Source: a virus. Taken from it: a DNA stretch of 64,000 bases. Under the pieces are notes generated by a model, which did no database searches, had not been told where the DNA came from, and saw only the letters and a program-made list of their open reading frames with translations. The position numbers and the translations under genes are program-made. Positions 1 through 64,000 of the stretch are shown here, piece after piece; position 1 is the first letter of the stretch, and each line of letters starts with the position of its first letter. Where the stretch lies: the IMG/VR virus record IMGVR_UViG_3300006188_000008; one strand, given 5' to 3'.

Positions 1-390
1 TTGCTTCCAAGTAGACCTGGTTTCTGGAGGATTATAGCACATAACAACTTTAACTTCATTATGGTAAGTATCATCTACAGTTCCATAATGGGTATCAAAT
101 CCTTTAAGAGCCATGGAACTGCGTCCTCTTACATCAATAACAGTGCCCCAAGGAATTTCTGTTCTTTCAACAATACCTCCACCATAAGCAAAAACATTAT
201 TTACTTTCTGCATTCCGGGCAATACTGGGACGAATCCTTCTCCTTGAATTTTAAGGAAAGTTCCTGTAGAAACTAACTTTCGGTCTCCGGGTTTGAAAAC
301 TACAGTTTCTGAAGCTTTAAGATCTGCTCCAGCGTCTGTAGGATTTGCCTTTTCCAAAGTAAAATCTGAAACATACTCAACTGTCAACAT
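1..390 (-). CDS. dut: dUTPase (trimeric type), 3' end beyond window
   Basis: Hand translation from ATG at 390 (not in ORF track): MLTVEY...DAGADL...RGRSS...GTVDDTY = dUTPase motifs 1-3. About 25-aa insertion between motifs 1 and 2. TAATG overlap with pth stop. Confidence 0.88.
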   Translation of the reverse strand, partial: MLTVEYVSDFTLEKANPTDAGADLKASETVVFKPGDRKLVSTGTFLKIQGEGFVPVLPGMQKVNNVFAYGGGIVERTEIPWGTVIDVRGRSSMALKGFDTHYGTVDDTYHNEVKVVMCYNPPETRSTWKQ

Positions 391-956
391 TAATTACCAA
401 CCCACTTACTTAATTCTAAAGAACTACTTTCAAAAACACTTTTTAGTTTGCCTTGTTCTTCAATTGTAAATTCTTCTAACACATATTTAATAGTTTTAAT
501 ATTATTTGGTTTTTCACCAATTCCAATTCTAATACGATCAAAATTATCACCAAAATGTAGAATCATATTTCTAATTCCGTTATGGAAACTAGTATTAGTT
601 TCTTTCTTTGGTTTTACAATTCCTAAAGGTAAAAGCAACTCATCTACTAAAATTACTACTTTTGCATTCCTATACTCGTAATAATTACTTTCAAGAAAAT
701 CTTTAACCATTTCTCCAGTGGAATTAATACATTTTTGAGGTTTAAGATAAAGAGTGTCATCTTTAAGAGCCCAATGAGCTACCTTATTTTTAGTATTAAG
801 ATTAATTTTTCTAATAGCTAGAAAATCATCTAAAGCCTTATAACCTATATTATGTCTAGTATTAAAAAGATTCTCTTCTGGATTTCCCATACCAATCACA
901 ATACGTTTTACTTCAGTCTTTTTAAACTGACTATAAATTTTCTTAAAAATATTCAT
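390..956 (-). CDS. pth: Peptidyl-tRNA hydrolase
   Basis: IGMGNP, NTRHNIG, LKPQ, VDEL, HNGI, RIRIGIG, YVL motifs; catalytic N, H, D, H positions present. Confidence 0.92.
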   Translation of the reverse strand: MNIFKKIYSQFKKTEVKRIVIGMGNPEENLFNTRHNIGYKALDDFLAIRKINLNTKNKVAHWALKDDTLYLKPQKCINSTGEMVKDFLESNYYEYRNAKVVILVDELLLPLGIVKPKKETNTSFHNGIRNMILHFGDNFDRIRIGIGEKPNNIKTIKYVLEEFTIEEQGKLKSVFESSSLELSKWVGN

Positions 957-1171
957 AAAATAACTTTCATTAAATTTGAAATAAGAGAAGATTTTGCTTG
1001 ATAAAAAGTATAAGAAGGAACTGAATTTCTCAATCTAAACGCCCAATGATTATTTTTATCAATCAAACAACTAAAAAATAAAATACGTCTTTTGTCTTCA
1101 ATAGTATAGTTAAGTCTAGAATTTAAACATCGCCCTAAATCTTTACCACAAAACAAACAGATATCAATCAT
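953..1171 (-). CDS. Small Cys-rich (zinc-ribbon-like) protein
   Basis: N-terminal CxxC, second Cys cluster; overlaps neighbours in a coupled operon. Confidence 0.55.
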   Translation of the reverse strand: MIDICLFCGKDLGRCLNSRLNYTIEDKRRILFFSCLIDKNNHWAFRLRNSVPSYTFYQAKSSLISNLMKVIL

Positions 1172-1487
1172 CTTCTAACCATCCGTTTTGAATATATCCA
1201 TGATAAATTAATTTACCTTCTACAGTAATTCCTATAGAATTATTACCAATTCCACAATACTTACATCCACCTTTTTCTATATGAATAGTTGTATGATGTC
1301 CAGACATCGCTGCTTGCCATGAACACACTTTTCTTTCAGGCTGCTTACAATTATTAGGTTGTGCTTGAGGAGTCCACCACATTTTACAAGGAAGTAATAC
1401 ATGTGTCCTAAATATAGAATCTAGTTTAGTGGCTCCTGGATACTGATTTTTATCCCAAGAATCTGTCGCATATAATTTATATCTCAC
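1164..1487 (-). CDS. Hypothetical Cys/His protein (possibly DUF6527-like)
   Basis: CKxC and C-terminal HGYIQNGW; family assignment from memory, weak. Confidence 0.5.
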   Translation of the reverse strand: MRYKLYATDSWDKNQYPGATKLDSIFRTHVLLPCKMWWTPQAQPNNCKQPERKVCSWQAAMSGHHTTIHIEKGGCKYCGIGNNSIGITVEGKLIYHGYIQNGWLEDD

Positions 1488-1690
1488 AAAAGTATCTCCA
1501 ACATAAGTTCTTTACTTAATTTTAAAGCCGGGATATGATATTTATGCCAAATATCTTTATTATGTAAGAAATACTTTGCATATTTATACATAATACAATC
1601 AAAATTTCTACACCACATTTGATAGTAATAATTATCTCTGTTTAGGTCTTCTAATGGTTCATTACAAAGTAAACAATTATAAATATTCAT
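1484..1690 (-). CDS. Small Cys-rich zinc-ribbon protein
   Basis: CLLC...CRNFDC; coupled start/stop. Confidence 0.55.
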   Translation of the reverse strand: MNIYNCLLCNEPLEDLNRDNYYYQMWCRNFDCIMYKYAKYFLHNKDIWHKYHIPALKLSKELMLEILL

Positions 1691-1899
1691 AATAACAATT
1701 TTAACACTTTAACTGCCCAAAATTGTCTAGATTTAACAGGACTTGCAGTTTCTGGTTCCTCTTCAAAAGGTCTTTTTTCATTTAATTTAGATAAAAAACA
1801 TGTTTCGTTTAAACATCCATGATGATAATTAATGTGATGCAAACCTAAATCGTGAAGGCTTCTTCCACAAACTATACAGTAAGTTGATAAACGAATCAT
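1687..1899 (-). CDS. Small Cys-rich zinc-ribbon protein
   Basis: CIVC...CLNETC; likely start MIRL at 1899 (ATGA overlap). Confidence 0.55.
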   Translation of the reverse strand: MIRLSTYCIVCGRSLHDLGLHHINYHHGCLNETCFLSKLNEKRPFEEEPETASPVKSRQFWAVKVLKLLL

Positions 1900-2099
1900 A
1901 AAAATACTTTCATTATATAAGAATTCCAAGCTTTAACTGCTTCATATTTATCTAAATTTGTTAGATAAGAAAAATCGTGGTTAAATTCTAATTTATTTAG
2001 GATGCAGTGTTTGTTAGTGCAGAATATGCACCAGGCTTGGTGTTCATGTAATATATCCCAAGCCTCTTCCAAACAAAACTGACATGTTAGTCTAGTCAT
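1896..2099 (-). CDS. Lar-like zinc-ribbon protein
   Basis: CQFC...CTNKHC...EAVKAWN resembles the Lar (restriction alleviation) family pattern. Confidence 0.55.
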   Translation of the reverse strand: MTRLTCQFCLEEAWDILHEHQAWCIFCTNKHCILNKLEFNHDFSYLTNLDKYEAVKAWNSYIMKVFL

Positions 2100-2637
2100 A
2101 AAAATCTTTATATGGATTCATTTTTGAAAAAATTAAAATATCTTTACTTTTATCGTAATAAGAAGCTTGAGTTCTGTCATAATACAGGCCAGCTTTTTGT
2201 AGCGTCTTTCTGCTTCCGTAATTTCCTATATAACACTTACCTTGAATCATATCTACATCAGAATTTCTGAAAATGTATTCTACAACACATTTGGCTGCTT
2301 CTGTTGTAATTCCTAATCCCCAAAATCTCTCAGATAGACCGAATCCTAGCTCCCCTACTCCTCTAAAAACAGGACACATTATGGTGCCAATAACTTTATC
2401 TGCGTCTCTTAATGTAATGCCTAATTCAGGCAGTTCTCCAAAAGGCAGATTTTTGTTTAAACTATTTTTAATAGAAAGATGAACTGATTGTTCACTACAT
2501 GTAGAAAAAAGCATGTGTTTATTAAAAACTGGAGTCTTTGAATAGTTCCAAATATCTTCTGCATCTTGCTCTCTAAGTAGTCTAAGTTTTAATCTAGCCG
2601 TGTATATAGGTCTCTGCATTAAATTTATATCCTCCAA
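2092..2637 (-). CDS. GNAT N-acetyltransferase, RimJ/RimL family
   Basis: TARLKLRLL, ELGFGL..RFWGLGITTEA, N.GSRKTLQKAG motifs. Confidence 0.85.
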   Translation of the reverse strand: MEDINLMQRPIYTARLKLRLLREQDAEDIWNYSKTPVFNKHMLFSTCSEQSVHLSIKNSLNKNLPFGELPELGITLRDADKVIGTIMCPVFRGVGELGFGLSERFWGLGITTEAAKCVVEYIFRNSDVDMIQGKCYIGNYGSRKTLQKAGLYYDRTQASYYDKSKDILIFSKMNPYKDFYD

Positions 2638-2821
2638 CTAACAATGTTTGAAGTGTATTCCAATTGTTATTAATTTTTTTAGTAGCCATACTTGTTTTTA
2701 AATGTTTAAAAAAACAAGCACAATCTAAATAGTATCCATATCTCATTACGTTATTAAATTTAATCGCAGTATAATATAATACTGGAACAGTTTTACATCT
2801 ATAACAAACTAAAACAGGCAT
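2594..2821 (-). CDS. Lar-like zinc-ribbon protein
   Basis: CYRC...CAC...WN pattern. Confidence 0.5.
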   Translation of the reverse strand: MPVLVCYRCKTVPVLYYTAIKFNNVMRYGYYLDCACFFKHLKTSMATKKINNNWNTLQTLLVGGYKFNAETYIHG

Positions 2822-2988
2822 TTTAACATTAAGCTATTCCAGTCTGCAATAAGGCACCGTCTGTCATAGTATATGTAATCGTAAAATTTCTGCCGACAAT
2901 TATTAACACAATATAAATGACAATACACTTCATTAAATTTAATTAGTTTAGGAGTTTTTCCGCAAATTGGGCACGGCAATATCATCAT
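2809..2988 (-). CDS. Lar-like zinc-ribbon protein (59 aa, not in ORF track)
   Basis: Hand translation MMILPCPICGKTP...CVNNC...IADWNSLMLKCLF; fills the gap with an ATGA overlap. Confidence 0.6.
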   Translation of the reverse strand: MMILPCPICGKTPKLIKFNEVYCHLYCVNNCRQKFYDYIYYDRRCLIADWNSLMLKCLF

Positions 2989-3242
2989 AAAATCTGCCTT
3001 CTAGTTATATGTGTATTCCAAAAATACAATAATTTAGGCCATTTGGGTTCTGAGAAAGTAGATGAGGCTGCAGAGAATAGGTGGGCTCTTTTTCCTCTAG
3101 GAAAATATTTTCTATTACAATCACATCTAACATTTAATCCTCTTGTAAAGTCATTAGAAAACATTATTGAAAATTTAAAATAAACTTTATTACAAATAAA
3201 GCAAGGTAGAAATTTTCTCTTAACTTCTTCTTCAGTTACCAT
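2985..3242 (-). CDS. Lar-like zinc-ribbon protein
   Basis: LPCFIC...CDC...FWN. Confidence 0.55.
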   Translation of the reverse strand: MVTEEEVKRKFLPCFICNKVYFKFSIMFSNDFTRGLNVRCDCNRKYFPRGKRAHLFSAASSTFSEPKWPKLLYFWNTHITRRQIL

Positions 3243-3439
3243 TACAAAACTTGTTCCTTAAGTAAAGACATGTTCCAATTGTAAACAAGTTGTTTTATTA
3301 AGTGTCTGTATCCAGTTAATCTTTTATACCTGCAATTACAAAATATACTAATAGTAGTATAAGTTACTGCTGAATGTTTCATTCCACACTGAAAACAGTT
3401 AAAAGCAAAAGCCATCCTATATGACTCTAATTCAGTCAT
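3242..3439 (-). CDS. Lar-like zinc-ribbon protein
   Basis: CFQC...CNC...NWN. Confidence 0.55.
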   Translation of the reverse strand: MTELESYRMAFAFNCFQCGMKHSAVTYTTISIFCNCRYKRLTGYRHLIKQLVYNWNMSLLKEQVL

Positions 3440-3627
3440 AAAATTTGAGTCCTTAAAATATAATTATTCCACTTTAATATTTTAGAAGACAACTCTGTCA
3501 TATAATAATAACAATTAGAGCCTTCCCAAGTTTCTCTGTAAGGACATATACAGCAAATTCTAAAACAATCTTGTCCTGTAAATATTACACCTTTTCGGCC
3601 ACAGTTAAAACAAGGTAAAGTTTTCAT
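3436..3627 (-). CDS. Lar-like zinc-ribbon protein
   Basis: LPCFNC...CICP...KWN. Confidence 0.55.
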   Translation of the reverse strand: MKTLPCFNCGRKGVIFTGQDCFRICCICPYRETWEGSNCYYYMTELSSKILKWNNYILRTQIL

Positions 3628-3635
3628 TAAAAATA

Positions 3636-3677
3636 AACCTTAGTGTGTTATTCGAGTTAGTCTAACACACTAAGGTT
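3636..3677 (-). terminator. 15-bp hairpin downstream of terL
   Basis: AACCTTAGTGTGTTA / TAACACACTAAGGTT followed by a T-rich tract; 3' arm includes the AAGG upstream of the next ATG. Confidence 0.7.
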
Positions 3678-3732
3678 ACAAAATTGTTAACAAAAAGTTA
3701 ATTTTTTGTTAATTTTTTTAAATTATAAATAC

Positions 3733-6255
3733 TTACCATCTATAACTTTCAATATTGAAATTTCTCATAATACGATCTCTAGCATACCAAGCCATCAGAA
3801 TAGAGGCAACACTGTCGGGCAAATGTTTTGCGCCATACGCTTGTTCATAAGTCAAATATTTTAATTCTTGTTCTAAGAATTTAATTCTTGGCATTTTAAT
3901 TTTCCTTTGCTGGACACAAGAAATAAATTTATTCATAAGATTTTCTAGAAGTTTCTTATTAGAGAAATTAATAGGGTAAGAATTATTTTGAACTATCTCT
4001 GAAACAATTTGGGACATACCTGTTGCATCATGGGCGGCGGGGCCTGGGAAATTAGAAAGAATTTCATCATATTTCTCTACCATTTTCTTAAGACCTGATT
4101 CTCGCTCAGGTCTATGCCAGTAACAAAGATAATCTACGCCTTCAGGATCAGAATTAGATCCAAACACAGAAAATACCGTCCAGTCGATTTTTACTCCCCA
4201 GTCGGCTCCTGTATAAAAGGAATCAATTTCTTTACTAGGAAATTTATCAGGATCCATAATTACTTCTTGCCCTGGAGCACCTTCATATACTCCAAGATCT
4301 GGATCCATCATCCATTCAATATCATTAAGATTAAATACAGTGTTTTCTGCTGCTGGTTCACCATTTTCAAACTGTCTACGCCAAACCTCAGGTGAAACCA
4401 TAGATTTCATGCGTTCCATTTGATCTACAGTTAGATACCCACCATTTTCAGCTAGAACGTCCTTGTAACAAAATTCATAAACAGGGGTGACTACTTTACC
4501 AGCAACTTTATTTGCTGCATTTGCTCTGTCAATAAATGCCGAAAGGGTTCCTCCTGAAGCATAGTGAGTTGAAGAAATTAAAATATTTTCTTTAACGAAG
4601 CCAATAGGATGAGCACAAGGAATTGCTCCGTCAATTAATTCAAGATCGCAAACGTCCGCCTCGTCGATTCTAAGTCTTGAAGGTCTTTGTCCATAAACTG
4701 AGGTTGGAGAGGCGGGGAGGCATTTAATGAGTCCCCCTGTCACAATACGAGAGGACTCCATCAATTCCGCCTTACGGTCTTGAAGAGCTTTAGGAGCATT
4801 TACGGAAGTCCAAAACATTCCTTGAGTTCGTGTATTGACTTGACTAATATATTCAAAGACTTTTCTAGATTGAGTTTGAGAACCTCCTAAAATTAATACT
4901 TCAGCATTCAAATTAATTTGTTCAGTTAACGCAAGAGCACCTACCAACACTGAATTATGTGTAACCACTAAATTATCTGTAAGGTAGGTTTGAGTTTGAC
5001 TATCTACAGTTATACATGAAGCTTGTTCATATTTTTCTAGATACTCAATACTTCTAATATTTCTTTTAATAGGATTACATTTTGGAGGTTGATATGCTTC
5101 AGCTTTTCTTTTTAATTTAAAGGGATTAAAATCTAATTTAATTCTTGTTTGATATTGAGGTAAATAAGTTTCTTTTTCTTTAGATTTATCTCTAATTCCA
5201 GTATAAGCTACGCCTCCCAGAGATTGTACAATAAATCTAACCGCCTCAGTTAAATGTTTAGAGGTTGAAACAAAACTAGCTCCTCTACTTTCTGACTTTA
5301 CTGCTGTTCCGTCTGTATCAAAAAGACCACGAAGTAATTCAAGTCTTTGATCAATAGAAGAAAATAAATATTGCTTAGGAACAAATTTAGTATCACACTT
5401 TAATCCATGCAGCCCTAATTCTTTAAGTTTATCTGTTAGAAAATTTCTAAAAACACTTCCTTCTCTATAATGTCCTACAAGTCTGTATTGAAAAGGAGCA
5501 TTATATTTTACTTCCATACCTTCTGGTAAGCAAGGAATGATGTTTTCAATAGTTTCATAATCATTAGGATGCGCTGATATGTTGGGAGTGCTTCCTACAA
5601 GACAACCGTCACCCAATAATACTCCTAATAGATAAGGATGGATAGGAAGATCTACTTCAGGAAATTCAATGGGCTTTACAATAGGAATTTGCCAATTTGA
5701 GGCATTATTTTTTCTTCTTAAATTTCCTACTAAATCTTTAGTAGCTTTTACTTGCCACTTATCTGTATGAAAATCTCTTTGAACTGTCCATAAATGATCT
5801 TCACAGCAATCTACATAGGTATGATCACCAAATTTTACTCTAACCATCTGCTTTAGGCCCTGAGGAAATACTCCAGTTACATTAACTGGTTTTCCGTCCA
5901 TATCAATTACTTGATCTCCAACTTTAATTTCTCCCATAGTTGTCCAACCTGTGGGTGTTAAAAGTTTAGAGGAATGACCAAGGGCTTTGCCTGTTCCCCG
6001 AGCACCTTTAAGAACAATTAAAGGATATCGAGCATAAAAAGCGTCACTAAAGACTTTAAAAGGAGGAGTGCAAGGTACAGATTTTTTAGCACACTCCGGG
6101 TGACATTTATCAGGAAAGGATATGTTCCAAAAAAATTTAAGATAATTCTTAAGTCTATGGTTTTCTTCTTCTTCTCTACCTGGGCCCAGGGGAAGAAGGG
6201 GCTTTTGCGCTAAAATACCCAATTGTTCTTCTCTAGATAGACTATCAAAGTCCAT
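3733..6255 (-). CDS. Terminase large subunit with intein
   Basis: Walker A GARGTGK|S, Walker B LRIDEAD, nuclease ADWG..D and HLPD acidic motifs. Confidence 0.85.
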   Translation of the reverse strand: MDFDSLSREEQLGILAQKPLLPLGPGREEEENHRLKNYLKFFWNISFPDKCHPECAKKSVPCTPPFKVFSDAFYARYPLIVLKGARGTGKALGHSSKLLTPTGWTTMGEIKVGDQVIDMDGKPVNVTGVFPQGLKQMVRVKFGDHTYVDCCEDHLWTVQRDFHTDKWQVKATKDLVGNLRRKNNASNWQIPIVKPIEFPEVDLPIHPYLLGVLLGDGCLVGSTPNISAHPNDYETIENIIPCLPEGMEVKYNAPFQYRLVGHYREGSVFRNFLTDKLKELGLHGLKCDTKFVPKQYLFSSIDQRLELLRGLFDTDGTAVKSESRGASFVSTSKHLTEAVRFIVQSLGGVAYTGIRDKSKEKETYLPQYQTRIKLDFNPFKLKRKAEAYQPPKCNPIKRNIRSIEYLEKYEQASCITVDSQTQTYLTDNLVVTHNSVLVGALALTEQINLNAEVLILGGSQTQSRKVFEYISQVNTRTQGMFWTSVNAPKALQDRKAELMESSRIVTGGLIKCLPASPTSVYGQRPSRLRIDEADVCDLELIDGAIPCAHPIGFVKENILISSTHYASGGTLSAFIDRANAANKVAGKVVTPVYEFCYKDVLAENGGYLTVDQMERMKSMVSPEVWRRQFENGEPAAENTVFNLNDIEWMMDPDLGVYEGAPGQEVIMDPDKFPSKEIDSFYTGADWGVKIDWTVFSVFGSNSDPEGVDYLCYWHRPERESGLKKMVEKYDEILSNFPGPAAHDATGMSQIVSEIVQNNSYPINFSNKKLLENLMNKFISCVQQRKIKMPRIKFLEQELKYLTYEQAYGAKHLPDSVASILMAWYARDRIMRNFNIESYRW
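4954..5985 (-). mobile_element. Intein (344 aa) with LAGLIDADG endonuclease, Ala1 / class 3-like
   Basis: Starts A after GTGK, ends THN before Ser; HLW block B, Cys in block F (ASCITV); LLGDG and LFDTDG motifs. Confidence 0.92.
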
Positions 6256-6262
6256 AAAATAA

Positions 6263-6302
6263 AATAACCTCTATTACTTGTTTATTAGTAATAGAGGTTA
6301 TT
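6263..6302 (-). promoter_or_regulatory. 15-bp hairpin sequestering the terL ribosome-binding site (or terminator)
   Basis: AATAACCTCTATTAC / GTAATAGAGGTTATT; GAGG lies in the 3' arm just upstream of terL ATG. Confidence 0.6.
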
Positions 6303-6318
6303 CTGTAAAATTGAATAG

Positions 6319-6579
6319 TTAACCTTTGTAGAACAATTTTATTCTATCTTCTAAAGAATGTCTTAGACAAGATTGATATAATGGACTGTAAGTTTTTAAA
6401 ACAGTTCTATTTTTAATTTGATCTACTAAATAATACCAACCCTTATCTAACATATAAACGCTACAAAATAATCTATCAGTTCTCCAAATTACTAAAGAAT
6501 CTACAAAAGTAGATACATCAAAAGATTTTTGATTGAACCATGTCCAAACCTGACCTTTTTTAAAAACAACTGGATACAT
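6319..6579 (-). CDS. Hypothetical protein
   Basis: ORF in operon orientation; no recognised motif. Confidence 0.5.
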   Translation of the reverse strand: MYPVVFKKGQVWTWFNQKSFDVSTFVDSLVIWRTDRLFCSVYMLDKGWYYLVDQIKNRTVLKTYSPLYQSCLRHSLEDRIKLFYKG

Positions 6580-6871
6580 AATAAATTAATCCTAATATAA
6601 TACAAACTACTGGAATACTTACATATATAGGAATAAAATTATTTTTTGGTTCCCATTTTTCAAATTTAGTTTGTTCATCATAAGGATTAACTCTTATTAC
6701 TTTAACTTCTAAACATGAAAGAAGTATTTCACAAATATTAATCAATCTAACTATTAAACTTTTTGCTACTATTTCAGAACGATAATGTTCATTCCATTGA
6801 AAAGATTTATATTCAAACTTACATTGATTTAATTCAGCTCTTTGTTCTGATATATTTACACAACTACTCAA
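6560..6871 (-). CDS. Hypothetical protein with C-terminal hydrophobic segment
   Basis: IYVSIPVVCIILGLIYY putative TM. Confidence 0.55.
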   Translation of the reverse strand: MSSCVNISEQRAELNQCKFEYKSFQWNEHYRSEIVAKSLIVRLINICEILLSCLEVKVIRVNPYDEQTKFEKWEPKNNFIPIYVSIPVVCIILGLIYYVSSCF

Positions 6872-7022
6872 ATTTCATTAATCTCCTTATAATTCTATTA
6901 CAACTTACTGGAGAATTCAAATCTCTAACATATAATGTTATGTTGGCATATCTAAGATTATAATAGGCTTCATCTAGTATTGTATATTTTTGGTCATAAA
7001 GGAAAAAAAGTTTATCTTTCAT
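6864..7022 (-). CDS. Small protein, YxLxYxNI family (52 aa, not in ORF track)
   Basis: Hand translation contains YYNLRYANITLYVR. Confidence 0.5.
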   Translation of the reverse strand: MKDKLFFLYDQKYTILDEAYYNLRYANITLYVRDLNSPVSCNRIIRRLMKFE

Positions 7023-7161
7023 TTTCTCTCATAAGTAATCTTCTTATATGAAAACAAGAACAAGAATGGTCATCTCTTTGAAATATAATTAAGTTCGCAT
7101 ATTTTAAATAATATAAATGACCGTAACGCTGAATTCTTGTGCTAAATAACCCTTCTTTCAT
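7012..7161 (-). CDS. Small protein, YxLxYxNI family (49 aa, not in ORF track)
   Basis: Hand translation contains YYLKYANLIIFQR; ATGA overlap with amidase stop. Confidence 0.5.
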   Translation of the reverse strand: MKEGLFSTRIQRYGHLYYLKYANLIIFQRDDHSCSCFHIRRLLMRENER

Positions 7162-7751
7162 TTTAAAAAAAGTTCTCTAACTCGTTCCCTTATTTTAAAT
7201 CCTCCAGAACCCATTGGATCGGAAGGTTTCAATTGAGCTAAATCCCAACGTTCTGCATAGCCACCAGGCCACCCATCTTGCCAAGAAGTTGGACCATAAT
7301 TACAATGAGGCATTCCCAAAGTTCGGGCATAGGCATCATACTCTTCTGCTTGCACAGAAGATATAGGTCTTTTATTAGAAACTTTAACAGCTATATCTTT
7401 TGCAAAATCTCTATTGGCAGCTGCTTCTGCATGAGTCATTATTCTATTAATATCTAATTTTTCTAAAGGCCAATTTTCTTTTTTTACAATTGAAACTATT
7501 TCTTTACACATAGACTCAATTTGAGCTTCTTGAGGAGGGAAATCTTTCCAAACAGTTCCTCCCATACAAGCTAAAGATATAGCTACAGAATTTTTATTTC
7601 TTCCAAAAGTATGAGCATTTAAAGGCTGTTCATAAGGAGTTAATCTGTGAATAACTCCTTTATCTCCAATAACAGTATGATAATGTCCTGGAACTTTCCA
7701 ACTATAAGAAGTAGCTGTCCAGTGTAAGTATATTTTGTAAATCTTATTCAT
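7158..7751 (-). CDS. N-acetylmuramoyl-L-alanine amidase (Amidase_2-like), probable endolysin
   Basis: IYLHWTA, YH, AHT.GRN..SVAISL, QIE, MTHAE zinc-amidase motifs. Confidence 0.8.
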   Translation of the reverse strand: MNKIYKIYLHWTATSYSWKVPGHYHTVIGDKGVIHRLTPYEQPLNAHTFGRNKNSVAISLACMGGTVWKDFPPQEAQIESMCKEIVSIVKKENWPLEKLDINRIMTHAEAAANRDFAKDIAVKVSNKRPISSVQAEEYDAYARTLGMPHCNYGPTSWQDGWPGGYAERWDLAQLKPSDPMGSGGFKIRERVRELFLK

Positions 7752-7987
7752 AGATAATTAACCATTCTATATTTTAGACTACCTTTATTAGCTAGGGCTT
7801 GCCAATAATATTTTGCAAGATTCGTGTTAGAAAACTTCTCTAAGTATTTTCTACAATTAGTATCTTCCTCAACTTTAATATGCCTATTACCATCTGCATA
7901 AACAAGAGCAATAGGTATATTTCTATAGGAAATATAGTAAAAATTTTCTCTTTCTCTATGCTCAACAATTATTTCCGAAGCTAACAT
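7748..7987 (-). CDS. Small protein, YxIxYxNI family
   Basis: YYISYRNIPIALV. Confidence 0.55.
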   Translation of the reverse strand: MLASEIIVEHRERENFYYISYRNIPIALVYADGNRHIKVEEDTNCRKYLEKFSNTNLAKYYWQALANKGSLKYRMVNYL

Positions 7988-8211
7988 TCTAACTGCCAGA
8001 TTTGATATTTTTTATTTCTAGAAGGCACACATCTCCATTTACTCGGGGGCAAATCTTTCCATAATATTTTAGCATAATCTAAACAAGAAAAATTATAAGA
8101 GTCATCGTATTGGTTATAACATCTTACAAAACCTAATGGAATATTTCCATAAGTAATTATGTAATGTCTTAATTGATTGTCATAATTAGCTCTATAGTAA
8201 TTATATTTCAT
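7981..8211 (-). CDS. Small protein, YxIxYxNI family
   Basis: YIITYGNIPLGFVR. Confidence 0.55.
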   Translation of the reverse strand: MKYNYYRANYDNQLRHYIITYGNIPLGFVRCYNQYDDSYNFSCLDYAKILWKDLPPSKWRCVPSRNKKYQIWQLEC

Positions 8212-8486
8212 ATAAGAAATAGTTTAAATTTATTTAAACCTGAATCTTCCCATTGAATTTTATTCAAAAGCTCTTTGTTAGAAAACTTCTCTATATATCC
8301 AACACAATGTTGATTAAGATTTTTATTATGTAATCTATGATTAATATTTAAAGCCGTAGCAAAAACAATATTTAAATATTTAATTTTATAAATTAAATTT
8401 TTCGGCATATATTCAACTTCAAAATTAGTTAAATCCAAATGTAAATCTCTCAATCTGAAATAAAAAAAAGAGAATCTCTGCCGCAC
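8208..8486 (-). CDS. Small protein, YxIxYxNI family (true start probably downstream of 8486)
   Basis: YKIKYLNIVFA; called start lies in a terminator loop. Confidence 0.5.
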   Translation of the reverse strand: MRQRFSFFYFRLRDLHLDLTNFEVEYMPKNLIYKIKYLNIVFATALNINHRLHNKNLNQHCVGYIEKFSNKELLNKIQWEDSGLNKFKLFLI

Positions 8487-8508
8487 GCCTCATACACAGA
8501 GATTCTCT
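8462..8508 (-). terminator. Intrinsic terminator
   Basis: 12-bp stem AGAGAATCTCTG/CAGAGATTCTCT plus T tract. Confidence 0.7.
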
Positions 8509-8632
8509 CGAAAAAACATCGTTTTTTCTATACTGATTTTTTCTAAAAACAAACTAAGTGATAAGCCTTATTTGTTTAATAGTTTAAGTAGGATTATTCA
8601 GTAAACCTTGGGCCTTAAGCTTTATGGTTTAG

Positions 8633-8661
8633 ATTCTACACTAAGCAAAGGAGTTTGTCAA
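8633..8661 (-). promoter_or_regulatory. Sigma70-type promoter
   Basis: TTGACA-17 bp-TAGAAT. Confidence 0.75.
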
Positions 8662-8662
8662 G

Positions 8663-8743
8663 TTAACGTTTTGTTACCAAGGCTAGGAGTTCCTCAAACG
8701 TTTTAGCTTGGTTCATGTTTTTAACATCAATCACAGTGAACAT
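8663..8743 (-). CDS. 26-aa small ORF
   Basis: MFTVIDVKNMNQAKTFEELLALVTKR with strong GGGAGG RBS. Confidence 0.45.
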   Translation of the reverse strand: MFTVIDVKNMNQAKTFEELLALVTKR

Positions 8744-8836
8744 TTACTACCTCCCTAGTTACTCTCTACTAGTAGTATACTCCAAGCAAACCTAGCTTGA
8801 GGATACCCTTACATACTCCAGTCTAGTATTCTGATA

Positions 8837-10483
8837 CTAGGCTTCACAAGCAGCACAGTCTGTTAGGCTTCTACCTAACTCTTGAGCTAAGTTCTGTCCT
8901 CTTTGATAATAAAGTCCTTTAATTCCCAAAGACCAAGCTCTAATCATTAATTTATTAACATCCTTAACCGGAGTCTTTGGATGAATCATTAAATTCAAAC
9001 TTTGACCTTGATCAATATACATTTGTCTAACAGCTGCTTGATCAACAATTACAGATTGATTTATCTCTGCAAAAGTCTTAAAAACATTTTTCTCATTTTC
9101 AGTCAGAAAGCTTAGATGTTGAACTGAACCTCCCTTAAGAAGAATACTTTTCCAAGTTTCAGAATTATCTTTGCCGTGAGATTTTAATACTTCTTTAAGA
9201 TAAGGATTTTTATAAGTAAATTTACCTTTAGCTAATTCTTTAACATAATAATTAGAATTTTGAGGTTCTATGCTGGGACTAACTTGACCCAAAATAAAAG
9301 AGCTTGAAGTGGTAGGGGCTATTGCCATTAAAGTAGCATTTCTTAAACCATATCCTTTAAGGAGTTCAGGTTCTCCAAAAAGTTGAGCCATTTCCTTAGA
9401 AGCTTTTAATGTTTTTTCTTGAACAAACTTAAAAATTTCTTCATTTAAAATACCAGCCTCTTCAGATTCAAAAGAAATAAGTTTACTCTGAAGTAAACTA
9501 TGCCAACCAAGAACACCTAGACCTAATGCTCTTTGTCTAATAGAAAAATTATAAGCAGCTTGCATATAAGGCATGTCTTTTGTAAGCTTAATATATTCAG
9601 ACATTACGGCGTCTAAGAAATAAGTTAAAATTTCTACAGCATCTGTTGTCTTCCAACAATCATAATGTAAAAGATTCATAGAAGACAAACAACATACAAA
9701 AGATTCATCTTCATTACTAGCTAAAGCTATTTCATTACAAAGATTTGAAGAATGAACAATTTTATTCTTATCTTTGTATACCTTAGGCTTATTATTATTT
9801 ACATTATCCGTCCAGAAAATATATGGATATCCGGATTCAAAACGTTTCTTTAAAACTTTAGCCCAAAGTTCTCTTTTTTGTTTGTCTCCATCTATCATAG
9901 ATTGCATCCATTCGTCTGAAACACAAACTCCGATGGATAAGTTTTGAATTTGATGTCCTTCTTCTCTAATATTTAGAAATTCTTCAATGTCTCCATGGTC
10001 TATAGGCAAATAAGCAGCAAAGCTGCCTCTACGAACATTGCTCTGGGAAACCACATTTACAGCAGTTTCAAATAATTCCATAAAATGAACTGCACCTGAA
10101 GTAGTTCCTCCACTAGAAATTTTACTACCTCTAGCTCTAAGATCTCCGAAATAGCCGGATGTTCCAGAACCTTCTTTGGTCATTATCGCGACCTCTGATA
10201 ATTTTGAAAAAATACCTTCGATACGATCCGGGATAAAACTGTTGTTACAAGAAATTGGAAGAGCACGACCGCTACCAAAATTAGCCCAAATTGGACTTGC
10301 TAAGGAATAAAAACCCTGTTCCATATAAGAATTAAATTTTTCAGCAAATCCGTCAATATTTAAAATTGATTCAGCGTGTTTGGCAATTTCCCAAACACGA
10401 TCTTCGACTGTTTGATTTTCTTTTAAATAGCCTCTAGAGAGAAATTCTCTAGTCTCTTTTGTAATCCAATAATTTTTAGACAT
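8837..10483 (-). CDS. nrdA: Ribonucleotide reductase class I alpha subunit, no ATP cone
   Basis: SPIWANFG, PISC, SNLCNE, APTTSSS, GLYY, C-terminal CAAC. Confidence 0.93.
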   Translation of the reverse strand: MSKNYWITKETREFLSRGYLKENQTVEDRVWEIAKHAESILNIDGFAEKFNSYMEQGFYSLASPIWANFGSGRALPISCNNSFIPDRIEGIFSKLSEVAIMTKEGSGTSGYFGDLRARGSKISSGGTTSGAVHFMELFETAVNVVSQSNVRRGSFAAYLPIDHGDIEEFLNIREEGHQIQNLSIGVCVSDEWMQSMIDGDKQKRELWAKVLKKRFESGYPYIFWTDNVNNNKPKVYKDKNKIVHSSNLCNEIALASNEDESFVCCLSSMNLLHYDCWKTTDAVEILTYFLDAVMSEYIKLTKDMPYMQAAYNFSIRQRALGLGVLGWHSLLQSKLISFESEEAGILNEEIFKFVQEKTLKASKEMAQLFGEPELLKGYGLRNATLMAIAPTTSSSFILGQVSPSIEPQNSNYYVKELAKGKFTYKNPYLKEVLKSHGKDNSETWKSILLKGGSVQHLSFLTENEKNVFKTFAEINQSVIVDQAAVRQMYIDQGQSLNLMIHPKTPVKDVNKLMIRAWSLGIKGLYYQRGQNLAQELGRSLTDCAACEA

Positions 10484-11457
10484 TAAAATAATTCATCTCC
10501 ATTAATAACTTGAACACTTTTAGAATAATCTACTGGGCGTTTATAAAAGAAATCAGTCATTTGATTCCCATAAGTTTCTTCTTCAATCCAGTCTGTTTTA
10601 GAAATTAATTCTTTATTTATCTTAAAAGGTTTTTTAAATTTAATTGCTTTCAAACTTCCGTTAATACGATTCTTAACATATTCTTTAAGAAGTTCTTTAT
10701 TAAGAGTTTCCTCATTAAAACTTCCAAGCATCCAGTCAATGATTTTACTCTCCGCTTCAAAAGCCGCTAAAGCTTCTTGCTGAACTTTCTCTTCTAATTC
10801 CTCGTCAAAAAGTTCTGGATGTTCTTTACGAATTACATTTACAAGTTTAATTCCTACTTGAGCATGAATCATTTCTTCATTTTTTGTGTAATTAACTTGC
10901 TGGCTGGTATCTTTTAAAACATTTCTAAATCTATTAAACCAAAGTATGATATAAAATTGCGAAAAAAGAGAAACATTTTCTATAAACAAAGTAAATAAAA
11001 TAAGACTATAAAGATACTGTTTCTTACTGTCTTTATAATATTTATGAAGATACTTTCTAAGGTAATTAACTCTACCTTGAATTATATCTAATTTTAAATT
11101 TTCTTCAAAAACTTGCTGAAGACCTAAAACGTCCAAAAGTTTTTCATAAGCTTTATTATGAATTACTTCTACACTCGCCATTACCAAGCCTAAGTCAACA
11201 AGACTAGGATGAGGAAGATTATCTCCTAATTTTGCCCAAAATTTCTTTACAGCAATTTCGATCTGTCCAATAGCTGAAAGAGTGTTTTTTACTATATTTT
11301 TTTCTTCAGTATTTAAATTAATTTTAAAATCTTGAATGTCACTTTGAAAATTAAACTCATCAGGAGTCCAGTGAGATTGCCACATTGAAGATATAAACTC
11401 GGAGGCCCAAGGATAGCGGTCAGGGCGGCGGGCGATCTGTTCTTGGAAGATAGACAT
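10483..11457 (-). CDS. nrdB: Ribonucleotide reductase class I beta subunit
   Basis: QIE, EVIH...Y (radical Tyr), IENVSLFSQF, EEMIH ligands; C-terminal DFF....DY. Confidence 0.93.
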   Translation of the reverse strand: MSIFQEQIARRPDRYPWASEFISSMWQSHWTPDEFNFQSDIQDFKINLNTEEKNIVKNTLSAIGQIEIAVKKFWAKLGDNLPHPSLVDLGLVMASVEVIHNKAYEKLLDVLGLQQVFEENLKLDIIQGRVNYLRKYLHKYYKDSKKQYLYSLILFTLFIENVSLFSQFYIILWFNRFRNVLKDTSQQVNYTKNEEMIHAQVGIKLVNVIRKEHPELFDEELEEKVQQEALAAFEAESKIIDWMLGSFNEETLNKELLKEYVKNRINGSLKAIKFKKPFKINKELISKTDWIEEETYGNQMTDFFYKRPVDYSKSVQVINGDELF

Positions 11458-11544
11458 TTATTTGATAAACCAATTCTTTAAAATAGTTTATATTAGTTTA
11501 GTTATTGTAATAGTTTACTCCTATTTTTGTTTCACCAAAACAAC

Positions 11545-11572
11545 AAAAAAAAGACCCACCGAAGTGAGTCTT
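11545..11572 (-). terminator. Intrinsic terminator with cUUCGg loop
   Basis: AAGACTCAC-TTCG-GTGGGTCTT plus T tract. Confidence 0.8.
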
Positions 11573-11610
11573 TTATTCTATCAAATCTGGGTAGATTAGT
11601 CAAGAGTTTT

Positions 11611-13191
11611 TTAAACTCTTTCTAAGGCTCCAGTTCCTTGACTAGCATATTTCATAATCTCTTTTTCAAAAGAAGTTTCTTTAAGCATACTCCAATTTCT
11701 AATAACTTCAAACATTCCATTATTAAATCCAGAGACATAGAGAACATCTGGATCTGTAGGAAGTTGAGTGTTAGAAGTTCCTTGAAGATCAATCATAACA
11801 AACTTAGCATTAGGATTATTTCTTTTAATATTTTTCCAAGCTGCGTGTGCTTCGGTAGATCTTCCGTAATTGATATATTGTTTATTGTTTTCATCATCTG
11901 AAAACATAACAAAATAATCTACCTTATGCTTAGCACCTTGAACTGATTGAAGACTAGAAGCAATAGAAGTGCTGCTTCCCGAAAATCCAATTCTATCTAC
12001 ATTAGTAACTAAACTGTCCATAGGATTTAAGTTGGAAGTAATTTCTCTTGCCGAAGAGTCAAAAGTATACACCTTTGAATTAGGATTTTTCTTTAAGAAA
12101 GCACAAGCCATTAAACTAGCTACTTGAAAACAAGTAAGCCTATGGTCTACTCCAGCTCTAGGAGCTTCAGTATTACCATTTACTTTTGCTCCCATTGAAC
12201 CGGAAACATCAATAGATAAAATTACATTTCCTTCCAAAGTTGGAACATTTCGCAAACTATAATCTAAGGCTTGCTGAAGTCCAATACGCATTCTTTGATT
12301 AGTTACGTTTAAATAACTAGTATAGATTTCATGAGGGAACAAATTAGCTTTTACAATTTCTTGCTCATTTGCTAATTTAGCTGCTAGTGTTTCAGCAACT
12401 TGCTGATTATTAAACACTCCCTTTTTCTCTAAATTGTTAATATTCTGACGCAACTGATTCCAAGTCATTTGTTGAGCAAAAATTTGCCATTGTTCCTCAG
12501 AAAGCTTCTCTCCTTTAATTCTTTCAAAAGGAACTCTTGGAATAGGTTGAGTAGTGTCCTTCAACCAATTGTAATAAGTTTGAATTTGCTCGGGCAGATC
12601 CTCAGAATGTTCTCCCTTTCTAATAAGCTTGTAAACAGCCTCTCGTTGCTTGTCTCCCTTGGGAGAGGGATGAGCCATAGCCATGACTGCCGACAAGCTA
12701 GGATTAGCTCCTATTGACTGATTCCATACATCAATAGGACGACGAGAAGAGAACCAAGATTGAATCAACTTACGACCAGCGTAATTTAAATTTTTACTTC
12801 CAAATTGGCCCGTTTGAATAGTTTTCAAAAACCGACGAATACTAGAACCATCGTCACAAACTTTAGGGAAAATCTGTTTCCAATAAGGAGATTTTCTCTG
12901 ACGTAGCAATGCCAGCAAGACAACGCACATATCTTTCATGTGTTGTTTCTTAGTATAAAGAGCACAGGCTGCTACAAATTCTTCAGAACACTCTGAAGAG
13001 AGTTTCTTAACAAGTTCCAATTGCTCAGTTGCCTGAGTATAATATTTGTTATCAAGAAAACCAACACAAATAAGTTTAGCTAAACTTTGCTCTGCGGTTT
13101 CTTTATAAGCAACTGCTCCACTATTGTTAATTTCCGTAGCCTGAGTTGTAGTCGAAGTTCTTTCAGTATAAAGGATACTACTTTTATTCAT
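11611..13191 (-). CDS. Ro60/Rsr-like TROVE + vWA RNA-binding protein
   Basis: N-terminal N.SGAVAY, helical TROVE region, RQNINNL, vWA MIDAS DVSGSM and FSDDE; 526 aa. Confidence 0.9.
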   Translation of the reverse strand: MNKSSILYTERTSTTTQATEINNSGAVAYKETAEQSLAKLICVGFLDNKYYTQATEQLELVKKLSSECSEEFVAACALYTKKQHMKDMCVVLLALLRQRKSPYWKQIFPKVCDDGSSIRRFLKTIQTGQFGSKNLNYAGRKLIQSWFSSRRPIDVWNQSIGANPSLSAVMAMAHPSPKGDKQREAVYKLIRKGEHSEDLPEQIQTYYNWLKDTTQPIPRVPFERIKGEKLSEEQWQIFAQQMTWNQLRQNINNLEKKGVFNNQQVAETLAAKLANEQEIVKANLFPHEIYTSYLNVTNQRMRIGLQQALDYSLRNVPTLEGNVILSIDVSGSMGAKVNGNTEAPRAGVDHRLTCFQVASLMACAFLKKNPNSKVYTFDSSAREITSNLNPMDSLVTNVDRIGFSGSSTSIASSLQSVQGAKHKVDYFVMFSDDENNKQYINYGRSTEAHAAWKNIKRNNPNAKFVMIDLQGTSNTQLPTDPDVLYVSGFNNGMFEVIRNWSMLKETSFEKEIMKYASQGTGALERV

Positions 13192-13195
13192 AAGT

Positions 13196-13591
13196 TTATT
13201 GCATGTCCTTTTTTAGTGTATTTATTAAAAACGTAATTATAGTATTGTTCAATGATGTAGGAGCCAGTGCGTTACATTTCCCTCTAAGTTGATTTACATA
13301 AGGCAACCCGCCTGGTTTTCGTAGCACTTCTGCAATATAAATTAATTTGACATTTAGGTCAAACAAGCCCACAATAGCTCTATTTTCTGTAGGAAAGTAA
13401 CCTTCATGACCTACAGCATTACGCATGTAACTGCCCCAAGATTTTTGTATTTCGGAATCAACCGATAAAACGGTTCTTAACCCCAAAGGCAAAACTAAAC
13501 TTAGAGCTTCAGTTCCCAACGTATCTATGCCTGTTAACGGTATATGTTTTTTATTTAAGCACAATGACCAATCTGGATTAATAAATTGCAT
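13196..13591 (-). CDS. Hypothetical protein
   Basis: ORF between clpB and TROVE, same operon. Confidence 0.6.
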   Translation of the reverse strand: MQFINPDWSLCLNKKHIPLTGIDTLGTEALSLVLPLGLRTVLSVDSEIQKSWGSYMRNAVGHEGYFPTENRAIVGLFDLNVKLIYIAEVLRKPGGLPYVNQLRGKCNALAPTSLNNTIITFLINTLKKDMQ

Positions 13592-15575
13592 TGTTATTCT
13601 CCACTAGTTTCTTATTGTAAGCATAATAGACTATTTCAGTTCCAGTCTTAGTTGAAACTAATTCTGCACAAATATAATCTATGTCATTAGCTTCAAGCAG
13701 TTTTTTACTTACAGGATCTTCAATTAGTCTAACTACATTACGTTTAATTAGACGAGCACCAAAACCAGATTCATCATCATCTTTATTAATTTCATCTCGT
13801 TTAGAGAGAATAAAATCAATAACCTCTGTAGGCAGTTCTAGTTGGATATTCATATCTGCAAGCTTAGAGATAACTTTCTTTACTTGCAAATGGAAAATCT
13901 GTCGTAGAGTTTCTTGAGTCAAAGCCTTGAATTTAATAATATCGCCAATACGATTAATAAACTCAGGTGGGAATCTTTGCTTCATAGTTTCAATAGTCAT
14001 GTTAGTAGTCATGATAATTACACAATTAGTAAAATTAACAGTTCTACCTTGACCATCAGTCAAACGTCCTTCGTCAAGAAGTTGAAGGAGAATTTTATAA
14101 ATATCCGTATGAGCTTTTTCAATTTCATCCATAAGAATTACTGAATAAGGCTTTCTACGAACAGCTTCAGTTAATTGACCACCAGCTTCGTAACCAACAT
14201 ATCCAGGTGGCGGCCCAGTAAGACGATTAACTTGATGCTTTTCAGCAAATTCAGACATGTCAAGACGAATAAGGAATTTTTCATCATCAAATAATTCCTT
14301 AGTCAAGGCTTTAGAAAGCTCAGTTTTTCCAGTTCCTGTTGGGCCCATAAACATAAAGCTTGCTTTAGGTTGTTTGGGATCAGCTAAACCTGTTCTAGAA
14401 CGTCTAACAGCATTAGAAACTTTAGTTACTGCTTCGTCTTGAGCAAGAACACTTTCAGAAAGCCTTGTTTCCATTGAAAGAAGAACTTGTTTCTCATCTT
14501 TCAAAAGACTAGTTACTGGAATTTTAGTCCAGAGAGTAATAATCTTGGCAATATCTTCTTCAGTCACTTCTAACTTAAAGAATTTATATTCAAGATTATT
14601 TACTTTCTCAAGCTGTCTTTTTAGTTCGGGAATGTCTTTATACTTAATTTCTGAAACTTCTTCTAAATCAAGATTTTCTTCTAAAGAAATTTCTAGTTCG
14701 GCAATTTCTGCTTGAATTTTAACTTTAGTTCTAAAACTACTAGCTTCGTTCTCCCAAATGAGTTTCTGTTCCTCAGTTAATTCGGCCGGTGGTTGATACA
14801 TTCTACTGGATTTTAAAGCAGCCATTGCTTCGTCAATAAGATCAATTGCCTTATCCGGCAAATTTCTTTCAGTGACATATCGTTCCGAAAGAACAGCTGC
14901 GGACTCTAGAGCTTTAGTTGTAATGTTGATTCCATGAAACTCTTCATATTTAGTTTTAATATGATTAAGAATTTTTATGGTTTCTTGAACGGTCGGCGGT
15001 TCGATAAACACAGGCTGGAAACGCCGTTCGAGTCCTGCATCTTTTTCAATATTTGCTTTATATTCCGAATAAGTAGTTGCTCCAATACAACTAAACTCGC
15101 CCCTAGCAAGAGCAGGCTTAAGTAAGTTAGCGGCATCCATAGATCCTTCCGTTTTACCTGAATTGCACATAGTATGAATTTCATCAATAAATACTAAAAC
15201 TTTTCCGTTAGAATTTCTAACTTGGTCTACAACCTGGTCTAGACGTTCTTCAAAGTCACCTTTATATTTAGCTCCGGCTAGAAGCTTACTAATTTGCAGG
15301 GAGTATAGTTCTACGTCTTTTAGCTGCTCTTGAACATTACCGTCTGCAATATCTTGAGCGAGTTTTTCAATGATAGAATTTTTACCAACGCCCGCATTTC
15401 CAATAAGAACGGGATTATTTTTACGACGGCGAGCTAGAATATTAGTAATTCTAAGAATTTCGTCTTCTCGACCCAAAACGGGATCTAGAAGTCCCTGTCG
15501 AGCTTTCTCTGTTAGGTTCGTGCCGAACCGTTCCAAAGGCGGGCGATCATCCGTGGGTTCAAAATCAACTTCCAT
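13578..15575 (-). CDS. clpB: ClpB-like Hsp100 ATPase lacking the N-terminal domain
   Basis: LDPVLGR..EI, NBD1 GNAGVGKN/FIDEIH, AGAKYKG pore loop, short coiled coil, NBD2 GPTGTGKT/MDEIEKAH, GYVGY; no IGF loop. Confidence 0.88.
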   Translation of the reverse strand: MEVDFEPTDDRPPLERFGTNLTEKARQGLLDPVLGREDEILRITNILARRRKNNPVLIGNAGVGKNSIIEKLAQDIADGNVQEQLKDVELYSLQISKLLAGAKYKGDFEERLDQVVDQVRNSNGKVLVFIDEIHTMCNSGKTEGSMDAANLLKPALARGEFSCIGATTYSEYKANIEKDAGLERRFQPVFIEPPTVQETIKILNHIKTKYEEFHGINITTKALESAAVLSERYVTERNLPDKAIDLIDEAMAALKSSRMYQPPAELTEEQKLIWENEASSFRTKVKIQAEIAELEISLEENLDLEEVSEIKYKDIPELKRQLEKVNNLEYKFFKLEVTEEDIAKIITLWTKIPVTSLLKDEKQVLLSMETRLSESVLAQDEAVTKVSNAVRRSRTGLADPKQPKASFMFMGPTGTGKTELSKALTKELFDDEKFLIRLDMSEFAEKHQVNRLTGPPPGYVGYEAGGQLTEAVRRKPYSVILMDEIEKAHTDIYKILLQLLDEGRLTDGQGRTVNFTNCVIIMTTNMTIETMKQRFPPEFINRIGDIIKFKALTQETLRQIFHLQVKKVISKLADMNIQLELPTEVIDFILSKRDEINKDDDESGFGARLIKRNVVRLIEDPVSKKLLEANDIDYICAELVSTKTGTEIVYYAYNKKLVENNNAIY

Positions 15576-15606
15576 AGTTATCTACCTCCTAGTTAGTCTC
15601 TCTCTA

Positions 15607-15635
15607 AGTATAAGAGTAACTTGACTCAAAGTCAA
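15607..15635 (-). promoter_or_regulatory. Sigma70-type promoter for clpB-TROVE
   Basis: TTGACT-17 bp-TATACT followed by AGGAGG RBS. Confidence 0.7.
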
Positions 15636-16804
15636 CTGACCGTTTGTAACAAATTTGTTAACAAATCCTCGTAAGTCTCGCTTCTAAGAAGAAACTCTTG
15701 AAATAAAGCGGGACTAATTTTATTAATATAAGGGATAAACTTTTCTTCTTCAAATTGCTGATCTGGGAAAAATATTTTTAAAAATTCTTTGTATTGATAT
15801 AAATCACAATTTTCAAATTTCCAATCTCTATCAATACGTCCAGCTCTAAGCAAAGCTTTATCTAATTTCTCAACATGGTTAGCAGTTAAAATCATAATAA
15901 CTCCTTTTGGAGCAATCAAACTATCAAAAGCAGCTAAGAAGTCATTAAATTTTGGCATATCAGCATCGCAAGCTTCTCGTTGATTATAAATACAATCAAC
16001 ATCGTCAATCAATACAATTGACTCTGAAGAAACTCTACTGATTAGTTTTTGAATATTAGAACATTCCATTAATGAAGCTGAAGATATTACATTGATATCT
16101 CTATTTAATTTAGCAGCTAAATACTGAGCAACACTGGTTTTCCCTGTGCCTGGCAACCCATGCAAAAGATATCCTCTTCTAAAAGGAATATTCTTAGAAC
16201 GATATATTTTTTTATTCTTTAAGAAATTTTTAGCATCATTTAAAATTTCAGTTAAACGGCCTTCAGCCAAGATTGGCTTTAAAACTTCTCTGCTATAAAA
16301 ATTACCTAAATGCTGTTTACTTTCCTTATCAAAAGTATAAACACATCTAGCCGTATCTTTACTTAGATAATGATCTCTTGCTAAGGAACAGAGATACGAT
16401 TCTATGTGTTTGATAGACTCTTTAGAAGTAATATTTATACTAGAAGTTTCTTTCTTAGTTGAATTCCCATCCTTGTCTGTAGTGCAAATAAAAATCTCTG
16501 AAAGAATAATTTCTTTACCTTCGTGATTTACAGTTACAGATCTAGGAGCAAATTCAAAACTACCTTCTGTATACGTTCGTCTAAAATGACTAAAATCTAC
16601 CATATTAGAAATGCCTTGTTGTTGGCACATAACTTCTTTTAAGAGTCTATAGACATCTTTAGTATAAGAAACGGTAACAAGGTATTTATTTCTATGCATA
16701 AATTTTTTATAAGCGGAATTAATTCTGTTAGCAACAGAAGATTTTACTAGATTTCCAACTGTTTCAACTGTCTTTGTTACAAACAGATCCTTCAGCAGAT
16801 TCAC
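15632..16804 (-). CDS. BCS1-like AAA ATPase
   Basis: PFRRGYLLHGLPGTGKTS, IDDVD, TANH..KLDKALLRAGRIDR. Confidence 0.8.
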   Translation of the reverse strand: MNLLKDLFVTKTVETVGNLVKSSVANRINSAYKKFMHRNKYLVTVSYTKDVYRLLKEVMCQQQGISNMVDFSHFRRTYTEGSFEFAPRSVTVNHEGKEIILSEIFICTTDKDGNSTKKETSSINITSKESIKHIESYLCSLARDHYLSKDTARCVYTFDKESKQHLGNFYSREVLKPILAEGRLTEILNDAKNFLKNKKIYRSKNIPFRRGYLLHGLPGTGKTSVAQYLAAKLNRDINVISSASLMECSNIQKLISRVSSESIVLIDDVDCIYNQREACDADMPKFNDFLAAFDSLIAPKGVIMILTANHVEKLDKALLRAGRIDRDWKFENCDLYQYKEFLKIFFPDQQFEEEKFIPYINKISPALFQEFLLRSETYEDLLTNLLQTVS

Positions 16805-16997
16805 TTTTTGACTTCCTTTCTTCGTCTACTTGTTTATTTAACCGTTCCCATTGCCAAATTATGCCTTTTTTAATCTTATCTTTTCTAGGAACACTAAAAG
16901 TTTTCTTATCTTTAAAGTATATGCTATGCTTGGAACCTTCTCTTAGAAACTTCCAACCTGCTTCTTTTATTTTATTTACAAATTCAATTGTAGTCAT
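16764..16997 (-). CDS. HicA-like toxin (dsRBD fold)
   Basis: MTT.EF..KI.EAGWKFLREGSKHSIY...FSVPR; likely start 16997 (ATGA overlap). Confidence 0.7.
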   Translation of the reverse strand: MTTIEFVNKIKEAGWKFLREGSKHSIYFKDKKTFSVPRKDKIKKGIIWQWERLNKQVDEERKSKSESAEGSVCNKDS

Positions 16998-17191
16998 AAA
17001 ACTTGACTTATACAATAATCATTAATTGCTTTATACCAAGCCTTTTTCCTAATATATTTCCCATGCCTAATTACATAATTAAAATCTAAATTTATATCTC
17101 TTACACATTTTACACACAAATAAAGATGTAAACTAACAACATTAGTTGCTGTATAACAATGTAATACTTCATTATGTTTATAACAACGCAA
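16994..17191 (-). CDS. Small Cys-rich zinc-ribbon protein
   Basis: CYKH...CVKC...; ends QVL. Confidence 0.55.
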   Translation of the reverse strand: MRCYKHNEVLHCYTATNVVSLHLYLCVKCVRDINLDFNYVIRHGKYIRKKAWYKAINDYCISQVL

Positions 17192-17446
17192 TTAGAGAAC
17201 TGCCTTAATAAAATTATATATATTCCATTCTCTAACAGCCCTAGTAACTAAAAAATTACTAGGGTAACTACTTGTCGGATTTACATATCTAACAAAAATT
17301 TTTCTAGAGATTTGATCACAGATATGACAGGAGTAGATTAAGGCGTTCTGATTATTAGAATCTAAAGCATAGCTAGTCCGAAATTTAGAAGATGAACTGT
17401 TACATCTGTAACAAGGTATGATGTTTTGATCACTAAAACTAAACAT
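17192..17446 (-). CDS. Lar-like zinc-ribbon protein
   Basis: IPCYRC...CHIC...AVREWN. Confidence 0.55.
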   Translation of the reverse strand: MFSFSDQNIIPCYRCNSSSSKFRTSYALDSNNQNALIYSCHICDQISRKIFVRYVNPTSSYPSNFLVTRAVREWNIYNFIKAVL

Positions 17447-17483
17447 AAAAAAATAGAGCTTTCGCTCCTTTACAAATTTTTAA

Positions 17484-17568
17484 TGGTAGGGAATGCCGGA
17501 CTCGAACCGGCACGGATTTCTCCACGAGGCCTTAAATCTCGGGTGTCTACCAATTTCACCAATTCCCC
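17484..17568 (-). tRNA. tRNA-Leu(TAA)
   Basis: GGGGAAT/ATTCCCT A CCA; D-loop GG; CGAGA-TTTAAGG-CCTCG; long variable arm; T-loop TTCGAGT. Confidence 0.92.
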
Positions 17569-17623
17569 ACGTATGTTTTGCCACAATATGTCTTAAGTAT
17601 TGCTTACTTACGTTATTTATTTT

Positions 17624-17776
17624 TTATAGTTTAGTTAAGATTTTTACATAACTTTTTACGTAACATTCGGAGTAATGTCCGGTTCTTTTAGACCAATATA
17701 TTCTATAATAATTACCTTTATTGTTCCAAATCATTATTCCAAGGACTGGAAATTTATAATCTTTTACTAAATACAC
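17624..17776 (-). CDS. Small protein (50 aa, GTG start, not in ORF track)
   Basis: MYLVKDY..LGIM...RIYWS...KL; resembles 17776-17961 and 18425-18610. Confidence 0.45.
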   Translation of the reverse strand: MYLVKDYKFPVLGIMIWNNKGNYYRIYWSKRTGHYSECYVKSYVKILTKL

Positions 17777-17961
17777 TATAACCTACAAATAAATTTTATA
17801 TTTTCTAACCAATTATAATATAACATAGAATAACCTCCATGGCTCCAATTAATAATACATTGATCTTCTTCATAATTTAATCTAGGCGTTAGTATTCCGT
17901 AACATTTAGTCAATTTAGACTGAACTAGCCAAACACTCATAGATAGTCCTCTTACTTGCAT
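17776..17961 (-). CDS. Small hypothetical protein
   Basis: VWLVQSK...GIL...INWS...RL. Confidence 0.5.
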   Translation of the reverse strand: MQVRGLSMSVWLVQSKLTKCYGILTPRLNYEEDQCIINWSHGGYSMLYYNWLENIKFICRL

Positions 17962-18114
17962 AGATTAAGGCAAACAAGACTAAGATGTCAAGACGATCAC
18001 TTGTATACTAGTATAGCTGTAGAAGCTCCTAAAGTTATTCCTACAAATAAAGCTATTAATATAAAAGTAAGAAAAACTTGAATTCCTCCATAATAAAGTT
18101 TTTCTACATAGTCT

Positions 18115-18417
18115 CTATCCATCTAATTTCCATCCATATTGAATATTGTCTTTTATATCAGGAATACAGTGAGTTTTCATGTGAAATAAGGCTTCTTGAT
18201 GAAGATCAATAAATTTTTCTAACCAATGTGAGGAGTAATGAGGAAATTTATAAGGGTGCCATACTTCGTCATCTTCTACTAAATATCTAATCAGTAAATG
18301 GTTGTCACTTTCTCTTTTCACCAAAACAACTGCATGACAAAACCCCTTAAAGACTTTATAAGTATTAGGATATATGTTTTCTGGATTACTATCTGGTATA
18401 AGATCTTTATCTAACAT
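18115..18417 (-). CDS. Hypothetical protein
   Basis: ORF in operon orientation. Confidence 0.55.
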   Translation of the reverse strand: MLDKDLIPDSNPENIYPNTYKVFKGFCHAVVLVKRESDNHLLIRYLVEDDEVWHPYKFPHYSSHWLEKFIDLHQEALFHMKTHCIPDIKDNIQYGWKLDG

Positions 18418-18424
18418 TTTATTC

Positions 18425-18610
18425 CTAAAGTTTAGCTTTTATATAATAGTAAACATGAATCCATCTTAAATAAGTCCATCCTGGGAAACATCTATCTGAA
18501 TAATATATAGTTCCACACTCTAAATTGTCATAATCAACTAAGTCTTGATTTTTATCTAAGACTAAAATAGCGAATAGATTCATATCAGTTTTACTTTGTA
18601 GTAAATACAA
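18425..18610 (-). CDS. Small hypothetical protein
   Basis: MYLLQSK...AIL...IYYS...KL. Confidence 0.5.
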   Translation of the reverse strand: MYLLQSKTDMNLFAILVLDKNQDLVDYDNLECGTIYYSDRCFPGWTYLRWIHVYYYIKAKL

Positions 18611-18786
18611 GGATTCCTCATGTTACGTCTAGAAGAAATTACATTTCTTTACATTAGATTTCTCTAATGTTTCTTGTTTGTTTTGTTTTTAACAATTAAG
18701 TATTAGTATAAGCCATTATTGTTTACTCACTTCTAGAAAGTGAACTAACATAATACACATTAAGAATGTTACTCCTAAATAAATAA

Positions 18787-19050
18787 TCATGATATATAAA
18801 TAACTTCTTTTATTTCTTGCAATTCTAGAGGAATGTTATCTGCGTCATATCGACTATCCCAACACAAATCCCATAAATTTCTAATAGAGTCTTTTTTACC
18901 TATAGCTCTGGTAGTTTTAACTACAATTTCATCTACTAAATAAATCTGATCTTCGTTATTAGACTCCATATCATCAGGAATAACTACAGGTAAGTTGGGC
19001 ATAGATAAAAGTTTAAATGCCAACTCATGAGCTTTAATGTATTTAAGCAT
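18787..19050 (-). CDS. Hypothetical protein
   Basis: AHELAFKLLSMPNLPV, a phage-type small protein. Confidence 0.55.
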   Translation of the reverse strand: MLKYIKAHELAFKLLSMPNLPVVIPDDMESNNEDQIYLVDEIVVKTTRAIGKKDSIRNLWDLCWDSRYDADNIPLELQEIKEVIYIS

Positions 19051-19233
19051 TTTATTCTTTCACAAAATAAAAGAAAGAGACTCCGTAAAGAGTCTCTTAT
19101 AATTTAGAATAATGTAGTTCCGATTAGAACTACTAAGCATCCGAGCATTACACTAGCAAATTGCTGCTCTCCTTTGATAATAAAGGCTAAGCACAATAGT
19201 CCTACAGTTAGGATAGTAATGTTGGGATTTTGT

Positions 19234-19563
19234 TTAACCATCTTTCTTCGTCAATTTACTACGAAGTAGATCTCCACTAGAACCTTCTAGAAGACTATTG
19301 TCAATAATGATAGAGTGACCATTCTTACTATCGTAGAAAACAATATTTCCTTGACGATCCTCCAAAATTTGATTCACATGAATAGTTACCTTAGACATAG
19401 TTTCATTCTCCTTAGTGTTTATTAACATACCAGTTAAAATTTGATTAAGATCACAAAAACATTCAATACCTCTGGATCTTTTATCTGAATCACATTCACA
19501 GATATAATTCAAATTATACTCCCGTCCAGTTCCAGCGAACTGCTCCCTTACGAAAGTGACCAT
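19234..19563 (-). CDS. Hypothetical protein (true start likely later, MSKVT)
   Basis: ORF in operon orientation. Confidence 0.45.
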   Translation of the reverse strand: MVTFVREQFAGTGREYNLNYICECDSDKRSRGIECFCDLNQILTGMLINTKENETMSKVTIHVNQILEDRQGNIVFYDSKNGHSIIIDNSLLEGSSGDLLRSKLTKKDG

Positions 19564-19786
19564 CTACCCACTGTTCCTTACCTTGTGTTCGTGTAAGGCC
19601 ATAGGAGCCACATACAAAGCTGTCTCCGCTCATGCGACATCTAGCTCGAATCTCGCTCTCAAGCTTATCAGTTTGTTCTTGAATAGGTTTTAGAAGGTTC
19701 TCATATACGAGAGCATCTTGCTTAAGTTTACGCAGTTGCTCAAATTTTTGATGAAGATCAGTGTCTACTCCAATTTGGACAGTCAT
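19514..19786 (-). CDS. Small coiled-coil protein
   Basis: Heptad-rich N half, beta-rich C half. Confidence 0.55.
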   Translation of the reverse strand: MTVQIGVDTDLHQKFEQLRKLKQDALVYENLLKPIQEQTDKLESEIRARCRMSGDSFVCGSYGLTRTQGKEQWVDGHFRKGAVRWNWTGV

Positions 19787-19986
19787 AGTCTATTAATACC
19801 TCTATCTCTATAAATATCCCAGAACATGGTTGTTGCTGCCACATAACAAAGTTCGTTATGTCCAGTTAATCTTAACTGATACGAACAATAAAGTAGACCT
19901 AAAAGAGGTAACCCTTTTTCTAAAAGATAGAATAAAATATTTACATATTTATTGTCCATAAAAAGTTTTGGCATAATCCTTTTCAT
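19783..19986 (-). CDS. Small membrane protein
   Basis: Hydrophobic stretches; ATGA overlap. Confidence 0.5.
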   Translation of the reverse strand: MKRIMPKLFMDNKYVNILFYLLEKGLPLLGLLYCSYQLRLTGHNELCYVAATTMFWDIYRDRGINRL

Positions 19987-20368
19987 AAACTAAAGTTATA
20001 TACCCAAACAATCTACCAAGATGGAATAATCCATTAAAAATAAATAAAAAAGTAATAGAAAACCAAGAATTATTTAATAAAGTTCCAATTCCTATAAATA
20101 AATGGGAAATTATTCCATACATAAAAAACACCCATAAATGAGCATCTGTAAAAGCTTTTTCAAAGCCTTCAAGATTTTTACTAAACTTAGGATTTAAAGA
20201 AAAAGCCTTTAACATCTCCCATAGGCCTAATTTTTTTAGGATCCAAATTGGGAAGTAGAAAATTTTACGTAAAGTTAGTCGTTTAGACTTATCGTCTTTT
20301 AGATACATGTTATTAATACAGGCTTCCTCATAGAAATTTAAACCCATAAGTCCCTTTCTAACATACAA
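19949..20368 (-). CDS. Membrane protein
   Basis: Two hydrophobic segments in the C half. Confidence 0.55.
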   Translation of the reverse strand: MYVRKGLMGLNFYEEACINNMYLKDDKSKRLTLRKIFYFPIWILKKLGLWEMLKAFSLNPKFSKNLEGFEKAFTDAHLWVFFMYGIISHLFIGIGTLLNNSWFSITFLFIFNGLFHLGRLFGYITLVYEKDYAKTFYGQ

Positions 20369-20801
20369 TTAATTTTCTCTTATACAAAGAAGATTCTCTA
20401 TCTCGATAAGTTATAACTCCAGTTCGTAAACAACCTTGCCAATAAACAAACCAAGTATCTTTTCTTAATTCTTTCCAAATTAGAAGAGTATGGTCAATTT
20501 TAGAGGTTATCCAAAACTTTTGGGAATTTCTAATAATTACCGAAGTCCTACCTTTTTTATGGTTTGTTTTTATAGCTTTAAATTGTTCTTCAGTGACAAT
20601 TAAACTCTCTGAGTCATAATAACTTAATCCCTTTAAGCCAACATAAGCTTCAGAAGCTTTTAAGTAAGAATTTGAAGGTGCCGATAAATCTAAAGTATAT
20701 AATTTCATTTTAGCCTTAAAAGAAAAAAAGACTAAGTTATTAACTATACTTTTATAAAAGTAATCGAAGAGGAAAGGGAGGTAGGAAGGGAAACTCTTCA
20801 A
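20358..20801 (-). CDS. Hypothetical protein (true start likely MKLYTL)
   Basis: ORF in operon orientation. Confidence 0.5.
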   Translation of the reverse strand: MKSFPSYLPFLFDYFYKSIVNNLVFFSFKAKMKLYTLDLSAPSNSYLKASEAYVGLKGLSYYDSESLIVTEEQFKAIKTNHKKGRTSVIIRNSQKFWITSKIDHTLLIWKELRKDTWFVYWQGCLRTGVITYRDRESSLYKRKLIVC

Positions 20802-20875
20802 TTATATTTTAAAGTAAACACAACTTAATCTTTTAGAAATTCAAGTGAACGACCAGGATATCACTTAAATTGTTT

Positions 20876-20952
20876 TGGTGGGAAGAGAATCTTGGCGAGA
20901 CCCGACTTCGGAGTTTTCAATTCCGCGCTCTAACCGTCTGAGCTATCTTCCC
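20876..20952 (-). tRNA. tRNA-Phe(GAA)-like, aberrant T-loop
   Basis: GGGAAGA/TCTTCCC A CCA; CGGAA-TTGAAAA-CTCCG; T-loop TCGCCAA. Confidence 0.8.
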
Positions 20953-20962
20953 ATGTAGCCTT

Positions 20963-21126
20963 AGATTTAAATAGAAATTTGTTAAAAGTGATAACACATT
21001 TTTTACTAGCGCGTTTACCATTCCGCCACTCGTCTATATAGACGAGGCAGGACTTGAACCTGCAAATCTTTCGATACTAATTCCTCATAGAATGTATTGT
21101 TATCTAAACACAAACTTCTAAAACCT
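20963..21126 (-). ncRNA. Circularly permuted tRNA mimic A (YrlA-like, Leu-type body)
   Basis: 5' stems, TACATTC, ATTAG, variable arm, GCAGG-TTCAAGT-CCTGC, acceptor closed by ATAT loop, D-arm GCG-GAATGGTAAA-CGC, CTAGT, complementary 3' stems. Confidence 0.85.
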
Positions 21127-21167
21127 GCAAATTATCGAAACGCTACTAACGATAATTTTAATTAAAA

Positions 21168-21255
21168 AGAGAATTCAACAAACACGAACGGATCAGGATC
21201 GACTAGGAAGGGACGCCAACAAACAAAAGGAGACAAAACACTTGTTGAATTCTCT
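21168..21255 (-). ncRNA. Hairpin RNA with 14-bp stem and 60-nt pyrimidine-rich loop
   Basis: AGAGAATTCAACAA/TTGTTGAATTCTCT starting 1 nt after a tRNA CCA, followed by a T tract. Confidence 0.55.
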
Positions 21256-21256
21256 A

Positions 21257-21333
21257 TGGTGGAGCAGGCTACTTGCCGAGTAGCGACCTCTGCGTTTTCA
21301 ATGCAACGTTCTAAACATCTGAACTACCGCTCC
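21257..21333 (-). tRNA. tRNA-Phe(GAA)-like, aberrant D- and T-loops
   Basis: GGAGCGG/CTGCTCC A CCA; TTGCA-TTGAAAA-CGCAG; D-loop lacks GG; T-loop TCGGCAA. Confidence 0.78.
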
Positions 21334-21931
21334 ATATATTAGATCTATAAAATTCTTTTAACCAAAATCCCTTAGGCTTGAGTTCTATTTGAAATTTTTT
21401 TGCTTTATTAGCAATAGTTTTATCTGAACATCCAAAAATTTTTGCAATTTTTGTTAACGGTAATTTTTCTATAAGATCTTTTAATTCTTCTTTACTTATA
21501 TCAAATTTAGAATGTTTAGGTAAAGATAGAAAGCACTTTTTACACAGTGTAGAATTAGGGTCTTTTACAAATTCATTGCATATATTACATTTTTTTGTAA
21601 TAAAAACACCCTGAATAGTGTAAACACCTTCCTCAGTTAAAGATCTATCTTTCTTTAGACAAGATTTTTTCTTAAGATTTTTTCCTCCAAAAGTTTCAGT
21701 TTGGCTGTGACAATTTTTGCAAAGAAATCTAAGATTTGACAACTCATTATTTCCAGGACATCCGTCAATATGATCTAGATCTAGAGACAAAGGTTTGCCT
21801 TGCCAATAAGGTTCTTGATTACATATTTGACAAACGTAAGGAATTAAGTTTTCTTCTAAAATAATTTTACGATAAAGAGAAGATCTTATACGTTTATTAG
21901 TATCTTTTTCTCTTATAAAGATATTAGTCAT
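21311..21931 (-). CDS. HNH endonuclease with C-terminal HTH (homing-type)
   Basis: CQIC...LDLDHIDG..GNN..SNLRFLCKNCH; C-terminal LTKIAKIFGCSDKTI. Confidence 0.85.
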   Translation of the reverse strand: MTNIFIREKDTNKRIRSSLYRKIILEENLIPYVCQICNQEPYWQGKPLSLDLDHIDGCPGNNELSNLRFLCKNCHSQTETFGGKNLKKKSCLKKDRSLTEEGVYTIQGVFITKKCNICNEFVKDPNSTLCKKCFLSLPKHSKFDISKEELKDLIEKLPLTKIAKIFGCSDKTIANKAKKFQIELKPKGFWLKEFYRSNIWSGSSDV

Positions 21932-22025
21932 AATAACCCTAGTATTATGACTATATAAAAAAGAAACCTTTTCTGTTAAAAAATCCTACCTAAAAAATTA
22001 TTCGGGACACAGATAATTTCTTTAA

Positions 22026-22101
22026 TGGTGGAATCTGACAACAATCACATTTGCCGATCTGAGTTTTTCACGCCCATGCTTTATTACTAAGCTAAGATTC
22101 C
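22026..22101 (-). tRNA. tRNA-Phe(GAA)-like, strongly degenerate T-arm
   Basis: GGAATCT/AGATTCC A CCA; TGGGC-GTGAAAA-ACTCA; no D-loop GG; no TTC loop. Confidence 0.65.
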
Positions 22102-22106
22102 ATAAC

Positions 22107-22183
22107 TGGTGGGAGAAAGTGGAATTACACGCACTGACCTCCGAGGGTTCAATTCGGCGCTCTGACTACTGAGCTATTCTCCC
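22107..22183 (-). tRNA. tRNA-Phe(GAA)-like, aberrant D- and T-loops
   Basis: GGGAGAA/TTCTCCC A CCA; CCGAA-TTGAACC-CTCGG; T-arm AGTG-CGTGTAATTC-CACT. Confidence 0.75.
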
Positions 22184-22256
22184 AGGAGGCTTCAATCGTC
22201 GCTTAAGGAGGAAATTATTCTCTGCCCGAAAGTCTGATCAAAACCTTGTATAACTT

Positions 22257-22375
22257 TTAAACTTGCTGAACAATTTTCAAAATTAAACTAATAACTAAAA
22301 CAGCTAAGAATAATTTCAAAAGAAGTTGACCAGCACAATAGCTACTATGAAGAATATTACTGCCCAATGAAGCAT
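22257..22375 (-). pseudogene. Frameshifted DUF1328/UPF0391-like small membrane protein remnant
   Basis: Frame 1 MLHWAVIFFIVAI; second frame AGQLLLKLFLAVLVISLI; central GFGG segment missing. Family recognised from memory. Confidence 0.45.
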
Positions 22376-22476
22376 TATTGGTTAACTACAACGCGTTCAA
22401 CCCAACGCAATACTTCCACAAAAACTTTAGCTCCAGTAAGAGCTGCTTTCAATCCAAGCCAAACAACAGTTTTCAT
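22375..22476 (-). CDS. 33-aa amphipathic small protein
   Basis: GGAG RBS; MKTVVWLGLKAALTGAKVFVEVLRWVERVVVNQ. Confidence 0.45.
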   Translation of the reverse strand: MKTVVWLGLKAALTGAKVFVEVLRWVERVVVNQ

Positions 22477-22477
22477 T

Positions 22478-22696
22478 TTACTCCTTATAACTCGCAGTAG
22501 TGACATTAAATACAGGTCCTGTCATGCCTACAGAACACATAGAGTCTTCTAGTTCACCTTCTAGAACTAATTCATAACCTTCTACTTGAAGATTTTCATT
22601 CAATCCTTCCAAAGTAAACATTTGGCCTTCTTCGGTTTTTAGGACAAGATGTCCACCTTCAAGGTCATTCTTTTCTAAAGTTCCGGTAAGAGTCAT
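22478..22696 (-). CDS. Small beta-barrel/OB-like protein (possibly DUF5818-like)
   Basis: GTLEKNDLEGGHLVL...LEGEL...C..G. Confidence 0.55.
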   Translation of the reverse strand: MTLTGTLEKNDLEGGHLVLKTEEGQMFTLEGLNENLQVEGYELVLEGELEDSMCSVGMTGPVFNVTTASYKE

Positions 22697-22722
22697 AATT
22701 TTTCTCTTTTCAAAATAATAAG

Positions 22723-22851
22723 CCCGTTAAAATCTTCTAAATAATCGTGGGACAGATGCTCTATCCATTGAGCTACTATAGAATTTCTTCATATAGACAG
22801 GAATTGAACCTGTAACTTTCTGTGGGAATGTAGATTATTTAATAACACGGG
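22723..22851 (-). ncRNA. Circularly permuted tRNA mimic B (YrlA-like, Arg-type body)
   Basis: CCCGT and AAATAAT stems, TACATTC, ACAGA, ACAGG-TTCAATT-CCTGT, acceptor closed by GAAA loop, GCTC-AATGGATA-GAGC, TCTGT, complementary 3' stems. Confidence 0.85.
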
Positions 22852-22856
22852 TTTGT

Positions 22857-22935
22857 TGGTGGAGCAAACTACCTCGGTAAGTAGTGTCCTTCGGGTTTTC
22901 AATCCGACGCTCTTGGACCACTGAGCTATCGCTCC
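22857..22935 (-). tRNA. tRNA-Phe(GAA)-like, aberrant 8-nt T-loop
   Basis: GGAGCGA/TTGCTCC A CCA; TCGGA-TTGAAAA-CCCGA; ACTAC-TTACCGAG-GTAGT. Confidence 0.78.
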
Positions 22936-22941
22936 ATATAA

Positions 22942-23099
22942 AAGAATTTAATACTTAAAGATTATCCAAATTATTTGACTTCAGCCTCTCGTCCACAGAC
23001 TCTTCGTTTATTTCTAAACTGATTAGCCCGGAGGGATTCGAACCCCCGTTTCTCGTAAAAGAAAGAATGTATTTTGGAAGTAGACACTATTAAATTCTT
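22942..23099 (-). ncRNA. Circularly permuted tRNA mimic C (YrlA-like, Glu-type body)
   Basis: 12-bp outer stem AAGAATTTAATA, TCCAAA/TTTGGA, TACATTC, GGGGG-TTCGAAT-CCCTC, extended acceptor closed by GAAA, GAC-GAGAGGCTGAA-GTC. Confidence 0.8.
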
Positions 23100-23101
23100 A
23101 T

Positions 23102-23177
23102 TGGTGCCCAAAGCCGGTTCTACCCACGGCCACCCCTACGGTTTCAATGTAGTGCTCTACTACTGAGCTATTTGGGC
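23102..23177 (-). tRNA. tRNA-Phe(GAA)-like, aberrant D- and T-loops
   Basis: GCCCAAA/TTTGGGC A CCA; CTACA-TTGAAAC-CGTAG; GCCG-TGGGTAGAAC-CGGC. Confidence 0.75.
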
Positions 23178-23185
23178 ATAAATTG

Positions 23186-23251
23186 CCTAAGTTAACTTTT
23201 AAATTCATTAACTTAGGACTTAACTACATAGTTTTTAAATTCACTATGTAG
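23186..23251 (-). repeat. Two tandem hairpins with the same TGAATTTAAAA loop
   Basis: CTACATAGT-GAATTTAAAA-ACTATGTAG and CCTAAGTTAA-TGAATTTAAAAG-TTAACTTAGG. Confidence 0.7.
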
Positions 23252-23274
23252 AATTGAAGTGAATAACCACGTTC

Positions 23275-23350
23275 TGGTGGGAAAGGATGGGATTGAACCA
23301 CCGACCTGCTCTTTTTCACGGAGCCGCTCTAGTCTCTGAGCTACCTTCCC
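23275..23350 (-). tRNA. tRNA-Phe(GAA), canonical T-loop but no D-loop GG
   Basis: GGGAAGG/CTTTCCC A CCA; GCTCC-GTGAAAA-AGAGC; T-loop TTCAATC. Confidence 0.85.
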
Positions 23351-23431
23351 AAGTCAGGACTTCCTAGTTAAAAATGAATCAATTATAAGCAGTTCAAATG
23401 AGTGTAAATTGACTCTAAACACTAAGAAGTT

Positions 23432-23572
23432 TGGCGGAAGAGGAGAGATTTACACTCACCATCCAAATTAGTGAATTCTAAATCCGGTCGGCAAGAATTC
23501 TTAAAATTACTTCGCAACGAATACTGAAACGAATTAATTACCTAATTTGTATTTTTGTTAAATTACTCTTCC
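23432..23572 (-). ncRNA. 141-nt tRNA-like RNA with acceptor stem, T-like arm and CCA
   Basis: GGAAGAG/CTCTTCC G CCA; GTGAG-TGTAAAT-CTCTC; internal CAAATTAG/CTAATTTG and GAATTCT/AGAATTC helices. Confidence 0.6.
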
Positions 23573-23625
23573 GTAAATCCTGAATTTGATTCAAAGGTCA
23601 ACAAATTTCCTCAAATTCAGGTGTT

Positions 23626-23733
23626 AGTCAGCGACGACTGACTAGTTTTGAAATTCAGTGTTTCCACTTTCATTCGGTGTCTTCAGCGATTTGTAGCTTC
23701 CTTTTTCTCTTCAGTCGCCGTTCGCTGTCGACT
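23626..23733 (-). ncRNA. Leader RNA with paired ends and purine-rich loop
   Basis: AGT..CAGCGA..CGACTGA pairs with TCAGTCG-TCGCTG-ACT; begins at the predicted TSS. Confidence 0.5.
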
Positions 23734-23738
23734 TCGTT

Positions 23739-23767
23739 AATATACAGGATCGGTTCCGACTTGTCAA
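23739..23767 (-). promoter_or_regulatory. Sigma70-type promoter of the RNA array
   Basis: TTGACA-17 bp-TATATT. Confidence 0.8.
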
Positions 23768-24069
23768 GCGTTTTTAGAAAAAACTTTGAACTTCTTTCTT
23801 GTCCCCTACTTGTCCCATACTATAGGAGAAAGACTAACCTCCTCGGATAGACTGGAAGCTAGTCAACATCCAGTTATCTTCGGTCTTCTCAAGAACATAG
23901 AACTCAAACCCTACTAACACATGCATGTTATCAAAGTAACGTTGTTCATTCTCCTGTAAATCTTTTTTTAGTTCTTCTATATCTTCGAATTGTAAATACA
24001 TAAATTTTTCCTAAAGGTGTTTTTATTTTATTTCTACAATCCTTTATATTCAGGAGGATTGAGATTATT

Positions 24070-24330
24070 ATGAATAATGTTATTTCTTGGTTTGCCAGTT
24101 TAATCGCTGGTCTGCTTCCCATCATGCTTGCGGCCGAAGCCGACGGTGGAACTGGTGCAGAAAAGAAAGCCAAAGTAGTTGCCGAAATCATGAAACATCT
24201 TAAAGATCCTAATGTTCCTATTAACATGCCCACTTGGTTGCCCGAAGGTGTTGTTACTTGGGTCATTAGTCTTTTAGTTGATTTGATTGTTACTCAGTTG
24301 AATAAACTTGATTTTTTCAAAAAATCCTAA
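24070..24330 (+). CDS. Small membrane-associated protein (holin-like?)
   Basis: AGGAGG RBS; two hydrophobic helices around GAEKK. Confidence 0.65.
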   Translation: MNNVISWFASLIAGLLPIMLAAEADGGTGAEKKAKVVAEIMKHLKDPNVPINMPTWLPEGVVTWVISLLVDLIVTQLNKLDFFKKS

Positions 24331-24562
24331 GTCTATATAAGACTTTAGAAACTGAAAAGTTAAAGGTTAAATTCGAAAAAGATTCTTTTAAACTTGTTGC
24401 CGAAGCTATGGAAAAACTTCAACCTAGAGGAAAAGAAGTTACGTGGTTAAAAGGCACCTATCTAGAAAATAAACCAGTTGTTCTTCCAACTATAATTGTA
24501 GGAAAAGACTCGTCTCCGACGCCTGACCAATTGGTAAATAATCTAATCAATAAGTTAAAGCC

Positions 24563-24793
24563 CTAACGGGCTTTTTTATTTATAACAGGTTTTGAAGATT
24601 TAAGGCCTATTATAGGACTATAACATTTACAACAAAAAACTGAATCATTTATTTCCAAAAAATCTCCTTCTATAACAGGAGTTTCAACAATATGATTACA
24701 GTCTAACAGACATTCTTCTCCGTTTGGAGATAGAAAACTTACAATTTTACTAGCATAGTCTGTTGTCATTAAATCTTCTCCGTCATTGCACAT
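24563..24793 (-). CDS. Small Cys-rich hypothetical protein
   Basis: DCNH...CCKC. Confidence 0.5.
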   Translation of the reverse strand: MCNDGEDLMTTDYASKIVSFLSPNGEECLLDCNHIVETPVIEGDFLEINDSVFCCKCYSPIIGLKSSKPVINKKAR

Positions 24794-25059
24794 ACCCTAC
24801 AATAATCATTATCATAAGAACAAGGATCTAAAAAAAGAGGCTTATCACACTTACAACAAGTTTTCTCTTGCTTATTCTTAGTTTTAATTTTTACACAACT
24901 AAGATCTGGAAATTTAGGAATTCCGTGAGGGCCTCTACACTTATTACAAGCATAAGCCACAGGATGTCCTTGTGTGTCTATAACTAAATTAAAGGTTGTG
25001 TCTTGTTTACAATAAACACAAGTGGAATTAATTTTCTCTAAAAAACAACTTCTAATCAT
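24769..25059 (-). CDS. Small double zinc-ribbon protein
   Basis: Four CxxC motifs. Confidence 0.55.
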   Translation of the reverse strand: MIRSCFLEKINSTCVYCKQDTTFNLVIDTQGHPVAYACNKCRGPHGIPKFPDLSCVKIKTKNKQEKTCCKCDKPLFLDPCSYDNDYCRVCAMTEKI

Positions 25060-25414
25060 CTCTCATCACACAATCCCAACATTTATCTTTTTTATCTTTA
25101 TTATAAGGATTTAATTGAACCGGAATTCCACAATCTTTGCATCTATTTTTTTTAGCAAGATACCCAATACTTGTGTTAGGATCAAATACTCCTACACTTG
25201 GAAAAACATAAACTGATTCAATCACAAGATCACAATTATTTATTTTAATTGGACCAGGCTTTAATGTGCAATCTGCTGTTACCCAATAATCTAATTTTTG
25301 TGAAACTAATTTTTTACTGTGCAATTCTACTTTATTCCACCAAAGCCAAAAACTGTTAAACATATCTAGCTGTTCCCTCGGGAAATATTCCTGTGATTCC
25401 CATTTGTTTTGCAT
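25052..25414 (-). CDS. Hypothetical protein with C-terminal zinc ribbon
   Basis: CKDC...CWDC. Confidence 0.55.
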   Translation of the reverse strand: MQNKWESQEYFPREQLDMFNSFWLWWNKVELHSKKLVSQKLDYWVTADCTLKPGPIKINNCDLVIESVYVFPSVGVFDPNTSIGYLAKKNRCKDCGIPVQLNPYNKDKKDKCWDCVMRDD

Positions 25415-25589
25415 TAGTTATTTTAATAAAACTATTTAATTCTTCTAAAACATCTGATAAAGAGTCTCTATATCCCCAATTGTAGTCAGTTACTTCTTTT
25501 TCTAAAACTTCGTTTGCTTCGTCTTCCATTTTAGAAAAAATAGCAAACAATTTATATAAGTCATCCAACATCATATACAATATCTCCAT
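25356..25589 (-). CDS. Hypothetical protein
   Basis: ORF in operon orientation. Confidence 0.45.
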   Translation of the reverse strand: MEILYMMLDDLYKLFAIFSKMEDEANEVLEKEVTDYNWGYRDSLSDVLEELNSFIKITNAKQMGITGIFPEGTARYV

Positions 25590-25861
25590 TGGTTATCTAA
25601 CCATACTTGGTTTTTTGCCATAAGACTCCATAATGCTGCGTTAAGTTCTTTTTCAGTTACTTTGTTTTCTTCGGTACAAATTTTATTTTTTAAATCTGCA
25701 AAATTAAGAGGCTTAGGTTTCAATTCATCTAAAATTCTGCCTTTAATATTTTTTATGCCTGATAAAGAAGAAAAGTTGCTCATTTTTACACGAACAGCTT
25801 TTTCAATAATTGTGGTAACTTGATCCACTATAAATTCTGTAATTAAATTTTTTACATTCAC
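25571..25861 (-). CDS. Putative winged-helix protein
   Basis: LNFADLKNKI...ELNAALWSLM.KNQV pattern. Confidence 0.5.
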   Translation of the reverse strand: MNVKNLITEFIVDQVTTIIEKAVRVKMSNFSSLSGIKNIKGRILDELKPKPLNFADLKNKICTEENKVTEKELNAALWSLMAKNQVWLDNQWRYCI

Positions 25862-26064
25862 AAAACAAACTCTTTAATAATATAGTTTAAAATAAAATCT
25901 GCCCATAAGGGATCTAGTTCTTCGGTATCACCTTTATAAATGCAATTTTGTTTAATAGCTGGTTTTAAATACTGATTAAGCCAAGCATTTCTATTACCAT
26001 CCATCTTTGGATAATCATTACAAGCATTATAAAGGGCTTTGTAATAGTTTAATCTAGATGCCAT
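25858..26064 (-). CDS. Hypothetical protein
   Basis: Coupled ORF. Confidence 0.5.
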   Translation of the reverse strand: MASRLNYYKALYNACNDYPKMDGNRNAWLNQYLKPAIKQNCIYKGDTEELDPLWADFILNYIIKEFVL

Positions 26065-26594
26065 TTCTTTAATAACCCACTAACTGTTCTATCAATCATT
26101 TCGTCTTCTGACGAAAGAACTGCGTCAATTTCAAATTCGTTATAAACATTATAATCTTTATTATGGTCTTGATGCATAACATCTTCATTTTCAATTAAAA
26201 CAAATTTATTATGTTTATTAAATTTAGGATTTAAAAGAAAAGTTCTTAACGTTCTGTATTCTCTACTTGTATCTACGTCAAGAATAATTCCCTGAAGTTT
26301 TTTTGACGAATTGTCTGCTTTTCTAAAAATATGCTCTACCAGTTGATTAGACATCCAGTCAATGTAAAGACTTGGAGTAATTTCAGTAAGATTTTGTCTT
26401 ATCGCTAATTTCATTCTATCTTGAATTTTTAAGGAAGTAAATTGATTAAGTCCAAAAATTCCTGACATGGATTCAAAAATTTGATCAGTAAGATCTTTAA
26501 ATTGAAAAACGGGACATTTAAAATAATTTGCTACTTCTTGTCGAAAAGAATTATCTAATTCTCTTGCTCCAACTAAACTAACTAACACTAACAC
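26049..26594 (-). CDS. dNMP-kinase-like protein, degenerate P-loop
   Basis: Fold-like order (F.F.D, IILDV...EYR, E..ID.V) but no intact GK[TS]. Confidence 0.35.
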   Translation of the reverse strand: MLVLVSLVGARELDNSFRQEVANYFKCPVFQFKDLTDQIFESMSGIFGLNQFTSLKIQDRMKLAIRQNLTEITPSLYIDWMSNQLVEHIFRKADNSSKKLQGIILDVDTSREYRTLRTFLLNPKFNKHNKFVLIENEDVMHQDHNKDYNVYNEFEIDAVLSSEDEMIDRTVSGLLKKWHLD

Positions 26595-26602
26595 TACCCA
26601 CT

Positions 26603-27235
26603 TTATTCAGGATCTTTAACATTATACTCGATAATGTCTTTTTCGTCAATATGTATTTGCTTATATTTTTCAAAAAGAGCTTTTCTTTCTTCAGGTTTTC
26701 TATCCATAATAGAAATATTAGCATTAACTTGAACTGCAGTTTGGTTACCTGCTCCTGCAGAGAAGAAAAGCTCGGGGTGGGTGATTTTATAAAATTCAAC
26801 TGCACCCTTCCATCCGCCAGCTCGCATGGACTGAAATAAAGATACTTCTAAAAGAGCTTCGGCTTTTGCACATTCCTGAATAAAAGTAGCGAAAGGCTCA
26901 ATTTCTCTTTCGGCAAATCTAGCCCACATAGCGTAATTTGCTGCTTTAACTCCCGCTAAAGCTAGAGCATTTTTTAAGCCCCCTCCATGCATCAAAGTTT
27001 GCAGAATTGTCTCCTGATTCTTTTTAGTAAATCCTATTAGGTTTGTAGCACTAACATTCATTACTTGTTGAAGACTCTTAGTTCTGTCTATAACTTCTTT
27101 AAACTCGGGTAAGTGCATATAATCCGCAATAAATCTAGAAGGACCGGACTGTGGAATTTTGGTTACTTCTAAATCTAGACCTCTTAAGCCAATATCAAGG
27201 ATTCTGTTAAATTGGGAGTTAAGTAAATATGACAT
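26603..27235 (-). CDS. Terminase small subunit
   Basis: HTH (ILQTL..G..LKNALALAGV...Y.MW), helical region, GWKGAVEFY...HPELF, C-terminal VQVNA. Confidence 0.65.
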   Translation of the reverse strand: MSYLLNSQFNRILDIGLRGLDLEVTKIPQSGPSRFIADYMHLPEFKEVIDRTKSLQQVMNVSATNLIGFTKKNQETILQTLMHGGGLKNALALAGVKAANYAMWARFAEREIEPFATFIQECAKAEALLEVSLFQSMRAGGWKGAVEFYKITHPELFFSAGAGNQTAVQVNANISIMDRKPEERKALFEKYKQIHIDEKDIIEYNVKDPE

Positions 27236-27236
27236 T

Positions 27237-28820
27237 ATGATTTGTGTTTCCTTCAAAACTTCTACTAAAAAAATTCATCTTCTAGGTAATATACCCGAAG
27301 AACTAAGCATTTCCTTGAAAAATTTGGGCTACAGAAGTGTGCCAAGGTCAAAAGAACTTTGTTGTAGTCATGATATTTATCTCTCTACAAAACATCTTTT
27401 AGGCAAAGTATTTGAAAATAAAGAAACTATTGAATTTTTCAATTCCTTAAAATCTTTGGAAGAAAAAAATAATTCGATCATTCAAAATTACCTTGATAAA
27501 AAATTAGGTCCATTTAAATTATTTCCTTATCAAGAAGAATTTGTTCGTTTCTATAACGATCCCTTAGAAGCTCCTCACGCAGTATTCAATGCCTCTTCGC
27601 CTGGACTGGGAAAAACGACTATGGCTCTTTCCGCTATTTTTGTCACAAAGCCAAATTGTCCGTTAATTATTCTTTGTCCTAAGAACGCTGTAGGAGTTTG
27701 GAAATGGCATTTAGAGAAATTTAATTATTCTCTTCCAATTTATACCGAATTTAAACCTGGTAAGTGTGCTTGTATTTGCACTTATGACTCTATCCCTCCA
27801 AAAATAGAGGAAGCTTTAGGAAATAAAAAGCCTTTAAAAGATTTTAAATCTGATATTTGTAAAGAAACAGTTTTAATTTCTGATGAGTTCCATTTGGTTA
27901 AAAATGCTAAGGCTATTAGAACTTTAAGATTTAGAGAATTATTTAAATACGTTAGAGACAAAGATGGAAAATGTATTGCTCTCACAGGAACTCCTGTATT
28001 AAACAAATGTGTAGAATTTAAAGTATTACTTGATAATTTAGATTTATTTAAAAAGACTTTTGGTAATGCTAGTAATTTTTATAAGCTATTTGGTGGAGAA
28101 TTTAATCCTTATCTTAGACGCATTGTCTGGGATGAATCTAAACGTAATCCAGAAGAAATAAAGGAGCGAGTGAAACAAGTTTTATTTATTCGCAAAAAAG
28201 AAGAAGTTTTAGAACAAATACCGGATAAAGTCAATACAGTTATTCCAGTTGAGATAACTAAAAAGTCTATTATAAAAGATTTAGACAGTTTAAATGAAAA
28301 GTTTAAAAAACATAAAGATAAATTAAGTGCTATGACAAAGACGGATATTTCTCATTATACACTTTTGCGAGAAGTTCTGTCAAGCTTAAAACTAAAAATT
28401 TTGACAGAAAAGGTAGAATATTTTGAGGAAGTTGAAAAACCAATCATTGTATTCTCCGACTTCGTATCTCCGGTAAAAGAACTTGCTAAACGCCAGGGAT
28501 GGGCCTGTATCTGTGGAGATACTTCGGCTAAAGAAAGAACTAAGCTAGAAAAAGACTTTAATTCCGGCAAGTTAAAAGGCTTAGCAATAACTATCCGTGC
28601 GGGTGGAACCGCATTATCCCTAACAAACACTGATACGATGCTGTTTCTAGATTTAAATCTTACTCCTGGTCTTAACATTCAAGCTAAAAATAGAATAGAT
28701 AGAGTTTCTAAAATAAATAAAAGTTTAACTTATTTATATTTTATGTCTAATCATATATTTGAAAAAGAAATGCACGATATGTTAATTCGTAAGGAACGTC
28801 TAGTAGACGACGTTATCTAG
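27237..28820 (+). CDS. SNF2-family helicase/translocase
   Basis: SPGLGKT, DEFH, LTGTP, AGGTALSL, QAKNRIDR; start taken at ATG 27237. Confidence 0.88.
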   Translation: MICVSFKTSTKKIHLLGNIPEELSISLKNLGYRSVPRSKELCCSHDIYLSTKHLLGKVFENKETIEFFNSLKSLEEKNNSIIQNYLDKKLGPFKLFPYQEEFVRFYNDPLEAPHAVFNASSPGLGKTTMALSAIFVTKPNCPLIILCPKNAVGVWKWHLEKFNYSLPIYTEFKPGKCACICTYDSIPPKIEEALGNKKPLKDFKSDICKETVLISDEFHLVKNAKAIRTLRFRELFKYVRDKDGKCIALTGTPVLNKCVEFKVLLDNLDLFKKTFGNASNFYKLFGGEFNPYLRRIVWDESKRNPEEIKERVKQVLFIRKKEEVLEQIPDKVNTVIPVEITKKSIIKDLDSLNEKFKKHKDKLSAMTKTDISHYTLLREVLSSLKLKILTEKVEYFEEVEKPIIVFSDFVSPVKELAKRQGWACICGDTSAKERTKLEKDFNSGKLKGLAITIRAGGTALSLTNTDTMLFLDLNLTPGLNIQAKNRIDRVSKINKSLTYLYFMSNHIFEKEMHDMLIRKERLVDDVI

Positions 28821-28868
28821 CGGTAGTAGTCGTAGGTAAATTTTTGTTAACAAAATGTTAAAAAAGTG

Positions 28869-28897
28869 TTGACAAAAGTTAACAAACTTGCTAGAAT
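28869..28897 (+). promoter_or_regulatory. Sigma70-type promoter with GTTAACAA box
   Basis: TTGACA-17 bp-TAGAAT. Confidence 0.8.
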
Positions 28898-29013
28898 AAT
28901 ATAAGTATATGACGCTATAAATGTATCTATTCGTAATAATATAAACGACTTGACCCTCTGGGTCAATTAATAAACATTATATAAACGTAGATACATATAA
29001 GGATATTAACTAA

Positions 29014-29433
29014 GTGGATTACGAATTATTTAATCATTTTAACACTAAACTGGATAAGTTAGAAACTAAACTTAAAACTTTAGAAGAAAAAATAAATATA
29101 ATTTATGACAAATCTATTTATAAAAATATTTTAGATGAACATAGACGTTTATTGAATGCTGAATATGGTGGATTAGTTTCAAAACTTCGTTTTGAATTTA
29201 AAGAATATGATCCTAAAAAACAATTAAACCTAAGGAAAATTTTCCTTAGTAAGCTTCCAGAGAATGAAACTCATTTATCCACTTACCTCTCTGTTATTAA
29301 AAACATTATAAACGATAAAGGATATAGATTTAATCTAGCTGATTTTGAAATATTACTTTACAAACTTAATATTGTAAAAGAAAATATGGTTTGTATGTCT
29401 AGACTAAATAAAGAAATTTTAGAATGCGTTTAA
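29014..29433 (+). CDS. Hypothetical protein
   Basis: N-terminal coiled coil. Confidence 0.55.
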   Translation: MDYELFNHFNTKLDKLETKLKTLEEKINIIYDKSIYKNILDEHRRLLNAEYGGLVSKLRFEFKEYDPKKQLNLRKIFLSKLPENETHLSTYLSVIKNIINDKGYRFNLADFEILLYKLNIVKENMVCMSRLNKEILECV

Positions 29434-29642
29434 CAGAAAGTTATAAAGCTGGTTATAAAATAAGAGAGGAAAATAACAAGTGGGTAGGAGCTTATACGTC
29501 AGAAGCTTTGGCTGAAAAAGCTTTAAAAGAAGACACTGAATTACTCCGTATATCTCGTAGCTTAAACATAAGCAGTCAGTCTGAAACCTTCTCTCTTTGG
29601 TATCCTTTAATAATTAAAGTAATTAGAAATGTAGTTTTATGA
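29424..29642 (+). CDS. Hypothetical protein
   Basis: VGAYTSEALAEKA motif typical of small phage proteins. Confidence 0.55.
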   Translation: MRLTESYKAGYKIREENNKWVGAYTSEALAEKALKEDTELLRISRSLNISSQSETFSLWYPLIIKVIRNVVL

Positions 29643-29921
29643 CATATTATCTAATACATTCTAAATGGGCTTCTTATTATAAGAATAATTACGCTTGTTT
29701 TCTATCGGAAACCTTAAAAAATACTTATTTAAATACGTGTGGGACTAAATTAAATCCTATATACAAACACCTTGAGTAAAACCATTCTTCTCTCTGATTT
29801 ATGTTAGAAAGTTTATAAAAGCATATAATATAAAAGATTTTTGGTTAACGTATAAAACAAAAGATTTAAAGTTTTAGATGCTTTACGTTCTCTGAGATGT
29901 TAAAAATTTTCTTCGAAAGTG

Positions 29922-29950
29922 TTGACAAAAGTTAACAAACTTGCTAGGAT
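29922..29950 (+). promoter_or_regulatory. Duplicate sigma70-type promoter upstream of DNA polymerase
   Basis: TTGACA-17 bp-TAGGAT; spacer identical to the 28869 promoter. Confidence 0.8.
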
Positions 29951-29998
29951 GTTAACAAGCAGTTAACAAACGCTGCTTAATCTCTCTAAGAAAATTTT

Positions 29999-32968
29999 AT
30001 GGAACAAACTAAAAACAATTCAGAAAATTGTGAATCTTGCGCACTATTTAAAAACTGCAAGAACCAAGAACCCGGAAATCTCAGACCTATTCTTGATTAT
30101 CGCTATGAGACAAAAGACACAAATACTCTCCTGGTTGTAGCCGATTACACTGATTTAAAAGATGATGAAAAAGGAACTTATTTTAATTCAGACGAGAGGG
30201 CTTATACGACAGTAGTAAATACAATTCTCTCTAGTTTAAAATGTAAATACGTTTTCACTACAGCTTTAGCTTGTGGTGTGTCTAGAGGAACTACTCTAAA
30301 TAAGAAACATTATAACGCTTGTTTTCAAGAAAAATTAAAGCCTCTAATTCTAAAACATAAGCCTAGAGCTATCGTATGTTTAGGCAAACAAGCAATGGAC
30401 GCAGTTCTACAAAATCAATCTCCCAAAACAATGAAAGAGATTGAGAAGACCGGAATTAATGTAGAATGGCAACAAGACGAAATCAAAGAACTAAACTCTC
30501 TTGTTCTAGCTGTAGAACATCCAGTTAGATTTTTCAATGAAAAAGTAGATAAAGTTCGTCTTCAATCTCTTTACAAATTAGTTTTCAATAAAGCTGAAAA
30601 ATACTGTCTAGAAACAGACGTTAGAAAGCCTGTCGATTTTGAACTAATTACTACTCCCGCTCGATTCTATCAAGTAGCTGGAATGCCTTTTAAAGAAATG
30701 GCATTTGACATCGAGAACAGACATTCCAAAAAAGATTTAACTCGCAATATTATTTGGAAATGTAACGCTAATATTCTTTCTCTAGCTTTTACTTACTATT
30801 GTGAAAAATCCAAAGACTATAAAAATTATGTAGTAGTTGGAGAAGCGTTAAAAGACAAGCTTTGTTTAGAAAAACTATTTACAGATAGAATAGTTTCAGC
30901 TCATAATGGTAAGCACGATATTCAAACTATCTATAGACAATTAGGTGTAGATATTTGGAAGTTTATTAGAGAGTATAATGACACTCTTGCTTTATTTTAT
31001 CTTACTAATCAAAATCGTGTTAACAATGGCCTCAAAGATCTCTCTGCTCAATATCTTGGTATCTATGATTATGCCGATGAAGTAAAGCGTTATGAAATTG
31101 AAGCGAATATTCGTCTTAAAGAATTTCGTAAACAAGCTATTGATAACTATAAAGATAAGCAGCAAGACTATAAGAAATATTGCGAAGCTTTAACTTGGAA
31201 AGAAGTTGGTAACAAGATTACTTCCATTAAAGCTAAAAGTTATGAAGCAATTCTATCTAAATATTCTTCTCATGAAGAGATAGAAAAATTGCTTGCGCTT
31301 TGTAAAAAAGCTGTAGACGAGCTTCCTCCCGAAGGTTCTTGTGATTATGGAGATCTCCCGATTAGTGTTCTTGCTCAGTATAATGCTGAAGACACTTATT
31401 GTACTTTAAAGCTTAAAAGAGAAATTCTCCCTTATCTTTCCAAATATGAAAAAGGTCGTGAAAAAGAAGGCGATCCTCTTTGGGATGAAACTGCTTACGA
31501 TTTATTTCGTAAATCTATTAAGATGATTTGTTATGTAGAGCGTAACGGATTGCCTATGGATATGGAATCGCTCCAGGAAATGAAGCGAGATTTGGAAGAG
31601 ACTGAACTTAAGGTTCGTAAAGAGTTATTAGAAGTTAAAGTAATTAAAGACGTTCTTCTAGAGCTTGAAAATATTTCAACTAAAGAAGAAAAAGGCACCT
31701 TAACTGAGGAAGACTTACTTAAAGAAGTAAGCCCTACTAAAGCCAAGTTTATTACAGCTTTGTGTGAAAAGCTTGGCCTTCAAGATTTCGCTTTATTAAC
31801 TAAATCAAATAATTATTCTTATACAAGTAAGAAATGTATTAACAATATCAGAGATCATTTTAAAGATGATGCTGATAATCAAGAATTGTATAAGATTTTT
31901 AATGCTTTCTCTTATGTAGGAAATAATCGTCAAGTAAGAAGTAAATTTATTGGTAACTGGGAACAGTATTGGGTTCCAGAAACCGGACGATTCCACAGTA
32001 ACTTCCTGTTAACCAAAAACCAAAGCCTTGTTTATGCGAACAAAGAAGCGGATGGTGGTGCCCAATCTGGCCGTTTGAGTAATACTCAAATTAACACCCA
32101 ACAAATTAGAAAAGTAGGCTATTTAAGAAAACATTTTAAAGCACCACCGGGTTATGTTTTTGTTGAGGTAGATTATGCTTCACTTGAACCGGTATTGCTC
32201 TCTTTTGTATCTGGTTGTGAAAGATTAAAAGAAGTTTTTAGACGTAAACTAGATATTTATCGAGTAACTGCTAATGATATTTATGATTTTGGCGTAGATT
32301 TTTCTAAAAGTGATAAAAAAGTTAAAGAACAACTTAAAGAAAACGTAGATGAAGTTTTTCGTGATAAACTTAAAGTAGGTTTCTTGGCTTGGTGTTATGG
32401 TCGTGGTATTCCCTCGTTTATGCGAGATATGAAAATCACTGAAGAAGAAGCTAAGGATTTTTATCGCAAAGCACGAGAAATGTATTCTGAAATTTACGAT
32501 TGGAAAGAAGGCATTATTTCTGATATCGAAACGGGCCGTATGGTTCATACGATGTTTGGACGTAAACGTGATTTTCCACTTATGCCTCCTCGTAAGTGGG
32601 ATAAGGAAGATCGTAAACGTTATAATAAAGAATTAGCAAAAGCTATTCGAGTTGGTGTGAATTTTCCAATTCAAAGTTTGGGATCTGATATTTGTCTTTG
32701 GCAAGCGGCTAGACTTCAAGATTGGATTCAAAAAGAATATCTTGAAGATGTAATTCAGTTAGTTAATCTTGTTCATGATGCGGTATGGTTCTTAGTTAAA
32801 GAAACCCAAGTAGATTGGGCAATAAAAGAAATTCAAAACATTATGGAAGACACTTCAGCACTTCCTTTTGGAATGGATGTTCCTCTCAGAACTGAAGCAG
32901 AATATGGTCCTACTTTAGCTAGTTATTTAAAGAAAAATAAGGAGTTACATTTACCCTACAATGGCTAA
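29999..32968 (+). CDS. polA: Family A DNA polymerase with N-terminal UDG-like domain
   Basis: N-term CxxC..C and ALAC, KPRAIVCLG, EHP; exonuclease FDIE, HNGKHD, YNAED; motif A DYASLE, B R...K...YG, C VHD. Confidence 0.92.
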   Translation: MEQTKNNSENCESCALFKNCKNQEPGNLRPILDYRYETKDTNTLLVVADYTDLKDDEKGTYFNSDERAYTTVVNTILSSLKCKYVFTTALACGVSRGTTLNKKHYNACFQEKLKPLILKHKPRAIVCLGKQAMDAVLQNQSPKTMKEIEKTGINVEWQQDEIKELNSLVLAVEHPVRFFNEKVDKVRLQSLYKLVFNKAEKYCLETDVRKPVDFELITTPARFYQVAGMPFKEMAFDIENRHSKKDLTRNIIWKCNANILSLAFTYYCEKSKDYKNYVVVGEALKDKLCLEKLFTDRIVSAHNGKHDIQTIYRQLGVDIWKFIREYNDTLALFYLTNQNRVNNGLKDLSAQYLGIYDYADEVKRYEIEANIRLKEFRKQAIDNYKDKQQDYKKYCEALTWKEVGNKITSIKAKSYEAILSKYSSHEEIEKLLALCKKAVDELPPEGSCDYGDLPISVLAQYNAEDTYCTLKLKREILPYLSKYEKGREKEGDPLWDETAYDLFRKSIKMICYVERNGLPMDMESLQEMKRDLEETELKVRKELLEVKVIKDVLLELENISTKEEKGTLTEEDLLKEVSPTKAKFITALCEKLGLQDFALLTKSNNYSYTSKKCINNIRDHFKDDADNQELYKIFNAFSYVGNNRQVRSKFIGNWEQYWVPETGRFHSNFLLTKNQSLVYANKEADGGAQSGRLSNTQINTQQIRKVGYLRKHFKAPPGYVFVEVDYASLEPVLLSFVSGCERLKEVFRRKLDIYRVTANDIYDFGVDFSKSDKKVKEQLKENVDEVFRDKLKVGFLAWCYGRGIPSFMRDMKITEEEAKDFYRKAREMYSEIYDWKEGIISDIETGRMVHTMFGRKRDFPLMPPRKWDKEDRKRYNKELAKAIRVGVNFPIQSLGSDICLWQAARLQDWIQKEYLEDVIQLVNLVHDAVWFLVKETQVDWAIKEIQNIMEDTSALPFGMDVPLRTEAEYGPTLASYLKKNKELHLPYNG

Positions 32969-33124
32969 ATTTCTTACACCTATAGAAACTATTTATCCTC
33001 AGAAATATACTTCTCATAAAGTAAAAGATAAAAAACTTAATATCAATTTTGACGGAATTGAAGTAGAAATTCCTGTAGATAAGCTTATGATGTTAGTAGC
33101 AGATGTTTATAAAGAGGCAATTTT

Positions 33125-33346
33125 GTGAGAAAGTTAGTGAATAATTATTCAGGAACATTACCCGGACCTGTAGAAATTAATTACACCAATAATCATACTT
33201 ATAATTTTATTAGAAGTAACTATGAAGTAAATGCAGATAGTTATGAGATAGATGATAACTATGTTAGATTTTATGGTTATGGTCAAGAAAGGTTTAAATT
33301 AAAAATCAAAGATTGTAAAAATTTAATGATGGAATTACTAACATGA
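33125..33346 (+). CDS. Hypothetical protein
   Basis: Coupled ORF. Confidence 0.5.
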   Translation: MRKLVNNYSGTLPGPVEINYTNNHTYNFIRSNYEVNADSYEIDDNYVRFYGYGQERFKLKIKDCKNLMMELLT

Positions 33347-33819
33347 ATTTAGAAAAAATCTTTGAAAAAATTGATTGTCCCAATCAAGACTTGTGGACTA
33401 GACTTCAAGAATATGGAAATTCTTTAGCTTTATCTCCAGAAGACCAAGAGATTTTTACAAAAAATGAACAAGCAGCTAAAGTTTATTACGTAAATATGTT
33501 CTTTAATAGGACGATTTCCGTAGGGGCACATTTAGCAAGAGTTAAAAAAGTTAAAGCTACTATTGAGCAACAAAGAGAACGTCTACATGGAAAACTTTAT
33601 GTTGAAGTAACTGACGAATGTATTTCAGGAAAGAATAGTAGCAAATACGATAATGAATATCGTAAAGGTAAAGTTGTAAATAATAAAGAATATCAATCTA
33701 TAGTAGCGTTAATAAACGATCTTTCGGAACTAGAAGCTAATTTAGAAACAGCTAAATCGGCTAATATAACTAAAGGATTGTGCTTACCTACACTATTGAA
33801 ACTTGATAATCAATACTAA
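33343..33819 (+). CDS. UvsY-like recombination mediator (tentative)
   Basis: Long helical protein directly upstream of SSB and RecA. Confidence 0.4.
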   Translation: MNLEKIFEKIDCPNQDLWTRLQEYGNSLALSPEDQEIFTKNEQAAKVYYVNMFFNRTISVGAHLARVKKVKATIEQQRERLHGKLYVEVTDECISGKNSSKYDNEYRKGKVVNNKEYQSIVALINDLSELEANLETAKSANITKGLCLPTLLKLDNQY

Positions 33820-33834
33820 ATTAAGGAAACAAAA

Positions 33835-34785
33835 ATGGCAGACTTTAATATTCTAGCAGCACTAGGAAAAGAACTTTCTAAAGATAAGATTGAGCCTCGC
33901 GCCCCTAGAGACCCCGCTCTCAACAATCCTGATCGCATGAGTTGGCCTTACTTGAAATATAGTGAATTGAAGGCCGGCACCGATTATATGATTCGATTCC
34001 TCCCTCCCCATCCGGAACGCTGTCCTCTCGGTTATGTTAAAAAGCAAATGTATCAATTCGCCTATGAAATTGATACCGAGAAAAAGGGAGGCTGGGCTAA
34101 ACACAGCAGCCACTATGTAATGGCCCCCGGCTGTTTAGATCCAAAAGCTGAAGATCCTATTAAGGACATTCTTCGTGATATTTATGATCGAGCGAAGAGT
34201 GAAACCGAAGAAGGTCAAGAGCTTAGAGATATTATCCAAAATGACGAGGAATTTAAAGAATTTCTCACAGCTATGACCAAAACTTGGACTCAGTATTTAT
34301 TTCCTGTAATTGTTTACGCTCGATGTGACGAAGGAAAATCTCCGGATGGTAAGTATCCTCGTTATTCAAATTATGTTCCTGATCGTAAAATGACTACTAT
34401 GCAGCTTCGTATTCTTCAAATGAACGATGTTCAAGTTGTTCGAGATGAAGTAACTAAAATGCTTGTAGATCGAATTCCAGTAATTGATGAGGAAACTCAA
34501 GAGGTTGTTGGTTATGAAGGATTTTGGACTGACGCTGTAGAGGGTTGTGGTGTTAAGTTTAAACATACAACTACGACTCCTAAAAGTTATAGTTTTATTC
34601 CTTCAGAAGTTAGAACTGAGCTTCCTGATAGTTTCCTTGAAAAATTGAATATGGAAGGAAACTATCCAGATTTGATTACTAGAGAATTAAAGAATTCCTT
34701 TAAGAAGCCTGACGAAATGCTTAATATGCTTAAAAATTGTCCTATGACTGATAAGTATCTTATTCCTCTCGGTTTCATCAAGTAA
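33835..34785 (+). CDS. gp32-like single-stranded DNA-binding protein (tentative)
   Basis: IRFLPP motif, C..P and Y..PVIV pattern, position before recA. Confidence 0.6.
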   Translation: MADFNILAALGKELSKDKIEPRAPRDPALNNPDRMSWPYLKYSELKAGTDYMIRFLPPHPERCPLGYVKKQMYQFAYEIDTEKKGGWAKHSSHYVMAPGCLDPKAEDPIKDILRDIYDRAKSETEEGQELRDIIQNDEEFKEFLTAMTKTWTQYLFPVIVYARCDEGKSPDGKYPRYSNYVPDRKMTTMQLRILQMNDVQVVRDEVTKMLVDRIPVIDEETQEVVGYEGFWTDAVEGCGVKFKHTTTTPKSYSFIPSEVRTELPDSFLEKLNMEGNYPDLITRELKNSFKKPDEMLNMLKNCPMTDKYLIPLGFIK

Positions 34786-34852
34786 TATCTCCCTATTAAA
34801 TTACAGGGGAGAGTAGTTGAATAAGCTGCTCTCCCCTTTTCATGAGGATTTT

Positions 34853-35950
34853 ATGGCAAAGAATAAAGAAGAGTCTGAAGATTTTGGTTCTTTCTTCAAC
34901 AAAATGATGGATGAAGAATATAAATCTTGGGCAAAAGAAACTAAAATTTTTAAATTTCCAAGACATAATTACTCTACAGGGTTGTTAGAGTTGGATTATA
35001 TGATTAATCCAGAAAATCCAGGCATTTTAGGTGGAAATATAATTCAGTCTGCAGGAGAGAATCATTCAGGGAAGACTGGGTTTTTACTCAACATGATTAG
35101 AGATCATGTTGGTAAGGGGCATAGAGCTATTTATATAGACGGAGAAAACGGACTTACTGATAATTATCTTAAACTGTATGGAATGTCTAAGAAAGCTACT
35201 CCAGGATTAGAATATATTAGACCGGGCGGTGGCGCAGAACGATATCAGAAGATTATAATTAATGCTTTAGATGGTCTACAAGGTAGACAAGATCCTGTTC
35301 TTATTGGTGTAGATAGTGTTCCTTTCCTATTCCCTGAAGGAGAAATAGGGGGAGGAGTTCGTGTAGGTGGTAATAATCAGACTTTCAACAAATTTATCAA
35401 TATGGTTACTTCCAGAATTGGAAATACTAATGCTATTTTAGTTTTGTTGAACGCTGTTTATGCAAATATTTTATCTAGATTCGAAGATTACTCCATACCT
35501 GGAGGAATGACTTTGCCTATGCGTTGTCAGTTAATTATGATTCATTATAAACGAGTTAATAAAAAAGACGCTACCAAAGATATGCATTGGTATACCAAAG
35601 TAGATGGTGAAGACGTTGCTTACCGCCAACGTCTGGCTATTAAAATTACTAAAAACAAATTTAATCATTGTGGTTCAGGTCAGTCTGCAGTCGAGTATTA
35701 TCTTAACACTAATGCTAAATATTTGCCAACAGGTCCTGATAATGTTCATTCTATGTTACAAGTTCTTAAAGACGCTGGAGAACTGAAATTTGCTTCCGCT
35801 GCAGGTTATAAACTTAGAGTTTCTGACTCCAAAGAAGAAGCTATGTCTTGGGAAGATTGGGAAAAGAATTGTTACACTAATGACGATTATTACAATATGA
35901 TTGTAAATCGAACTATGAACGTTTTGGAAGAAAAATACAATAAACTTTAG
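34853..35950 (+). CDS. RecA/UvsX-like recombinase
   Basis: STGLLELD, GENHSGKT, YIDGE, VDSVP; start taken at MAKNK. Confidence 0.88.
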   Translation: MAKNKEESEDFGSFFNKMMDEEYKSWAKETKIFKFPRHNYSTGLLELDYMINPENPGILGGNIIQSAGENHSGKTGFLLNMIRDHVGKGHRAIYIDGENGLTDNYLKLYGMSKKATPGLEYIRPGGGAERYQKIIINALDGLQGRQDPVLIGVDSVPFLFPEGEIGGGVRVGGNNQTFNKFINMVTSRIGNTNAILVLLNAVYANILSRFEDYSIPGGMTLPMRCQLIMIHYKRVNKKDATKDMHWYTKVDGEDVAYRQRLAIKITKNKFNHCGSGQSAVEYYLNTNAKYLPTGPDNVHSMLQVLKDAGELKFASAAGYKLRVSDSKEEAMSWEDWEKNCYTNDDYYNMIVNRTMNVLEEKYNKL

Positions 35951-35958
35951 GAGCATAA

Positions 35959-38505
35959 ATGTATAATAGAGAGTTTGAATTAGACCTTATATCTTATTGT
36001 CTAAATAAACCTTATTATCTAAAACAACATAAAGAAAGATTAGAATCTTTAAAATTCTCAGACAAATATCTTAATCTTGTTTATAAAGAATTGTTTAAAG
36101 TTTTGGATAGCTATAAAACTATCCCTACTAAAACTGAATTTCAAAAGATTTTAAATGATTCTATGTCTAAGAATGAACGATTTAATGATTTTGAAAAAGA
36201 AGCTGTTCAAGAAATTATCACTTCTATTTATGATAGATATGTCACAAGTCTTACTGGTGTTTCTATTAGTAATTATCTTATTAAAGAAGAAACTGCTAAG
36301 ATTAGTGAAGAGTTAATTAATCTTCAAGCTCAAGATCTTTTAGACCAAATTGGAAGTTATGAAAGAAGATTGTCTAAACTTCGTCATTTTCTTTCAGACG
36401 ATGAAGATCTAGGCCTCAATATGTTCTCTGATCAAGGAATTGCTAAAGCTAAAAATCTTTTAGCAGAGTATAATATTGAAGCTTGTATTCCAACTGGTTA
36501 TGAAATTTGGGATAGACAACTTCAAGGTGGACTGCGTAAAGGTGAATTGTTCGTAGTAATGGCCAGCACAGGTGTTGGTAAGGCCCAGCCCTTAAATGCT
36601 AAAATTGTAACTCCCGAAGGAATGAAAACTATGGGAGATATGAAAGTCGGATCTGAGGTTATAGATTGGGACGGTAATGTTGTTAAAGTAAAAGGCGTAT
36701 TCCCCCAGGGAGAAAAAGATATTTATAAAGTTACGTTTTCAGACGGAACTTCTACTGAATGTTGCGATGAACATCTTTGGTGGGTAAGACATTATTCTAA
36801 TACCAAAAAAGATGAATGGACGGTTTTACCTTTAAAATCGTTTAAAAATAAATTGACTTCAGGTCAAGGCAGAAAAGATTGGCAAATTCCTAACGTAAAA
36901 CCCATCAACCTACCTGAAAAAACTTACATTATACATCCGTATGTTCTTGGAGCTATTTTGGGTGACGGTTCAATAACTGGAAATAATGTAGGATTTACTT
37001 GTGCCGATCCTGAATTGGTAGAAAATTTAAGAGCCCTTATTCCAGAACAAATAGAGTTGGTAAAACACAATACAAAAGCAGATATAGATTACCAATTTTC
37101 TAAAAGAAATGATCGTAGACATCCTCATGTTAAAAATGTTTATTTAGAAGAACTTAGACGTTTAAATTTAATGGGCTGTAATTTTCACACTAAATTTATC
37201 CCAGAAGAGTATCTTTGGGGATCTTTAGAACAAAGACAAGCTTTACTTCAAGGTCTTATGGATACAGATGGACATTTAAGTGCAAGTAAAAGTGGAATTG
37301 ACTATATCTCTGCTTCTTTAAATCTGGTTACTTCTGTAAAACAGTTAGCCCTATCTTTAGGTGGAAATGTTGGAGAAATTAAAACTAAAATTGTAGAAGG
37401 TAAAACTTATTACAGATTATTTTTTAATATTCCAATTTGTCCCTTTAAGTTGTCTAGAAAAGCTGAAAATTGGAATCCTAGAACTCACTATGGTTACAAA
37501 AGAATTATAGACAAAGTAGAATTTGTTAGAAAAGATCAAGCGCAATGTATCAGGGTAGATTCTCCTACCAGCAGTTATCTAACCGACGATTTTATTTTAA
37601 CTCATAATACGGCGTTTCTGTTAAATATGGCTGCAAATATGGTAAATCAAGATTATCGTGTAGTTTATGTGGCTATGGACAATGTAGAAGGCGAATTAAT
37701 TGCTAGAACTGTCGGCTGTCTTATGGACAGAGATATCACACAAAAACTTGATCCTAATGCAGCCTTTGATGACGTTTCTGATAAGTATACCAAACATTAC
37801 ACTAATAATTTTATTATTAAGCATTTTGCTCCAAGAGAACTTACTAAGTCCAAACTTGAAAGATATTTAGATAGATTAGAAATTTATCTTTATGATTTAG
37901 ATAAAAAGGCTGGTAAACCTGAAGATAAATGTGGTAAAATTGATGTTTTAGTTTTAGATTATTTAGAATGCATGCTTCCAGAATCAGGAGCCGGTGAATT
38001 CTGGATTGCTGCGGAACATCTTGCCCAAGAAGTAAAAGCAGTTCTTAAGACTAGAGATATTCTAGGATTAACTGCTACTCAAGGTGGAACCGAGGCTATG
38101 AAATCGGACACTTTAAAACTTCACATGGCACAGGGCGCTAAGAGTCGATTTAACGCTCCTGATTTGGTGTTTGGTGTTTCTCAAAATGAAGACGAAAAGA
38201 AAGCTAGACCTGCTAGTAAATTTCGTCTTAGTTGTCTTAAAGCTAGACGAGCTAAAACGAATTATGAAATTGCATTTGTTTTCTATAAGGAGAAACAAGT
38301 TATTAAGGAAGATCCTGTATATTCAGATGTTTTAGGAGTTTCTACTACAACAAATTCAGGACCGCCCACAAATGAAGACGGAACTGAAGTAGCTATGAGA
38401 AACAATTTTAATCGCCAATCTAGCTTTCAAATTAAAGACCCTGTAGACAAAGTAATTGGTGAGTTAAGTAAAACATTAGAGGGTATAGAATCCTTAACTA
38501 GCTAA
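35959..38505 (+). CDS. DnaB-like replicative helicase with intein
   Basis: GGLRKGEL..V.ASTGVGK|T, LDYLE, TATQ, ARR motifs. Confidence 0.9.
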   Translation: MYNREFELDLISYCLNKPYYLKQHKERLESLKFSDKYLNLVYKELFKVLDSYKTIPTKTEFQKILNDSMSKNERFNDFEKEAVQEIITSIYDRYVTSLTGVSISNYLIKEETAKISEELINLQAQDLLDQIGSYERRLSKLRHFLSDDEDLGLNMFSDQGIAKAKNLLAEYNIEACIPTGYEIWDRQLQGGLRKGELFVVMASTGVGKAQPLNAKIVTPEGMKTMGDMKVGSEVIDWDGNVVKVKGVFPQGEKDIYKVTFSDGTSTECCDEHLWWVRHYSNTKKDEWTVLPLKSFKNKLTSGQGRKDWQIPNVKPINLPEKTYIIHPYVLGAILGDGSITGNNVGFTCADPELVENLRALIPEQIELVKHNTKADIDYQFSKRNDRRHPHVKNVYLEELRRLNLMGCNFHTKFIPEEYLWGSLEQRQALLQGLMDTDGHLSASKSGIDYISASLNLVTSVKQLALSLGGNVGEIKTKIVEGKTYYRLFFNIPICPFKLSRKAENWNPRTHYGYKRIIDKVEFVRKDQAQCIRVDSPTSSYLTDDFILTHNTAFLLNMAANMVNQDYRVVYVAMDNVEGELIARTVGCLMDRDITQKLDPNAAFDDVSDKYTKHYTNNFIIKHFAPRELTKSKLERYLDRLEIYLYDLDKKAGKPEDKCGKIDVLVLDYLECMLPESGAGEFWIAAEHLAQEVKAVLKTRDILGLTATQGGTEAMKSDTLKLHMAQGAKSRFNAPDLVFGVSQNEDEKKARPASKFRLSCLKARRAKTNYEIAFVFYKEKQVIKEDPVYSDVLGVSTTTNSGPPTNEDGTEVAMRNNFNRQSSFQIKDPVDKVIGELSKTLEGIESLTS
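36583..37608 (+). mobile_element. Intein (342 aa) with LAGLIDADG endonuclease, Ala1 / class 3-like
   Basis: Starts A after GVGK, ends THN before Thr; HLW, AQCIRV, ILGDG, LMDTDG. Confidence 0.92.
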
Positions 38506-38517
38506 TTATATTAATTA

Positions 38518-38838
38518 GTGGCAAACAAATCTCACAGCAAGAAAAAAAAGAAAAAGATGGGCGGGAAACAACGTCGTCGTAAAAAACTTATGGAAAGGGA
38601 CGGACCTTTCTGTGTTTGTTGTAAGATAGAGTCAGAGCAATTACAAATCCATCATATTAAAAAAAGATGTAATGGTGGAACAAATGATTTAGAAAACCTA
38701 GCTCTACTCTGTGCCTGTTGTCACGTAGCTTATCATCGAAATGAACATCCCAATTTTTGGCGATGGACAGAACAAATGCGTGAATATCTGTATTATTTTT
38801 TAAGATTGACAGATAAATCAGCACTAGAAGAAGATTAA
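38518..38838 (+). CDS. HNH endonuclease
   Basis: CVCC...IHHI..R..GGTND..NL.LLC..CH..YH. Confidence 0.85.
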   Translation: MANKSHSKKKKKKMGGKQRRRKKLMERDGPFCVCCKIESEQLQIHHIKKRCNGGTNDLENLALLCACCHVAYHRNEHPNFWRWTEQMREYLYYFLRLTDKSALEED

Positions 38839-38858
38839 ACTTATGGAGTTAAACTACA

Positions 38859-39731
38859 ATGAATACTTCCCAACTAGAGGTAGAATTACCAGAAGGTAAG
38901 TGGGCTACCTGGTCCTCTGAAGAATGGGTTTGTAACTGTCCTTTTTGTGGAAAAGAAGAAAAATTCACTTGGAATGTTACTAAGAATGTTGGGAATTGTT
39001 GGTCTTGTAGTCGCTGGATAAACGGGAAGAATAAATTTCTTTATCTTCAAAAAGATAATCTATCTAAACATTTAATAGACTTAGATTCCCTTCTTAAAAA
39101 CCAATATATAGATAATTTTAATAGAAATTATCTAGTAAATGCCTGGGACCATCCAAAATCAAAAGAGTTTCTTATTTCTAGAAACGTTAATGAATTAGTA
39201 GCTAGAGAAGCTAGTATTTGCTACTACCCTCCCAAGAAAACTCTTTATTTGGAAACAAAAGCGATCTCTAAAGGATTAGATACTTCTTATTTATGGAGAC
39301 AAATCCCAAACGGCAAATGGTTTCATAAGAAAGGAACTAAGTCTATTTTTTATTGTTGGGGTTTGGAAAAGATTAAAAATCCAACAAATATACTTCTTTG
39401 CGAGGGTGTATTTGACTTATTCTCTACGAGATTGTATAATAAAGGAATAGCTGTTCTAGGCAGTAACCTTAATTTGGTTTGGTATTATTGGTTAAAAAAG
39501 AATGCTAAAAAAGTTGTTTTATGGTTTGATAATGATGATGCTGGACACAAAGCCACTAAAATGATTGCCGAAAAATTAGAATATTTTTCTATTCCATATT
39601 CAGTTGTATTAAGTAGTAAAGATCCTAAATGTTATGATCGTAGAATTAGTAAAGATAGAATTTTTCTAGAAACAATTGAAAAACATTTAGGTTCAAACGA
39701 AGCTGGAATAATTATTAAAGACAGGATTTAA
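38859..39731 (+). CDS. DNA primase (zinc finger + TOPRIM)
   Basis: CPFC...CWSC; LCEGVFD; WFDNDDAG. Confidence 0.85.
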   Translation: MNTSQLEVELPEGKWATWSSEEWVCNCPFCGKEEKFTWNVTKNVGNCWSCSRWINGKNKFLYLQKDNLSKHLIDLDSLLKNQYIDNFNRNYLVNAWDHPKSKEFLISRNVNELVAREASICYYPPKKTLYLETKAISKGLDTSYLWRQIPNGKWFHKKGTKSIFYCWGLEKIKNPTNILLCEGVFDLFSTRLYNKGIAVLGSNLNLVWYYWLKKNAKKVVLWFDNDDAGHKATKMIAEKLEYFSIPYSVVLSSKDPKCYDRRISKDRIFLETIEKHLGSNEAGIIIKDRI

Positions 39732-39734
39732 ACT

Positions 39735-40706
39735 ATGAGCTTAATTGCCGAACCCTCTAAAGCAGGCCCTCCTAGAATAATTTTAGATAGGGAAAATCTT
39801 TATGATTTATACGTAATTAAAAAGTTTTCTTCTAGAAAAATTGCTAAACTTTTATTTTGTAGTAAATGGGTGGTTTTACGTTGCTTAAAAGATTATAATA
39901 TAAAAATAAGAGCCTCCGGTTCAGGAGCTGAGGAATACTTATATAGTGACGAAAATTATTTTAAAAAATGGTCACCTTCCATGGCGTGGGTATTGGGATA
40001 TATGGCTTCCGACGGATTTGTTATGGCCAGAGGTTGTGGAATTTTCTTTACATCGGTAGACTTAGAACTTTTAGAATTTTGTAAGAAAGAGTTAAAAACT
40101 AATTCAGAAATACGATATAGAGAAGACTATCATTCCAAAAAATCAGGTTATAATATTCACACCCTATATATTCCTGGAAAAGAATTAGTTAAAGATTTAA
40201 AAAATTTAGGAATTGAAACTAAAAAATCTTTAGTTTTAAAATTTCCTGATTATTTAACTGAAGAATACTTTTGGCATTTTTTAAGAGGATATATTGATGG
40301 AGACGGTTGTGTATATGACCCAAAATATAAAATAGGTGTAAATTTTACAGGAAGTGTTTCTTTTATAACCACCTTAAGAGAAATTCTGGTAAAAAGATTC
40401 GAAAAACATATCCAAAATTTTAGACCTACAGGACAAGCTTTGTCTTTAGACGTTAATAGCATGACCGCTTATAAAATATTAAAGTTATGTTATGATAATT
40501 CAGAATTTGCTTTATCTAGAAAAAAAGATAGGGCTTTAGCTGCTATTAAATTAGTTGAAGAACGATTAGAAAATAGAATTTTTTGTGATATTTGTATAAA
40601 AAATAAAGAATTATTACCTAAAATTCAATGTAAAGCTTGTGTTAAGCTAAGAAAACATGCTTATTTCAAAAAAAACTATAATCCTAAAGAAAAGAAAAAT
40701 TTATAA
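39735..40706 (+). CDS. Free-standing LAGLIDADG homing endonuclease
   Basis: WVLGYMASDG and FLRGYIDGDG; N-terminal HTH. Confidence 0.85.
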   Translation: MSLIAEPSKAGPPRIILDRENLYDLYVIKKFSSRKIAKLLFCSKWVVLRCLKDYNIKIRASGSGAEEYLYSDENYFKKWSPSMAWVLGYMASDGFVMARGCGIFFTSVDLELLEFCKKELKTNSEIRYREDYHSKKSGYNIHTLYIPGKELVKDLKNLGIETKKSLVLKFPDYLTEEYFWHFLRGYIDGDGCVYDPKYKIGVNFTGSVSFITTLREILVKRFEKHIQNFRPTGQALSLDVNSMTAYKILKLCYDNSEFALSRKKDRALAAIKLVEERLENRIFCDICIKNKELLPKIQCKACVKLRKHAYFKKNYNPKEKKNL

Positions 40707-43370
40707 ATGAGTAATCTTTGTCTATTTACAGATTCACATATTAGAGGTAGAGACTGGAATAATAAACAGATTCTTCTTAAACGAATGGTAGAAATTTGTA
40801 AAGAAAGAAAAGTTGATTACATCCTTAATCTAGGAGATACTTTTGATAAAGGTGAAGTTGGGGATAAATTTAGATCTTCAGAAAAACTTGTAAAAGGTTA
40901 TACTGATATATTCAATATTGATATTCCAATAATTCAACTTGAAGGCAATCATGACCAATCCGGTTCAGATATAAGTGCTTTAGATTTTATTCATCTTAAC
41001 AATACCACTAAAATTAAAGATGAAGTAAAGATTTTAAACTTCCCAGATTTTGATTTAGCGTGTATTCCCTGGATTAGAAGTGATAAGAATTATAGAGAAA
41101 ATGTAATGAACTCTCTTAATTCTTACGAAGGTAAAGCTAAAGTTAGGATTCTTATTGGTCATGTTAACATCATTAATTGTTCTTTGGGCAAGCATGGTTA
41201 CTGCACTCCTGAGCATTATTTTTCTTTTGGGCTTCCAGATTTACTTAACTCCGGATTTAAACCTAGTGCTCAATTCTTCGGGCATGTCCATTGTAAGAAT
41301 TACCTCACTGAAAACTCATGGTATTTAGGTGCTTTAAGTCATTTACGTTTTGATGAAGACGAAGGTAAAAAAGCAGGGTTTCATTTATATGATACAGTCA
41401 CTAATAAATTAGAATTTATTAATCTTTCAGATATTGCAGCTAACTATTATACTATTTGTGAAGAAGACTTAGAAAAGTATAATATTTCTAAAGATTATAT
41501 AAGATTCTATACAGAAAATCCAGAGAGATATAAACACTTATTTCCTCATGTTAAAGCTCTTTATAAGCAAAATAAACTAGAAAATTCTCCAGAGATAAAA
41601 ACTGTTTATGAGCAAAGTCGTTCTAATGATTTAACTATTGACAATCTTATTGCAAGATATTGTCAATTAAAAGAATTAATAGAACCAACTTCAGATTTTT
41701 ATAAAGAAGAAAAGAGCACTCTTTCAGTAGGTTTGGTTAAAAAACCAACCGGTTTTGATAGACTTAAATCAGTTAAATTCAAAAATGTAGGTATTCATAA
41801 AGACAAAACTTTTGAATTTAAAGATGGATTTACTGCAATTATTGGCAGAAATGGGAGTGGTAAATCTAGTCTAGTAGACTCTCTTCCTGGGGCCTTATAC
41901 GATAATTTTCCTATCAGAGGAAACATAAAGAACTACATGACTAAGGGATCACGTCTAGAACTTAATGTAGAAGCCTGTGGCCGCCCTTACAAGGTAGTTA
42001 AGGAGTGTAAGGGCTCTAGTGTGCAGTCCAGCCTTAATGACGCCTCCTATACGCTTGCAAAAGAGTTCCGAGCAGAGGTTCATAATGTGTTCGGAGATTC
42101 TGCTACGTTTAATCGTTTAGTATTTATGGATCAAAGTAGTCAATATGATTTGGTCGGAGCAGAAGAAGCGGCTAGATTAAAATTACTTAGAGAAATATTT
42201 GATTTAAACGCTTTTGATAAAAAATATACTGAATACAATGAATTACTTAGAGACACTAAGAAACATTTTGAGGAATCTAAAAAGATTCAAAGTGAAATTG
42301 ATTCCCTTCAAAAAGAATATGATGCAATTGTTGTAGAAGAAAATATTGATTTTGATTCTACTGTTCTTTCAGCTTTAACTTCTAAGCTTTCTAGAATGAA
42401 AGATAGCAAACGTCAATATGAAAATAATTTAATCTTTATGCAAAAAATAGAAAAGATTAAAGAATATGAAAACAATAACAATGTTAAAGAAATAAAAGAA
42501 AAAGTTATTCGTATTAATGTTTTAGAAAGTAAACTTCGTTTATCTAAAAACTGGAACGAGATCGGATGCAAGGCTAGTCCCTTGCCTTGCATTTTTCTTA
42601 AAAATAATGTCACCGAAGACTACATTTCTTTGGAAAAAGAATTGACAGATCTTTACAAACATGTTAACATGGAAGAGTATAAAAATTATTCTTATCTTTT
42701 AAATAATCTTGGTAAAGATGTAAAAGTTGAAAAAGTTTATACTCAAAAAGATATAGATGAACTTCAGGCTGAGATAAATAATTATAATAGTTTAAAAATT
42801 AAAAAACAACATAATGACCAAATAAAATTAATAAAAAATTCTATTAAAAATAGATTAACGGAAAAAACTAACTACTTACTCAGTTTAAATACTGACAAAT
42901 TAGATGAAAAAATTAAAGATTTACAATTTTTAGTTGAAATATGTGGTAAATATGGATTAAGTCTTTACATTATCAATTTAATTAAAAATGAATTACAAGA
43001 AATTATAAATGAACTAATTGAAAAAGCTGAATTAGATTTAATTGTTAATCTATCCACAGAAGGTAAAGAAGAATTAGATAGCTTTAAAATCTTATTCGGA
43101 AAAGATCAATACGATATTAAACTAGCGTCAGGCGGAGAAATTGCCTTAGTTAAATTATTATTTAAATTAACTATTATGGTTTATTTAAATCGTTATTTTG
43201 GAACGTATAAAACTCTAATTATTGATGAAGGTCTAGCTTTCGTAGACGACTATAGAGTAGAAGCTAGTTTAGAACTACTTAAAGTTTTGAAGAAAGATTT
43301 TAATCAAATTATTATAGCAACTCATCAAGACGTAGTTGCTAATTTCGCAGAACACAGGATTGAATTGTAA
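40707..43370 (+). CDS. Fused SbcD/Mre11 nuclease - SbcC/Rad50 ATPase
   Basis: TDSH, GDTFD, GNHD, GHVH then GRNGSGKS, coiled coil, ASGGE, IIDE, ATH in a single ORF. Confidence 0.88.
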   Translation: MSNLCLFTDSHIRGRDWNNKQILLKRMVEICKERKVDYILNLGDTFDKGEVGDKFRSSEKLVKGYTDIFNIDIPIIQLEGNHDQSGSDISALDFIHLNNTTKIKDEVKILNFPDFDLACIPWIRSDKNYRENVMNSLNSYEGKAKVRILIGHVNIINCSLGKHGYCTPEHYFSFGLPDLLNSGFKPSAQFFGHVHCKNYLTENSWYLGALSHLRFDEDEGKKAGFHLYDTVTNKLEFINLSDIAANYYTICEEDLEKYNISKDYIRFYTENPERYKHLFPHVKALYKQNKLENSPEIKTVYEQSRSNDLTIDNLIARYCQLKELIEPTSDFYKEEKSTLSVGLVKKPTGFDRLKSVKFKNVGIHKDKTFEFKDGFTAIIGRNGSGKSSLVDSLPGALYDNFPIRGNIKNYMTKGSRLELNVEACGRPYKVVKECKGSSVQSSLNDASYTLAKEFRAEVHNVFGDSATFNRLVFMDQSSQYDLVGAEEAARLKLLREIFDLNAFDKKYTEYNELLRDTKKHFEESKKIQSEIDSLQKEYDAIVVEENIDFDSTVLSALTSKLSRMKDSKRQYENNLIFMQKIEKIKEYENNNNVKEIKEKVIRINVLESKLRLSKNWNEIGCKASPLPCIFLKNNVTEDYISLEKELTDLYKHVNMEEYKNYSYLLNNLGKDVKVEKVYTQKDIDELQAEINNYNSLKIKKQHNDQIKLIKNSIKNRLTEKTNYLLSLNTDKLDEKIKDLQFLVEICGKYGLSLYIINLIKNELQEIINELIEKAELDLIVNLSTEGKEELDSFKILFGKDQYDIKLASGGEIALVKLLFKLTIMVYLNRYFGTYKTLIIDEGLAFVDDYRVEASLELLKVLKKDFNQIIIATHQDVVANFAEHRIEL

Positions 43371-43580
43371 ATGGAAGATTTAGCTAGAAAATATATTGTA
43401 GAATACTATGGTAAGTTACATCATAACTTTAATGTGCCAAATTTATTTCAAATGGGACCTTTTACCGAAACAGAACTACAAACTGTAGTAAATAATTTTA
43501 CTAAACGTGAAGATATTTATGCTTTTGAAGTAAAATATATTAATCCAATGCAAACACTATTAAACAATGTCAGTAAATAA
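43371..43580 (+). CDS. Hypothetical protein
   Basis: Coupled ORF. Confidence 0.5.
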   Translation: MEDLARKYIVEYYGKLHHNFNVPNLFQMGPFTETELQTVVNNFTKREDIYAFEVKYINPMQTLLNNVSK

Positions 43581-44124
43581 TGAACAAGAATTTAGAAGAA
43601 GAGTAGAAAAAAGTTTAGATACTAATAATTTAGTATTACACGTTCCTATTCCAGACGAGTTAAAGCAGGCAATAAAGGTTTTACCTCAACACGCTGATAT
43701 TCTATCAAAGTTAATCAAAGAAAAACCTTTCGATACCTCTGGATTAAAAAATGGGTTATATTGTGGAATAGAATTAAAGAATGTTAAAGAAGGCTTAACC
43801 TTTAATCTTAAAAAGCTAGAAAAACATCAAATTAAAGCTTTAGTAGATTGTAATAAAAAAGGTGGACAAGGTTGGGTTCTAGTTCGGTTCAAAAAAGGTT
43901 TAACTTCTGGAGAACGAAAAAGATTAGAGACAAAGTATTTTGCTATAGATACAGCTTTTGCAATTAAAATAGATCAAGTTGTAAAATGGATTAAAGCAAA
44001 AATATTTAGTATTCCAATAGAAGTTTTAGTTAAAGAATGTATTGTTTTAAACTATGACCCTTTGTTGGAAAAATATGATTTGGACATTTTATGGCACAAG
44101 AAGATAGTGAAGAAAAAAGTTTAG
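43567..44124 (+). CDS. RecU-like Holliday junction resolvase (PD-(D/E)XK)
   Basis: E..F, PD, KPFD, IELK, HQI..L, GG.G.VLV.F. Confidence 0.7.
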   Translation: MSVNNEQEFRRRVEKSLDTNNLVLHVPIPDELKQAIKVLPQHADILSKLIKEKPFDTSGLKNGLYCGIELKNVKEGLTFNLKKLEKHQIKALVDCNKKGGQGWVLVRFKKGLTSGERKRLETKYFAIDTAFAIKIDQVVKWIKAKIFSIPIEVLVKECIVLNYDPLLEKYDLDILWHKKIVKKKV

Positions 44125-44519
44125 TTCCGAGAAAATCAAAATTTTATTATAATCCCGAAGCAGTGAATATTGCTACTTTAAATCATTTAACTTTTGACCA
44201 TTTACATTATAAGTTATTGTGTAAGCAAGCTAGTGATTTAGGTGTTAATGTGAATAAATTAATTGCTTTAATTTTTGAAAAATATTTAGTTAATACAAAT
44301 TATTTAGATCCTAAAGCACAAAAATCTGATAGTAGTAATCCAGTAGTAACTATTGAGAATATTAGAGACAATCCCAGTCATATAGTTAATTTTTATCCTA
44401 ATTCTTTGATTTCAGAGAAATATGCTGAAACTAGTTTTGGATTTAAGCCTAAGCAAGATACCAATTTTGTTTTTGAAGATACAGATTCCGATGGAATAGA
44501 TATTAGAGATTATCAGTAA
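44091..44519 (+). CDS. Hypothetical protein, possible ribbon-helix-helix
   Basis: LLCKQASDLGVNVNKLIALIFE. Confidence 0.5.
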   Translation: MAQEDSEEKSLVPRKSKFYYNPEAVNIATLNHLTFDHLHYKLLCKQASDLGVNVNKLIALIFEKYLVNTNYLDPKAQKSDSSNPVVTIENIRDNPSHIVNFYPNSLISEKYAETSFGFKPKQDTNFVFEDTDSDGIDIRDYQ

Positions 44520-44980
44520 TGTTGTTAAACACTCAAGAAGTATACGATAAATTTTATTCAGAGCTGAACCCCACTAAATACTGGATGTTCACTCTCCAAA
44601 AAGATTTAGCTTTGGAAGCGGTAAATTTTTATATAACTTTTAATAATCTATCTCTTATAGACTTAGATACGATAAGTGAGCCCTATAAATTTACTAAGTT
44701 ATCTTGTTATTTTGATATTTATTCAATAATAGCCCAAGTAGGAGACCCTAAAGAATGGTCATTTTCTCCTGATTGTAATGGAGGAATAACTGCTGTGTAT
44801 GTGGGAGATGAGAATTTAATTCTTACAATTGATTTAAATGCTGAACATACAGTTACTGTTGAGTGTATTAATAAAAATGTAATAAGTAAAACTATTTTCT
44901 CTTATGAAGTTCCTACTCCAGAGAAGATAATATCTATAAAAGATATGTTTAAGAGATTGTTTAAATGTTATCAGAACTAA
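44519..44980 (+). CDS. Hypothetical protein
   Basis: Weakly similar in layout to 47453-47806 (G.I...F/Y...L.+.I). Confidence 0.5.
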   Translation: MLLNTQEVYDKFYSELNPTKYWMFTLQKDLALEAVNFYITFNNLSLIDLDTISEPYKFTKLSCYFDIYSIIAQVGDPKEWSFSPDCNGGITAVYVGDENLILTIDLNAEHTVTVECINKNVISKTIFSYEVPTPEKIISIKDMFKRLFKCYQN

Positions 44981-45165
44981 TAGAACAACTAAAAATTATT
45001 TATGAATCAGACGGAGATCTACCTTGTTTTATTTTACATAAAACTCCTCAAGGAGATCTTTTAGAGAATTCTTTTCCCACAGTTATAGATGTAACTAAGG
45101 ATTGGATGAAACAAGTTAAAGAACTACAATTTTATCAAACTGGACAGTTAGTGGTGATTTTATGA
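44965..45165 (+). CDS. Hypothetical protein
   Basis: LSELIEQL...GDLP phage-type motif. Confidence 0.55.
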   Translation: MLSELIEQLKIIYESDGDLPCFILHKTPQGDLLENSFPTVIDVTKDWMKQVKELQFYQTGQLVVIL

Positions 45166-45446
45166 GTTATGTTAATTATAAACAAGTAGGATGGGTTAGA
45201 GGATTAGACAGAAACTATGGGCACTATGCTAATCATTATTTTCTAAGTTCCCCTATTAAACAAATGAATCTACCCATTATTTTTAGAGTGTCTCCTAAAA
45301 ATAAATTTAAAACTTTAGATGTTATTCCTTTAAAGAGTAGACAGAATGATTTAAGTCCTAATAGGACTTTTTATACTAGTCATAATTATACATACAGTAA
45401 TTATAATGGAAGACATAAATTTTTTGGAATCGGTGATGTATTGTGA
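45162..45446 (+). CDS. Hypothetical protein
   Basis: Coupled ORF. Confidence 0.5.
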   Translation: MSYVNYKQVGWVRGLDRNYGHYANHYFLSSPIKQMNLPIIFRVSPKNKFKTLDVIPLKSRQNDLSPNRTFYTSHNYTYSNYNGRHKFFGIGDVL

Positions 45447-45916
45447 AAGCTACTGTAAGGCCACAAGATATGTATTGTGTGGCGGATTGTAAAAATCATA
45501 AATTAACTTGTTATGATTTTAATAAGAAAGAAAGGTGGAATATTCCTTGCAGAGGGGATGGAGTAAACGGCCCTGGATTCAATGTTCAAGGTGGAGATAC
45601 TCCTCCAGGATTATATGAGATTGGAGTTATTATAGAAACTCAACCTCACGAAAGTCAAAAGACTTGGAATGCTTATGGTAAATTCTTTTGTGATTTGATT
45701 GAATTAGAAAATCAAGAAATATCTAGAGGCCGTGCAGGCTGTGGAGTTCATGGAGGAGGAAGTGCTTCTCCAAACCCTCTAGCTGATTTCCAAGGTTGGT
45801 ATCCTACGCTTGGGTGCCTGAGAATTCAGAACAAAGATTTGATTGATAAATTTGTGCCTATGTGTTTATTTGTAAAGAAAAATAAAGGCAAGATTTACGT
45901 AGAGGTTAATTGGTAA
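45443..45916 (+). CDS. YkuD-family (L,D-transpeptidase-like) cell-wall enzyme
   Basis: DTPPGLY, VHGG, TLGCLR (HG...T.GC catalytic motif). Confidence 0.75.
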   Translation: MKATVRPQDMYCVADCKNHKLTCYDFNKKERWNIPCRGDGVNGPGFNVQGGDTPPGLYEIGVIIETQPHESQKTWNAYGKFFCDLIELENQEISRGRAGCGVHGGGSASPNPLADFQGWYPTLGCLRIQNKDLIDKFVPMCLFVKKNKGKIYVEVNW

Positions 45917-46191
45917 TGTCTTTTTGTAGTAATCAATCACCTTTGACTGCTTTGTTGTTCGGAATAGGTAGAAATACGCAAGAATTTGAAGGAGGGAAAG
46001 CTATCCTTCATTCAGGACTAAGATCTAATTATAAAGATCCTCTTAATGCAGGAATTCCTTATCCAATAGAGATTGAAATGGTAAGTGGAAATATATGTGG
46101 CATAGCAAAACTACAATTAACTACTGAAGATGCTATTAGTTTAGCCGATCATATTTACGAATCTTATAAATTAAATATTCCAACTAAATGA
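45910..46191 (+). CDS. Hypothetical protein
   Basis: Coupled ORF. Confidence 0.45.
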   Translation: MVMSFCSNQSPLTALLFGIGRNTQEFEGGKAILHSGLRSNYKDPLNAGIPYPIEIEMVSGNICGIAKLQLTTEDAISLADHIYESYKLNIPTK

Positions 46192-46490
46192 CATTATTCA
46201 AATCAAAATATTCTACTAGATGGGGACAGTATTTATATGAATCTAAAAATTATAAATATTGTTCAGGGTTTGATTGTGAAGAATCTAGATTAATTTTTCT
46301 TAGAAGGTTTATGCAAGAATGGATACTGTAGATAAAATTTTTAGTTTAATGAAACTTAAACCTAATAACGTTCCATTAGCTGATTATCTTAAAATGACTG
46401 ACGAAGAATATAAAGCGTTTACTTATAGTCCTTTAAAATTCTTTTATAGTGATAAAGCTGAATCTTGGCTAACTAGAATAAAAGATAAGC

Positions 46491-46712
46491 TTGTTTAAAA
46501 AACTTAAAAAATTAATATATAGATTAATAGGGTATGAAGATTTAATTGTCTACTACCCTATTTATTTTTCTGGAGAACCTCATAAAGAAATTTGGGCTTG
46601 TGAGTGTTTGAAAACGAAAGCAATAGGATATGGATATACAAAAGATAAAGCGTTTTACGAAATGTGTTATGTTCGAGAAGTTCGTAAGAGAAAGCAAAAT
46701 AGAATACAGTGA
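46491..46712 (+). CDS. Hypothetical protein
   Basis: ORF in strand block. Confidence 0.45.
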   Translation: MFKKLKKLIYRLIGYEDLIVYYPIYFSGEPHKEIWACECLKTKAIGYGYTKDKAFYEMCYVREVRKRKQNRIQ

Positions 46713-46908
46713 CAATCACCTTGACATGTTTTCACATAATTTGACGGCTTTAAAGTTAAATTATAATAAGTATACGTTTGTGCAAGTTGTTCCAAACCAA
46801 CTCCTTAAAGATTCTTTAGTTTTTCCTACTTATTTGAATAATCTTTATGTTAAAATATGGAATCAAGGTGGAGCTAAAGAGTATGTATACAGAACTGAAG
46901 TCCTTTGA
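46630..46908 (+). CDS. Hypothetical protein
   Basis: ORF in strand block; start uncertain. Confidence 0.4.
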   Translation: MDIQKIKRFTKCVMFEKFVRESKIEYSDNHLDMFSHNLTALKLNYNKYTFVQVVPNQLLKDSLVFPTYLNNLYVKIWNQGGAKEYVYRTEVL

Positions 46909-46947
46909 TATTTCTGTTAAGAAAAGTTTTATTTACAAATATATATT

Positions 46948-47256
46948 ATGAATATTTATCTTAAAAAATTATATAATAAATTATTTCCTAATAAAAAACG
47001 TAGAGCATATAGTCCAAAATTTGTAGATTATTTCCTAAATTTCTGTAGATATACTTTTCCATCTAGGCAAATATATATTGATTATGCTTCAGTTGCTTAT
47101 TGTAGCTTTAAAGTAAATAATTATACTATAGCCTTAAGTGAATGTAGACTTCCTGTTACAGGCGGAACTAAAGAACAAGTGTTACGTTATGGAGGATATT
47201 ATTTACTTAATGATCCTAAAGTTGTTTATGATTTTTGTAAGTATAGGGTATTATAA
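46948..47256 (+). CDS. Hypothetical protein
   Basis: ORF in strand block. Confidence 0.5.
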   Translation: MNIYLKKLYNKLFPNKKRRAYSPKFVDYFLNFCRYTFPSRQIYIDYASVAYCSFKVNNYTIALSECRLPVTGGTKEQVLRYGGYYLLNDPKVVYDFCKYRVL

Positions 47257-47453
47257 TGTTAGAACTAATTAGAGAAAAATGTTTTACAATTAAGAGTTTT
47301 GAAGAAAAAGATATTTTATATTATAAAACTTTTAATAATTATTCTTATGGATATCAAGGAGAAAAAAATAAAGTTGAAGATTTATTCCCTAAACTTATGA
47401 ATAGTTTTTCTAAACAAATACTACCTGATTTCTTTATGAGGTATATACTGTAA
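47256..47453 (+). CDS. Hypothetical protein
   Basis: TAATG coupling. Confidence 0.5.
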   Translation: MLELIREKCFTIKSFEEKDILYYKTFNNYSYGYQGEKNKVEDLFPKLMNSFSKQILPDFFMRYIL

Positions 47454-47806
47454 TGCCTTTATTTAGTTCTTTAGAAGATCTTGAAACTTATTGTAAAGAA
47501 GACGATTGGAATGGAGGCGGAGAAGAGGCTATTACTCAAGAGAGTATAGATCTAGCTGCTTGCCTCTTAGACACATTAAAAGGTATCTCTCATGACATTG
47601 AAGCAACTGCGGGAGGTTTAATAGAGTTAACTTTTTATATCACCAATAATGCTGAATTAAAGGTCTTTATAAGCGAAAAAACCCATACACTGGGTTTTTT
47701 TAATGGGAATCTAGAGTTTGAGAAGAAACTAGCTAATTCGAAGGTTCGTCAGACGGTGGAGGCGATTGAGGGGTTTCTTCGTTTTTACTCTCTTGTATAC
47801 GTTTAA
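47453..47806 (+). CDS. Hypothetical protein
   Basis: DDWNGGG..AI...SI..A motif seen in small phage proteins. Confidence 0.55.
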   Translation: MPLFSSLEDLETYCKEDDWNGGGEEAITQESIDLAACLLDTLKGISHDIEATAGGLIELTFYITNNAELKVFISEKTHTLGFFNGNLEFEKKLANSKVRQTVEAIEGFLRFYSLVYV

Positions 47807-48266
47807 ATAATTGTTCAACAATATCCTCAGTGTAATCTGAAATTCGACCGATGTCTTTGTCATCAAACACATCAGAAGTATTTTTGAAGACACTTGAGGA
47901 TTCTTTTATTATTACGTAAGATAACATGGTAAGCATAAAAGGTATAGCTACAAGCTTTAATGGAGCTAATCCAACAAGAATAGCAGTAGCACATAAGAAT
48001 CCATATTTAAGAATCTTTTTTATACTTTTACCAAATAAAGCTGTTATACTAAAATTATCTCTCTTTAAAGATAAAACTAGGCCTAACATAGTATCTAAAG
48101 TAACTAAAGATAGAACGATAATGAAAGACGGATTAACAATTAAATGGTGAAGAGTTAGATAATAAAAACTTGTGATAAATCCGAATGCGGCACTAATATA
48201 TTTAGTAACGTCAACATTAGTTCCTATTGTATCGGTCATATTATAAGCTATTTTATTCATTATCAC
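47733..48266 (-). CDS. Holin (phage_holin_4_1-like)
   Basis: Three or four TM segments, LD...G, KK, E..S...N pattern. Confidence 0.7.
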   Translation of the reverse strand: MIMNKIAYNMTDTIGTNVDVTKYISAAFGFITSFYYLTLHHLIVNPSFIIVLSLVTLDTMLGLVLSLKRDNFSITALFGKSIKKILKYGFLCATAILVGLAPLKLVAIPFMLTMLSYVIIKESSSVFKNTSDVFDDKDIGRISDYTEDIVEQLFKRIQESKNEETPQSPPPSDEPSN

Positions 48267-48292
48267 ACCTTATTAATTAATAATTATTCTAT

Positions 48293-48985
48293 TTATACCT
48301 TTAATAATAATTCCGTATTAGATATAGCAATTCCAATATATTGCTCAATTGTCGGAGGAGTATCTACCAATTCCCCAGCATTGGTATCAGAAAGATAATA
48401 ACTATCCCCTGGAGTTAAATCTGTGGCTCCAATCACATTCGTCCAGTCAAGCAAAGTAATAATTCCTGAAAAAATAATTTTTAAGTCTTCAGTTGGATCA
48501 GCTTGAGTTAAAGCAAGAGCAAAACCAAGATTAGACATACTGTCAGATTGAGCCTTTTTAACTCCGGCGGAATTGTCAACCTTGACCACCATACCCGCAT
48601 AAATAGTATCTGTGCTTTCATTATTTAATCTTACAATTTGACTGTCTTCTCTAAGAGCAAGGGTGCCTTCTTGGAGAGGAAAATAAAAAGTTTTAGAACC
48701 AGTCGAAGACATTTTAAGAACAATAGAATTTTTAGAACGGTCATATATAGTTAATTCATTATTACTAACTGATAAACATTCCCATCCTAGAGAGGTAAAT
48801 GCAATTTTTCCTTCTTCCGAAAGATAAAATCCCGTTCTTTCATCTCCTTGAAAACAGACACTAGGATTATTTTCTGCACCTTGGATAACAGGTAATTCTC
48901 TTAACAGTAAATTACTTCTATCGACTGTAAGATACTTATCTCCAGCATTTAGAATATAAATTAAATCATTTTGATAAAAAGCCAT
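48293..48985 (-). CDS. Tail fibre-associated protein
   Basis: PSVCFQGD..TGFY repeat unit and LTPG..YYLS.T.AG C-terminal domain. Confidence 0.6.
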   Translation of the reverse strand: MAFYQNDLIYILNAGDKYLTVDRSNLLLRELPVIQGAENNPSVCFQGDERTGFYLSEEGKIAFTSLGWECLSVSNNELTIYDRSKNSIVLKMSSTGSKTFYFPLQEGTLALREDSQIVRLNNESTDTIYAGMVVKVDNSAGVKKAQSDSMSNLGFALALTQADPTEDLKIIFSGIITLLDWTNVIGATDLTPGDSYYLSDTNAGELVDTPPTIEQYIGIAISNTELLLKV

Positions 48986-48990
48986 ATAAA

Positions 48991-49314
48991 TTAATTCTCT
49001 ATTTCTCTAGAAGTAAGTCTATAACATTTATAGTTATATTCTTCAGAAATAGGTAGTCTCTCTTCTAAGATATATACTTCATAAATATTATTTTTGTTTT
49101 CAACTTCGTTATAAATTATTATTCTATTACAAACATTTTTTACTTGTAATTCAAAATTAGCTATAGAAATATTAGGATATTTATTAATAAAATAGTAAAC
49201 ACAAGCACCTAAAGGATCACAATTAGAACAAGTAGGACATTCTAAAATAAAATATTCTTCTTCTATTTCTAATTTTATACTAAATTTACAGCCCATATTA
49301 AGATTTACTTTCAT
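48991..49314 (-). CDS. Hypothetical protein
   Basis: Within tail operon. Confidence 0.5.
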   Translation of the reverse strand: MKVNLNMGCKFSIKLEIEEEYFILECPTCSNCDPLGACVYYFINKYPNISIANFELQVKNVCNRIIIYNEVENKNNIYEVYILEERLPISEEYNYKCYRLTSREIEN

Positions 49315-52171
49315 ATATTCTAGATTTGTGAATCCATGTAGCTCTTTTATCAGTAAACATTAAAGTGTCAAAATCTTTAATATTTGGTTGACGAACCTTG
49401 TAACCTGTATCTCCTTGATCATATAAAGGCTCTCCAGGAGGCCGCCCAACAGGCACTTCCCCGGGAATATCGGATGAGGTATATATGTCTCTAGAATCTA
49501 TTTCAGGATCTGCTGGATTAGCTACTTTAATACTGTAATAATAAATTCGTCTAACTTGAACGTCGATAGCTTCATCTACTATTTTCTTTTCTTCTAAAAC
49601 AATTGTAAAAATAAAAGGTTTGACTGAATCGTCATCGTCAGACTGGCAAGCTTTCATTTTAGGAGCGCCATAAGCATAAGGATTCCAAATATAATCTCCA
49701 TCTTTGAAAGAGAAATCACTTTCTTCAGAGTTATAATCATAATCTCTCATTTCTTCATAACTGCCTAAGCGAACAGTAGAAAGTTTGCTAGAAGAATCTG
49801 TATTCCATATTTGTAAAACAGGGTATGGGTAACAGTCCCCATTATTATCCGAATGTTCGTCTCTTAAAATTGCAATATAATGAAGGTCTTGATATTTAAA
49901 AGGAATCCATTGCCAAACAGCATCAGGTTCTGGAATGTTTGTAAAAGTTTTTGTATAAGATTGAATTCCACTAGCACTAGTTATACCTGTTCTAGAACCA
50001 CCAAAAGATAAGGTTTCTTCACAATCTCTTTTGTTAGAAATATCAATTTCTATAACTGAATTGTCTGCTTTTAATCCGTAAAGTTTAGTGTGCCATAAAT
50101 AACCTAAAGAATAATTAAAAACATGTTTCCAGACAGGTCTAGAACCTTTATCTTCCATACTATAACTAGTTCTAGATTGAGGGTCGGGTCCTAAGCCTGG
50201 CCCAGGACAAGGCTCATTTACTTGAGGCCAACTATCAGGATCTGTGCCTACATTACCATTATAAACAGGATGAAAGGTGCTATTTACATTCCAACCAAAA
50301 CCTCTACTTACCCCTTGAAAACACTCTGTTCCATCTCTAAATACAGTCCAAAAATAAACAGTAGCTGAAGCTCCAGAATCTTCTTGAGTATAATCATTAC
50401 TCCCGCCATTTGGACGTAAGGCTCCAGTTTGGCTTGCTGCATAGCGAATCGCCTCTGGTTCCATAACTACAAACCAAATTACTTTATCTTGATCAACAAC
50501 TGCTCCACCAGGTCTAGTATTTGTATCACTAGGCCATTGTTTTTCGGCAGCATAAGCCAATCTATTAATAAAGCCATTTTGAGTAGGGAATCTTTGATAG
50601 TTAGCTCCAGCACAGGGCATAAATATTGGCCAACACTTATAAAATTTATTGTAAAAAGAAGAAGAAGCTAATAAAGAAATATCTCCATAAACTTTATAGA
50701 TAGAAGGATTATCTAAAATAGAATCACCTGAAAATTGATAAACTAAAGGAAATGGCGCTGCTAGAATCTCAGACTCAAAGCCTACAATTCTTGGAGCATT
50801 GCTAGATACTAAAGTTCTAGAAATTCCTCTAGTTCCTACACTACCATCTCCTTTATAGCCTTTAAATGCCCAATATAAATTGTTCCAATTATCAGGATTT
50901 AATAGATCTTGAGTTCCTCCTACAATGGGAACAAAAAATTGCTCATCAATTGCAGCCAAAGGTCCTGTTTGTTCAGTTCCTATGTCTAAAACATCAGGAA
51001 CAATGGAAGGACCTCCTGTAGGAATATCTGCATGATTTATTTCATTAACAGTGCTCCAAGCTTTATCTTGTGAATTAAACTCCCAAAATTGCAGTTTTTC
51101 ATTAGAACCTCCTAAGCCTTTTGCACAGTAAGGAAGTAAAGCGTAGTATTTATTTATTTTTAAATTAGCATTTTCAGGATCTGTTTTTTCGAATCCATAA
51201 ACTGTTCCATTATAAGTCTGTTTATTAACAGTCGCTGTAGCCTTTTCAAAATCATTACTATTATTATATTTAAAAGAAAGCAATCTATTTTGAGTGGGGG
51301 TGTCCGTCTTTAAAATAATAGTAGCCCATTTAGATCCTTTATCATAAAAAAATTGACTAGAACGATCTGAGTTTTGAGAAGAAACACTGCCTCCTGAAAA
51401 GAAAAATTCGCTATAAGCTCTAACATATCTGCCATTAAAGTCATAAGCAGCCATGCCATAACCCGTATTAGAATCATCTCCTTCAATCGGATAAGCTGTC
51501 ATATATAAATCTTGCCCATCTTCAGGTTGACAACGAGCTATTCCAAATGGATATAAATTTTCTCTAATGATTTGATTACTTTCAGTCCAATCAATATAGG
51601 TGGGAAGTGTGTAAAATTCTTGAGTAGAAGAATTTGGGCCTATTCTATAAACACCAGAAACAAGGGCCGGACCTGTAGGATTTTGAGTAAAATACCTATG
51701 AGCTTGAAACCATTCATTTATCCCTTCAACAACGGGATTTACAGGAGTTTCACCGTGAATATTTAAGTTACCACGTTTCACTAATTGACGAATATAAGGC
51801 TTCTGTCTAGTTCTGTCATAAAAACAGACTTGAACCGTATCTCCTTTATTGATTTTATATCCTCTTGCAGGAATTATACTGGCTACTCTAGATAAATAAC
51901 CTAATTCATTAGTAGCTTTATCCGTGTTTAAAGTAAGAATACCATTAGAATAGTCCCAGGAATCTCCACCAAATTTAATTAGGTCATAAGTATTATCCTC
52001 ATAGGACTCCATGACCGTGTAATTTTCTCCCATAGGATATCTGAATTCGGTTCTATTAACCTGGTTAGCCGTTTTTTTAAGAAAATTTAATTTATTATTT
52101 ACTTTTAAATATTGTCCAGAGATAGAAGTATCTTTAGCTAAGCTAGGAAGGTAGAAGGTAAAATCACCCAT
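49298..52171 (-). CDS. Large tail tip / receptor-binding protein (putative)
   Basis: 957 aa, beta-rich, position after hub genes. Confidence 0.55.
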   Translation of the reverse strand: MGDFTFYLPSLAKDTSISGQYLKVNNKLNFLKKTANQVNRTEFRYPMGENYTVMESYEDNTYDLIKFGGDSWDYSNGILTLNTDKATNELGYLSRVASIIPARGYKINKGDTVQVCFYDRTRQKPYIRQLVKRGNLNIHGETPVNPVVEGINEWFQAHRYFTQNPTGPALVSGVYRIGPNSSTQEFYTLPTYIDWTESNQIIRENLYPFGIARCQPEDGQDLYMTAYPIEGDDSNTGYGMAAYDFNGRYVRAYSEFFFSGGSVSSQNSDRSSQFFYDKGSKWATIILKTDTPTQNRLLSFKYNNSNDFEKATATVNKQTYNGTVYGFEKTDPENANLKINKYYALLPYCAKGLGGSNEKLQFWEFNSQDKAWSTVNEINHADIPTGGPSIVPDVLDIGTEQTGPLAAIDEQFFVPIVGGTQDLLNPDNWNNLYWAFKGYKGDGSVGTRGISRTLVSSNAPRIVGFESEILAAPFPLVYQFSGDSILDNPSIYKVYGDISLLASSSFYNKFYKCWPIFMPCAGANYQRFPTQNGFINRLAYAAEKQWPSDTNTRPGGAVVDQDKVIWFVVMEPEAIRYAASQTGALRPNGGSNDYTQEDSGASATVYFWTVFRDGTECFQGVSRGFGWNVNSTFHPVYNGNVGTDPDSWPQVNEPCPGPGLGPDPQSRTSYSMEDKGSRPVWKHVFNYSLGYLWHTKLYGLKADNSVIEIDISNKRDCEETLSFGGSRTGITSASGIQSYTKTFTNIPEPDAVWQWIPFKYQDLHYIAILRDEHSDNNGDCYPYPVLQIWNTDSSSKLSTVRLGSYEEMRDYDYNSEESDFSFKDGDYIWNPYAYGAPKMKACQSDDDDSVKPFIFTIVLEEKKIVDEAIDVQVRRIYYYSIKVANPADPEIDSRDIYTSSDIPGEVPVGRPPGEPLYDQGDTGYKVRQPNIKDFDTLMFTDKRATWIHKSRIYESKS

Positions 52172-52176
52172 GAGAT

Positions 52177-52434
52177 TTAATCTCCGCCTTTTTGAGCTGC
52201 TATCCCTACGATGGCCCAGTCACCGCCGAATTTTTCAATAGTAACCCATTGACCTTCTTTAAATTTAAAAGATCCTCCTAGAGAGACTATAGTAGTAATA
52301 GGAATTCCTGCAGAAGTTTCTACGTTAAAATAACCTCCAGTTAAGACATCAGTAACTACAGCAATCTTACTGAAATTCTCTACTACAGTTTTATTATCAA
52401 TATTTTTGGAAAGTTTTTTAAGAAAATCTTTCAT
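52177..52434 (-). CDS. Small tail-tip OB-fold protein (putative)
   Basis: F..GQWVTI...GG.W.IVG pattern. Confidence 0.5.
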   Translation of the reverse strand: MKDFLKKLSKNIDNKTVVENFSKIAVVTDVLTGGYFNVETSAGIPITTIVSLGGSFKFKEGQWVTIEKFGGDWAIVGIAAQKGGD

Positions 52435-54215
52435 TACATTCTTCCTCGGCTAATGTTTAAAGTCATAGTAATTTCGTCACCATCTAAATCAATAATAACT
52501 TCTTCTACAAGCCATTTAACGTTTATGAATTTTAATTCATAATCAGTTATAGAAATACAGTCACCTGGTTCAATAAACGGATTAACAAAAGGAGTTTCTA
52601 GTTTACCTTTTAGAACTTTTCTAGTGGCTTCCTTTAACATAGCTTGAGCATATTGAACGGCTACACCTTGATTAGGAATAATTGAATCTTCAATATTAGA
52701 ATATTCAGGTCTTAGTCCTAAACAAGCAACTCCATCATTATCTATAGCTGTAAATTTATATTCAGTATCAATTCCAGATACACCGTTTTTCTTACCAAAA
52801 TAAGTAACTTTATATCTAGGAGTATAACTAAATACTTGTAGAGATTGGCCATAATTCATACCACCAACTCCACTATTAGCGTTGCCCTGTTGGGCATTTC
52901 CCTGAGAAGTATTTCCAATATTAGGTTTATATGTAAACTTAACATTAGCTGTAGGAATAGCAGATTGCAGATAAATCCCATCAGGACCTCGAGCAATACT
53001 GTCTACTAGTGGATTATTATTAGCGTCAAAATATACAAAATCAATTAAATCACCGTTAGTAACTTCGTAAACAGCAGTAGCGAAATTAACAGGAGTATCA
53101 AAAGTAATGTTACCAGTCCTGCCAGGACAAGAGAATCCTATGCATTCTTGTTCACCAATAATGCCCCCGTTAGGAGAAGTTCTAGCAATCTGAAATCTAT
53201 TTCTATAGTCGGATAAATCTAAATCTATATCAAAACTACCGTCAATAATATGACTACCTTCCACAATATTCCATTTAGGAACTTGTTCATCAGCAGTTAA
53301 AGTTGGAGCAAAAGTTAAAGTATTTCCAACCCATTTACGTTTAGCTTGTCTAATACGACAAATCATATCAATCCAATTAAGAGGTTTATCTTCTGTTCTT
53401 CTTAAAAGCCTAATAAGAAAATCAGGGAAATTAACAACTACGTTAGGAATGCCATAACGATTACAAATTTCCTTAATAGTAGATTGAGCATATCTAACTA
53501 CCCCAGCATCAGAATTAATATCGGGAGTCATAGATTGACCTTCTTGTTCTAGAAGAACCGTATAATCTTCTATACGGATATTAAATTCAGTTCCGTCAAA
53601 ACTCCAAGAACTTGGGACCATGTTAGTATAAGTATATTCTTGATAAGTTTCATATCCAATAGCTAATTTAAGTTGAAAATAAGCTTTAACAGAATTGTTA
53701 AAATTATTAGGAACAAGTGGATTAGGAAATATAGTTTGGAATGGAGAGCTAAAAGGAGAAGCACATAAGCCATTATAAAGAGGATTAATAAATTGGGCTT
53801 GTAACGCCAAAATACTTTCCATAAACTCAGAACCTTCCGTAGGTTCTACCATAGTTATTTCAGCATAAGTCTTACCACCTAAAGTTTTATTTACATTTAA
53901 TTTAGTAATAAATCTAGTATAGTCAGTTGGACCTCCGTTGTGGTAAAGAGTTAATGTGGGAAAGGAATAAGGAGTTATTAATTCAGTAAATTCCGTATCA
54001 CTGACATTATTGTGAAAAGTTAAACTGTCATAAACAGCTGCATCAAACATAAAAAATTCTGCATTATCAGAACAATTCAAGACAGCTCTAGTTTTAAATT
54101 CCGCATTATCTCCACAAATTATTTCGTCAGAGAAAGTGAATGTTGAACCTTGAGCACAATTAATTTGCCCAAAACAGCTAAATTCACTATTTTGAGCGCA
54201 CTGAATGAGAGCCAT
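52434..54215 (-). CDS. Tail hub / baseplate protein (putative)
   Basis: NPFIEPGD.I.I, W.VEEV...T..L C-terminal hub pattern. Confidence 0.6.
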   Translation of the reverse strand: MALIQCAQNSEFSCFGQINCAQGSTFTFSDEIICGDNAEFKTRAVLNCSDNAEFFMFDAAVYDSLTFHNNVSDTEFTELITPYSFPTLTLYHNGGPTDYTRFITKLNVNKTLGGKTYAEITMVEPTEGSEFMESILALQAQFINPLYNGLCASPFSSPFQTIFPNPLVPNNFNNSVKAYFQLKLAIGYETYQEYTYTNMVPSSWSFDGTEFNIRIEDYTVLLEQEGQSMTPDINSDAGVVRYAQSTIKEICNRYGIPNVVVNFPDFLIRLLRRTEDKPLNWIDMICRIRQAKRKWVGNTLTFAPTLTADEQVPKWNIVEGSHIIDGSFDIDLDLSDYRNRFQIARTSPNGGIIGEQECIGFSCPGRTGNITFDTPVNFATAVYEVTNGDLIDFVYFDANNNPLVDSIARGPDGIYLQSAIPTANVKFTYKPNIGNTSQGNAQQGNANSGVGGMNYGQSLQVFSYTPRYKVTYFGKKNGVSGIDTEYKFTAIDNDGVACLGLRPEYSNIEDSIIPNQGVAVQYAQAMLKEATRKVLKGKLETPFVNPFIEPGDCISITDYELKFINVKWLVEEVIIDLDGDEITMTLNISRGRM

Positions 54216-54221
54216 TAGGCT

Positions 54222-55043
54222 TTACTCCGAATCTCCAATTAAGCTATGTTTAAACTGGAATCTACCATTATTGGGTGCTGGAACATTTGCATAAGCAGTA
54301 AATTTACCACATACAGCAATATAATCGTTATTTTCTAATTCTCCCGAAGGGACTGAGAGAGAGAAATCTTCTCCGGCCCAACGAGTGGCCGTAGAGAAAG
54401 AACCAATTCCTGAAGGTGCAGTCTTTCTGTTAGAACTAGAAAGAGCAGAATTTTTACTTGTAGAAAGAGCAAATTGTATCTCTGCACTTGCAAAATAAGT
54501 AGCAATACTTCCAAATCCGTCTTGAGGATCATTATCCGTTCCCCAAATAATGCCACAAGTAGAGCTGTTAACTGAACCTGTAATTAAACCAAGCTGAACT
54601 CCGTCTAAGCTTTCCCAGCGAATAACACTATTAGCATCCCAAACTATAGAACCAATTATGGGAGTGGTTCCGGTTAAAGTTAAGGTTTCATTAGTCCAAC
54701 TTCCTGAAACTTTACCTGTTATTTTAATTCTTCCGGTATCATTAGTGTTTGTGGAAACAATACTAGCATTACCTGAAGTGCTATTAGTTCTTGCTCCAGC
54801 TCTATTGCTAAACCTAGCATTACTTAATACACCAGGACTAGTTTGTTCCATTCTACGATAGAAAATTGTATAATAATCTTGATCAGTAGAATCAAGACGA
54901 ATATCTCCAAATAAACCACCTAAAGTAGCGGGATTTACAGGAGAACCTAAATCAATAGCTCCTCCTAAAGTATCAGTATCATTAAGAGGAATACCATCAG
55001 AACCTAGATAAGTTTTAGAGTCATCTCTTGTGGGGCTTGCCAT
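54222..55043 (-). CDS. Minor tail protein
   Basis: G/S/T-rich virion-type protein in tail operon. Confidence 0.55.
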   Translation of the reverse strand: MASPTRDDSKTYLGSDGIPLNDTDTLGGAIDLGSPVNPATLGGLFGDIRLDSTDQDYYTIFYRRMEQTSPGVLSNARFSNRAGARTNSTSGNASIVSTNTNDTGRIKITGKVSGSWTNETLTLTGTTPIIGSIVWDANSVIRWESLDGVQLGLITGSVNSSTCGIIWGTDNDPQDGFGSIATYFASAEIQFALSTSKNSALSSSNRKTAPSGIGSFSTATRWAGEDFSLSVPSGELENNDYIAVCGKFTAYANVPAPNNGRFQFKHSLIGDSE

Positions 55044-55048
55044 AAATA

Positions 55049-55504
55049 TTAACCTGCGAATCCTTGTGTAGTGGTTTTTAATATATAGAGCTGAACTTCA
55101 GCCTTTAAAAAGTAAGCTTTACCTGTGTCTTTGTTTTCGTTATTGTCGTATCCAGAAGCAGTGAATCCGCTTTCTTTGAATTTAGCAAAGTAACGAGTAG
55201 CTCCAGAATCAAAACTAACTAAAATAACATTAGGTCTAGCTGTATACATTGTTTTTAATTTAGTCATTTCTTCGTCAGAAATAGAATGTATTGTGTAATC
55301 AATTTCAGCGTGATTAATATTTGTTCCTACAGATTTATGCACACGGTTACCCGGACCCGAAGCGGTATTCCTCATCTGGTAAGTTTTATCTGTAGTTGTA
55401 TAATGAATTTCCGGATAAGGATCTGGAAGTTTTAAGGCATAGTCATACAGATTTACTGTATTCGTTCCATCAGGACTAGCCATTTTAATATATCTACGTG
55501 CCAT
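55049..55504 (-). CDS. Distal tail-like protein
   Basis: About 150 aa, directly after tape measure. Confidence 0.55.
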   Translation of the reverse strand: MARRYIKMASPDGTNTVNLYDYALKLPDPYPEIHYTTTDKTYQMRNTASGPGNRVHKSVGTNINHAEIDYTIHSISDEEMTKLKTMYTARPNVILVSFDSGATRYFAKFKESGFTASGYDNNENKDTGKAYFLKAEVQLYILKTTTQGFAG

Positions 55505-55512
55505 TATATTTC

Positions 55513-58500
55513 CTATTGAATATCATTATTGTAAGGAGTCCACCAAACATCAGTTTTATTGGATTTCTTACCAATATCTTTTCCATCATTTTTCAAATTA
55601 ACATTTACGTCAACTTGACCTTTAATATTTCCAATAACGCTTGGAAGGGTAGATCCTCCGAACGAACCGTCTTTCATCATTCTGCCTTGAATATTATCAT
55701 GGCCCATTCCCTCCCAGACATTTTTAAATTTGGGAGTAGAATATTGACCAAATTCAGGATCAAAACGATAATCTTTCATTCCAAATTGGGTTTTATACTT
55801 TTGCATAGGATCTGCCTTACCTCCGTGATCTTGTCCAGTGTAGTAAGGGTTGTTTCCGTGATCGGCACCAAATTGAGTCCCTGTGGGAAATTCTTTGGTT
55901 CCAAATCCAGCCTTTAATCTAAATAGTTCAGACTCATCTTGCATTCTTTGATTTAGATCTTCAACTCCGTAAGTGCCTTTTTCATCTTGCTTACTTAAAG
56001 TTTTTTGAAGTTCCAAAATTCTATTTTGCTTATCTAATTCATTAGTGGTATCTTTAAGTTTATTTAGATAAGTAGTTTGAAGATTAGCTAAATCAATACG
56101 ATTTTGTTTTTGAGCAGCCATAATTTCAAGAGGAGATTTGCTAGGATTTAGGTCCTTATCCGTCTCTTGCTGAAGTTTAATAGCTAACATTGCTTTCTCA
56201 AGTTCATATTGTTCTTTGAGATTGGCTACATATTGAGATTTATTTTTACTTGCTAAATCATTATATTGAGAAGTAAATTCAAGCTGAGCTTTAGCTGCTT
56301 CCATAGTTTTATATTGAGCATCTAATTCATCTTTTTTATTCTTAATAGTCTCAGTTTGAGAAGTCTTTTTATTATTCTCTCTAAATACGTCAACATCTTT
56401 AGAATATTGCTTTTCTCTAGAAGAAACTTGCTGATCTCTTTCAGCTTTAATTCCTTCAATTTGTTCTCTAGCTTGTTGGCGAATTTTAGGATCACGCATT
56501 TGAGTATTACTTTTATCATTTAGTTTATTTTGTATATAAGTAATTCTTCTTTGAGCATTGTTTTTAATAAGATCAACATCGTTTTTAAGCTGATCTTGCA
56601 TAGACTTCTCAATAGATTTGTTAGTTTTTTCAATTTCTTTTAAAATTTGTGCTCTCTCGGCGTAAGGCTTATTATCCATACGAATATTGAGAATATCTTT
56701 TTTAGTAGTAGCTGCACCCATTTGATCGCTCAACTGAGCAGCTTTAATATTTCTGACCATATCCACTTGATCTAGTTCCATTTGAACCAGAGTATCAAGA
56801 GTTCTTTGTCTAGCGGCTATTTGTAAATAATCATATTTTTCCCAAATTGCTTTACGAGCTTGATGAGCTTTCTCATCCTGCCCTGCAAATTTCATTAATT
56901 CTTTATCGCGTTCTACAGTAAGAGATTTAACTTCCGCTTTTTCTTCTCCGTAACGATATTTCATTAATCCAATAGTGGTTTGTAGGGCTTCCTGTTCAGC
57001 TTTATCTTGAACACCTAAAGCTTGACTTCTAAGAGCTTTTCGCTTATTGTCATCTTCAGGAGTATTTCCTACAATCATAGAAGACTGAGCAAATAAACTA
57101 TCGGCTTCTCGTTCATAAGAGAGTTTACCTACAGCAGCTAGTTCAGAAATAATAGACTGATTAAAAGCAATATTTCTATCAGCAATTTGTTTTTGAGTCT
57201 GAAGAATTTTTAATTCAGCATCTCTAGCTTTTTGAGCAAAATCCATTCTTTCTTGAGCATTTTTAGTAACGTCATTAGAAAGATCTTTCCATTGGCCAGC
57301 TTGTTTAGTTAATTCTACTAGAGAACCGCCTAAAGCAGACTGATCGCCCATTTGGTCTTTAAAAGAAAGCTTATCTAGAGTATCAGCAAAGTTATTTTCT
57401 AGTGGAACAGATAATTCTTTACCCATTAATCTAGCTAAATTTTGCTGAGCAGCATTAGCATCAGATTGAGCTTTTTTGTAATTCTCGTCTTCAGGATTGT
57501 CAGAGCCCTTAATCATATCCATACGGGCTCTGTAGCGAATACCCAACAGACGTTCACGCTCTGCTTCAATTTCTTTTTTATTTCCACGAGCAAATGTAGA
57601 AGTTGAATCATGAGTATCTAAATAAGCACGATCATTTGCTCTTTGATCAAATCTTCTAGTAGTTCCTAGAGCTTCAATCACTTCCATTGGAATACCTAAT
57701 TTTTTATATTCATCAGAAGCAAGGAGATGCTTAGAGTTCTCTTGACGAGTAGTTCCTCTTCTATCTCTTTCGTCTAAGAAATTATTTCTATAAGTATACC
57801 AATCTTTAGATGACTGAGCTTTCTTTTGAAGCTCATTAATTTTTCCACCTTCACCAAGATCAATTAATCTTTGAATACCTAAAGCAATTCCAGTGAAAAT
57901 ACTACCTATTAATAATACGGGAAAACTAGTAACTGCAGCCCCAAATCTAGTTAATGCTGAAGCAATAGCGTTAGTTTTAGTAGCTACTTGAGCACCTGCG
58001 CCGGCATTCATAGATCCACTGGCAGCACCAATACCTGCAGCTAACCCAGTTTGAGCTAAGCCTCCGGCAAGGGCCCTGCCTGCAATCATTCGTCCGCCCA
58101 TACTAGCAGCACCGCGAGCAGCTACGCCGCCGGCAGCGGCTTCAGCAGCTCCCCCAGCAAGCATTCCAGTTAAACCGAAAGCTTTGGCTCCCCATTGAAC
58201 ACCAGATCCAATAGCCGCAGCACCAGCTAAAGCTGTAATTCCCACAAGAACAGCGTCAATTGCGATTTTTAAAACATCCGGCAAATCGGCTAATACTTTT
58301 AAGAAGTCTGCAGTAGCACTAACAGCTTCTTTCATTATAGGTAATAGAGGTTCAAATAGTGCAGCCGAAGTTTGGAAAATTTGATCTTCCAAATTTGAGA
58401 TACGTCCCATAAGGGTGCTGGATTGCACCATTGCACCTTGACCTTTGGTGGTATCTTGAATAAATTTATCAATAGCGTCCATTACCTGACGACGTTGAGT

Positions 58501-60018
58501 AATAGACTGAAGACTTACACCATTAGAGCCGATTAATACGCCATTATCAGCAAGGATATCATTAGAGATACCAAACTGAGAACGGGCAATTTCAAGACCG
58601 TTACTGTCACCAGCCATAATGCGGCTGATCATTTTTTGAGCGTCTACGATACCAGCATCAGGATTAATAGATCCTAATTCACCAGCCATTTTAATCGTAT
58701 CTTGGAAATCTCTTCCAAGCTTTTTAATAGTCTTCGCTTGGGCAGAGAAGGCAATACCGGTTTGCATTACTTCTCTCATATCAAACGGACTTTGAGCAGC
58801 GTATTGTTTTAAGAAATCAAAATTCTTACTGCTATCCGGTGTTCTAGCAACAATACTCCAACGTCTTTGGAATTGTTCCATTTGTCCGGAAGCGGAAATA
58901 ATATCTTTAGTTAAGCGCGTTAAAGCGGAAGAGAATTGAGAGAAGGCAAGGAAGTTAAGGGCGTCTGTAAGACTGCCTCCTTCGCTTCCTCCAGAGCCTC
59001 CACGACCTCTTCCACCACTACCGCCTTGGTTAGCAGCCCTGCGGGCTTCGGTAGCCTCTCTACGGGCCTGACGGTCGGCTTCAGCCTGAGCTTGTCTTGC
59101 TCTAGTATCAGCTTTTCTTTGTCTAACGGCTTCCGCTTCAGCGTCTCTTTTAGCTTTATTTTCAGCTCTACTATCAGCAATGCGTTTATCATTAGCTGCT
59201 TTATCCGCTGCCTTTTTGGCTGCTTTATCCTGGGCAGCTTTACGAGCATCTAATTCTTTATAATCGGCATGAGAATATTCGGTATATTGTGAAGTATTAT
59301 TTAATACTCCACCCCATTCGTCGGCAAGATAACTTTCCTCATACTTAATGCGATCTTTAGCATTTCTTTTAGCACGAGCACGATCAGAGCGAAGTTCTCC
59401 TCTAGTCTTTTCAGTAGAAACAGGTCCAGAAAAACTACTATCAGATTTAGCATATCCTTGAGAAGCATTAACGTTATCGTTTAATTTTTTACCAGCAGCA
59501 TCGAATCCACCGATATCAATATTTACTTTTTGTTTACCTAAATTAGCTAGTCTAGCTGTTAAAGAATCAATTTTATTTAAAACTTCTTCAATATTGGAAG
59601 AAATTTGAACTTTATTTTCTTTATTTCTAGGACTGAAAAGTTTCTGAGTTTCTGCTCTCATATCTTTGAAAGTAGCCATGAACTCAGAACGAAGCTCTTT
59701 AGGAATCTTCATGCTGCGCATAGCAGCAGTTACATTTTTAGCTACTTCATTAAAACCAGCGTTAAGAATTTTTAACGGAACTTGACCTTCTTGAGCTAGT
59801 TCTTCAAAAGAATTAACTACCGAACGAATTCTATCTCCGAACAGAACTACGTCTTTTGTATCAAAGATTTTCTTAACATTGATTTTGTTAAGAGCATCAG
59901 AATAGGTCTTGGCTATCTGACTACCAGATTGAGTAGTCATTTTTTCAGCTTTAGCTAGGTCTTGAGCTAATCGTTGAAGACCCAGGATAAAATCTACATC
60001 AAAATTAAAATCAGCCAT
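55513..60018 (-). CDS. Tape measure protein
   Basis: 1501 aa, helical, A/G-rich hydrophobic core, T..G..SNLEDQ motif, downstream of chaperones. Confidence 0.88.
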   Translation of the reverse strand: MADFNFDVDFILGLQRLAQDLAKAEKMTTQSGSQIAKTYSDALNKINVKKIFDTKDVVLFGDRIRSVVNSFEELAQEGQVPLKILNAGFNEVAKNVTAAMRSMKIPKELRSEFMATFKDMRAETQKLFSPRNKENKVQISSNIEEVLNKIDSLTARLANLGKQKVNIDIGGFDAAGKKLNDNVNASQGYAKSDSSFSGPVSTEKTRGELRSDRARAKRNAKDRIKYEESYLADEWGGVLNNTSQYTEYSHADYKELDARKAAQDKAAKKAADKAANDKRIADSRAENKAKRDAEAEAVRQRKADTRARQAQAEADRQARREATEARRAANQGGSGGRGRGGSGGSEGGSLTDALNFLAFSQFSSALTRLTKDIISASGQMEQFQRRWSIVARTPDSSKNFDFLKQYAAQSPFDMREVMQTGIAFSAQAKTIKKLGRDFQDTIKMAGELGSINPDAGIVDAQKMISRIMAGDSNGLEIARSQFGISNDILADNGVLIGSNGVSLQSITQRRQVMDAIDKFIQDTTKGQGAMVQSSTLMGRISNLEDQIFQTSAALFEPLLPIMKEAVSATADFLKVLADLPDVLKIAIDAVLVGITALAGAAAIGSGVQWGAKAFGLTGMLAGGAAEAAAGGVAARGAASMGGRMIAGRALAGGLAQTGLAAGIGAASGSMNAGAGAQVATKTNAIASALTRFGAAVTSFPVLLIGSIFTGIALGIQRLIDLGEGGKINELQKKAQSSKDWYTYRNNFLDERDRRGTTRQENSKHLLASDEYKKLGIPMEVIEALGTTRRFDQRANDRAYLDTHDSTSTFARGNKKEIEAERERLLGIRYRARMDMIKGSDNPEDENYKKAQSDANAAQQNLARLMGKELSVPLENNFADTLDKLSFKDQMGDQSALGGSLVELTKQAGQWKDLSNDVTKNAQERMDFAQKARDAELKILQTQKQIADRNIAFNQSIISELAAVGKLSYEREADSLFAQSSMIVGNTPEDDNKRKALRSQALGVQDKAEQEALQTTIGLMKYRYGEEKAEVKSLTVERDKELMKFAGQDEKAHQARKAIWEKYDYLQIAARQRTLDTLVQMELDQVDMVRNIKAAQLSDQMGAATTKKDILNIRMDNKPYAERAQILKEIEKTNKSIEKSMQDQLKNDVDLIKNNAQRRITYIQNKLNDKSNTQMRDPKIRQQAREQIEGIKAERDQQVSSREKQYSKDVDVFRENNKKTSQTETIKNKKDELDAQYKTMEAAKAQLEFTSQYNDLASKNKSQYVANLKEQYELEKAMLAIKLQQETDKDLNPSKSPLEIMAAQKQNRIDLANLQTTYLNKLKDTTNELDKQNRILELQKTLSKQDEKGTYGVEDLNQRMQDESELFRLKAGFGTKEFPTGTQFGADHGNNPYYTGQDHGGKADPMQKYKTQFGMKDYRFDPEFGQYSTPKFKNVWEGMGHDNIQGRMMKDGSFGGSTLPSVIGNIKGQVDVNVNLKNDGKDIGKKSNKTDVWWTPYNNDIQ

Positions 60019-60024
60019 TACTCT

Positions 60025-60908
60025 TTACTCGCTTGGTATATTTTCTGTAGGGAGATCGGTATCCCAGCTAGTTGATAAGAACATGCTTTCAAAGGTGTTA
60101 TTTGCCTTAGCAATTTCTTCTTCTTTATCAATCTTAATAATTGTTTTCTTTTTATGTGAAAACATTCCTAGGTTATTACACCAATTTTCGAAATTATCTA
60201 ATTTTCCACCAAACATTCCATTTAAAGTGTAAGTAATAAAAGCACCAGCCCAACGATGTTGATTAAATTCAACTTCGTCTTGGTATTTACACATTTGGTA
60301 ACAGGTAAATAAACGTAAAAAGGGTAGACCGTCGATAACATCGTCAGTCCACCCATAAGATTTTTGTATTAAGTGAATACAGTAATCGTAATGATCGAAG
60401 TCTAAATCTAAATATTCGGAGACGATTCCGGTGTCGTCTGTTGCTTTAGTTTTTGAAAAAAAGGGATATCAGCGCCCTTAGAAAAGGCGGATACAAACAT
60501 ACCGATATCAGGATGTTTTACAATTTCAAACAACATAGAAGGTAAAGAAGAAGCTGGGAATTTATTTTCATCATCCAAATGAGCTTGGGTTACTTCTACT
60601 TGACCTTTATCAGGATCAACTCTACGCAGAATACTCAATAGAAATTCGTCCAAATTGGCTTTCATATATTCAAGACCAAAGAGCAGGGACATTTGAAGTA
60701 AAAGGTCTTGAGAGAGACTTTGAGTATTTTCAGAAAATTCTTGAAAACGTTCCATACGCATCTTGAAATCGCCCATACCGAGAGACCAAAGATCTTTACC
60801 CATACCTAGCAACATAAATACGTGCTTATGTCCTAGACGCTTAAAAGTATATTTCTCACCTTCAATTTCAAAAAGAGGGAGATTTGGAAAATGAGAATTT
60901 TGAGACAT
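60025..60908 (-). CDS. Tail assembly chaperone G (60408-60908) and G-T fusion via -1 frameshift
   Basis: Slippery CCCTTTTTTT at 60456-60465; -1 frame is open through YGWTDDVIDGLPFLRL into ORF 60025-60294. Confidence 0.8.
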
Positions 60909-60979
60909 TAAAAGAAAAAATCCTTAAATAATTATTACTGAAAGTTTATTTAGTAATTTATTTTTAGAAAACCTTCCAC

Positions 60980-61008
60980 TTGACAACTTGATTAAAGTAT
61001 GCTAGACT
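60980..61008 (+). promoter_or_regulatory. Sigma70-type promoter of inserted cassette
   Basis: TTGACA-17 bp-TAGACT. Confidence 0.7.
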
Positions 61009-61043
61009 AGGACATAAAAAACTCTCGATAGGGAACATTAGTT

Positions 61044-61334
61044 TTGTATCCAGCTTTACTTCATATTAAAAAAACTTCTAATTTTGTAGATTCCGAGTCT
61101 TGTGGAATTACAAAAGAAGACATTAGTAACCCTCCTGACACTTTAGGCTATGATTATTCAGTTTGGGTAGGAAGAATAGCCACACTTATTTGTTGTGTTA
61201 ATAAAGCTCCAGGAAAAGAAAATGGGACTATTTGTTATATAAAGATAGCACAAAGAACGTTCCTGTATTTAGGAGAAAGTGTAAATTTATATCATGGATG
61301 TAGATATTTAAAAATGTATGGTGTAAGTGCATGA
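61044..61334 (+). CDS. Small paralog 1 (Y...Y[IL]G family)
   Basis: ICYIKIAQRTFLYLG. Confidence 0.55.
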   Translation: MYPALLHIKKTSNFVDSESCGITKEDISNPPDTLGYDYSVWVGRIATLICCVNKAPGKENGTICYIKIAQRTFLYLGESVNLYHGCRYLKMYGVSA

Positions 61335-61615
61335 AAAAAGTTCCTTTATTTCTTAGTGAAACCAATCTAACTGAAATTAGAAAAAATTCTAGCTTTTGTT
61401 TAGATTGGAACAGGACTGGGATGTTTGATTGTGTTAAATGGAATCATACAGTATTACCAGATGTTTATCTTCATGCAGCAATGAATTCCTTAGCAGGCGA
61501 GGATCAAGCCTGTGCTGTCTATAAAAAAGTTAAAACTTTTTATATGTTTATAGGATTTACTACTGGACAATCTCATTGGATACGTAGACTTAGATTAGTA
61601 AGAGATAGATGGTAA
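61331..61615 (+). CDS. Small paralog 2
   Basis: AVYKKVKTFYMFIG. Confidence 0.55.
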   Translation: MKKVPLFLSETNLTEIRKNSSFCLDWNRTGMFDCVKWNHTVLPDVYLHAAMNSLAGEDQACAVYKKVKTFYMFIGFTTGQSHWIRRLRLVRDRW

Positions 61616-61622
61616 AAGTAGA

Positions 61623-61868
61623 ATGATTTTTTTAAGAGCCGATTGTGTTTATAATTTAAAAGATGCTGAAGGTTTTAAATCGGAATGGCATCAGGGTATA
61701 AGTTCTTATAGAACTTCAAAAGGACAAATAGCTGTAATTTCACCAAGAGCCAATATCAAACAAGTTTTAGTATATTTCCAAATCTCTGAAGAAATATGGT
61801 TTTATTTAGGCACTTGTTCAAATCAATGGGAAGCTCCTTTACTTAAAAATTTAAAGAGAGTTATTTAA
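61623..61868 (+). CDS. Small paralog 3
   Basis: LVYFQISEEIWFYLG. Confidence 0.55.
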   Translation: MIFLRADCVYNLKDAEGFKSEWHQGISSYRTSKGQIAVISPRANIKQVLVYFQISEEIWFYLGTCSNQWEAPLLKNLKRVI

Positions 61869-61870
61869 CT

Positions 61871-62146
61871 ATGATTCCAATATTTTTATATCTAGGTAAG
61901 TTAAAAAAACACGAAGACTATTCTATAACCAGACTTGCTAAAAGGGGGTATGAACATGTTCTTTGTCATGGAGGACACCACCTTAATAGAAAAGGTAAGG
62001 GAATTCTTTGCTACACAAAAGACACAAGCGATGATAAGGATAAAATGTATATTTATTATCAAATAAGTAAAGATTTATATACTTATATAGGAGAAGATAT
62101 ACAAAGGTATGATGCAAAATTAATGATTTTATTAAGAAATATCTAA
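61871..62146 (+). CDS. Small paralog 4
   Basis: YIYYQISKDLYTYIG. Confidence 0.55.
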   Translation: MIPIFLYLGKLKKHEDYSITRLAKRGYEHVLCHGGHHLNRKGKGILCYTKDTSDDKDKMYIYYQISKDLYTYIGEDIQRYDAKLMILLRNI

Positions 62147-62153
62147 AAAGATT

Positions 62154-62180
62154 AGCCTACTTTAACCGGTAGGTTTTTTT
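62154..62180 (+). terminator. Intrinsic terminator of cassette
   Basis: GCCTAC/GTAGGT hairpin plus T tract. Confidence 0.65.
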
Positions 62181-62243
62181 ATGTCTTAATTTAGTAATAA
62201 AAAAAGAATCTTGGAAACAAGATTCTTTGTGTCTTAACTATCG

Positions 62244-63206
62244 TTAAGATTCTATAATTTGTTTTTGTTTAGCTTTATTTCTTCTATCAGAAATACACTG
62301 TTTACAGTCTTTCTTCTTAGTTCCATCTTTCAAATTGTAGAAAACCGTATTTTCTTCCGTATATTCATGTCCATTAATACATACTTTCTTTTCTCTACCT
62401 TTTAAATTAGCGTCATGACAAATAAGACACTTATTAAAATAACCTCTATTGTCATTCTTATCTTGAATTCTAAAAAGATTATCTTCTGTTTTAGAATGGC
62501 CACATTTAAAATAATTTCGTCTTAAATCACCTTTAGCAATTGACTCTTCGTGACATTCCTTACACACATTTCTGAATCCTTGTTTGTAGTAAGGATGTTG
62601 AAATTCAAAAATATTACTTTCAGATTTTTCGTGCCCACATGGAAATTTACTATTATCTCTAGTTCTTTGTCTAGGTGGAACATAATTTATGTCAATCTCT
62701 AGTTCTGGGTAATTAGCTTGGTCTTTTCTATTTCTACATTTATGAGCATTTACCCTAAGGCATTCTTTACATCGGCGTTTATATCCTATTTTTCCGTCTT
62801 TATTTTTGTATTGAAGAAGAGTTAAATTTTGTTCGGTATACTCATGACCTTTTTTACAATGATTTATGTGGATAGAATATTGGCCAATAGCCCCTCTACG
62901 AACATTTTCTGATTGAGTTACGGGTTCTAAGTGGTCTGGGTTACAACAAGATCTATTTCTGCATAAATGGTCTAAAACTAATTCTTCAGGAGGAATACCT
63001 TTAAAAATTACATAGACTAATCTATGTAATGCATATATTTTATTTTTATAAGTTAACTTACCATAACCATTAGGACAAACATTATCTTCCCAGATCCAAC
63101 ATTCAGTATTGTTATAATATTTTGTATTTTTTATTAAAAAGGGATTAACTCTAGTATTAAAAAAATTGAAATCTCCTATAAAAGGAGAAAAGTGTTCTCT
63201 ATTCAT
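62244..63206 (-). CDS. HNH homing endonuclease with repeated Cys/His modules
   Basis: CWIW, HRL.Y, LDHLCRNRSCCNPDHLE..T..EN; four C..GH.....N...C..C repeats. Confidence 0.85.
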   Translation of the reverse strand: MNREHFSPFIGDFNFFNTRVNPFLIKNTKYYNNTECWIWEDNVCPNGYGKLTYKNKIYALHRLVYVIFKGIPPEELVLDHLCRNRSCCNPDHLEPVTQSENVRRGAIGQYSIHINHCKKGHEYTEQNLTLLQYKNKDGKIGYKRRCKECLRVNAHKCRNRKDQANYPELEIDINYVPPRQRTRDNSKFPCGHEKSESNIFEFQHPYYKQGFRNVCKECHEESIAKGDLRRNYFKCGHSKTEDNLFRIQDKNDNRGYFNKCLICHDANLKGREKKVCINGHEYTEENTVFYNLKDGTKKKDCKQCISDRRNKAKQKQIIES

Positions 63207-63212
63207 AGTTCC

Positions 63213-63241
63213 ACTATAAAGGTATTACTAGATAGTGTCAA
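63213..63241 (-). promoter_or_regulatory. Sigma70-type promoter of HNH gene
   Basis: TTGACA-17 bp-TATAGT. Confidence 0.7.
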
Positions 63242-63313
63242 TAGTTTTTCATAAAAAAAGAACCCTGTTTCCAAGGTTCTTTTTACTGCAACTTCGGTTA
63301 GAAGTTAGTAGTA

Positions 63314-64000
63314 TCAATAATAGCCACTTAATCTCTTAGGGACGATTAGCTGGCAACCGATATTGAAGGCGTCAGAGTCAAGACTATGAGCGGTCAATTC
63401 GATTTCCATTACAGCTTCGTTTTTATCAGAGATAGAAACGTCCTGAATCGTATTAGCGCGGCAATTCTCCATTACGATAGCGATAGGCAAGGGCTGTCCG
63501 TTAGGAGCAACACGCTGCGCAATCGTAGCGAAAAGAGTAATATTACCAAAATAGTCTTCGTCATTAGGATATAGGGCGGGACGAACCGAATCGAAGTTTT
63601 GGTAAGAAGTAAGAATACTAGTTCCCAAAGCCAAACGCAAAGTATCAATATCAGCCATTTCCAAAAGAGAGGTTCTAATGGAAGGCGAGATCATATCTAC
63701 GCGCTGAAGACCCTTAATATTAGTTCTGCGACCGTCTACTTCTACTTGGCGTTCCTCTTTGTTAATAGCGAACGTAGTGCCTCCACGAGTCGCACCGAGC
63801 TTTCTGGGGGCTACGGTGTTACCGTTAGGATCGGTCCAAGTGTTGGTGTCTCGAATAGCTTCACTAAATGCAATACCAGCGCCGGTAGTTGCAGACAACA
63901 TATCTGCAATATTAGCGTTAACGTAGAGCACTCCGGCATCGAGCACAAGATTCTTTACGGTATCAGGACGTAAACCGGAAAGTGAACTTCCAATTTGAGC
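63314..64000 (-). CDS. Major tail tube protein, 5' end beyond window
   Basis: LDAGVLYVN...LGATRGG..F.I..E.R.VEVDG; frame is open to the window edge. Confidence 0.75.
   Translation of the reverse strand, partial: AQIGSSLSGLRPDTVKNLVLDAGVLYVNANIADMLSATTGAGIAFSEAIRDTNTWTDPNGNTVAPRKLGATRGGTTFAINKEERQVEVDGRRTNIKGLQRVDMISPSIRTSLLEMADIDTLRLALGTSILTSYQNFDSVRPALYPNDEDYFGNITLFATIAQRVAPNGQPLPIAIVMENCRANTIQDVSISDKNEAVMEIELTAHSLDSDAFNIGCQLIVPKRLSGYY

Follow-up and report, generated by a model that had tools for sequence, protein, structure and literature searches.

The 145-kb genome of a phage from wastewater carries seven odd tRNA-Phe-like genes and one tRNA-Leu gene, clustered on the minus strand between positions 17484 and 23350 of the 64,000-nt stretch of DNA analyzed here (the window). 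Anticodon arms were read from Infernal tRNA alignments and from the sequence, and every 17-nt anticodon stem-loop was placed uniquely in the window. The genes are listed below with their scores for the Rfam tRNA model and, for some, for R1, our own covariance model of the array RNAs.

23275..23350, minus strand: W1, tRNA-Phe(GAA)-like; C31.A39 at 23320/23312; called by ARAGORN; Rfam tRNA 52.4 bits; R1 75.8 bits
23102..23177, minus strand: W2, GAA tRNA-like; A31.C39 at 23148/23140; Rfam 43.0 bits; R1 64.7 bits
22857..22935, minus strand: W3, GAA tRNA-like; A31.C39 at 22903/22895; Rfam 46.7 bits
22107..22183, minus strand: W4, GAA tRNA-like; A31.C39 at 22153/22145; Rfam 42.4 bits
22026..22101, minus strand: W5, GAA tRNA-like; C31.A39 at 22072/22064; Rfam 28.5 bits; R1 60.2 bits
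21257..21333, minus strand: W6, GAA tRNA-like; A31.C39 at 21302/21294; Rfam 41.0 bits
20876..20952, minus strand: W7, GAA tRNA-like; A31.C39 at 20921/20913; Rfam 40.5 bits; R1 80.7 bits
17484..17568, minus strand: tRNA-Leu(UAA), canonical type-II; A31.C39 at 17537/17529; called by ARAGORN; Rfam 43.6 bits

ARAGORN calls just two of the eight genes (W1 and tRNA-Leu). The Rfam RF00005 cloverleaf is scored at 40.5–52.4 bits in seven of them and at 28.5 bits, against a gathering score of 29 bits, in W5 (loop GUGAAAA), the weakest of the GAA genes. W1 (loop GUGAAAA) combines a canonical T loop and an encoded CCA with a D loop without GG, and its Rfam alignment flags 31-39 as non-standard. W2 (loop UUGAAAC), missed by ARAGORN, has an irregular T arm and a D loop without GG. 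The loop UUGAAAA is found in W3, with an 8-nt non-canonical T loop, and in W7, with a short non-canonical one. In W4 (loop UUGAACC) the T arm is irregular and position 37 is a pyrimidine (C37) in place of the purine of canonical tRNAs; its orthologue in the sister phage described below is Rd. The T loop of W6, UCGGCAA, is conserved in its orthologue of the sister phage, Ra, where the stem has changed in a compensatory manner. The tRNA-Leu(UAA) gene (loop UUUAAGG) has normal D and T loops and lies 3.3 kb away from the GAA array, with small ORFs between; a small ORF within the array has a single weak homologue.

A search of the window and the sister locus with R1 returned no additional array members. 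YrlA or Y RNA-like tRNA mimics (RF02553), in which T arm, acceptor and D arm follow one another in permuted order and a Ro-binding stem replaces the anticodon arm, were rejected as an identity for the eight genes, since the order of these is linear and the anticodon arm is present. Permuted tRNA-like elements do occur as separate neighbors of the array genes, at 22836-22728 and 21088-20985. Among public sequencing runs, 13 contain the phage sequence in full; all are of DNA, were made from bioreactor or wastewater material and may be the source samples. No RNA run is listed as containing it.

Seven of the eight genes belong to a single tRNA-Phe(GAA)-like family of paralogues that have diverged and whose elbows are non-canonical. 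They retain the acceptor stem with A73, the encoded CCA, a tRNA-Phe-type D stem and U33-G34-A35-A36, and the PheRS-type identity set G34, A35, A36, A73 and CCA end is invariant or nearly so in 13 array RNAs from two phages. By contrast with these conserved parts, the T loop is non-canonical in six of the seven (W2–W7) and G18G19 is absent from five; both a D-loop G18G19 and a T54-Psi55-C56 type T loop are found, among the eight genes, in tRNA-Leu only. Rfam scores of the GAA genes (28–52 bits) compare with 59–67 bits for the two regular tRNAs that the same genome encodes outside the window. The seven GAA RNAs are probably not standard decoders.

All eight genes lack the pair that should close the 5-bp anticodon stem. 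As the initial annotation had stated, the mismatch is A31.C39 in six genes (at 23177, 22935, 22183, 21333, 20952 and, for tRNA-Leu, 17568) and C31.A39, accompanied by G32, in two (at 23350 and 22101), and positions 37-38 vary (AA in five genes, AC, CC and GG in the others). Pairs 27-43 to 30-40 are formed in 32 of 32 cases (30 Watson-Crick and two G.U), with three to four pair types per position, and the anticodon stems are therefore real and covarying. The stems had been described as otherwise unrelated, which is correct only in part: the D arms and acceptor ends are common to the genes. An effective 9-nt loop had also been proposed, and the structure is supported: in each case where the cloverleaf is the minimum free energy fold, its anticodon arm has a 4-bp stem and a loop of 9 nt, the nominal 7-nt loop being enlarged by the unpaired 31 and 39.

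As background we used 849 unique non-Phe tRNAs from 119 IMG/VR loci. Position 31-39 is mismatched in 41 of them (4.8%), the highest count per locus being four of 23 tRNAs. A.C or C.A accounts for 23 of the 849 (2.7%), and A.C is the commonest natural mismatch at this position (22/41). The eight out of eight found in the cluster bear out the earlier view that a shared mismatch is unlikely to be due to chance (Fisher test against the 41 of 849, p = 6e-11); as seven of the genes are paralogues of one family, the eight cases amount to about three independent events. In the background for phage tRNA-Leu(UAA), 20 have A-U, one has G-C and one has A.C. The A31.C39 of the tRNA-Leu in the cluster may be a coincidence (background about 3–5%), or it may have arisen against the same host factor as the mismatch of the GAA genes.

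The mismatch had been put forward as a genome-wide signature, which does not hold: the Arg-UCU and Ile-UAU type tRNAs encoded outside the window have G31-C39 and C31-G39. In the tabulation of related phages suggested at that time, the GAA array of the sister phage is non-Watson-Crick, and none of ten canonical tRNAs of related phages is mismatched (for instance A-U in tRNA-Phe and G-C in tRNA-Leu of phage L155, and U-A in tRNA-Leu of the nearest relative). Among 185,579 species genomes, the A31..C39 tRNA-Phe pattern gave 32 matching stretches, nearly all of them truncated integration-site halves and about two or three of them intact genes; given this rarity, it is unlikely that host tRNA-Phe routinely carries A31..C39. 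Intact A31.C39 tRNA-Phe genes were found in three other genomes: a 561-kb IMG/VR phage (L003), a Paceibacteria MAG and Sulfidibacter. The L003 tRNA-Phe has a canonical body and a 17-nt anticodon arm identical to that of W3, the identity of D-stem, anticodon arm and variable stretch extending over about 25 nt.

The nearest relative, referred to as the sister phage (PolA 78% identical), has six GAA RNAs in an array orthologous to this one. Their 31-39 positions are A.C, A.C, G.U, G.U and C.C, the sixth arm being irregular. Three of the six have 6-nt GUGAAA loops (6+2 nt), closed by G.U or A.C or by a C.C mismatch, which leaves 8–9 bases unpaired or weakly paired. None of the six combines a 7-nt loop of the standard kind with an intact stem that ends in a Watson-Crick pair. 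The arrays of the two phages have conserved the acceptor, the D stem, the CCA and individual T arms. Searches of IMG/VR with the AAA protein or the PolA profile yielded no close relatives, and pattern scans of metagenome contigs for array orthologues found none. The 31-39 mismatch is non-random and confined to the cluster, and the position is non-Watson-Crick in the sister array too. The trait is a selected, enlarged 8–9-nt UGAA-presenting loop in non-standard tRNA-Phe mimics.

Outside the window, at genome positions 9441-10595, the phage encodes a 384-aa protein that matches NCBIfam NF051887, 'PheS-related mystery ligase SrmL', with 370 bits (cut-off 300). It is monomeric and PheRS-like; its alignment to mitochondrial PheRS extends through the C-terminal region that binds the anticodon, and its motif residues do not vary among 22 homologues, the closest of which was found on a 1.9-kb contig of a different sample. 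SrmL shares the single-chain build of mitochondrial PheRS, an enzyme that serves elbow-poor tRNAs. As in huge phages, the SrmL equivalog of this phage occurs together with extra GAA tRNA-type genes. In these phages SrmL is located inside tRNA arrays, adjoining tRNA-Phe(GAA): L215 has tRNA-Phe genes on both sides of SrmL, at 213 nt upstream and at 166 nt downstream; L216 has one upstream, at about 120 nt and separated from SrmL by a tRNA-Val; and L213 has, about 8 kb from SrmL, two tRNA-Phe and a 'GGAA' tRNA whose anticodon loop is 8 nt long. Unlike our array, those tRNA-Phe are canonical, and their 31-39 positions are A-U, A-U, G.U, G-C, C-G, G.U, A-U and U-A, with no A.C; as all are paired or G.U, the mismatch is not required by SrmL. 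A general rule that SrmL goes with A31.C39 tRNA-Phe is refuted by these pairs and by the three other genomes with an intact A31.C39 tRNA-Phe, in which no SrmL scores above the cut-off of the family. The duplication of tRNA-Phe genes in phages with SrmL was discarded as evidence because huge phages duplicate many tRNAs. An R1 search near SrmL in five other phages detected no hidden elbow-less GAA RNAs.

The explanation that we favor, tentatively and at somewhat less than an even chance, is that the open pair is a selected trait of phage-specific RNAs derived from tRNA-Phe that are dedicated partners of SrmL; we infer the link to SrmL and its consequence from circumstantial evidence. The RNAs have lost the canonical D-loop/T-loop elbow and hold 31 and 39 as A/C, at best a wobble-type pair, so that the anticodon arm consists of a 4-bp stem and an enlarged, flexible 9-nt loop presenting UGAA. 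Rather than ordinary decoders, the GAA RNAs would serve the SrmL of the phage as substrates or as ligands, and the opened loop-closing position may adapt or mark the arm for this protein. The same arm would fit poorly to host factors that recognize the arm of a normal tRNA-Phe, for example anticodon nucleases, MiaA or TruA, and perhaps to the ribosome. In favor of this reading are the restriction of the open pair to the cluster, its non-Watson-Crick state in the sister array, the presence of SrmL in the same genome, the tRNA-Phe neighbors of SrmL in huge phages and the effect of A31.C39 on the yeast tRNA described below. Against a partnership with SrmL speak the lack of the adjacency seen in L215 and L216, about 107 kb separating gene and array in this phage, the paired or G.U 31-39 of SrmL-linked tRNA-Phe elsewhere, the three genomes with A31.C39 tRNA-Phe in which SrmL was not found, and the A31.C39 of tRNA-Leu, which is not naturally covered. 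A more specific version, rather improbable in our judgment, is that the phage brings with it an aminoacylation pair orthogonal to the host, made up of SrmL and the seven GAA RNAs, with the open 31-39 as the mark that sets these RNAs apart from host tRNA-Phe. As here, an extra synthetase paralogue co-occurs with unusual tRNAs in Streptomyces (ProRSx with tRNA-ProA).

Phage tRNAs differing in the anticodon arm are already known. Nuclease-escaping phage tRNA variants differ at loop positions, not in the stem (van den Berg et al., 2023; PMC10264068), and the resistance of T5 tRNA-Lys to PARIS AriB (PMC11464382) provides a stem-pair precedent. As here, these phage tRNAs are altered in the anticodon arm, and a single stem-pair change can decide recognition; in T5 tRNA-Lys, however, the pair is swapped and still paired, whereas here it is abolished, mostly in non-standard tRNAs. 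The same mismatch at the same position occurs in yeast sup70-65 tRNA-Gln(CUG), where G31A creates A31.C39, which distorts anticodon presentation, relaxes first-position wobble and lowers stability and charging (PMC3664417). The yeast case is a single tRNA with a deleterious mutation, of laboratory or spontaneous origin, unlike the conserved natural trait of a gene family found here. The sporadic A31.C39 tRNAs of other phages (22/849) are otherwise canonical, and mismatched tRNAs never exceed four of 23 at their loci, as opposed to all eight in the cluster.

Apart from the SrmL partnership, we consider it unlikely, yet less so than the alternatives that follow, that a host anticodon-arm nuclease or toxin hits tRNA-Phe and tRNA-Leu(UAA) and that the phage copies escape or act as decoys by means of the opened pair. 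Two tRNA bodies that are not related to each other, Phe-like and Leu, have the trait, and Arg and Ile lack it, as expected for a nuclease of limited specificity; phage tRNAs are known to neutralize tRNA-cleaving defenses, and TTT and TTA are among the codons that the phage uses most. Nevertheless, the Watson-Crick pair in the tRNA-Leu of the nearest relative does not fit, six of the seven GAA RNAs appear unfit for translation and would hence gain little from escape, the loop-mutation paper cited as precedent makes no mention of stems, and a search of the phage genome for tRNA repair genes (RtcB, RNA ligase) was negative. Inheritance with relaxed constraint has a lower probability still: an ancestral GAA gene with A31.C39 would have been duplicated, 31 and 39 would now be loop-like in decaying pseudo-tRNAs, and tRNA-Leu would be a chance case. 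The paralogy of the seven genes, the prevalence of A.C among natural mismatches, the identical arm of the L003 tRNA-Phe and the prior probability of about 3–5% for one extra case in tRNA-Leu all agree with it. Yet other stem positions have been fully turned over, with compensatory changes, while 14 of 14 bases at 31 and 39 are still A or C; the flipped C.A of two genes needs two substitutions, free drift to seven A.C or C.A pairs has by our own calculation a probability of about (2/16)^7, and the conservation of acceptor, D stem, CCA and T arms in two phages means that the genes are not decaying.

Altered decoding, by which the wide-loop GAA RNAs and tRNA-Leu would, at U-rich sites, promote a shift of frame or the reading of four bases (UUUN), is very unlikely. 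Expanded anticodon loops are a classic frameshift-suppressor feature, the sister array has 8-nt effective loops, the 'GGAA' tRNA of a SrmL-bearing huge phage has an 8-nt loop and A31.C39 relaxes decoding in yeast, but the non-canonical elbows, the C37 of one member and the sister 6-nt loops speak against ribosomal use, and scanning for -1 slippery sites that open an extended frame gave 14 generic candidates, none tied to UUU-UUA. We attach the lowest probability of all to C-to-U or A-to-I deamination at 31 or 39 rebuilding the pair after transcription. All cases are A/C, the one mismatch mendable by a single deamination, and one deaminase activity would presumably repair both orientations; even so, no CMP/dCMP/TadA-type deaminase domain (PF00383) was found in the phage genome, and G.U and C.C at the same site of the sister array are left unexplained. 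The phage genome likewise gave no CCA-adding enzyme when searched for one, and use of Phe-tRNA or Leu-tRNA by an L/F-transferase was dismissed, PF03588 being unmatched in the phage.

In nearly all tRNAs a 31-39 pair is formed, and it determines the geometry of the anticodon loop. Its being kept open despite extensive sequence turnover suggests that something besides normal decoding reads these anticodon arms. If nuclease protection were true, phage tRNA counter-defense would extend from loop bases to deliberate stem opening. If the seven GAA RNAs and SrmL were an orthogonal pair, the charged RNA would be used in a non-standard manner, for recoding or for aminoacyl transfer off the ribosome. 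If the GAA RNAs are dedicated partners of SrmL, they would be the first candidate substrates for this uncharacterized family. SrmL is a widespread PheRS-like enzyme, and its co-occurrence with the open-pair RNAs makes its action on RNA experimentally addressable.

With the Rfam tRNA model, Infernal recovers eight tRNA-type genes on the minus strand of the window, a tRNA-Leu(UAA) and seven tRNA-Phe(GAA)-like genes (W1–W7, the array), and flags the innermost anticodon-stem pair, 31-39, as non-standard in all eight; ARAGORN reports only the tRNA-Leu(UAA) (17484–17568) and one tRNA-Phe(GAA) (23275–23350). Read from the sequence and re-located by script, the pair is A31·C39 in six genes and C31·A39 in two, both of which carry G32; positions 37-38 are AA in five genes and AC, CC and GG in one each. 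The mismatch that the initial annotation had described in all eight tRNAs was confirmed by the alignments, the sequence and the script. The remaining four anticodon-stem pairs of each gene (30 Watson-Crick and two G·U out of 32) include three or four pair types at each position, and hence the stems are real and kept by compensatory change. In the genes whose minimum-energy fold is the cloverleaf, the anticodon arm consists of 4 bp and a 9-nt loop, and the effective 9-nt loop proposed earlier holds as a description.

The seven GAA paralogues have in common G1, U8-A9, the D stem, U33-G34-A35-A36, A73 and an encoded CCA. A standard T loop is found only in W1, the D loop of which lacks G18G19; the T loops of W2–W7 are irregular or non-consensus, and position 37 of W4 is a pyrimidine. 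Rfam tRNA scores are of 28–52 bits for the seven GAA genes versus 59–67 bits for the regular Arg and Ile-type tRNAs of the phage. At positions 31 and 39 of W1–W7 all 14 bases are A or C while the rest of the stems turned over, which argues against simple drift. Permuted YrlA-like tRNA mimics (29 and 26.6 bits) alternate with the GAA genes, about 8 kb from the phage Ro60 gene.

Permuted elements (T arm, acceptor hairpin, D arm) and the Ro60 gene pair
22728–22836, minus strand: permuted tRNA-like element, Rfam YrlA, sub-threshold
20985–21088, minus strand: permuted tRNA-like element, Rfam YrlA, sub-threshold
L158:2261–2372, minus strand: permuted tRNA-like element of the sister phage, Rfam YrlA, sub-threshold, 51.4 bits
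11611–13191, minus strand: Ro60/TROVE protein, vWA_Ro60 domain, 31% identical to a Myxococcus phage Mx1 protein
13578–15575, minus strand: ClpB-like ATPase with two AAA domains, adjoining the Ro60/TROVE gene

The Ro60/TROVE and ClpB-like pair is kept in the sister phage (L199). Within the array, a 206-aa ORF (21311–21931, minus strand) shows an HNH-like Cys/His motif by eye but matches nothing in Pfam; about 23 nt at its 3′ end are shared with the 5′ end of W6.

The phage genome in IMG/VR comprises 145,021 bp with direct terminal repeats and a G+C content of 33.5%, and the window corresponds to its positions 76203–140202, minus strand. DNA identical to the phage is present in bioreactor and wastewater metagenome runs. 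The window also encodes a ribonucleotide reductase, a family-A DNA polymerase, a helicase, SbcCD and others. Two large proteins (3733–6255, minus strand; 35959–38505, plus strand) have in common a segment of about 250–350 aa matching the same PHROGs, and the helicase exceeds the DnaB of its relatives (about 500 aa) by about 340 aa; intein or homing-endonuclease domains seem to have been inserted. Inteins are present in PolA relatives too.

To obtain a background frequency, ARAGORN was run on 119 IMG/VR loci with tRNA clusters, which yielded 849 unique non-Phe tRNAs. Position 31-39 is mismatched in 41 of them (4.8%), A·C or C·A being the commonest mismatch (23/849, 2.7%), and the highest share in any locus is four of 23 tRNAs. 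Compared with this background, the eight out of eight window genes give p = 6e-11, which bears out the claim that chance is unlikely, with the limit that the eight cases are not independent, since the seven GAA genes are paralogues; they represent about three independent events (the A·C state of the family, the flipped C·A state and the tRNA-Leu). Phage tRNA-Leu(UAA) has A-U in 20 of 22 cases. Three IMG/VR contigs match a tRNA-Phe pattern carrying A31 and C39, and at least 119 match its A31/U39 version. Across 185,579 species genomes the A31/C39 pattern matches 32 stretches, nearly all of them tRNA-Phe halves cut short at integration sites; intact genes are limited to Sulfidibacter, a Paceibacteria MAG and perhaps one further case. 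A mismatch at 31-39 occurs in 3/33 tRNAs of the Paceibacteria genome and in 3/31 of the normal tRNA set of Myxococcus phage Mx1, whose protein is the best match to Ro60. A 561-kb phage (IMGVR_UViG_3300046616_000314) has a canonical tRNA-Phe with A31·C39 (L003:93–169), identical to W3 over about 25 nt (3′ strand of the D stem, anticodon arm, start of the variable loop), and also a normal A31-U39 tRNA-Phe (L042).

The reading of the mismatch as a genome-wide signature did not stand, as the trait is confined to a single unusual RNA family plus one tRNA. A tRNA-Arg(UCU) and an Ile-UAU-type tRNA of the same phage, located outside the window (genome 40278–40447), have G31-C39 and C31-G39, respectively. 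The latter (genome 40355–40447, plus strand) adjoins the former and has a variable region of about 22 nt, a long variable arm being unusual for tRNA-Ile.

PolA homologues define a small clade found only as metagenome contigs. The nearest relative, the sister phage (78% PolA identity; L158 = L199), has six GAA RNAs (Ra–Rf) in a syntenic array orthologous to that of the window, and individual T arms are kept between both arrays with compensatory changes. At 31-39 the sister array has A·C in Ra and Rb, G·U in Rc and Rf, and C·C in Rd; the stem of Re is broken, and the loop of Rb, Rc and Rf is the 6-nt GUGAAA. A 7-nt loop, Watson-Crick pairing at 31-39 and an intact stem never coincide in the 13 array RNAs of the two phages. 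The clade's ordinary tRNAs are paired in 10 out of 10 cases (eight Watson-Crick, two U·G wobble).

Ordinary tRNAs of the clade, all paired at 31-39
L155: Met, Phe (A-U), Ala, Leu-UAA (G-C)
L157: Ala, Met
L162: Ile, Glu, Met
L199: Leu-UAA (U-A)

No array was found at the equivalent position in more distant relatives. From the sister-array states as against the paired ordinary tRNAs, a weak or absent loop-closing pair is a conserved feature of the tRNA-Phe-like family, and A/C identity is strict in the 145-kb phage. The open closing pair gives an enlarged 8–9-nt loop around the invariant UGAA. The observation holds: the trait is strongly non-random, and the two phages share it in kind.

The phage genome was searched for enzymes that might act on the array RNAs. 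The search found no CMP/TadA-type deaminase, RtcB, RNA ligase, CCA-adding enzyme or L/F-transferase. A class II PheRS-type core is present outside the window (genome 9606–10238), at the locus of the following gene:

Genome 9441–10595 (L204:4442–5596), plus strand: SrmL, 384-aa single-chain PheRS-like protein, NCBIfam NF051887 equivalog

The protein scores 370 bits (cut-off 300) against NF051887 ("PheS-related mystery ligase SrmL"), and its alignment with monomeric mitochondrial PheRS extends into the anticodon-binding part at the C terminus. The family has more than 500 homologues, most with an FDX-ACB domain. The residues of motifs 2 and 3 do not vary among 22 homologues. The gene is flanked upstream by a BCS1_N-domain ORF and downstream by a 332-aa ORF with no family match. 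The closest homologue, 65% identical, is in a Logan contig (L217); since its recorded protein is recovered only if TAG is read as Gln, a stop-codon-recoded relative is suggested.

Gene neighbourhoods tie SrmL to tRNA-Phe genes in huge phages. In L215 a tRNA-Phe(GAA) lies 213 nt upstream and another 166 nt downstream of SrmL. In L216 the distance to an upstream tRNA-Phe is about 120 nt, and a tRNA-Val separates the two genes. In L213, from a 508-kb phage, SrmL is about 8 kb from two tRNA-Phe genes, beside which stands a "GGAA" tRNA whose anticodon loop has 8 nt (L213:1832–1906, ARAGORN "ggaa"). In the 145-kb phage SrmL occurs together with seven GAA RNAs retaining PheRS-type identity marks, the gene being about 107 kb from the array; the link between both is circumstantial. 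We considered the mismatch as a general SrmL requirement and rejected it, because SrmL-linked tRNA-Phe of huge phages has A-U, G-C, C-G, U-A or G·U at 31-39 and never A·C, the three other genomes with intact A31·C39 tRNA-Phe have no SrmL above the family cut-off, and a covariance model of the 13 array RNAs detected no additional ones close to SrmL in five other phages. The mismatch is at most a lineage-specific adaptation of the array RNAs.

The best-supported reading is that an open 31-39 is selected: it would make the UGAA loop larger and looser in tRNA-Phe mimics that do not decode and that probably work with SrmL, and would also take away the standard arm geometry that host factors read. 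In yeast sup70-65, an A31·C39 mismatch alters anticodon presentation, charging and stability (PMC3664417), and in the PARIS/T5 case nuclease recognition can hinge on one anticodon-stem pair (PMC11464382). Four less likely rivals remain: nuclease evasion or decoy action, altered decoding, editing, and inheritance with relaxed constraint. The tRNA-Leu of the sister phage does not have the mismatch, and that of the window may be a single chance event.

What the first reader, a model, noticed from the sequence alone, without database searches (positions are those of the whole stretch)
20838..23767. Whole-array logic: a single transcript alternating elbow-less tRNAs with anticodon-less mimics and hairpin RNAs
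Seen: from the promoter at 23739-23767 the order is leader RNA, 141-nt tRNA-like RNA, hairpin, GAA-tRNA, twin hairpins, GAA-tRNA, mimic C, GAA-tRNA, mimic B, small ORFs, two GAA-tRNAs, hairpin, HNH, GAA-tRNA, pyrimidine hairpin, hairpin, mimic A, GAA-tRNA, hairpin. Structured RNAs start 1-6 nt after six of the seven GAA-tRNA CCA ends. The two classes are complementary: one keeps acceptor and anticodon but loses the elbow, the other keeps only the elbow. Inference: a candidate undescribed Ro60-linked RNA system, in which tRNA punctuation releases a panel of decoys against tRNA-targeting defence, or Ro60 cargo/tether RNAs.
Basis: inference. Interest (0 to 1): 0.8.

Follow-up and report, generated by a model that had tools for sequence, protein, structure and literature searches.

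The report
Phage Y-RNA and odd tRNA-Phe array
A 145-kb wastewater phage carries a 3-kb non-coding array in which known-type Ro60 partner RNAs (tRNA-mimicking Y RNAs) alternate with seven divergent, structurally conserved tRNA-Phe look-alikes that have all lost the normal tRNA "elbow"; the Y RNAs are a known kind, and the all-Phe elbow-poor tRNA series is the new, unexplained part.

Summary
The described order of elements is real. There are seven tRNA-like genes, all with anticodon GAA, discriminator A73 and an encoded CCA. Their cloverleaf covaries strongly among the copies. None has both a canonical T loop and a D-loop GG.

Between them lie three permuted tRNA mimics: a T arm, a closed 7-bp acceptor hairpin and a D arm. 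By architecture and conserved motifs these are YrlA-type Y RNAs, the known partners of bacterial and phage Ro60. A fourth spacer hairpin carries the same "handle" without the tRNA part.

A model built from such modules finds them beside Ro60 genes, always on the same strand, in 24 of 46 Ro60-bearing loci. The link is not undescribed: see Chen 2014 and Thermus phage phiLo 2025. This scan has also reported Ro60/Y-RNA modules inside phage tRNA arrays on other DNA.

What is new is the GAA-only, elbow-degenerate tRNA series. It is partly conserved in the closest relative, with an identical odd T loop and a compensatory stem change. Codon usage does not explain it.

Co-transcription, processing, charging and any decoy role remain inference; no RNA data exist.

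Verdict: a new variant of a known kind, of moderate to high interest.

The parts
23739..23767 (-). sigma-70-like promoter (TTGACA-17-TATATT) at the head of the array
   Evidence: 11 of 12 matches, the best site in 17000-24500. This is a prediction only.
23573..23738 (-). structured leader: a 10-bp GC-rich stem plus an 11-bp hairpin
   Evidence: z -3.6, 0 of 200 shuffles fold as well. Function unknown.
23432..23572 (-). 141-nt tRNA-like RNA: a 7-bp acceptor stem, a T-like arm (loop UGUAAAU), then G-CCA
   Evidence: z only -2.1. Locus L005 has two shorter RNAs that also end in GCCA, with T-like loops UUAAAGU and UUAAAAU.
23351..23431 (-). mini Y-like RNA (YrlB-like): a closing stem and the handle GUGUUUAG...AUUUUUAAC, with no tRNA-like domain
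   Evidence: z -2.9. It shares its 9-mer GUGUUUAGA and UUUUAAC with mimic A. This is a reading of motifs, not a statistical test.
23275..23350 (-). tRNA-Phe(GAA) 1: canonical T loop, no GG in the D loop
23178..23274 (-). a short hairpin plus twin hairpins that share the loop GAAUUUAAAA
   Evidence: z -5.5.
23102..23177 (-). tRNA-Phe(GAA)-like 2: 4-bp T stem with a 10-nt loop
22936..23101 (-). mimic C: a YrlA-type Y RNA with a 12-bp closing stem, UACAUUC, a T arm, a long acceptor-like hairpin and a type-II-like D arm
   Evidence: Model R2 gives 60.3 bits, but this sequence was in the training set.
22857..22935 (-). tRNA-Phe(GAA)-like 3: GG in the D loop, T loop UUACCGAG
22720..22856 (-). mimic B: a YrlA-type Y RNA
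   Evidence: Rfam YrlA 29 bits against a gathering score of 69. R2 73.6 bits. Fold z -2.9.
22375..22696 (-). small ORFs: 72 aa with weak DUF5818 similarity, and a 43-aa hydrophobic ORF behind an AAGGAG site
   Evidence: E 0.0096, below the Pfam cut-off.
22107..22183 (-). tRNA-Phe(GAA)-like 4: C37, 10-nt T loop
22026..22101 (-). tRNA-Phe(GAA)-like 5, the most divergent copy
   Evidence: Rfam tRNA 28.5 bits, just under the gathering score..
21311..21931 (-). HNH homing-endonuclease-type ORF (206 aa); its last 7 codons overlap tRNA 6
   Evidence: PHROG 10822, E 6e-32. 235 homologues, a widespread mobile family. Homologues sit next to tRNAs in L019 and L007.
21257..21333 (-). tRNA-Phe(GAA)-like 6: T loop UCGGCAA
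   Evidence: The 3' half is conserved in L019, with an identical T loop and a compensatory stem change.
21168..21256 (-). 14-bp hairpin with a roughly 60-nt pyrimidine-rich loop
   Evidence: z -3.6. GUGUUU follows directly after the closing stem, as in the Y modules (reading).
20972..21120 (-). mimic A: a YrlA-type Y RNA with an 11-bp closing stem, internal loop GUUUA/ACUUUUA, a T arm, a perfect 7-bp acceptor hairpin and a Leu-type D arm
   Evidence: Rfam YrlA 26.6 bits. R2 78.4 bits. Fold z -3.9.
20876..20952 (-). tRNA-Phe(GAA)-like 7: GG in the D loop, T loop UCGCCAA
   Evidence: The L019 counterpart keeps UGAAA, with a different anticodon stem.
20838..20875 (-). terminal hairpin with loop ..UCCUGGU..
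   Evidence: z -2.9. L019 has a hairpin with the loop UCCUGGU and a different stem in the same place.
11611..13191 (-). Ro60/Rsr orthologue (526 aa) on the same strand, 7.8 kb downstream of mimic A
   Evidence: Pfam vWA_Ro60, E 2e-15. The family profile matches Ro60 structures 1YVP, 2NVO and 9L5Y over the full length, E 1e-25 to 4e-27.
17484..17568 (-). tRNA-Leu(UAA) with a normal elbow but the same A31.C39 mismatch

Best explanation
The stretch is the non-coding head of an early operon typical of Ro60-encoding phages. It holds tRNA-type genes interleaved with Y RNAs.

**Shown.**
- Three modules have the YrlA build: stem "handle", V region, T arm, closed 7-bp acceptor hairpin, D arm.
- A fourth spacer has the same handle only.
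- Such modules travel with Ro60 genes on the same strand.
- The seven GAA genes are selected, structured tRNA-Phe paralogues, not decayed copies.

**Inferred.**
- The array is transcribed from the promoter at 23767, possibly with a second start before the HNH gene.
- Host tRNA-processing enzymes cut it: RNase P at the 5' ends and 3' trimming at the encoded CCA.
- This frees the Y RNAs, which load onto the phage Ro60 made further down the same strand.
- By analogy with Deinococcus, Salmonella and Thermus phage phiLo, the particle engages host PNPase or other tRNA-binding factors through the displayed elbow.
- The seven tRNA-Phe-like RNAs keep what PheRS reads (G34 A35 A36, A73, CCA). They are most likely charged.
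- They would then serve as a redundant, sequence-diversified tRNA-Phe pool that stays usable when host tRNA-Phe is attacked or limiting.
- On this view, the altered elbow, the 31-39 mismatch and the varied stems are escape features.
- The tRNA-like units double as processing sites.
For: **The GAA genes are under selection.**
- Covariation of all four stems among the seven copies.
- Invariant U33-GAA-A73-CCA despite 41-74% pairwise identity.
- Phe6's odd T loop UCGGCAA is identical in L019, whose Ro60 is only 53% identical. The T stem there changed A-U to G-C, while the flanking spacers cannot be aligned.
- L019's second copy keeps UGAAA on a different stem.

**The elbow change is specific to this set.** The phage's Arg, Ile and Leu tRNAs have normal elbows.

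**Codon supply does not explain seven copies.** Phe is 4.7% of codons, below Lys, Glu, Asn and Ile, which have no such series; only the rare Ile codon AUA has a phage tRNA (tRNA-Ile UAU).

**The mimics are Y RNAs.**
- The T stem and the 7-bp acceptor-like stem covary over 14 modules from 7 lineages.
- Model R2 gives 48 hits in 24 of 46 Ro60 loci, all on the Ro60 strand.
- Only the three array modules hit in the whole 145-kb genome. In a 224-kb phage, 5 of 6 hits lie within about 1.5 kb after Ro60.
- Relatives L007, L005 and L022 have tRNAs plus such modules directly upstream of Ro60. L011 has them directly downstream.

**Literature.**
- YrlA and YrlB come from one precursor. A YrlA with a 7-bp acceptor stem is cut by RNase P and receives CCA (PMC4201824).
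- Phage Ro60 and Yrl RNAs bind host PNPase (PMC12135203).
- Phage tRNAs act as counter-defence, including through anticodon-loop changes and endonuclease-driven tRNA gene amplification (PMC10264068, PMC13096335).
Against: - There are no RNA data, so transcription, ends, accumulation, charging and Ro60 binding are all unobserved.
- The window modules lie 7.8-10 kb from Ro60, not within 4 kb.
- They score far below the Rfam YrlA threshold: 29 and 26.6 bits against 69. A tandem tRNA pair elsewhere in the genome scores 27.1 bits.
- They lack the GNCGAA motif.
- RNase P and the ribosome recognise the elbow (PMC4810234). Elbow-poor tRNAs may therefore be poor processing signals and poor decoders.
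- I found no known defence that targets tRNA-Phe.
- The copies are old and divergent, not a recent amplification.
- An internal promoter-like site and an AU hairpin with a U run may split the array into two transcripts.
Confidence: 0.5

Rival explanations
1. Decoy panel. The tRNA-Phe-like RNAs are not used in translation. They soak up a host tRNA-targeting nuclease or modifying toxin. The Y modules display elbows as a second kind of decoy. tRNA processing merely releases the panel.
For: - Seven diversified copies of one anticodon cannot be explained by codon usage.
- The elbow, needed for normal ribosome and RNase P contacts, is degenerate in all seven (PMC4810234).
- A Ro60-like gene of phage Bas63 counters a defence system (PMC11482910).
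- Phage tRNAs are established counter-defence tools.
Against: - No target is known.
- A sponge would not need every Phe identity element, a 7-bp acceptor stem and an encoded CCA to be kept in all copies.
- Relatives use ordinary tRNAs (Met, Phe, Ala and many others) in the same arrays.
Confidence: 0.2
2. Ordinary translational supply. The seven genes are just extra tRNA-Phe for an AT-rich phage (33.5% GC). Their odd T and D loops are tolerated drift. Their position among Y RNAs is historical accident.
For: - The phage's other tRNAs (Leu-UAA, Arg-UCU, Ile-UAU) fit codon compensation. UUU is frequent, at 35 per 1000 codons.
- Relatives L007 and L005 have one tRNA-Phe(GAA) in the equivalent array.
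Against: - Seven copies is out of proportion. AAA, GAA, AAU and AUU are more frequent codons and have no cognate phage tRNA gene, let alone a series.
- The odd T loop is conserved rather than drifting.
- The other tRNAs of the same phage keep normal elbows.
Confidence: 0.15
3. The elbow-poor tRNA-like RNAs are themselves ligands or substrates of the phage Ro60 particle. Ro60 binds misfolded RNAs with free 3' ends. They could be cargo, regulators or protected species, which would explain why elbow-degenerate tRNAs recur in Ro60-linked arrays.
For: - Elbow-degenerate tRNA-like genes occur in three of four close Ro60 relatives: the window, L019 and L005.
- Ro60 is known to bind misfolded non-coding RNAs (background in PMC12135203).
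Against: - L007 has normal tRNAs.
- This idea does not explain why GAA is kept.
- There is no binding evidence.
Confidence: 0.1
4. Decaying duplicates. The copies are pseudogenes left by endonuclease-driven or recombinational duplication.
For: - An HNH gene lies inside the array.
- ARAGORN rejects six of the seven.
Against: - 92.5% of cells are paired, and 17 of 21 pairs have compensatory changes.
- The anticodon, A73 and CCA are invariant.
- There is cross-phage conservation with a compensatory change.
Confidence: 0.03

Closest known systems
YrlA / YrlB Y RNAs bound by bacterial and mycobacteriophage Ro60 (Rsr); Rfam RF02553; Chen et al. 2014, PMC4201824
   Same: - A permuted tRNA-like domain: T arm, closed acceptor-like stem, D arm.
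- That domain sits on a stem that carries the protein-binding region.
- A YUAY element lies before the V region.
- Several Y RNAs occur per locus.
- They lie on the same strand as Ro60.
- Processing from one precursor is documented.
- A 7-bp acceptor stem makes the RNA an RNase P substrate.
   Different: - The window modules score 27-29 bits against a gathering score of 69.
- They have GUGUY where YrlA has GNCGAA.
- They lie 7.8-10 kb from Ro60.
- They are interleaved with tRNA-like genes.
Thermus phage phiLo Ro60 with Yrl1/Yrl2 and host PNPase (PMC12135203)
   Same: A phage-encoded Ro60 with phage-encoded Y-like RNAs upstream. It provides a plausible mechanism, the capture of host PNPase.
   Different: - The phiLo Yrls are stem-bulge-stem RNAs with a CGAA motif.
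- No tRNA-like domain or tRNA array is described for them.
- The phiLo genome matches residues 25-402 of this phage's Ro60 at 24% identity (H23).
Phage tRNAs as counter-defence (van den Berg 2023, PMC10264068; Azam 2024, PMC11555353; SegB-driven tRNA-Tyr amplification, PMC13096335)
   Same: - Phage tRNA genes with changed anticodon-arm features.
- Multiple copies of one tRNA.
- A homing endonuclease inside the tRNA cluster.
   Different: - Those cases concern Lys, Tyr and other tRNAs, with normal elbows and recent identical repeats.
- Here there are seven old, 41-74% identical Phe copies with altered elbows.
- No known cognate defence exists for this case.
Bas63 gp130 Ro60-like counter of the Ppl defence system (PMC11482910)
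   Same: A Ro60-like gene next to a tRNA stretch. The authors suggest that some of those "tRNAs" are Y RNAs.
   Different: The protein lineage is different. The RNAs were not analysed in that work.
Functional RNAs carried in tRNA operons: mitochondrial tRNA punctuation, the E. coli 3'ETS-leuZ sponge, GOLLD in tRNA arrays (the first two from my own knowledge; GOLLD as cited in PMC9569102)
   Same: tRNA processing releases neighbouring RNAs.
   Different: None of these involves Ro60 or an all-one-anticodon series.
Elbow-reduced mitochondrial tRNAs (my own knowledge; elbow biology in PMC4810234)
   Same: tRNAs that still work, or may work, without the G18/G19-T-loop interaction.
   Different: Mitochondria have co-evolved ribosomes and factors. 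Here, normal-elbow tRNAs coexist in the same genome.

Membership tests
YrlA-type Y RNA (RF02553) | tRNA-like T and D stem-loops with tRNA consensus residues | tested here: met
   GGUUCRAnUCC T arms and GG-containing D arms are present in A, B and C. C has a type-II-like D arm.
YrlA-type Y RNA (RF02553) | a closed acceptor-like stem (AS) between the T and D arms | tested here: met
   The 7-bp stem covaries in 14 modules. Every pair has 5-9 double changes.
YrlA-type Y RNA (RF02553) | a conserved YUAY at the start of the V region | tested here: met
   UACAUUC occurs at the same place in A, B and C. (U/C)UACAU occurs there in L005, L007, L011, L022, L026 and L037.
YrlA-type Y RNA (RF02553) | a GNCGAAN0-1G motif near the 5' end (putative Ro60 site) | tested here: not met
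   The window modules have CCGUGUUA, UAGUGUCU and UUGUGUUU at the aligned place. L026 and L037 have GGCGAAUG-type motifs.
YrlA-type Y RNA (RF02553) | Rfam gathering score of 69 bits | tested here: not met
   29.0 bits for B and 26.6 bits for A. C is not reported. A tandem tRNA pair scores 27.1 bits.
YrlA-type Y RNA (RF02553) | encoded within about 4 kb of Ro60 on the same strand | tested here: inconclusive
   The strand is the same, but the distance is 7.8-10 kb in this phage. The feature is met in relatives L007, L005, L022, L011 and about 18 further loci.
YrlA-type Y RNA (RF02553) | bound by Ro60/Rsr | not testable with these tools
   This needs a pull-down or gel shift.
Elongator tRNA-Phe | cloverleaf with 7/4/5/5-bp stems | tested here: met
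   The T stem has 4-5 bp.
Elongator tRNA-Phe | Phe identity set: G34 A35 A36, A73, 3' CCA (my knowledge of bacterial PheRS) | tested here: met
   Present in 7 of 7.
Elongator tRNA-Phe | a 7-nt anticodon loop closed by a Watson-Crick 31-39 pair, with a purine at 37 | tested here: not met
   Pair 31-39 is A.C or C.A in 7 of 7. Position 37 is C in Phe4.
Elongator tRNA-Phe | the elbow: G18 G19 in the D loop together with T54-Psi55-C56..A58 in the T loop | tested here: not met
   No copy has both.
Elongator tRNA-Phe | aminoacylation and use on the ribosome | not testable with these tools
   This needs a charging assay or tRNA sequencing.
Ro60 / Rsr protein (gene 11611-13191) | full-length similarity to Ro60 (HEAT ring plus vWA domain) | tested here: met
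   The family profile matches 1YVP, 2NVO, 9NEN and 9L5Y, E 4e-27 to 1e-25, over residues 12-493. Pfam vWA_Ro60 hits. The Pfam TROVE model itself does not hit this sequence, but it hits homologues P0002, P0005 and P0010.

The most novel reading that the evidence does not exclude
The two RNA classes are two halves of one counter-measure against a host factor that docks on the tRNA elbow. That factor could be a tRNA-targeting defence nuclease, or the phage's own Ro60-PNPase machine turned on host tRNAs. The Y modules offer perfect elbows as bait or adaptor. The phage's own chargeable tRNA-Phe family has shed the elbow, so it is spared and keeps translation going.

A corollary concerns the conserved adjacency of Ro60 and ribonucleotide reductase. 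Ro60-Y RNA-PNPase could turn host structured RNA into nucleoside diphosphates for the reductase.
Probability: 0.1. Interest if true: 0.85.

Novelty: new variant of a known kind. Interest (0 to 1): 0.6.

Why it matters
**Phage Ro60.** Its function is still open. One structure paper and one genetic hint of counter-defence exist. This phage offers a compact, testable set of candidate partner RNAs: three YrlA-type modules and one or two handle-only RNAs. Their handle differs from the GNCGAA motif, which can define what this Ro60 clade recognises.

**The tRNA-Phe series.** Seven tRNA-Phe paralogues are kept under selection for cloverleaf, identity elements and anticodon. All lack the canonical elbow. 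They are a natural experiment on what a tRNA elbow is needed for in bacteria. If they are charged, they would be a rare case of a phage tRNA family with an altered tertiary core. If they are not charged, they are a new class of tRNA-shaped RNA.

Either result bears on how phages protect or manipulate the tRNA pool.

Tried and rejected
- **RNA evidence.** No RNA run was listed for the array. Laying four partial-holder DNA runs gave only short identical fragments or unrelated pieces, with no variants.
- **More close relatives: Ro60 searches.**
  - A single-sequence Ro60 scan of viral contigs found nothing.
  - Profile scans found only relatives at 45% identity or less, besides those from the protein database.
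- **More close relatives: other searches.**
  - A 24-base pattern from Phe6's 3' half found nothing in viral contigs.
  - A ClpB-based scan returned only generic homologues at 40-45% identity.
  - The HNH family is large and mobile, so it is not a useful marker.
- **Pfam TROVE on the genome.** No hit. Ro60 identity was established by profile against solved structures instead.
- **Rfam YrlA score as proof.** Rejected, because a tandem tRNA pair scores the same. I relied on architecture, covariation and my own model.
- **Non-ribosomal users of Phe-tRNA and RNA repair.** There is no L/F-transferase (Aat) and no RtcB in the genome. The idea of an N-degron link to the Clp-like ATPase was dropped.
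- **Myxococcus phage Mx1** (Ro60 31% identical). It has a tRNA array near Ro60 but no YrlA hit at E below 0.1.
- **Literature search for a tRNA-Phe-specific defence nuclease.** Nothing found.
- **Codon compensation as a full explanation.** Rejected on codon counts.
- **Anticodon GAA pairing with T-loop UUC, and CUACAUU inside Phe2's anticodon stem.** Noted but judged likely coincidence. Not pursued.
- **Complex prediction.** Not used, because it cannot score protein-RNA pairs.

Full report
**Context.** The window is the minus strand of a complete 145,021-bp phage genome with direct terminal repeats and 33.5% GC. Identical sequence is held by at least 13 wastewater and bioreactor DNA runs. The array (20838-23767) lies on the minus strand. 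It sits between divergently transcribed replication genes (SNF2 helicase, DNA polymerase) and a run of small ORFs. That run leads to an AAA ATPase, a ClpB-like ATPase, a Ro60 orthologue (11611-13191) and ribonucleotide reductase.

**The seven GAA genes.**
- Rfam's tRNA model finds six above threshold (40.5-52.4 bits) and a seventh at 28.5 bits. ARAGORN accepts only the first.
- Aligned to one another they are 41-74% identical.
- Even so, the cloverleaf is kept in 92.5% of cells. 17 of 21 pairs change on both sides. No shuffle out of 500 reaches this, and slid controls give 36-47% paired.
- U8, A14, U33, G34, A35, A36, A73 and CCA are invariant.
- Pair 31-39 is A.C or C.A in all seven.
- Only Phe1 has a UUCRANY T loop, and it has no GG in the D loop.
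- Phe3 and Phe7 have the GG but have T loops UUACCGAG and UCGCCAA. The others lack both.
- The phage's Arg-UCU, Ile-UAU and Leu-UAA tRNAs have normal elbows. The change is therefore specific to this set.
- "Elbow-less" is a fair short description. The T stems themselves are retained.

**Are they relics?** No.
- In L019, the closest relative found (Ro60 53% identical), the contig begins inside an orthologue of Phe6.
- Its T loop UCGGCAA is identical. Its T stem has an A-U to G-C double change. Its 3' end is conserved. The spacers around it cannot be aligned.
- A second L019 tRNA-like gene keeps UGAAA, A73 and CCA on a different anticodon stem, and it has an odd T arm.
- L005 (Ro60 45% identical) also has tRNA-like genes with non-canonical T loops and D loops without GG. 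L007 does not.

**The mimics.**
- Modules B and A hit Rfam YrlA only weakly, at 29 and 26.6 bits against a gathering score of 69. A tandem tRNA pair elsewhere in the genome scores 27.1 bits. The score alone proves nothing, a pitfall Chen et al. also note.
- The architecture is decisive. A T arm is followed at once by a closed hairpin in the place of the acceptor stem, then two bases, then a D arm. The whole sits on a long closing stem.
- I collected 14 such modules from seven phage lineages. Across them the T stem and the 7-bp acceptor-like stem covary at every variable pair.
- Canonical GNCGAAUG is present in the more distant modules (L026, L037). In the three window modules it is replaced by GUGUY. 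A U-rich 3' element (UYUUUAAS here, UUUUUGWC elsewhere) is shared.
- The spacer hairpin at 23431-23351 has the same handle (GUGUUUAG ... AUUUUUAAC around a closing stem) without T and D arms. It is therefore a YrlB-like mini-Y. L007 has two such mini-Ys directly after tRNAs.

**Link to Ro60.**
- The protein family profile matches solved Ro60 structures over the full length.
- A covariance model of the module (R2) finds 48 matches in 24 of 46 Ro60-bearing loci. All are on the Ro60 strand, and most are within about 1.5 kb of the gene. Many of these loci were not used to build the model.
- In the whole genome of this phage, only the three array modules match. In a 224-kb phage, five of six matches cluster right after Ro60.
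- In L007, L005 and L022 the tRNAs and modules lie directly upstream of Ro60. In L011 at least five modules alternate with tRNAs directly downstream.
- In this phage, about 8 kb of ORFs separates the array from Ro60. L007 shows the probable ancestral, compact arrangement with the same flanking genes.

**What is known already.**
- Chen et al. 2014 reported YrlA next to Ro60 in 254 bacteria and 22 phages.
- They found multiple Y RNAs per locus, and YrlA and YrlB processed from one precursor in M. smegmatis.
- They showed RNase P cleavage plus CCA addition of a YrlA that has a 7-bp acceptor stem.
- Thermus phage phiLo Ro60 binds two phage Yrl RNAs and host PNPase.
- A preprint found that a Ro60-like gene of phage Bas63 counters the Ppl defence. 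It suggested that some neighbouring "tRNAs" are Y RNAs.
- Earlier agents of this scan reported Ro60-like genes with handle-bearing RNAs inside tRNA arrays of other phages.
- The Ro60-linked RNA system is therefore a known kind.

**What is not known.**
- I found no description of an array in which all tRNA-type units carry one anticodon and lack the elbow.
- Among the relatives sampled, arrays next to Ro60 hold ordinary mixed tRNA sets. Only this phage and L019 show the GAA series.
- Codon usage does not call for it.
- The genome has no L/F-transferase and no RtcB. It does encode a peptidyl-tRNA hydrolase.
- An HNH endonuclease gene sits in the array and overlaps Phe6. Its homologues lie next to tRNAs in L019 and L007. 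This recalls SegB-driven tRNA amplification, but the copies here are ancient.

**Mechanism and odds.**
- I commit to a co-transcribed, tRNA-processed ncRNA operon whose Y RNAs arm the phage Ro60. About 0.8 for the Y-RNA identity, less for the details.
- Its tRNA-Phe family is a selected, probably chargeable, diversified tRNA-Phe pool that resists a host attack or limitation. About 0.35-0.4 for this specific role.
- For the composite, 0.5.
- A pure decoy role (0.2), plain codon supply (0.15), Ro60 ligands (0.1) and decay (0.03) are the rivals.
- Elbow loss argues against efficient RNase P recognition and efficient decoding. That keeps the decoy and ligand readings alive.
- Single-transcript status is unproven. 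A second promoter-like site lies before the HNH gene.

Noticed in passing
window 8837-13191 (-); L001, L005, L008, L020, L021, L022: The Ro60 gene is followed by ribonucleotide reductase genes in this phage and in every close relative that has downstream sequence. PNPase, the usual Ro60/Y-RNA partner, releases nucleoside diphosphates, which are the reductase's substrates. A salvage link from host RNA to dNDPs is conceivable (inference).
   Followed up: partly
window 17484-17568 (-); L005 6700-6773: The A31.C39 mismatch at the base of the anticodon loop also occurs in the phage's tRNA-Leu(UAA), which has a normal elbow, and in L005's tRNA-Phe(GAA). It may be a clade trait of tRNAs that read UUN codons.
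   Followed up: partly
window 21311-21931 (-); L019 2743-3552; L007 7962-8708: Homologues of the HNH endonuclease lie next to tRNA genes in three diverged phages. In the window its stop codon lies inside tRNA-like gene 6.
   Followed up: partly
window 23178-23250 (-): The twin hairpins have different stems but share the loop GAAUUUAAAA. This could be a protein-binding site.
   Followed up: no
L005 7147-7311: Two RNAs of about 80 nt have a 7-bp acceptor stem, a T-like arm (loops UUAAAGU and UUAAAAU) and a G-CCA end. They resemble the 3' part of the window's 141-nt tRNA-like RNA, which suggests a third RNA class in these arrays. Their folds are not better than shuffles (z -1.3 to -1.5).
   Followed up: partly
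window 21168-21256 and 20838-20875 (-); L019 330-400: The motif AUCCUG(A/G)UC appears in the pyrimidine-loop hairpin and in the terminal hairpin. L019's terminal hairpin keeps the loop UCCUGGU on a different stem.
   Followed up: partly
L026 1-10000: A roughly 193-kb metagenomic contig, probably a jumbo phage, has Ro60 in a cluster of 26 tRNAs plus a tmRNA, with three Y modules that carry the canonical GNCGAAUG.
   Followed up: no
G000 40355-40447 (outside the window): tRNA-Ile(UAU) is 93 nt long and carries an insertion of about 20 nt after the anticodon arm. This could be a long variable arm or an intron.
   Followed up: no
window 390-956 (-): The phage encodes a peptidyl-tRNA hydrolase. L005, L008 and Myxococcus phage Mx1 do too.
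   Followed up: partly
window 3733-6255 (-), 13578-16804 (-): An 840-aa protein has a LAGLIDADG domain, so it is probably an intein-bearing gene. A ClpB-like double-AAA ATPase and a second AAA ATPase lie upstream of Ro60. ClpB-Ro60 synteny is shared with L019 and L008.
   Followed up: no

Follow-up and report, generated by a model that had tools for sequence, protein, structure and literature searches.

To our knowledge, the tRNAs of phages have so far been attributed either to codon supply or to evasion of anticodon nucleases, and have always been single, canonical and charged by the host. In Staphylococcus, non-proteinogenic tRNA-Gly species in which G18G19 and TΨC are replaced are charged by the normal GlyRS, kept from translation and consumed by FemXAB as substrates for the cell wall. 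The 3' ends of the TYMV, BMV and TMV RNA genomes are chargeable tRNA mimics that retain the acceptor/CCA and identity nucleotides without full tRNA architecture, and do so with pseudoknotted acceptor arms. The mitochondrial monomeric PheRS (human FARS2, 3CMQ/3TUP; yeast MSF1), a single chain with a PheS core and an FDX-ACB domain, reads a minimal identity set of G1-C72, A73, C74 and the anticodon and leaves position 20 at the elbow uncontacted (PMC9976931); it serves an mt-tRNA-Phe that has no canonical D-loop/T-loop interaction. Phage tRNAs that evade tRNA-directed defences include T5 tRNA-Lys against PARIS, tRNA-Tyr against the retron PtuAB, and anticodon-loop variants (PMC11464382, PMC11555353, PMC10264068), while YrlA and other Y RNAs tie tRNA mimicry to the gene for Ro60 (Rsr) (PMC4201824, PMC12135203).

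The seven tRNA-Phe-like genes described here (t1-t7) belong to a complete 145-kb phage genome from wastewater and lie in a stretch of 64,000 nucleotides (the window). Like the defence-evading phage tRNAs, they depart from host tRNAs at positions recognised by nucleases; however, those tRNAs are single, otherwise canonical and host-charged, whereas here seven paralogues of one isotype carry changes in the elbow and at the 31-39 pair, and the genome encodes a candidate private ligase, SrmL. They resemble the Staphylococcus tRNA-Gly species in being extra isoacceptors with an altered elbow, but a Fem-type enzyme was not found in the phage genome. In contrast to the plant virus structures, they are free-standing cloverleaf genes of a DNA phage, and they are the reverse of the YrlA RNAs, which keep the elbow (permuted T and D arms inside a long closing stem) without an anticodon arm or CCA and relatives of which are interleaved with t1-t7. 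A close parallel is the mitochondrial one, in the single-chain ligase of similar architecture and in the absence of the canonical D-loop/T-loop interaction, although the system described here is phage-borne, has seven tRNA paralogues, involves a separate ligase family with a remodelled pocket, and is known from sequence and a structural model. The ligase and the RNAs may form a hitherto undescribed private charging system.

The array comprises seven CCA-ended cloverleaves between 20876 and 23350, where the original prediction had placed them, and lies on the minus strand, as do the other window features given with coordinates below. That prediction had proposed ARAGORN and Infernal searches; among the seven copies ARAGORN called only the one at 23275-23350 (t7, tRNA-Phe gaa), while six exceed the RF00005 gathering score of 29 bits (40.5-52.4 bits) and t3 falls short by 0.5 bit. 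Copy t1 (20876..20952; 40.5 bits over 20879-20952; R1 80.5 bits) has the acceptor stem GGGAAGA/TCTTCCC, the anticodon loop TTGAAAA, the T-loop TCGCCAA, GG in the D-loop and A73-CCA. In t2 (21257..21333; 41.0 bits over 21260-21333) the T-loop TCGGCAA accompanies the D-loop AGATGTTTA. The weakest copy, t3 (22026..22101; 28.5 bits over 22029-22101; R1 68.5 bits; GC 41%), with the anticodon loop GTGAAAA, a 9-nt T-loop and no GG, directly adjoins t4 (22107..22183; 42.4 bits over 22110-22183), which has the anticodon loop TTGAACC and a T-loop of the GTGTAATTC class. The T-arm of t5 (22857..22935; 46.7 bits over 22860-22935; anticodon loop TTGAAAA, GG in the D-loop) is a 7-bp hairpin with an ACCG loop, and that of t6 (23102..23177; 43.0 bits over 23105-23177; acceptor GCCCAAA, anticodon loop TTGAAAC) is bulged with the loop GTAGAA. 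The most canonical copy is t7 (23275..23350; 52.4 bits over 23278-23350), with the T-loop TTCAATC, the D-loop AGAGACTA, the anticodon loop GTGAAAA and C31.A39.

Direct reading finds U33-G34-A35-A36, A73, encoded CCA and G1-C72 in all seven copies, which bears out the predicted invariance of U33-GAA and A73. Every window copy carries the universal tRNA-Phe identity set (G34, A35, A36, A73), as well as the set of the monomeric mitochondrial type (G1-C72, A73, CCA and anticodon), which does not require the elbow. The anticodon loop is always of 7 nt with U33, the 31-39 pair is always A.C or C.A, and A37 is replaced once, by C37 in t4. The six T-loops quoted earlier as departing from TTCRA are correct: a TTC-type T-loop occurs only in t7, which lacks the D-loop GG as had been noted, and G18G19 occurs only in t1 and t5. 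The two halves of a canonical elongator elbow, G18G19 and the TΨC loop, are therefore nowhere found together. The claim that none of the copies has an intact elbow holds for the canonical form, but "no elbow" may overstate the case, given that the D- and T-loops of t1 and t2 are able to form 4-5 of 6 loop-loop pairs. In a relative, three copies form all of these pairs (6/6) with covariation, and it is possible that some copies rebuild the elbow as a covarying Watson-Crick D-loop/T-loop helix, which would represent a new way to build the tRNA corner. The D- and T-loops vary in length and sequence, and positions 20 and 59 (U20/U59 of the elbow's variable pocket in the E. coli type) have no confident assignment. 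As internal controls, the phage genes for tRNA-Leu(UAA), Arg(UCU) and Ile(UAU), whose charging must fall to the synthetases of the host, obtain ordinary tRNA scores (43.6-66.6 bits); tRNA-Leu (17484..17568; called by ARAGORN; RF00005 43.6 bits), the only control read by eye, has a normal elbow with a canonical T-loop and D-loop GG, yet a marked mismatch, A31.C39.

The original prediction had also called for a search of relatives for conservation and covariation. Pairwise identity among t1-t7 is 41-74%; nevertheless 92.5% of stem cells are paired, where shuffled sequences give 64%, and both sides have changed in 17 of 21 stem pairs. The closest related lineage (L113, lineage B) has the same design, with seven tRNA-likes, three YrlA-like RNAs and a shared small ORF and promoter; UGAA and ACCA are each kept in 6/7 of its tRNA-likes, G34, A35, A36 and A73 together in 6/7, and all seven T-loops are non-canonical. 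Over the 14 copies of both lineages, pairing in the acceptor and D stems is complete (100%), compensatory changes affect 6/7 acceptor pairs, and G1-C72 (14/14), CCA (14/14), A73 (13/14) and U33-GAA (13/14) persist beside T-loops that are non-canonical in 13/14. By blastn, t2 has an orthologue at L113:14969-15043 (L113-b; 75% over 89 nt) and t4 one at L113:15878-15953 (L113-g; 75% over 72 nt); the D- and T-loops of t2 and L113-b are the same in sequence, with covarying changes in the stems of the two genes. Judging from this covariation, the structure of t1-t7 is under selection and the copies are not decaying, and the stem changes, together with the conservation of UGAA and ACCA, support the earlier view that Phe-type identity was kept while the elbow diverged.

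Neutral decay of tandem tRNA-Phe duplicates would fit the low score and GC content of t3, the eroded anticodon stems of two lineage B copies, the array order rearranged between the two lineages (blastn) and an inserted gene, an HNH homing-endonuclease-like ORF between t3 and t2 (21311..21931; DHIDG...N...CxxCH motif in its translation, a weak HTH as its sole Pfam match) that is not present in the L113 array. At such low identities, however, unselected stems and anticodon would have been lost; decay is contradicted by the compensated stems, the orthologues with identical non-canonical loops and the conserved design in L113, and we find it scarcely credible. Farther relatives have an equivalent array with Met-like, Phe, Ala and Ile-like anticodons, so the all-Phe state is lineage-specific.

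Upstream of the whole array lies a candidate sigma-70-like promoter (23739..23767; TTGACA-17-TATATT, 11/12 matches), a stretch that blastn finds kept at L113:14363-14430, and we propose from this layout that t1-t7 are a co-transcribed family with one shared promoter. A T at -1 precedes 12 of the 14 window and L113 copies, and this, with the encoded CCA, would fit RNase P processing and immediate chargeability. The cloverleaves could conceivably serve as processing punctuation only, as RNase P or RNase Z cleavage signals that free YrlA-like RNAs and small mRNAs from a long transcript, since other RNAs and ORFs stand between them within a single transcription unit and most have the T at -1. We consider this very improbable, because it leaves unexplained the near-invariance of U33-GAA across diverged copies, because RNase P reads the elbow, so that its loss would defeat the purpose, and because the directly adjacent t4 and t3 have nothing between them to release.

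Two of the interleaved elements are YrlA-like (Y RNA-like) permuted tRNA mimics, arranged as T-arm, hairpin and D-arm, at 20985..21088 (RF02553 26.6 bits, E 0.028) and 22728..22836 (29 bits, E 0.0057), both below the gathering score of 69; homologues in relatives are clearer (51.4 bits in L113, 45.7 bits in L032). The same RF02553 search left t1-t7 unmatched, its sub-threshold matches falling only on these separate elements. A candidate third mimic (22990..23075), read from a TACATTC motif and a canonical T-arm GGGGGTTCGAATCCCTC, has no Rfam support and no clearly recognisable D part. The array also contains an acidic 72-aa ORF (22478..22696; weak match to DUF5818) with a 74-aa homologue at the same relative place in L113. 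A Ro60/Rsr homologue (11611..13191; PF25045 vWA_Ro60 57.5 bits; phrog_850 RNA-binding protein 119.5 bits) is the presumed partner of the YrlA-like RNAs.

These neighbours raise the possibility that the tRNA-likes remain uncharged and act, with the YrlA-like RNAs, as ligands of a phage Ro60/Rsr RNP, or as sponges that soak up PheRS, a nuclease, a sensor or some such host factor recognising the anticodon or the acceptor end of tRNA-Phe. The single promoter and the alternation with two to three YrlA-like RNAs agree with such a role, as does the recurrence of the co-array in L113, L030 and L032, where it lies near rsr or upstream of it; more distant Rsr phages have unusual tRNA-likes in which G18G19 is missing and the anticodon loop is enlarged, and a phage Ro60 binds both Y-like RNAs of phage origin and the PNPase of the host (PMC12135203). 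The strict retention of G1-C72, A73, CCA and GAA nevertheless corresponds to the needs of an aminoacylation substrate, and the genome encodes a ligase of the cognate type. Furthermore, known Ro60 ligands need a Y-type stem/bulge or misfolded RNA with a free 3' end, and we know of no link between Ro60 and an anticodon. We therefore regard Ro60 ligands or decoys as improbable.

The ligase in question, SrmL (G000:C1:9441-10595), lies outside the window and was thus invisible to the original prediction. It matches the NCBIfam family NF051887, 'PheS-related mystery ligase SrmL', over its full length (370 bits, cut-off 300; the next best model is pheS_mito) and PF01409 at 96.8 bits, and an FDX-ACB anticodon-binding domain (PF03147) is found in its homologues. 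Its AlphaFold2 model (pLDDT 93.5) has human mitochondrial PheRS as best full-length PDB match (3CMQ, TMq 0.80). Class II motifs 2 and 3 are intact, while scores stay below the equivalog cut-offs for PheRS alpha (TIGR00468, 94.6 against 237 bits) and mitochondrial PheRS (TIGR00469, 121.5 against 258 bits). The amino-acid pocket is remodelled, from FPF to HNY and from FHQxEG to PHQMDV, so that SrmL may not activate Phe. NF051887 occurs in jumbo phages as well as in bacteria (at least 538 species), and t1-t7 are the first candidate RNA partners put forward for this family.

Evidence from gene neighbourhoods is divided. Other phages have SrmL inside tRNA clusters: of the 25 tRNAs of L126 just two are tRNA-Phe(GAA), and their genes stand one on either side of SrmL; L127 has a tRNA-Phe ~120 nt upstream of it, and in L124 two tRNA-Phe and a tRNA with a GGAA 8-nt loop lie within ~8 kb. 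Against a pairing, SrmL and the array are not neighbours in this genome (~107 kb apart along the record, ~35 kb across its ends); lineage B may lack SrmL, the homologues P0016 and P0017 (65% identical) being on short contigs separate from its array; a related phage (L258) has one canonical tRNA-Phe, with SrmL between Ile and Arg genes; and SrmL is present in hundreds of bacteria, where no tRNA-like gene was found beside it at the loci examined.

Weighing these observations, we tentatively favour, at slightly less than an even chance, that t1-t7 and SrmL form a phage-private ligase/tRNA-Phe module in which SrmL would charge the seven RNAs as cognate substrates. A monomeric-type ligase that reads only the acceptor end and the anticodon, the elbow being out of its reach, would explain more simply why just those nucleotides are invariant and the elbow free to change; with a private ligase, only the identity nucleotides and helices would need keeping, and the elbow could diverge or be rebuilt. 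Both the attached amino acid and the ribosomal use of t1-t7 are conjectural here, but the module could let the phage go on decoding UUU/UUC without relying on the tRNA-Phe or the PheRS of its host. Should SrmL not activate Phe, such use would mistranslate UUY. RNase P, EF-Tu and the ribosome normally make poor use of tRNAs with non-canonical elbows, and we know of no defence that strikes tRNA-Phe alone, both of which count against this reading. T-loops without UUC and an opened 31-39 pair would nevertheless make poor targets for tRNA-directed host nucleases, and defence nucleases that cleave the T-loop (UUC-dependent) or the anticodon arm exist (PMC13462974, PMC13056530). The original interpretation is partly supported: its core, that Phe identity was kept as the elbow diverged, is borne out, and the functions it offered (resistant tRNA-Phe replacements, decoys or punctuation) are conjectural.

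Decoding is hard to square with lineage B, where three copies have 6-nt anticodon loops (GUGAAA) in addition to the eroded anticodon stems, and yet UGAA, A73 and CCA are kept. Such copies, the remodelled pocket and the prevalence of non-canonical T-loops would suit non-ribosomal carriers, which SrmL would load with Phe or a different amino acid for use in some non-translational process, for instance by an aminoacyl-transferase, and which their altered elbows, T-arms and loop sizes would keep off EF-Tu and the ribosome, as with the tRNA-Gly species of Staphylococcus. We deem this unlikely, though a serious candidate: known aa-tRNA-dependent transferases (L/F-transferase, FemAB, CDPS; PF03588, PF02388, PF16715) are absent from the 145-kb genome, SrmL of jumbo phages adjoins canonical tRNA-Phe genes that would enter translation, and the window copies retain the 7-nt loop with U33 and, except for t4, A37. 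A more speculative version, to which we give rather low weight, is that SrmL, with a pocket unlike that of any characterised PheRS, loads the GAA tRNA-likes with a non-Phe amino acid, or with Phe for non-ribosomal use, as an orthogonal ligase/carrier-RNA system that modifies a target or recodes UUY during infection, with the YrlA-like RNAs and Ro60 in the same RNA-handling module.

In this phage, one isotype has been expanded to seven paralogues whose elbow is lost or rebuilt while the minimal identity set for PheRS has stayed fixed, and the same genome brings a mitochondrial-type PheRS-like ligase and a Ro60/Y-RNA set. If SrmL indeed charges t1-t7, a bacterial virus would harbour a naturally orthogonal pair of synthetase and tRNA; the widespread SrmL family would gain its first hint of a substrate, and the co-degeneration of mitochondrial PheRS and tRNA-Phe would have a parallel in the bacterial world. 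Among other translation-related features, UUU and UUC together account for 47 per 1000 codons in this AT-rich phage, its other tRNAs fit its A/U-rich codons, and a peptidyl-tRNA hydrolase is encoded at 390..956 (PF01195, 124 bits at G000:C1:139301-139807).

We show by comparative sequence analysis that the seven tRNA-Phe-like genes on the minus strand of the window (t1-t7, starting at 20876, 21257, 22026, 22107, 22857, 23102 and 23275) belong to a family of tRNA-Phe-type RNAs that is under selection and whose elbows have been remodelled. The original prediction of seven tRNA elements with an invariant U33-GAA, A73 and a CCA end was borne out: six score 40.5-52.4 bits with the Infernal tRNA model, t3 (22029-22101) scores 28.5 bits (gathering score 29), and ARAGORN calls only 23275-23350. 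As read from the sequence, the features common to all copies are G1-C72 in a 7-bp acceptor stem, U8, A9, a 4-bp D stem, five anticodon-stem positions, U33-G34-A35-A36 in a 7-nt anticodon loop, a variable region of 4-5 nt, a T hairpin of 5-7 bp, A73 and a CCA end encoded in the gene. The T-loops had also been listed correctly, and because TTCAATC occurs in t7 alone and G18G19 in t1 and t5 only, the canonical elbow is incomplete in all seven.

Pairwise identity among the seven genes is only 41-74%, a divergence at which an unselected anticodon would not remain GAA seven times, as expected if selection kept the Phe-type anticodon. Standard pairs fill 92.5% of their stem cells, compared with 64.0 ± 2.6% after shuffling, pairing falls to 36-47% once the 3' partners are slid, and both sides have changed at 17 of the 21 stem pairs. 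When the seven copies of the closest related lineage (lineage B, on Logan contig L113) are added, the acceptor and D stems of the 14 copies are 100% paired, G1-C72 is invariant and double changes are found at six of the seven acceptor pairs. Judged by these patterns, the seven genes are not decaying copies, and neutral decay as the origin of their divergence is barely credible.

The 31-39 pair is A.C or C.A in all seven copies. The other tRNAs of the phage, Leu-UAA in the window and Arg-UCU and Ile-UAU elsewhere, have ordinary tRNA scores (43.6-66.6 bits); tRNA-Leu(UAA) (17484-17568, minus strand), the one read by eye, has a canonical T-loop and a D-loop GG, yet carries A31.C39. This mismatch may be a general phage tRNA trait. 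It is also present in tRNA-Phe genes of many unrelated phages (loci L001-L021) and at L030:6700-6773. An IMG/VR search with a DNA pattern of the D-arm and ATTGAAMMC loop returned unrelated phage tRNA-Phe genes only; the pattern itself demanded A31.C39, so its A31.C39 matches in ordinary phage tRNA-Phe are preselected.

Relatives were reached through proteins because DNA searches gave none: blastn against INPHARED phages found no close relatives, only generic tRNA-Leu and HNH matches. A single-protein query of IMG/VR with Rsr, the Ro60 homologue of the phage, had no match, and Rsr-profile scans of IMG/VR and JGI metagenomes retrieved distant relatives only (~30-45% identity), usable as context and not as orthologues. 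The closest different lineage, and the one informative sister lineage, is that of the 62.8-kb contig L113, whose 217-aa neighbour protein is 71% identical and whose Rsr, seen on L026, is 53% identical. Its array lies downstream of the same TTGACA-17-TATATT promoter as the window array and holds seven tRNA-likes and three YrlA-like RNAs (permuted tRNA mimics, one at 51.4 bits); the order is rearranged, the HNH gene of the window is missing, and a 74-aa protein is a homologue of the window's 72-aa ORF. The array, whose conservation in relatives had been proposed as a check, thus recurs there, with UGAA kept in six of seven copies, 3' ends of ACCA in six and GCCA in one, and a TΨC T-loop in none. 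The orthologues t2 and L113-b have identical D-loops (AGATGTTTA) and T-loops (TCGGCAA) with compensatory changes in the acceptor, D and T stems, and the orthologues t4 and L113-g have the GTGTAA T-loop class in common. The anticodon loop is 6 nt long (GUGAAA) in three L113 copies, and the anticodon stem is poor in two; from their sequences, the lineage B copies are not all decoder-like. We rejected a GNRA-tetraloop reading of the UGAAA loop, which is inconsistent among copies. In more distantly related Rsr phages, the array that lies upstream of rsr is mixed: L030 and L032, with 42-45% identity in Rsr, have a Met-like RNA, Phe(GAA), Ala(UGC) and YrlA-likes, to which L030 adds an Ile-like RNA and mini tRNA-likes. 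Given these mixed anticodons, the all-Phe state is an expansion specific to the window lineage and its sister.

The first element behind the array promoter in the window is an RNA of ~141 nt (23432-23572, minus strand) with acceptor GGAAGAG/CTCTTCC, discriminator G, CCA and, as in t4 and L113-g, a GTGTAA-class T-arm; the same position in L113 is held by 14641-14719 (GTGGAAG...GCCA, loop GCAAAAAT). Distant Rsr-bearing jumbo phages (L036, L039, L040, L063, L100) have a conserved tRNA-like family, GGGGGAG-TAGCTCAGAGAAAGAGC..., that lacks G18G19, ends in A73-CCA and has an enlarged anticodon loop (ATACCGTAAGGAAAA); some copies combine anticodon AAA with the TCGGA/CCCGA A31.C39 stem of t5.

The prediction that no copy has an intact elbow holds for the canonical elbow; some copies, however, apparently form the corner through a loop-loop helix. 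Six D-loop positions can pair with the T-loop in L113 d, h and i (TGATTA/TAGTCA, TAGTTA/TAACTA and TAGTTA/TAGCTA; shuffle P 0.004-0.02 each), and the pairs occupy the same alignment columns (17-23 with 72-78) and covary, G-C/A-T switching to A-T/G-C. Four of the six pairs can form in t1 and five in t2. Across the 14 copies the helix is 62% paired, which confines it to one subclass. Part of the family seems to hold its corner by a Watson-Crick D-loop/T-loop helix, as suggested by covariation in a small sample of six sequences.

A search of the whole phage genome for tRNA-Phe-using proteins identified a tRNA-synt_2d (PheS core) match at C1:9606-10238 (E 3e-28). The 384-aa ORF (G000:C1:9441-10595; L121:4442-5596), which is not adjacent to the array, scores 370 bits (cut-off 300) with NCBIfam NF051887, 'PheS-related mystery ligase SrmL', its second-best match being mitochondrial PheRS (TIGR00469), under its cut-off. 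SrmL homologues combine PF01409 with the FDX-ACB anticodon-binding domain PF03147, human mitochondrial PheRS ranks first when the family profile is compared with solved structures, and an AlphaFold model (pLDDT 93.5) aligns along its entire length with 3CMQ (TMq 0.80). The protein retains intact class II motifs 2 and 3. Compared with real PheRS, the Phe-pocket motifs are altered (FPF to HNY, FHQxEG to PHQMDV, GFAFG to GLALG), so the amino acid that SrmL activates may not be Phe. We found no paper on SrmL in the literature; the family is catalogued but unstudied. All PheRS read G34, A35, A36 and A73, and the E. coli enzyme additionally reads the elbow nucleotides U20 and U59 (PMC9976931). The smaller identity set of monomeric mitochondrial PheRS (G1-C72, A73, C74 and the anticodon, with no contact at elbow position 20; PMC9976931) is what is invariant across the 14 tRNA-likes.

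Along with Ro60 and Pth, the genome carries the gene for a PheRS-like ligase of mitochondrial type. Our best explanation, tentatively held, is that SrmL would charge the seven tRNA-likes, which would keep UUY decoding independent of the host; such charging would account both for the frozen nucleotides and for the free elbow. UUY makes up 47 per 1000 phage codons, and the other phage tRNAs fit its A/U-rich codons. Nucleases directed at tRNA may also find the remodelled molecules poor substrates, Schlafen-type defences that depend on the T-loop UUC or cleave the anticodon arm being documented (PMC13462974, PMC13056530). The remodelled SrmL pocket and the odd anticodon loops of lineage B would also suit carriers of amino acids for non-ribosomal reactions, but genome-wide family searches found neither Leu/Phe-transferase, FemAB nor CDPS (RtcB and Rnl ligase were likewise absent), and we consider this alternative unlikely, if a serious one. 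That the array is an orthogonal carrier system, more unusual than known kinds, is doubtful. Two such kinds resemble the array, namely the tRNA sets of phages and the pairing of a minimalist PheRS with tRNA-Phe, and aaRS genes in large phages are already known (PMC7162821). The phage tRNAs known to escape anticodon nucleases are single canonical tRNAs, and an eLife paper on phage tRNA anticodon-loop escape contains nothing on Phe, mismatches or T-arms. Nothing in the literature we searched describes an elbow-remodelled tRNA-Phe family in multiple copies, its array with Y-like RNAs or its co-occurrence with SrmL.

SrmL is mostly linked to tRNA-Phe in the phage loci we compared. In L126 it lies between the only two tRNA-Phe(GAA) genes of 25 tRNAs (chance ~0.003 under random placement), in L127 a tRNA-Phe is located ~120 nt upstream, and within ~8 kb of it in L124 are a pair of tRNA-Phe genes and a tRNA whose GGAA loop has 8 nt. 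In L258, from a related T5-like lineage, SrmL sits within 23 canonical tRNAs, one of them a canonical tRNA-Phe, and is flanked by Ile and Arg genes. SrmL thus accompanies tRNA genes in phages, and in ~80 bacterial loci no tRNA-like gene adjoins it. Hit lists for five SrmL-bearing bacterial genomes look like ordinary tRNA lists, with one top-scoring Phe-like match per genome and no extra tRNA-Phe-like genes apparent. L123 has the closest viral SrmL (48% identity); its IMG/VR record, a 'provirus' estimated as 28% complete, gave no tRNA-like matches. The 65%-identical homologues with the same neighbours are on short contigs apart from the lineage B array. On this comparison, what sets the window's lineage apart is its seven-fold Phe set with remodelled elbows.

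The jumbo-phage tRNA at L124:1832-1906, beside two tRNA-Phe genes, has an 8-nt anticodon loop that ARAGORN reads as 'ggaa'. For the gene of the 65%-identical SrmL homologue P0016 on L212 (Logan ERR2985276) to yield its database protein, TAG has to encode Gln, and this relative may use a recoded stop codon. Directly upstream of SrmL, a BCS1_N-domain protein (L121:3891-4445; G000:C1:8890-9444) matches the N-terminal part of phrog_7485, and a 390-aa AAA protein near ClpB/Rsr (15632-16804, minus strand) matches its C-terminal part; a BCS1-like ATPase looks to be divided between the two loci. The gene order BCS1_N-SrmL-(332/338 aa) is kept in L212 and L213.

According to its IMG/VR record, the virus is 145,021 bp long, has direct terminal repeats and is estimated to be 100% complete; its G+C content is ~31%. 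The window corresponds to the reverse strand of G000:C1:76203-140202. Contigs of 144,949 bp from the same phage recur across many bioreactor and wastewater assemblies, and 13 DNA sequencing runs from such samples contain it; the same run search found no RNA run that contains it, and four low-share runs yielded nothing but identical fragments and short spurious matches, with no usable population variation in the array. The gene content is that of a large lytic tailed phage, including a PolA with a UDG-like N-terminal domain, SNF2 helicase, DnaB, primase, a ClpB-like ATPase, the Ro60/Rsr homologue (11611-13191, minus strand), and an SbcCD-like protein and ribonucleotide reductase with LAGLIDADG inserts. 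Homing elements are numerous: LAGLIDADG domains occur within an 840-aa ORF (3733-6255, minus strand) and in ORFs at 35959-38505 and 39735-40706 (both plus strand), one inside a DnaB-like helicase and one free-standing, and HNH genes are at 21311-21931 and 62244-63206. A peptidyl-tRNA hydrolase (Pth; 390-956, minus strand), also encoded by L028 and L030, two relatives that carry Rsr, shares its replication/RNA-handling arm with a RimL-type GNAT acetyltransferase (PF13302; 2092-2637, minus strand).

From the single conserved promoter we infer that the tRNA-likes are co-transcribed with the YrlA-like RNAs. Phage Ro60 with Y-like RNAs is already known (PMC4201824, PMC12135203), and the YrlA-like elements here agree with that picture, though they fall under the Rfam threshold. 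We rejected the idea that tRNA genes are split or permuted here like those of red algae, since the apparent 'halves' are YrlA-type mimics. That the tRNA-likes serve as uncharged ligands or decoys of the Ro60 system is, in our assessment, improbable, and that they are processing punctuation alone is very unlikely. Each YrlA-like element of the window (20985-21090, 22728-22840, ~23060-23075) is preceded by a (T)TACATT motif, as are the YrlA-likes of three other phage lineages (the L030, L032 and L113 arrays); the motif may signal processing or form a conserved 5' portion of the closing stem. Between t2 and a YrlA-like element lies a long hairpin with a pyrimidine-rich loop (21168-21255, minus strand), flagged in the original prediction, and similar CCTC/CTCC-rich stretches follow copy h in L113 (16440-16620).
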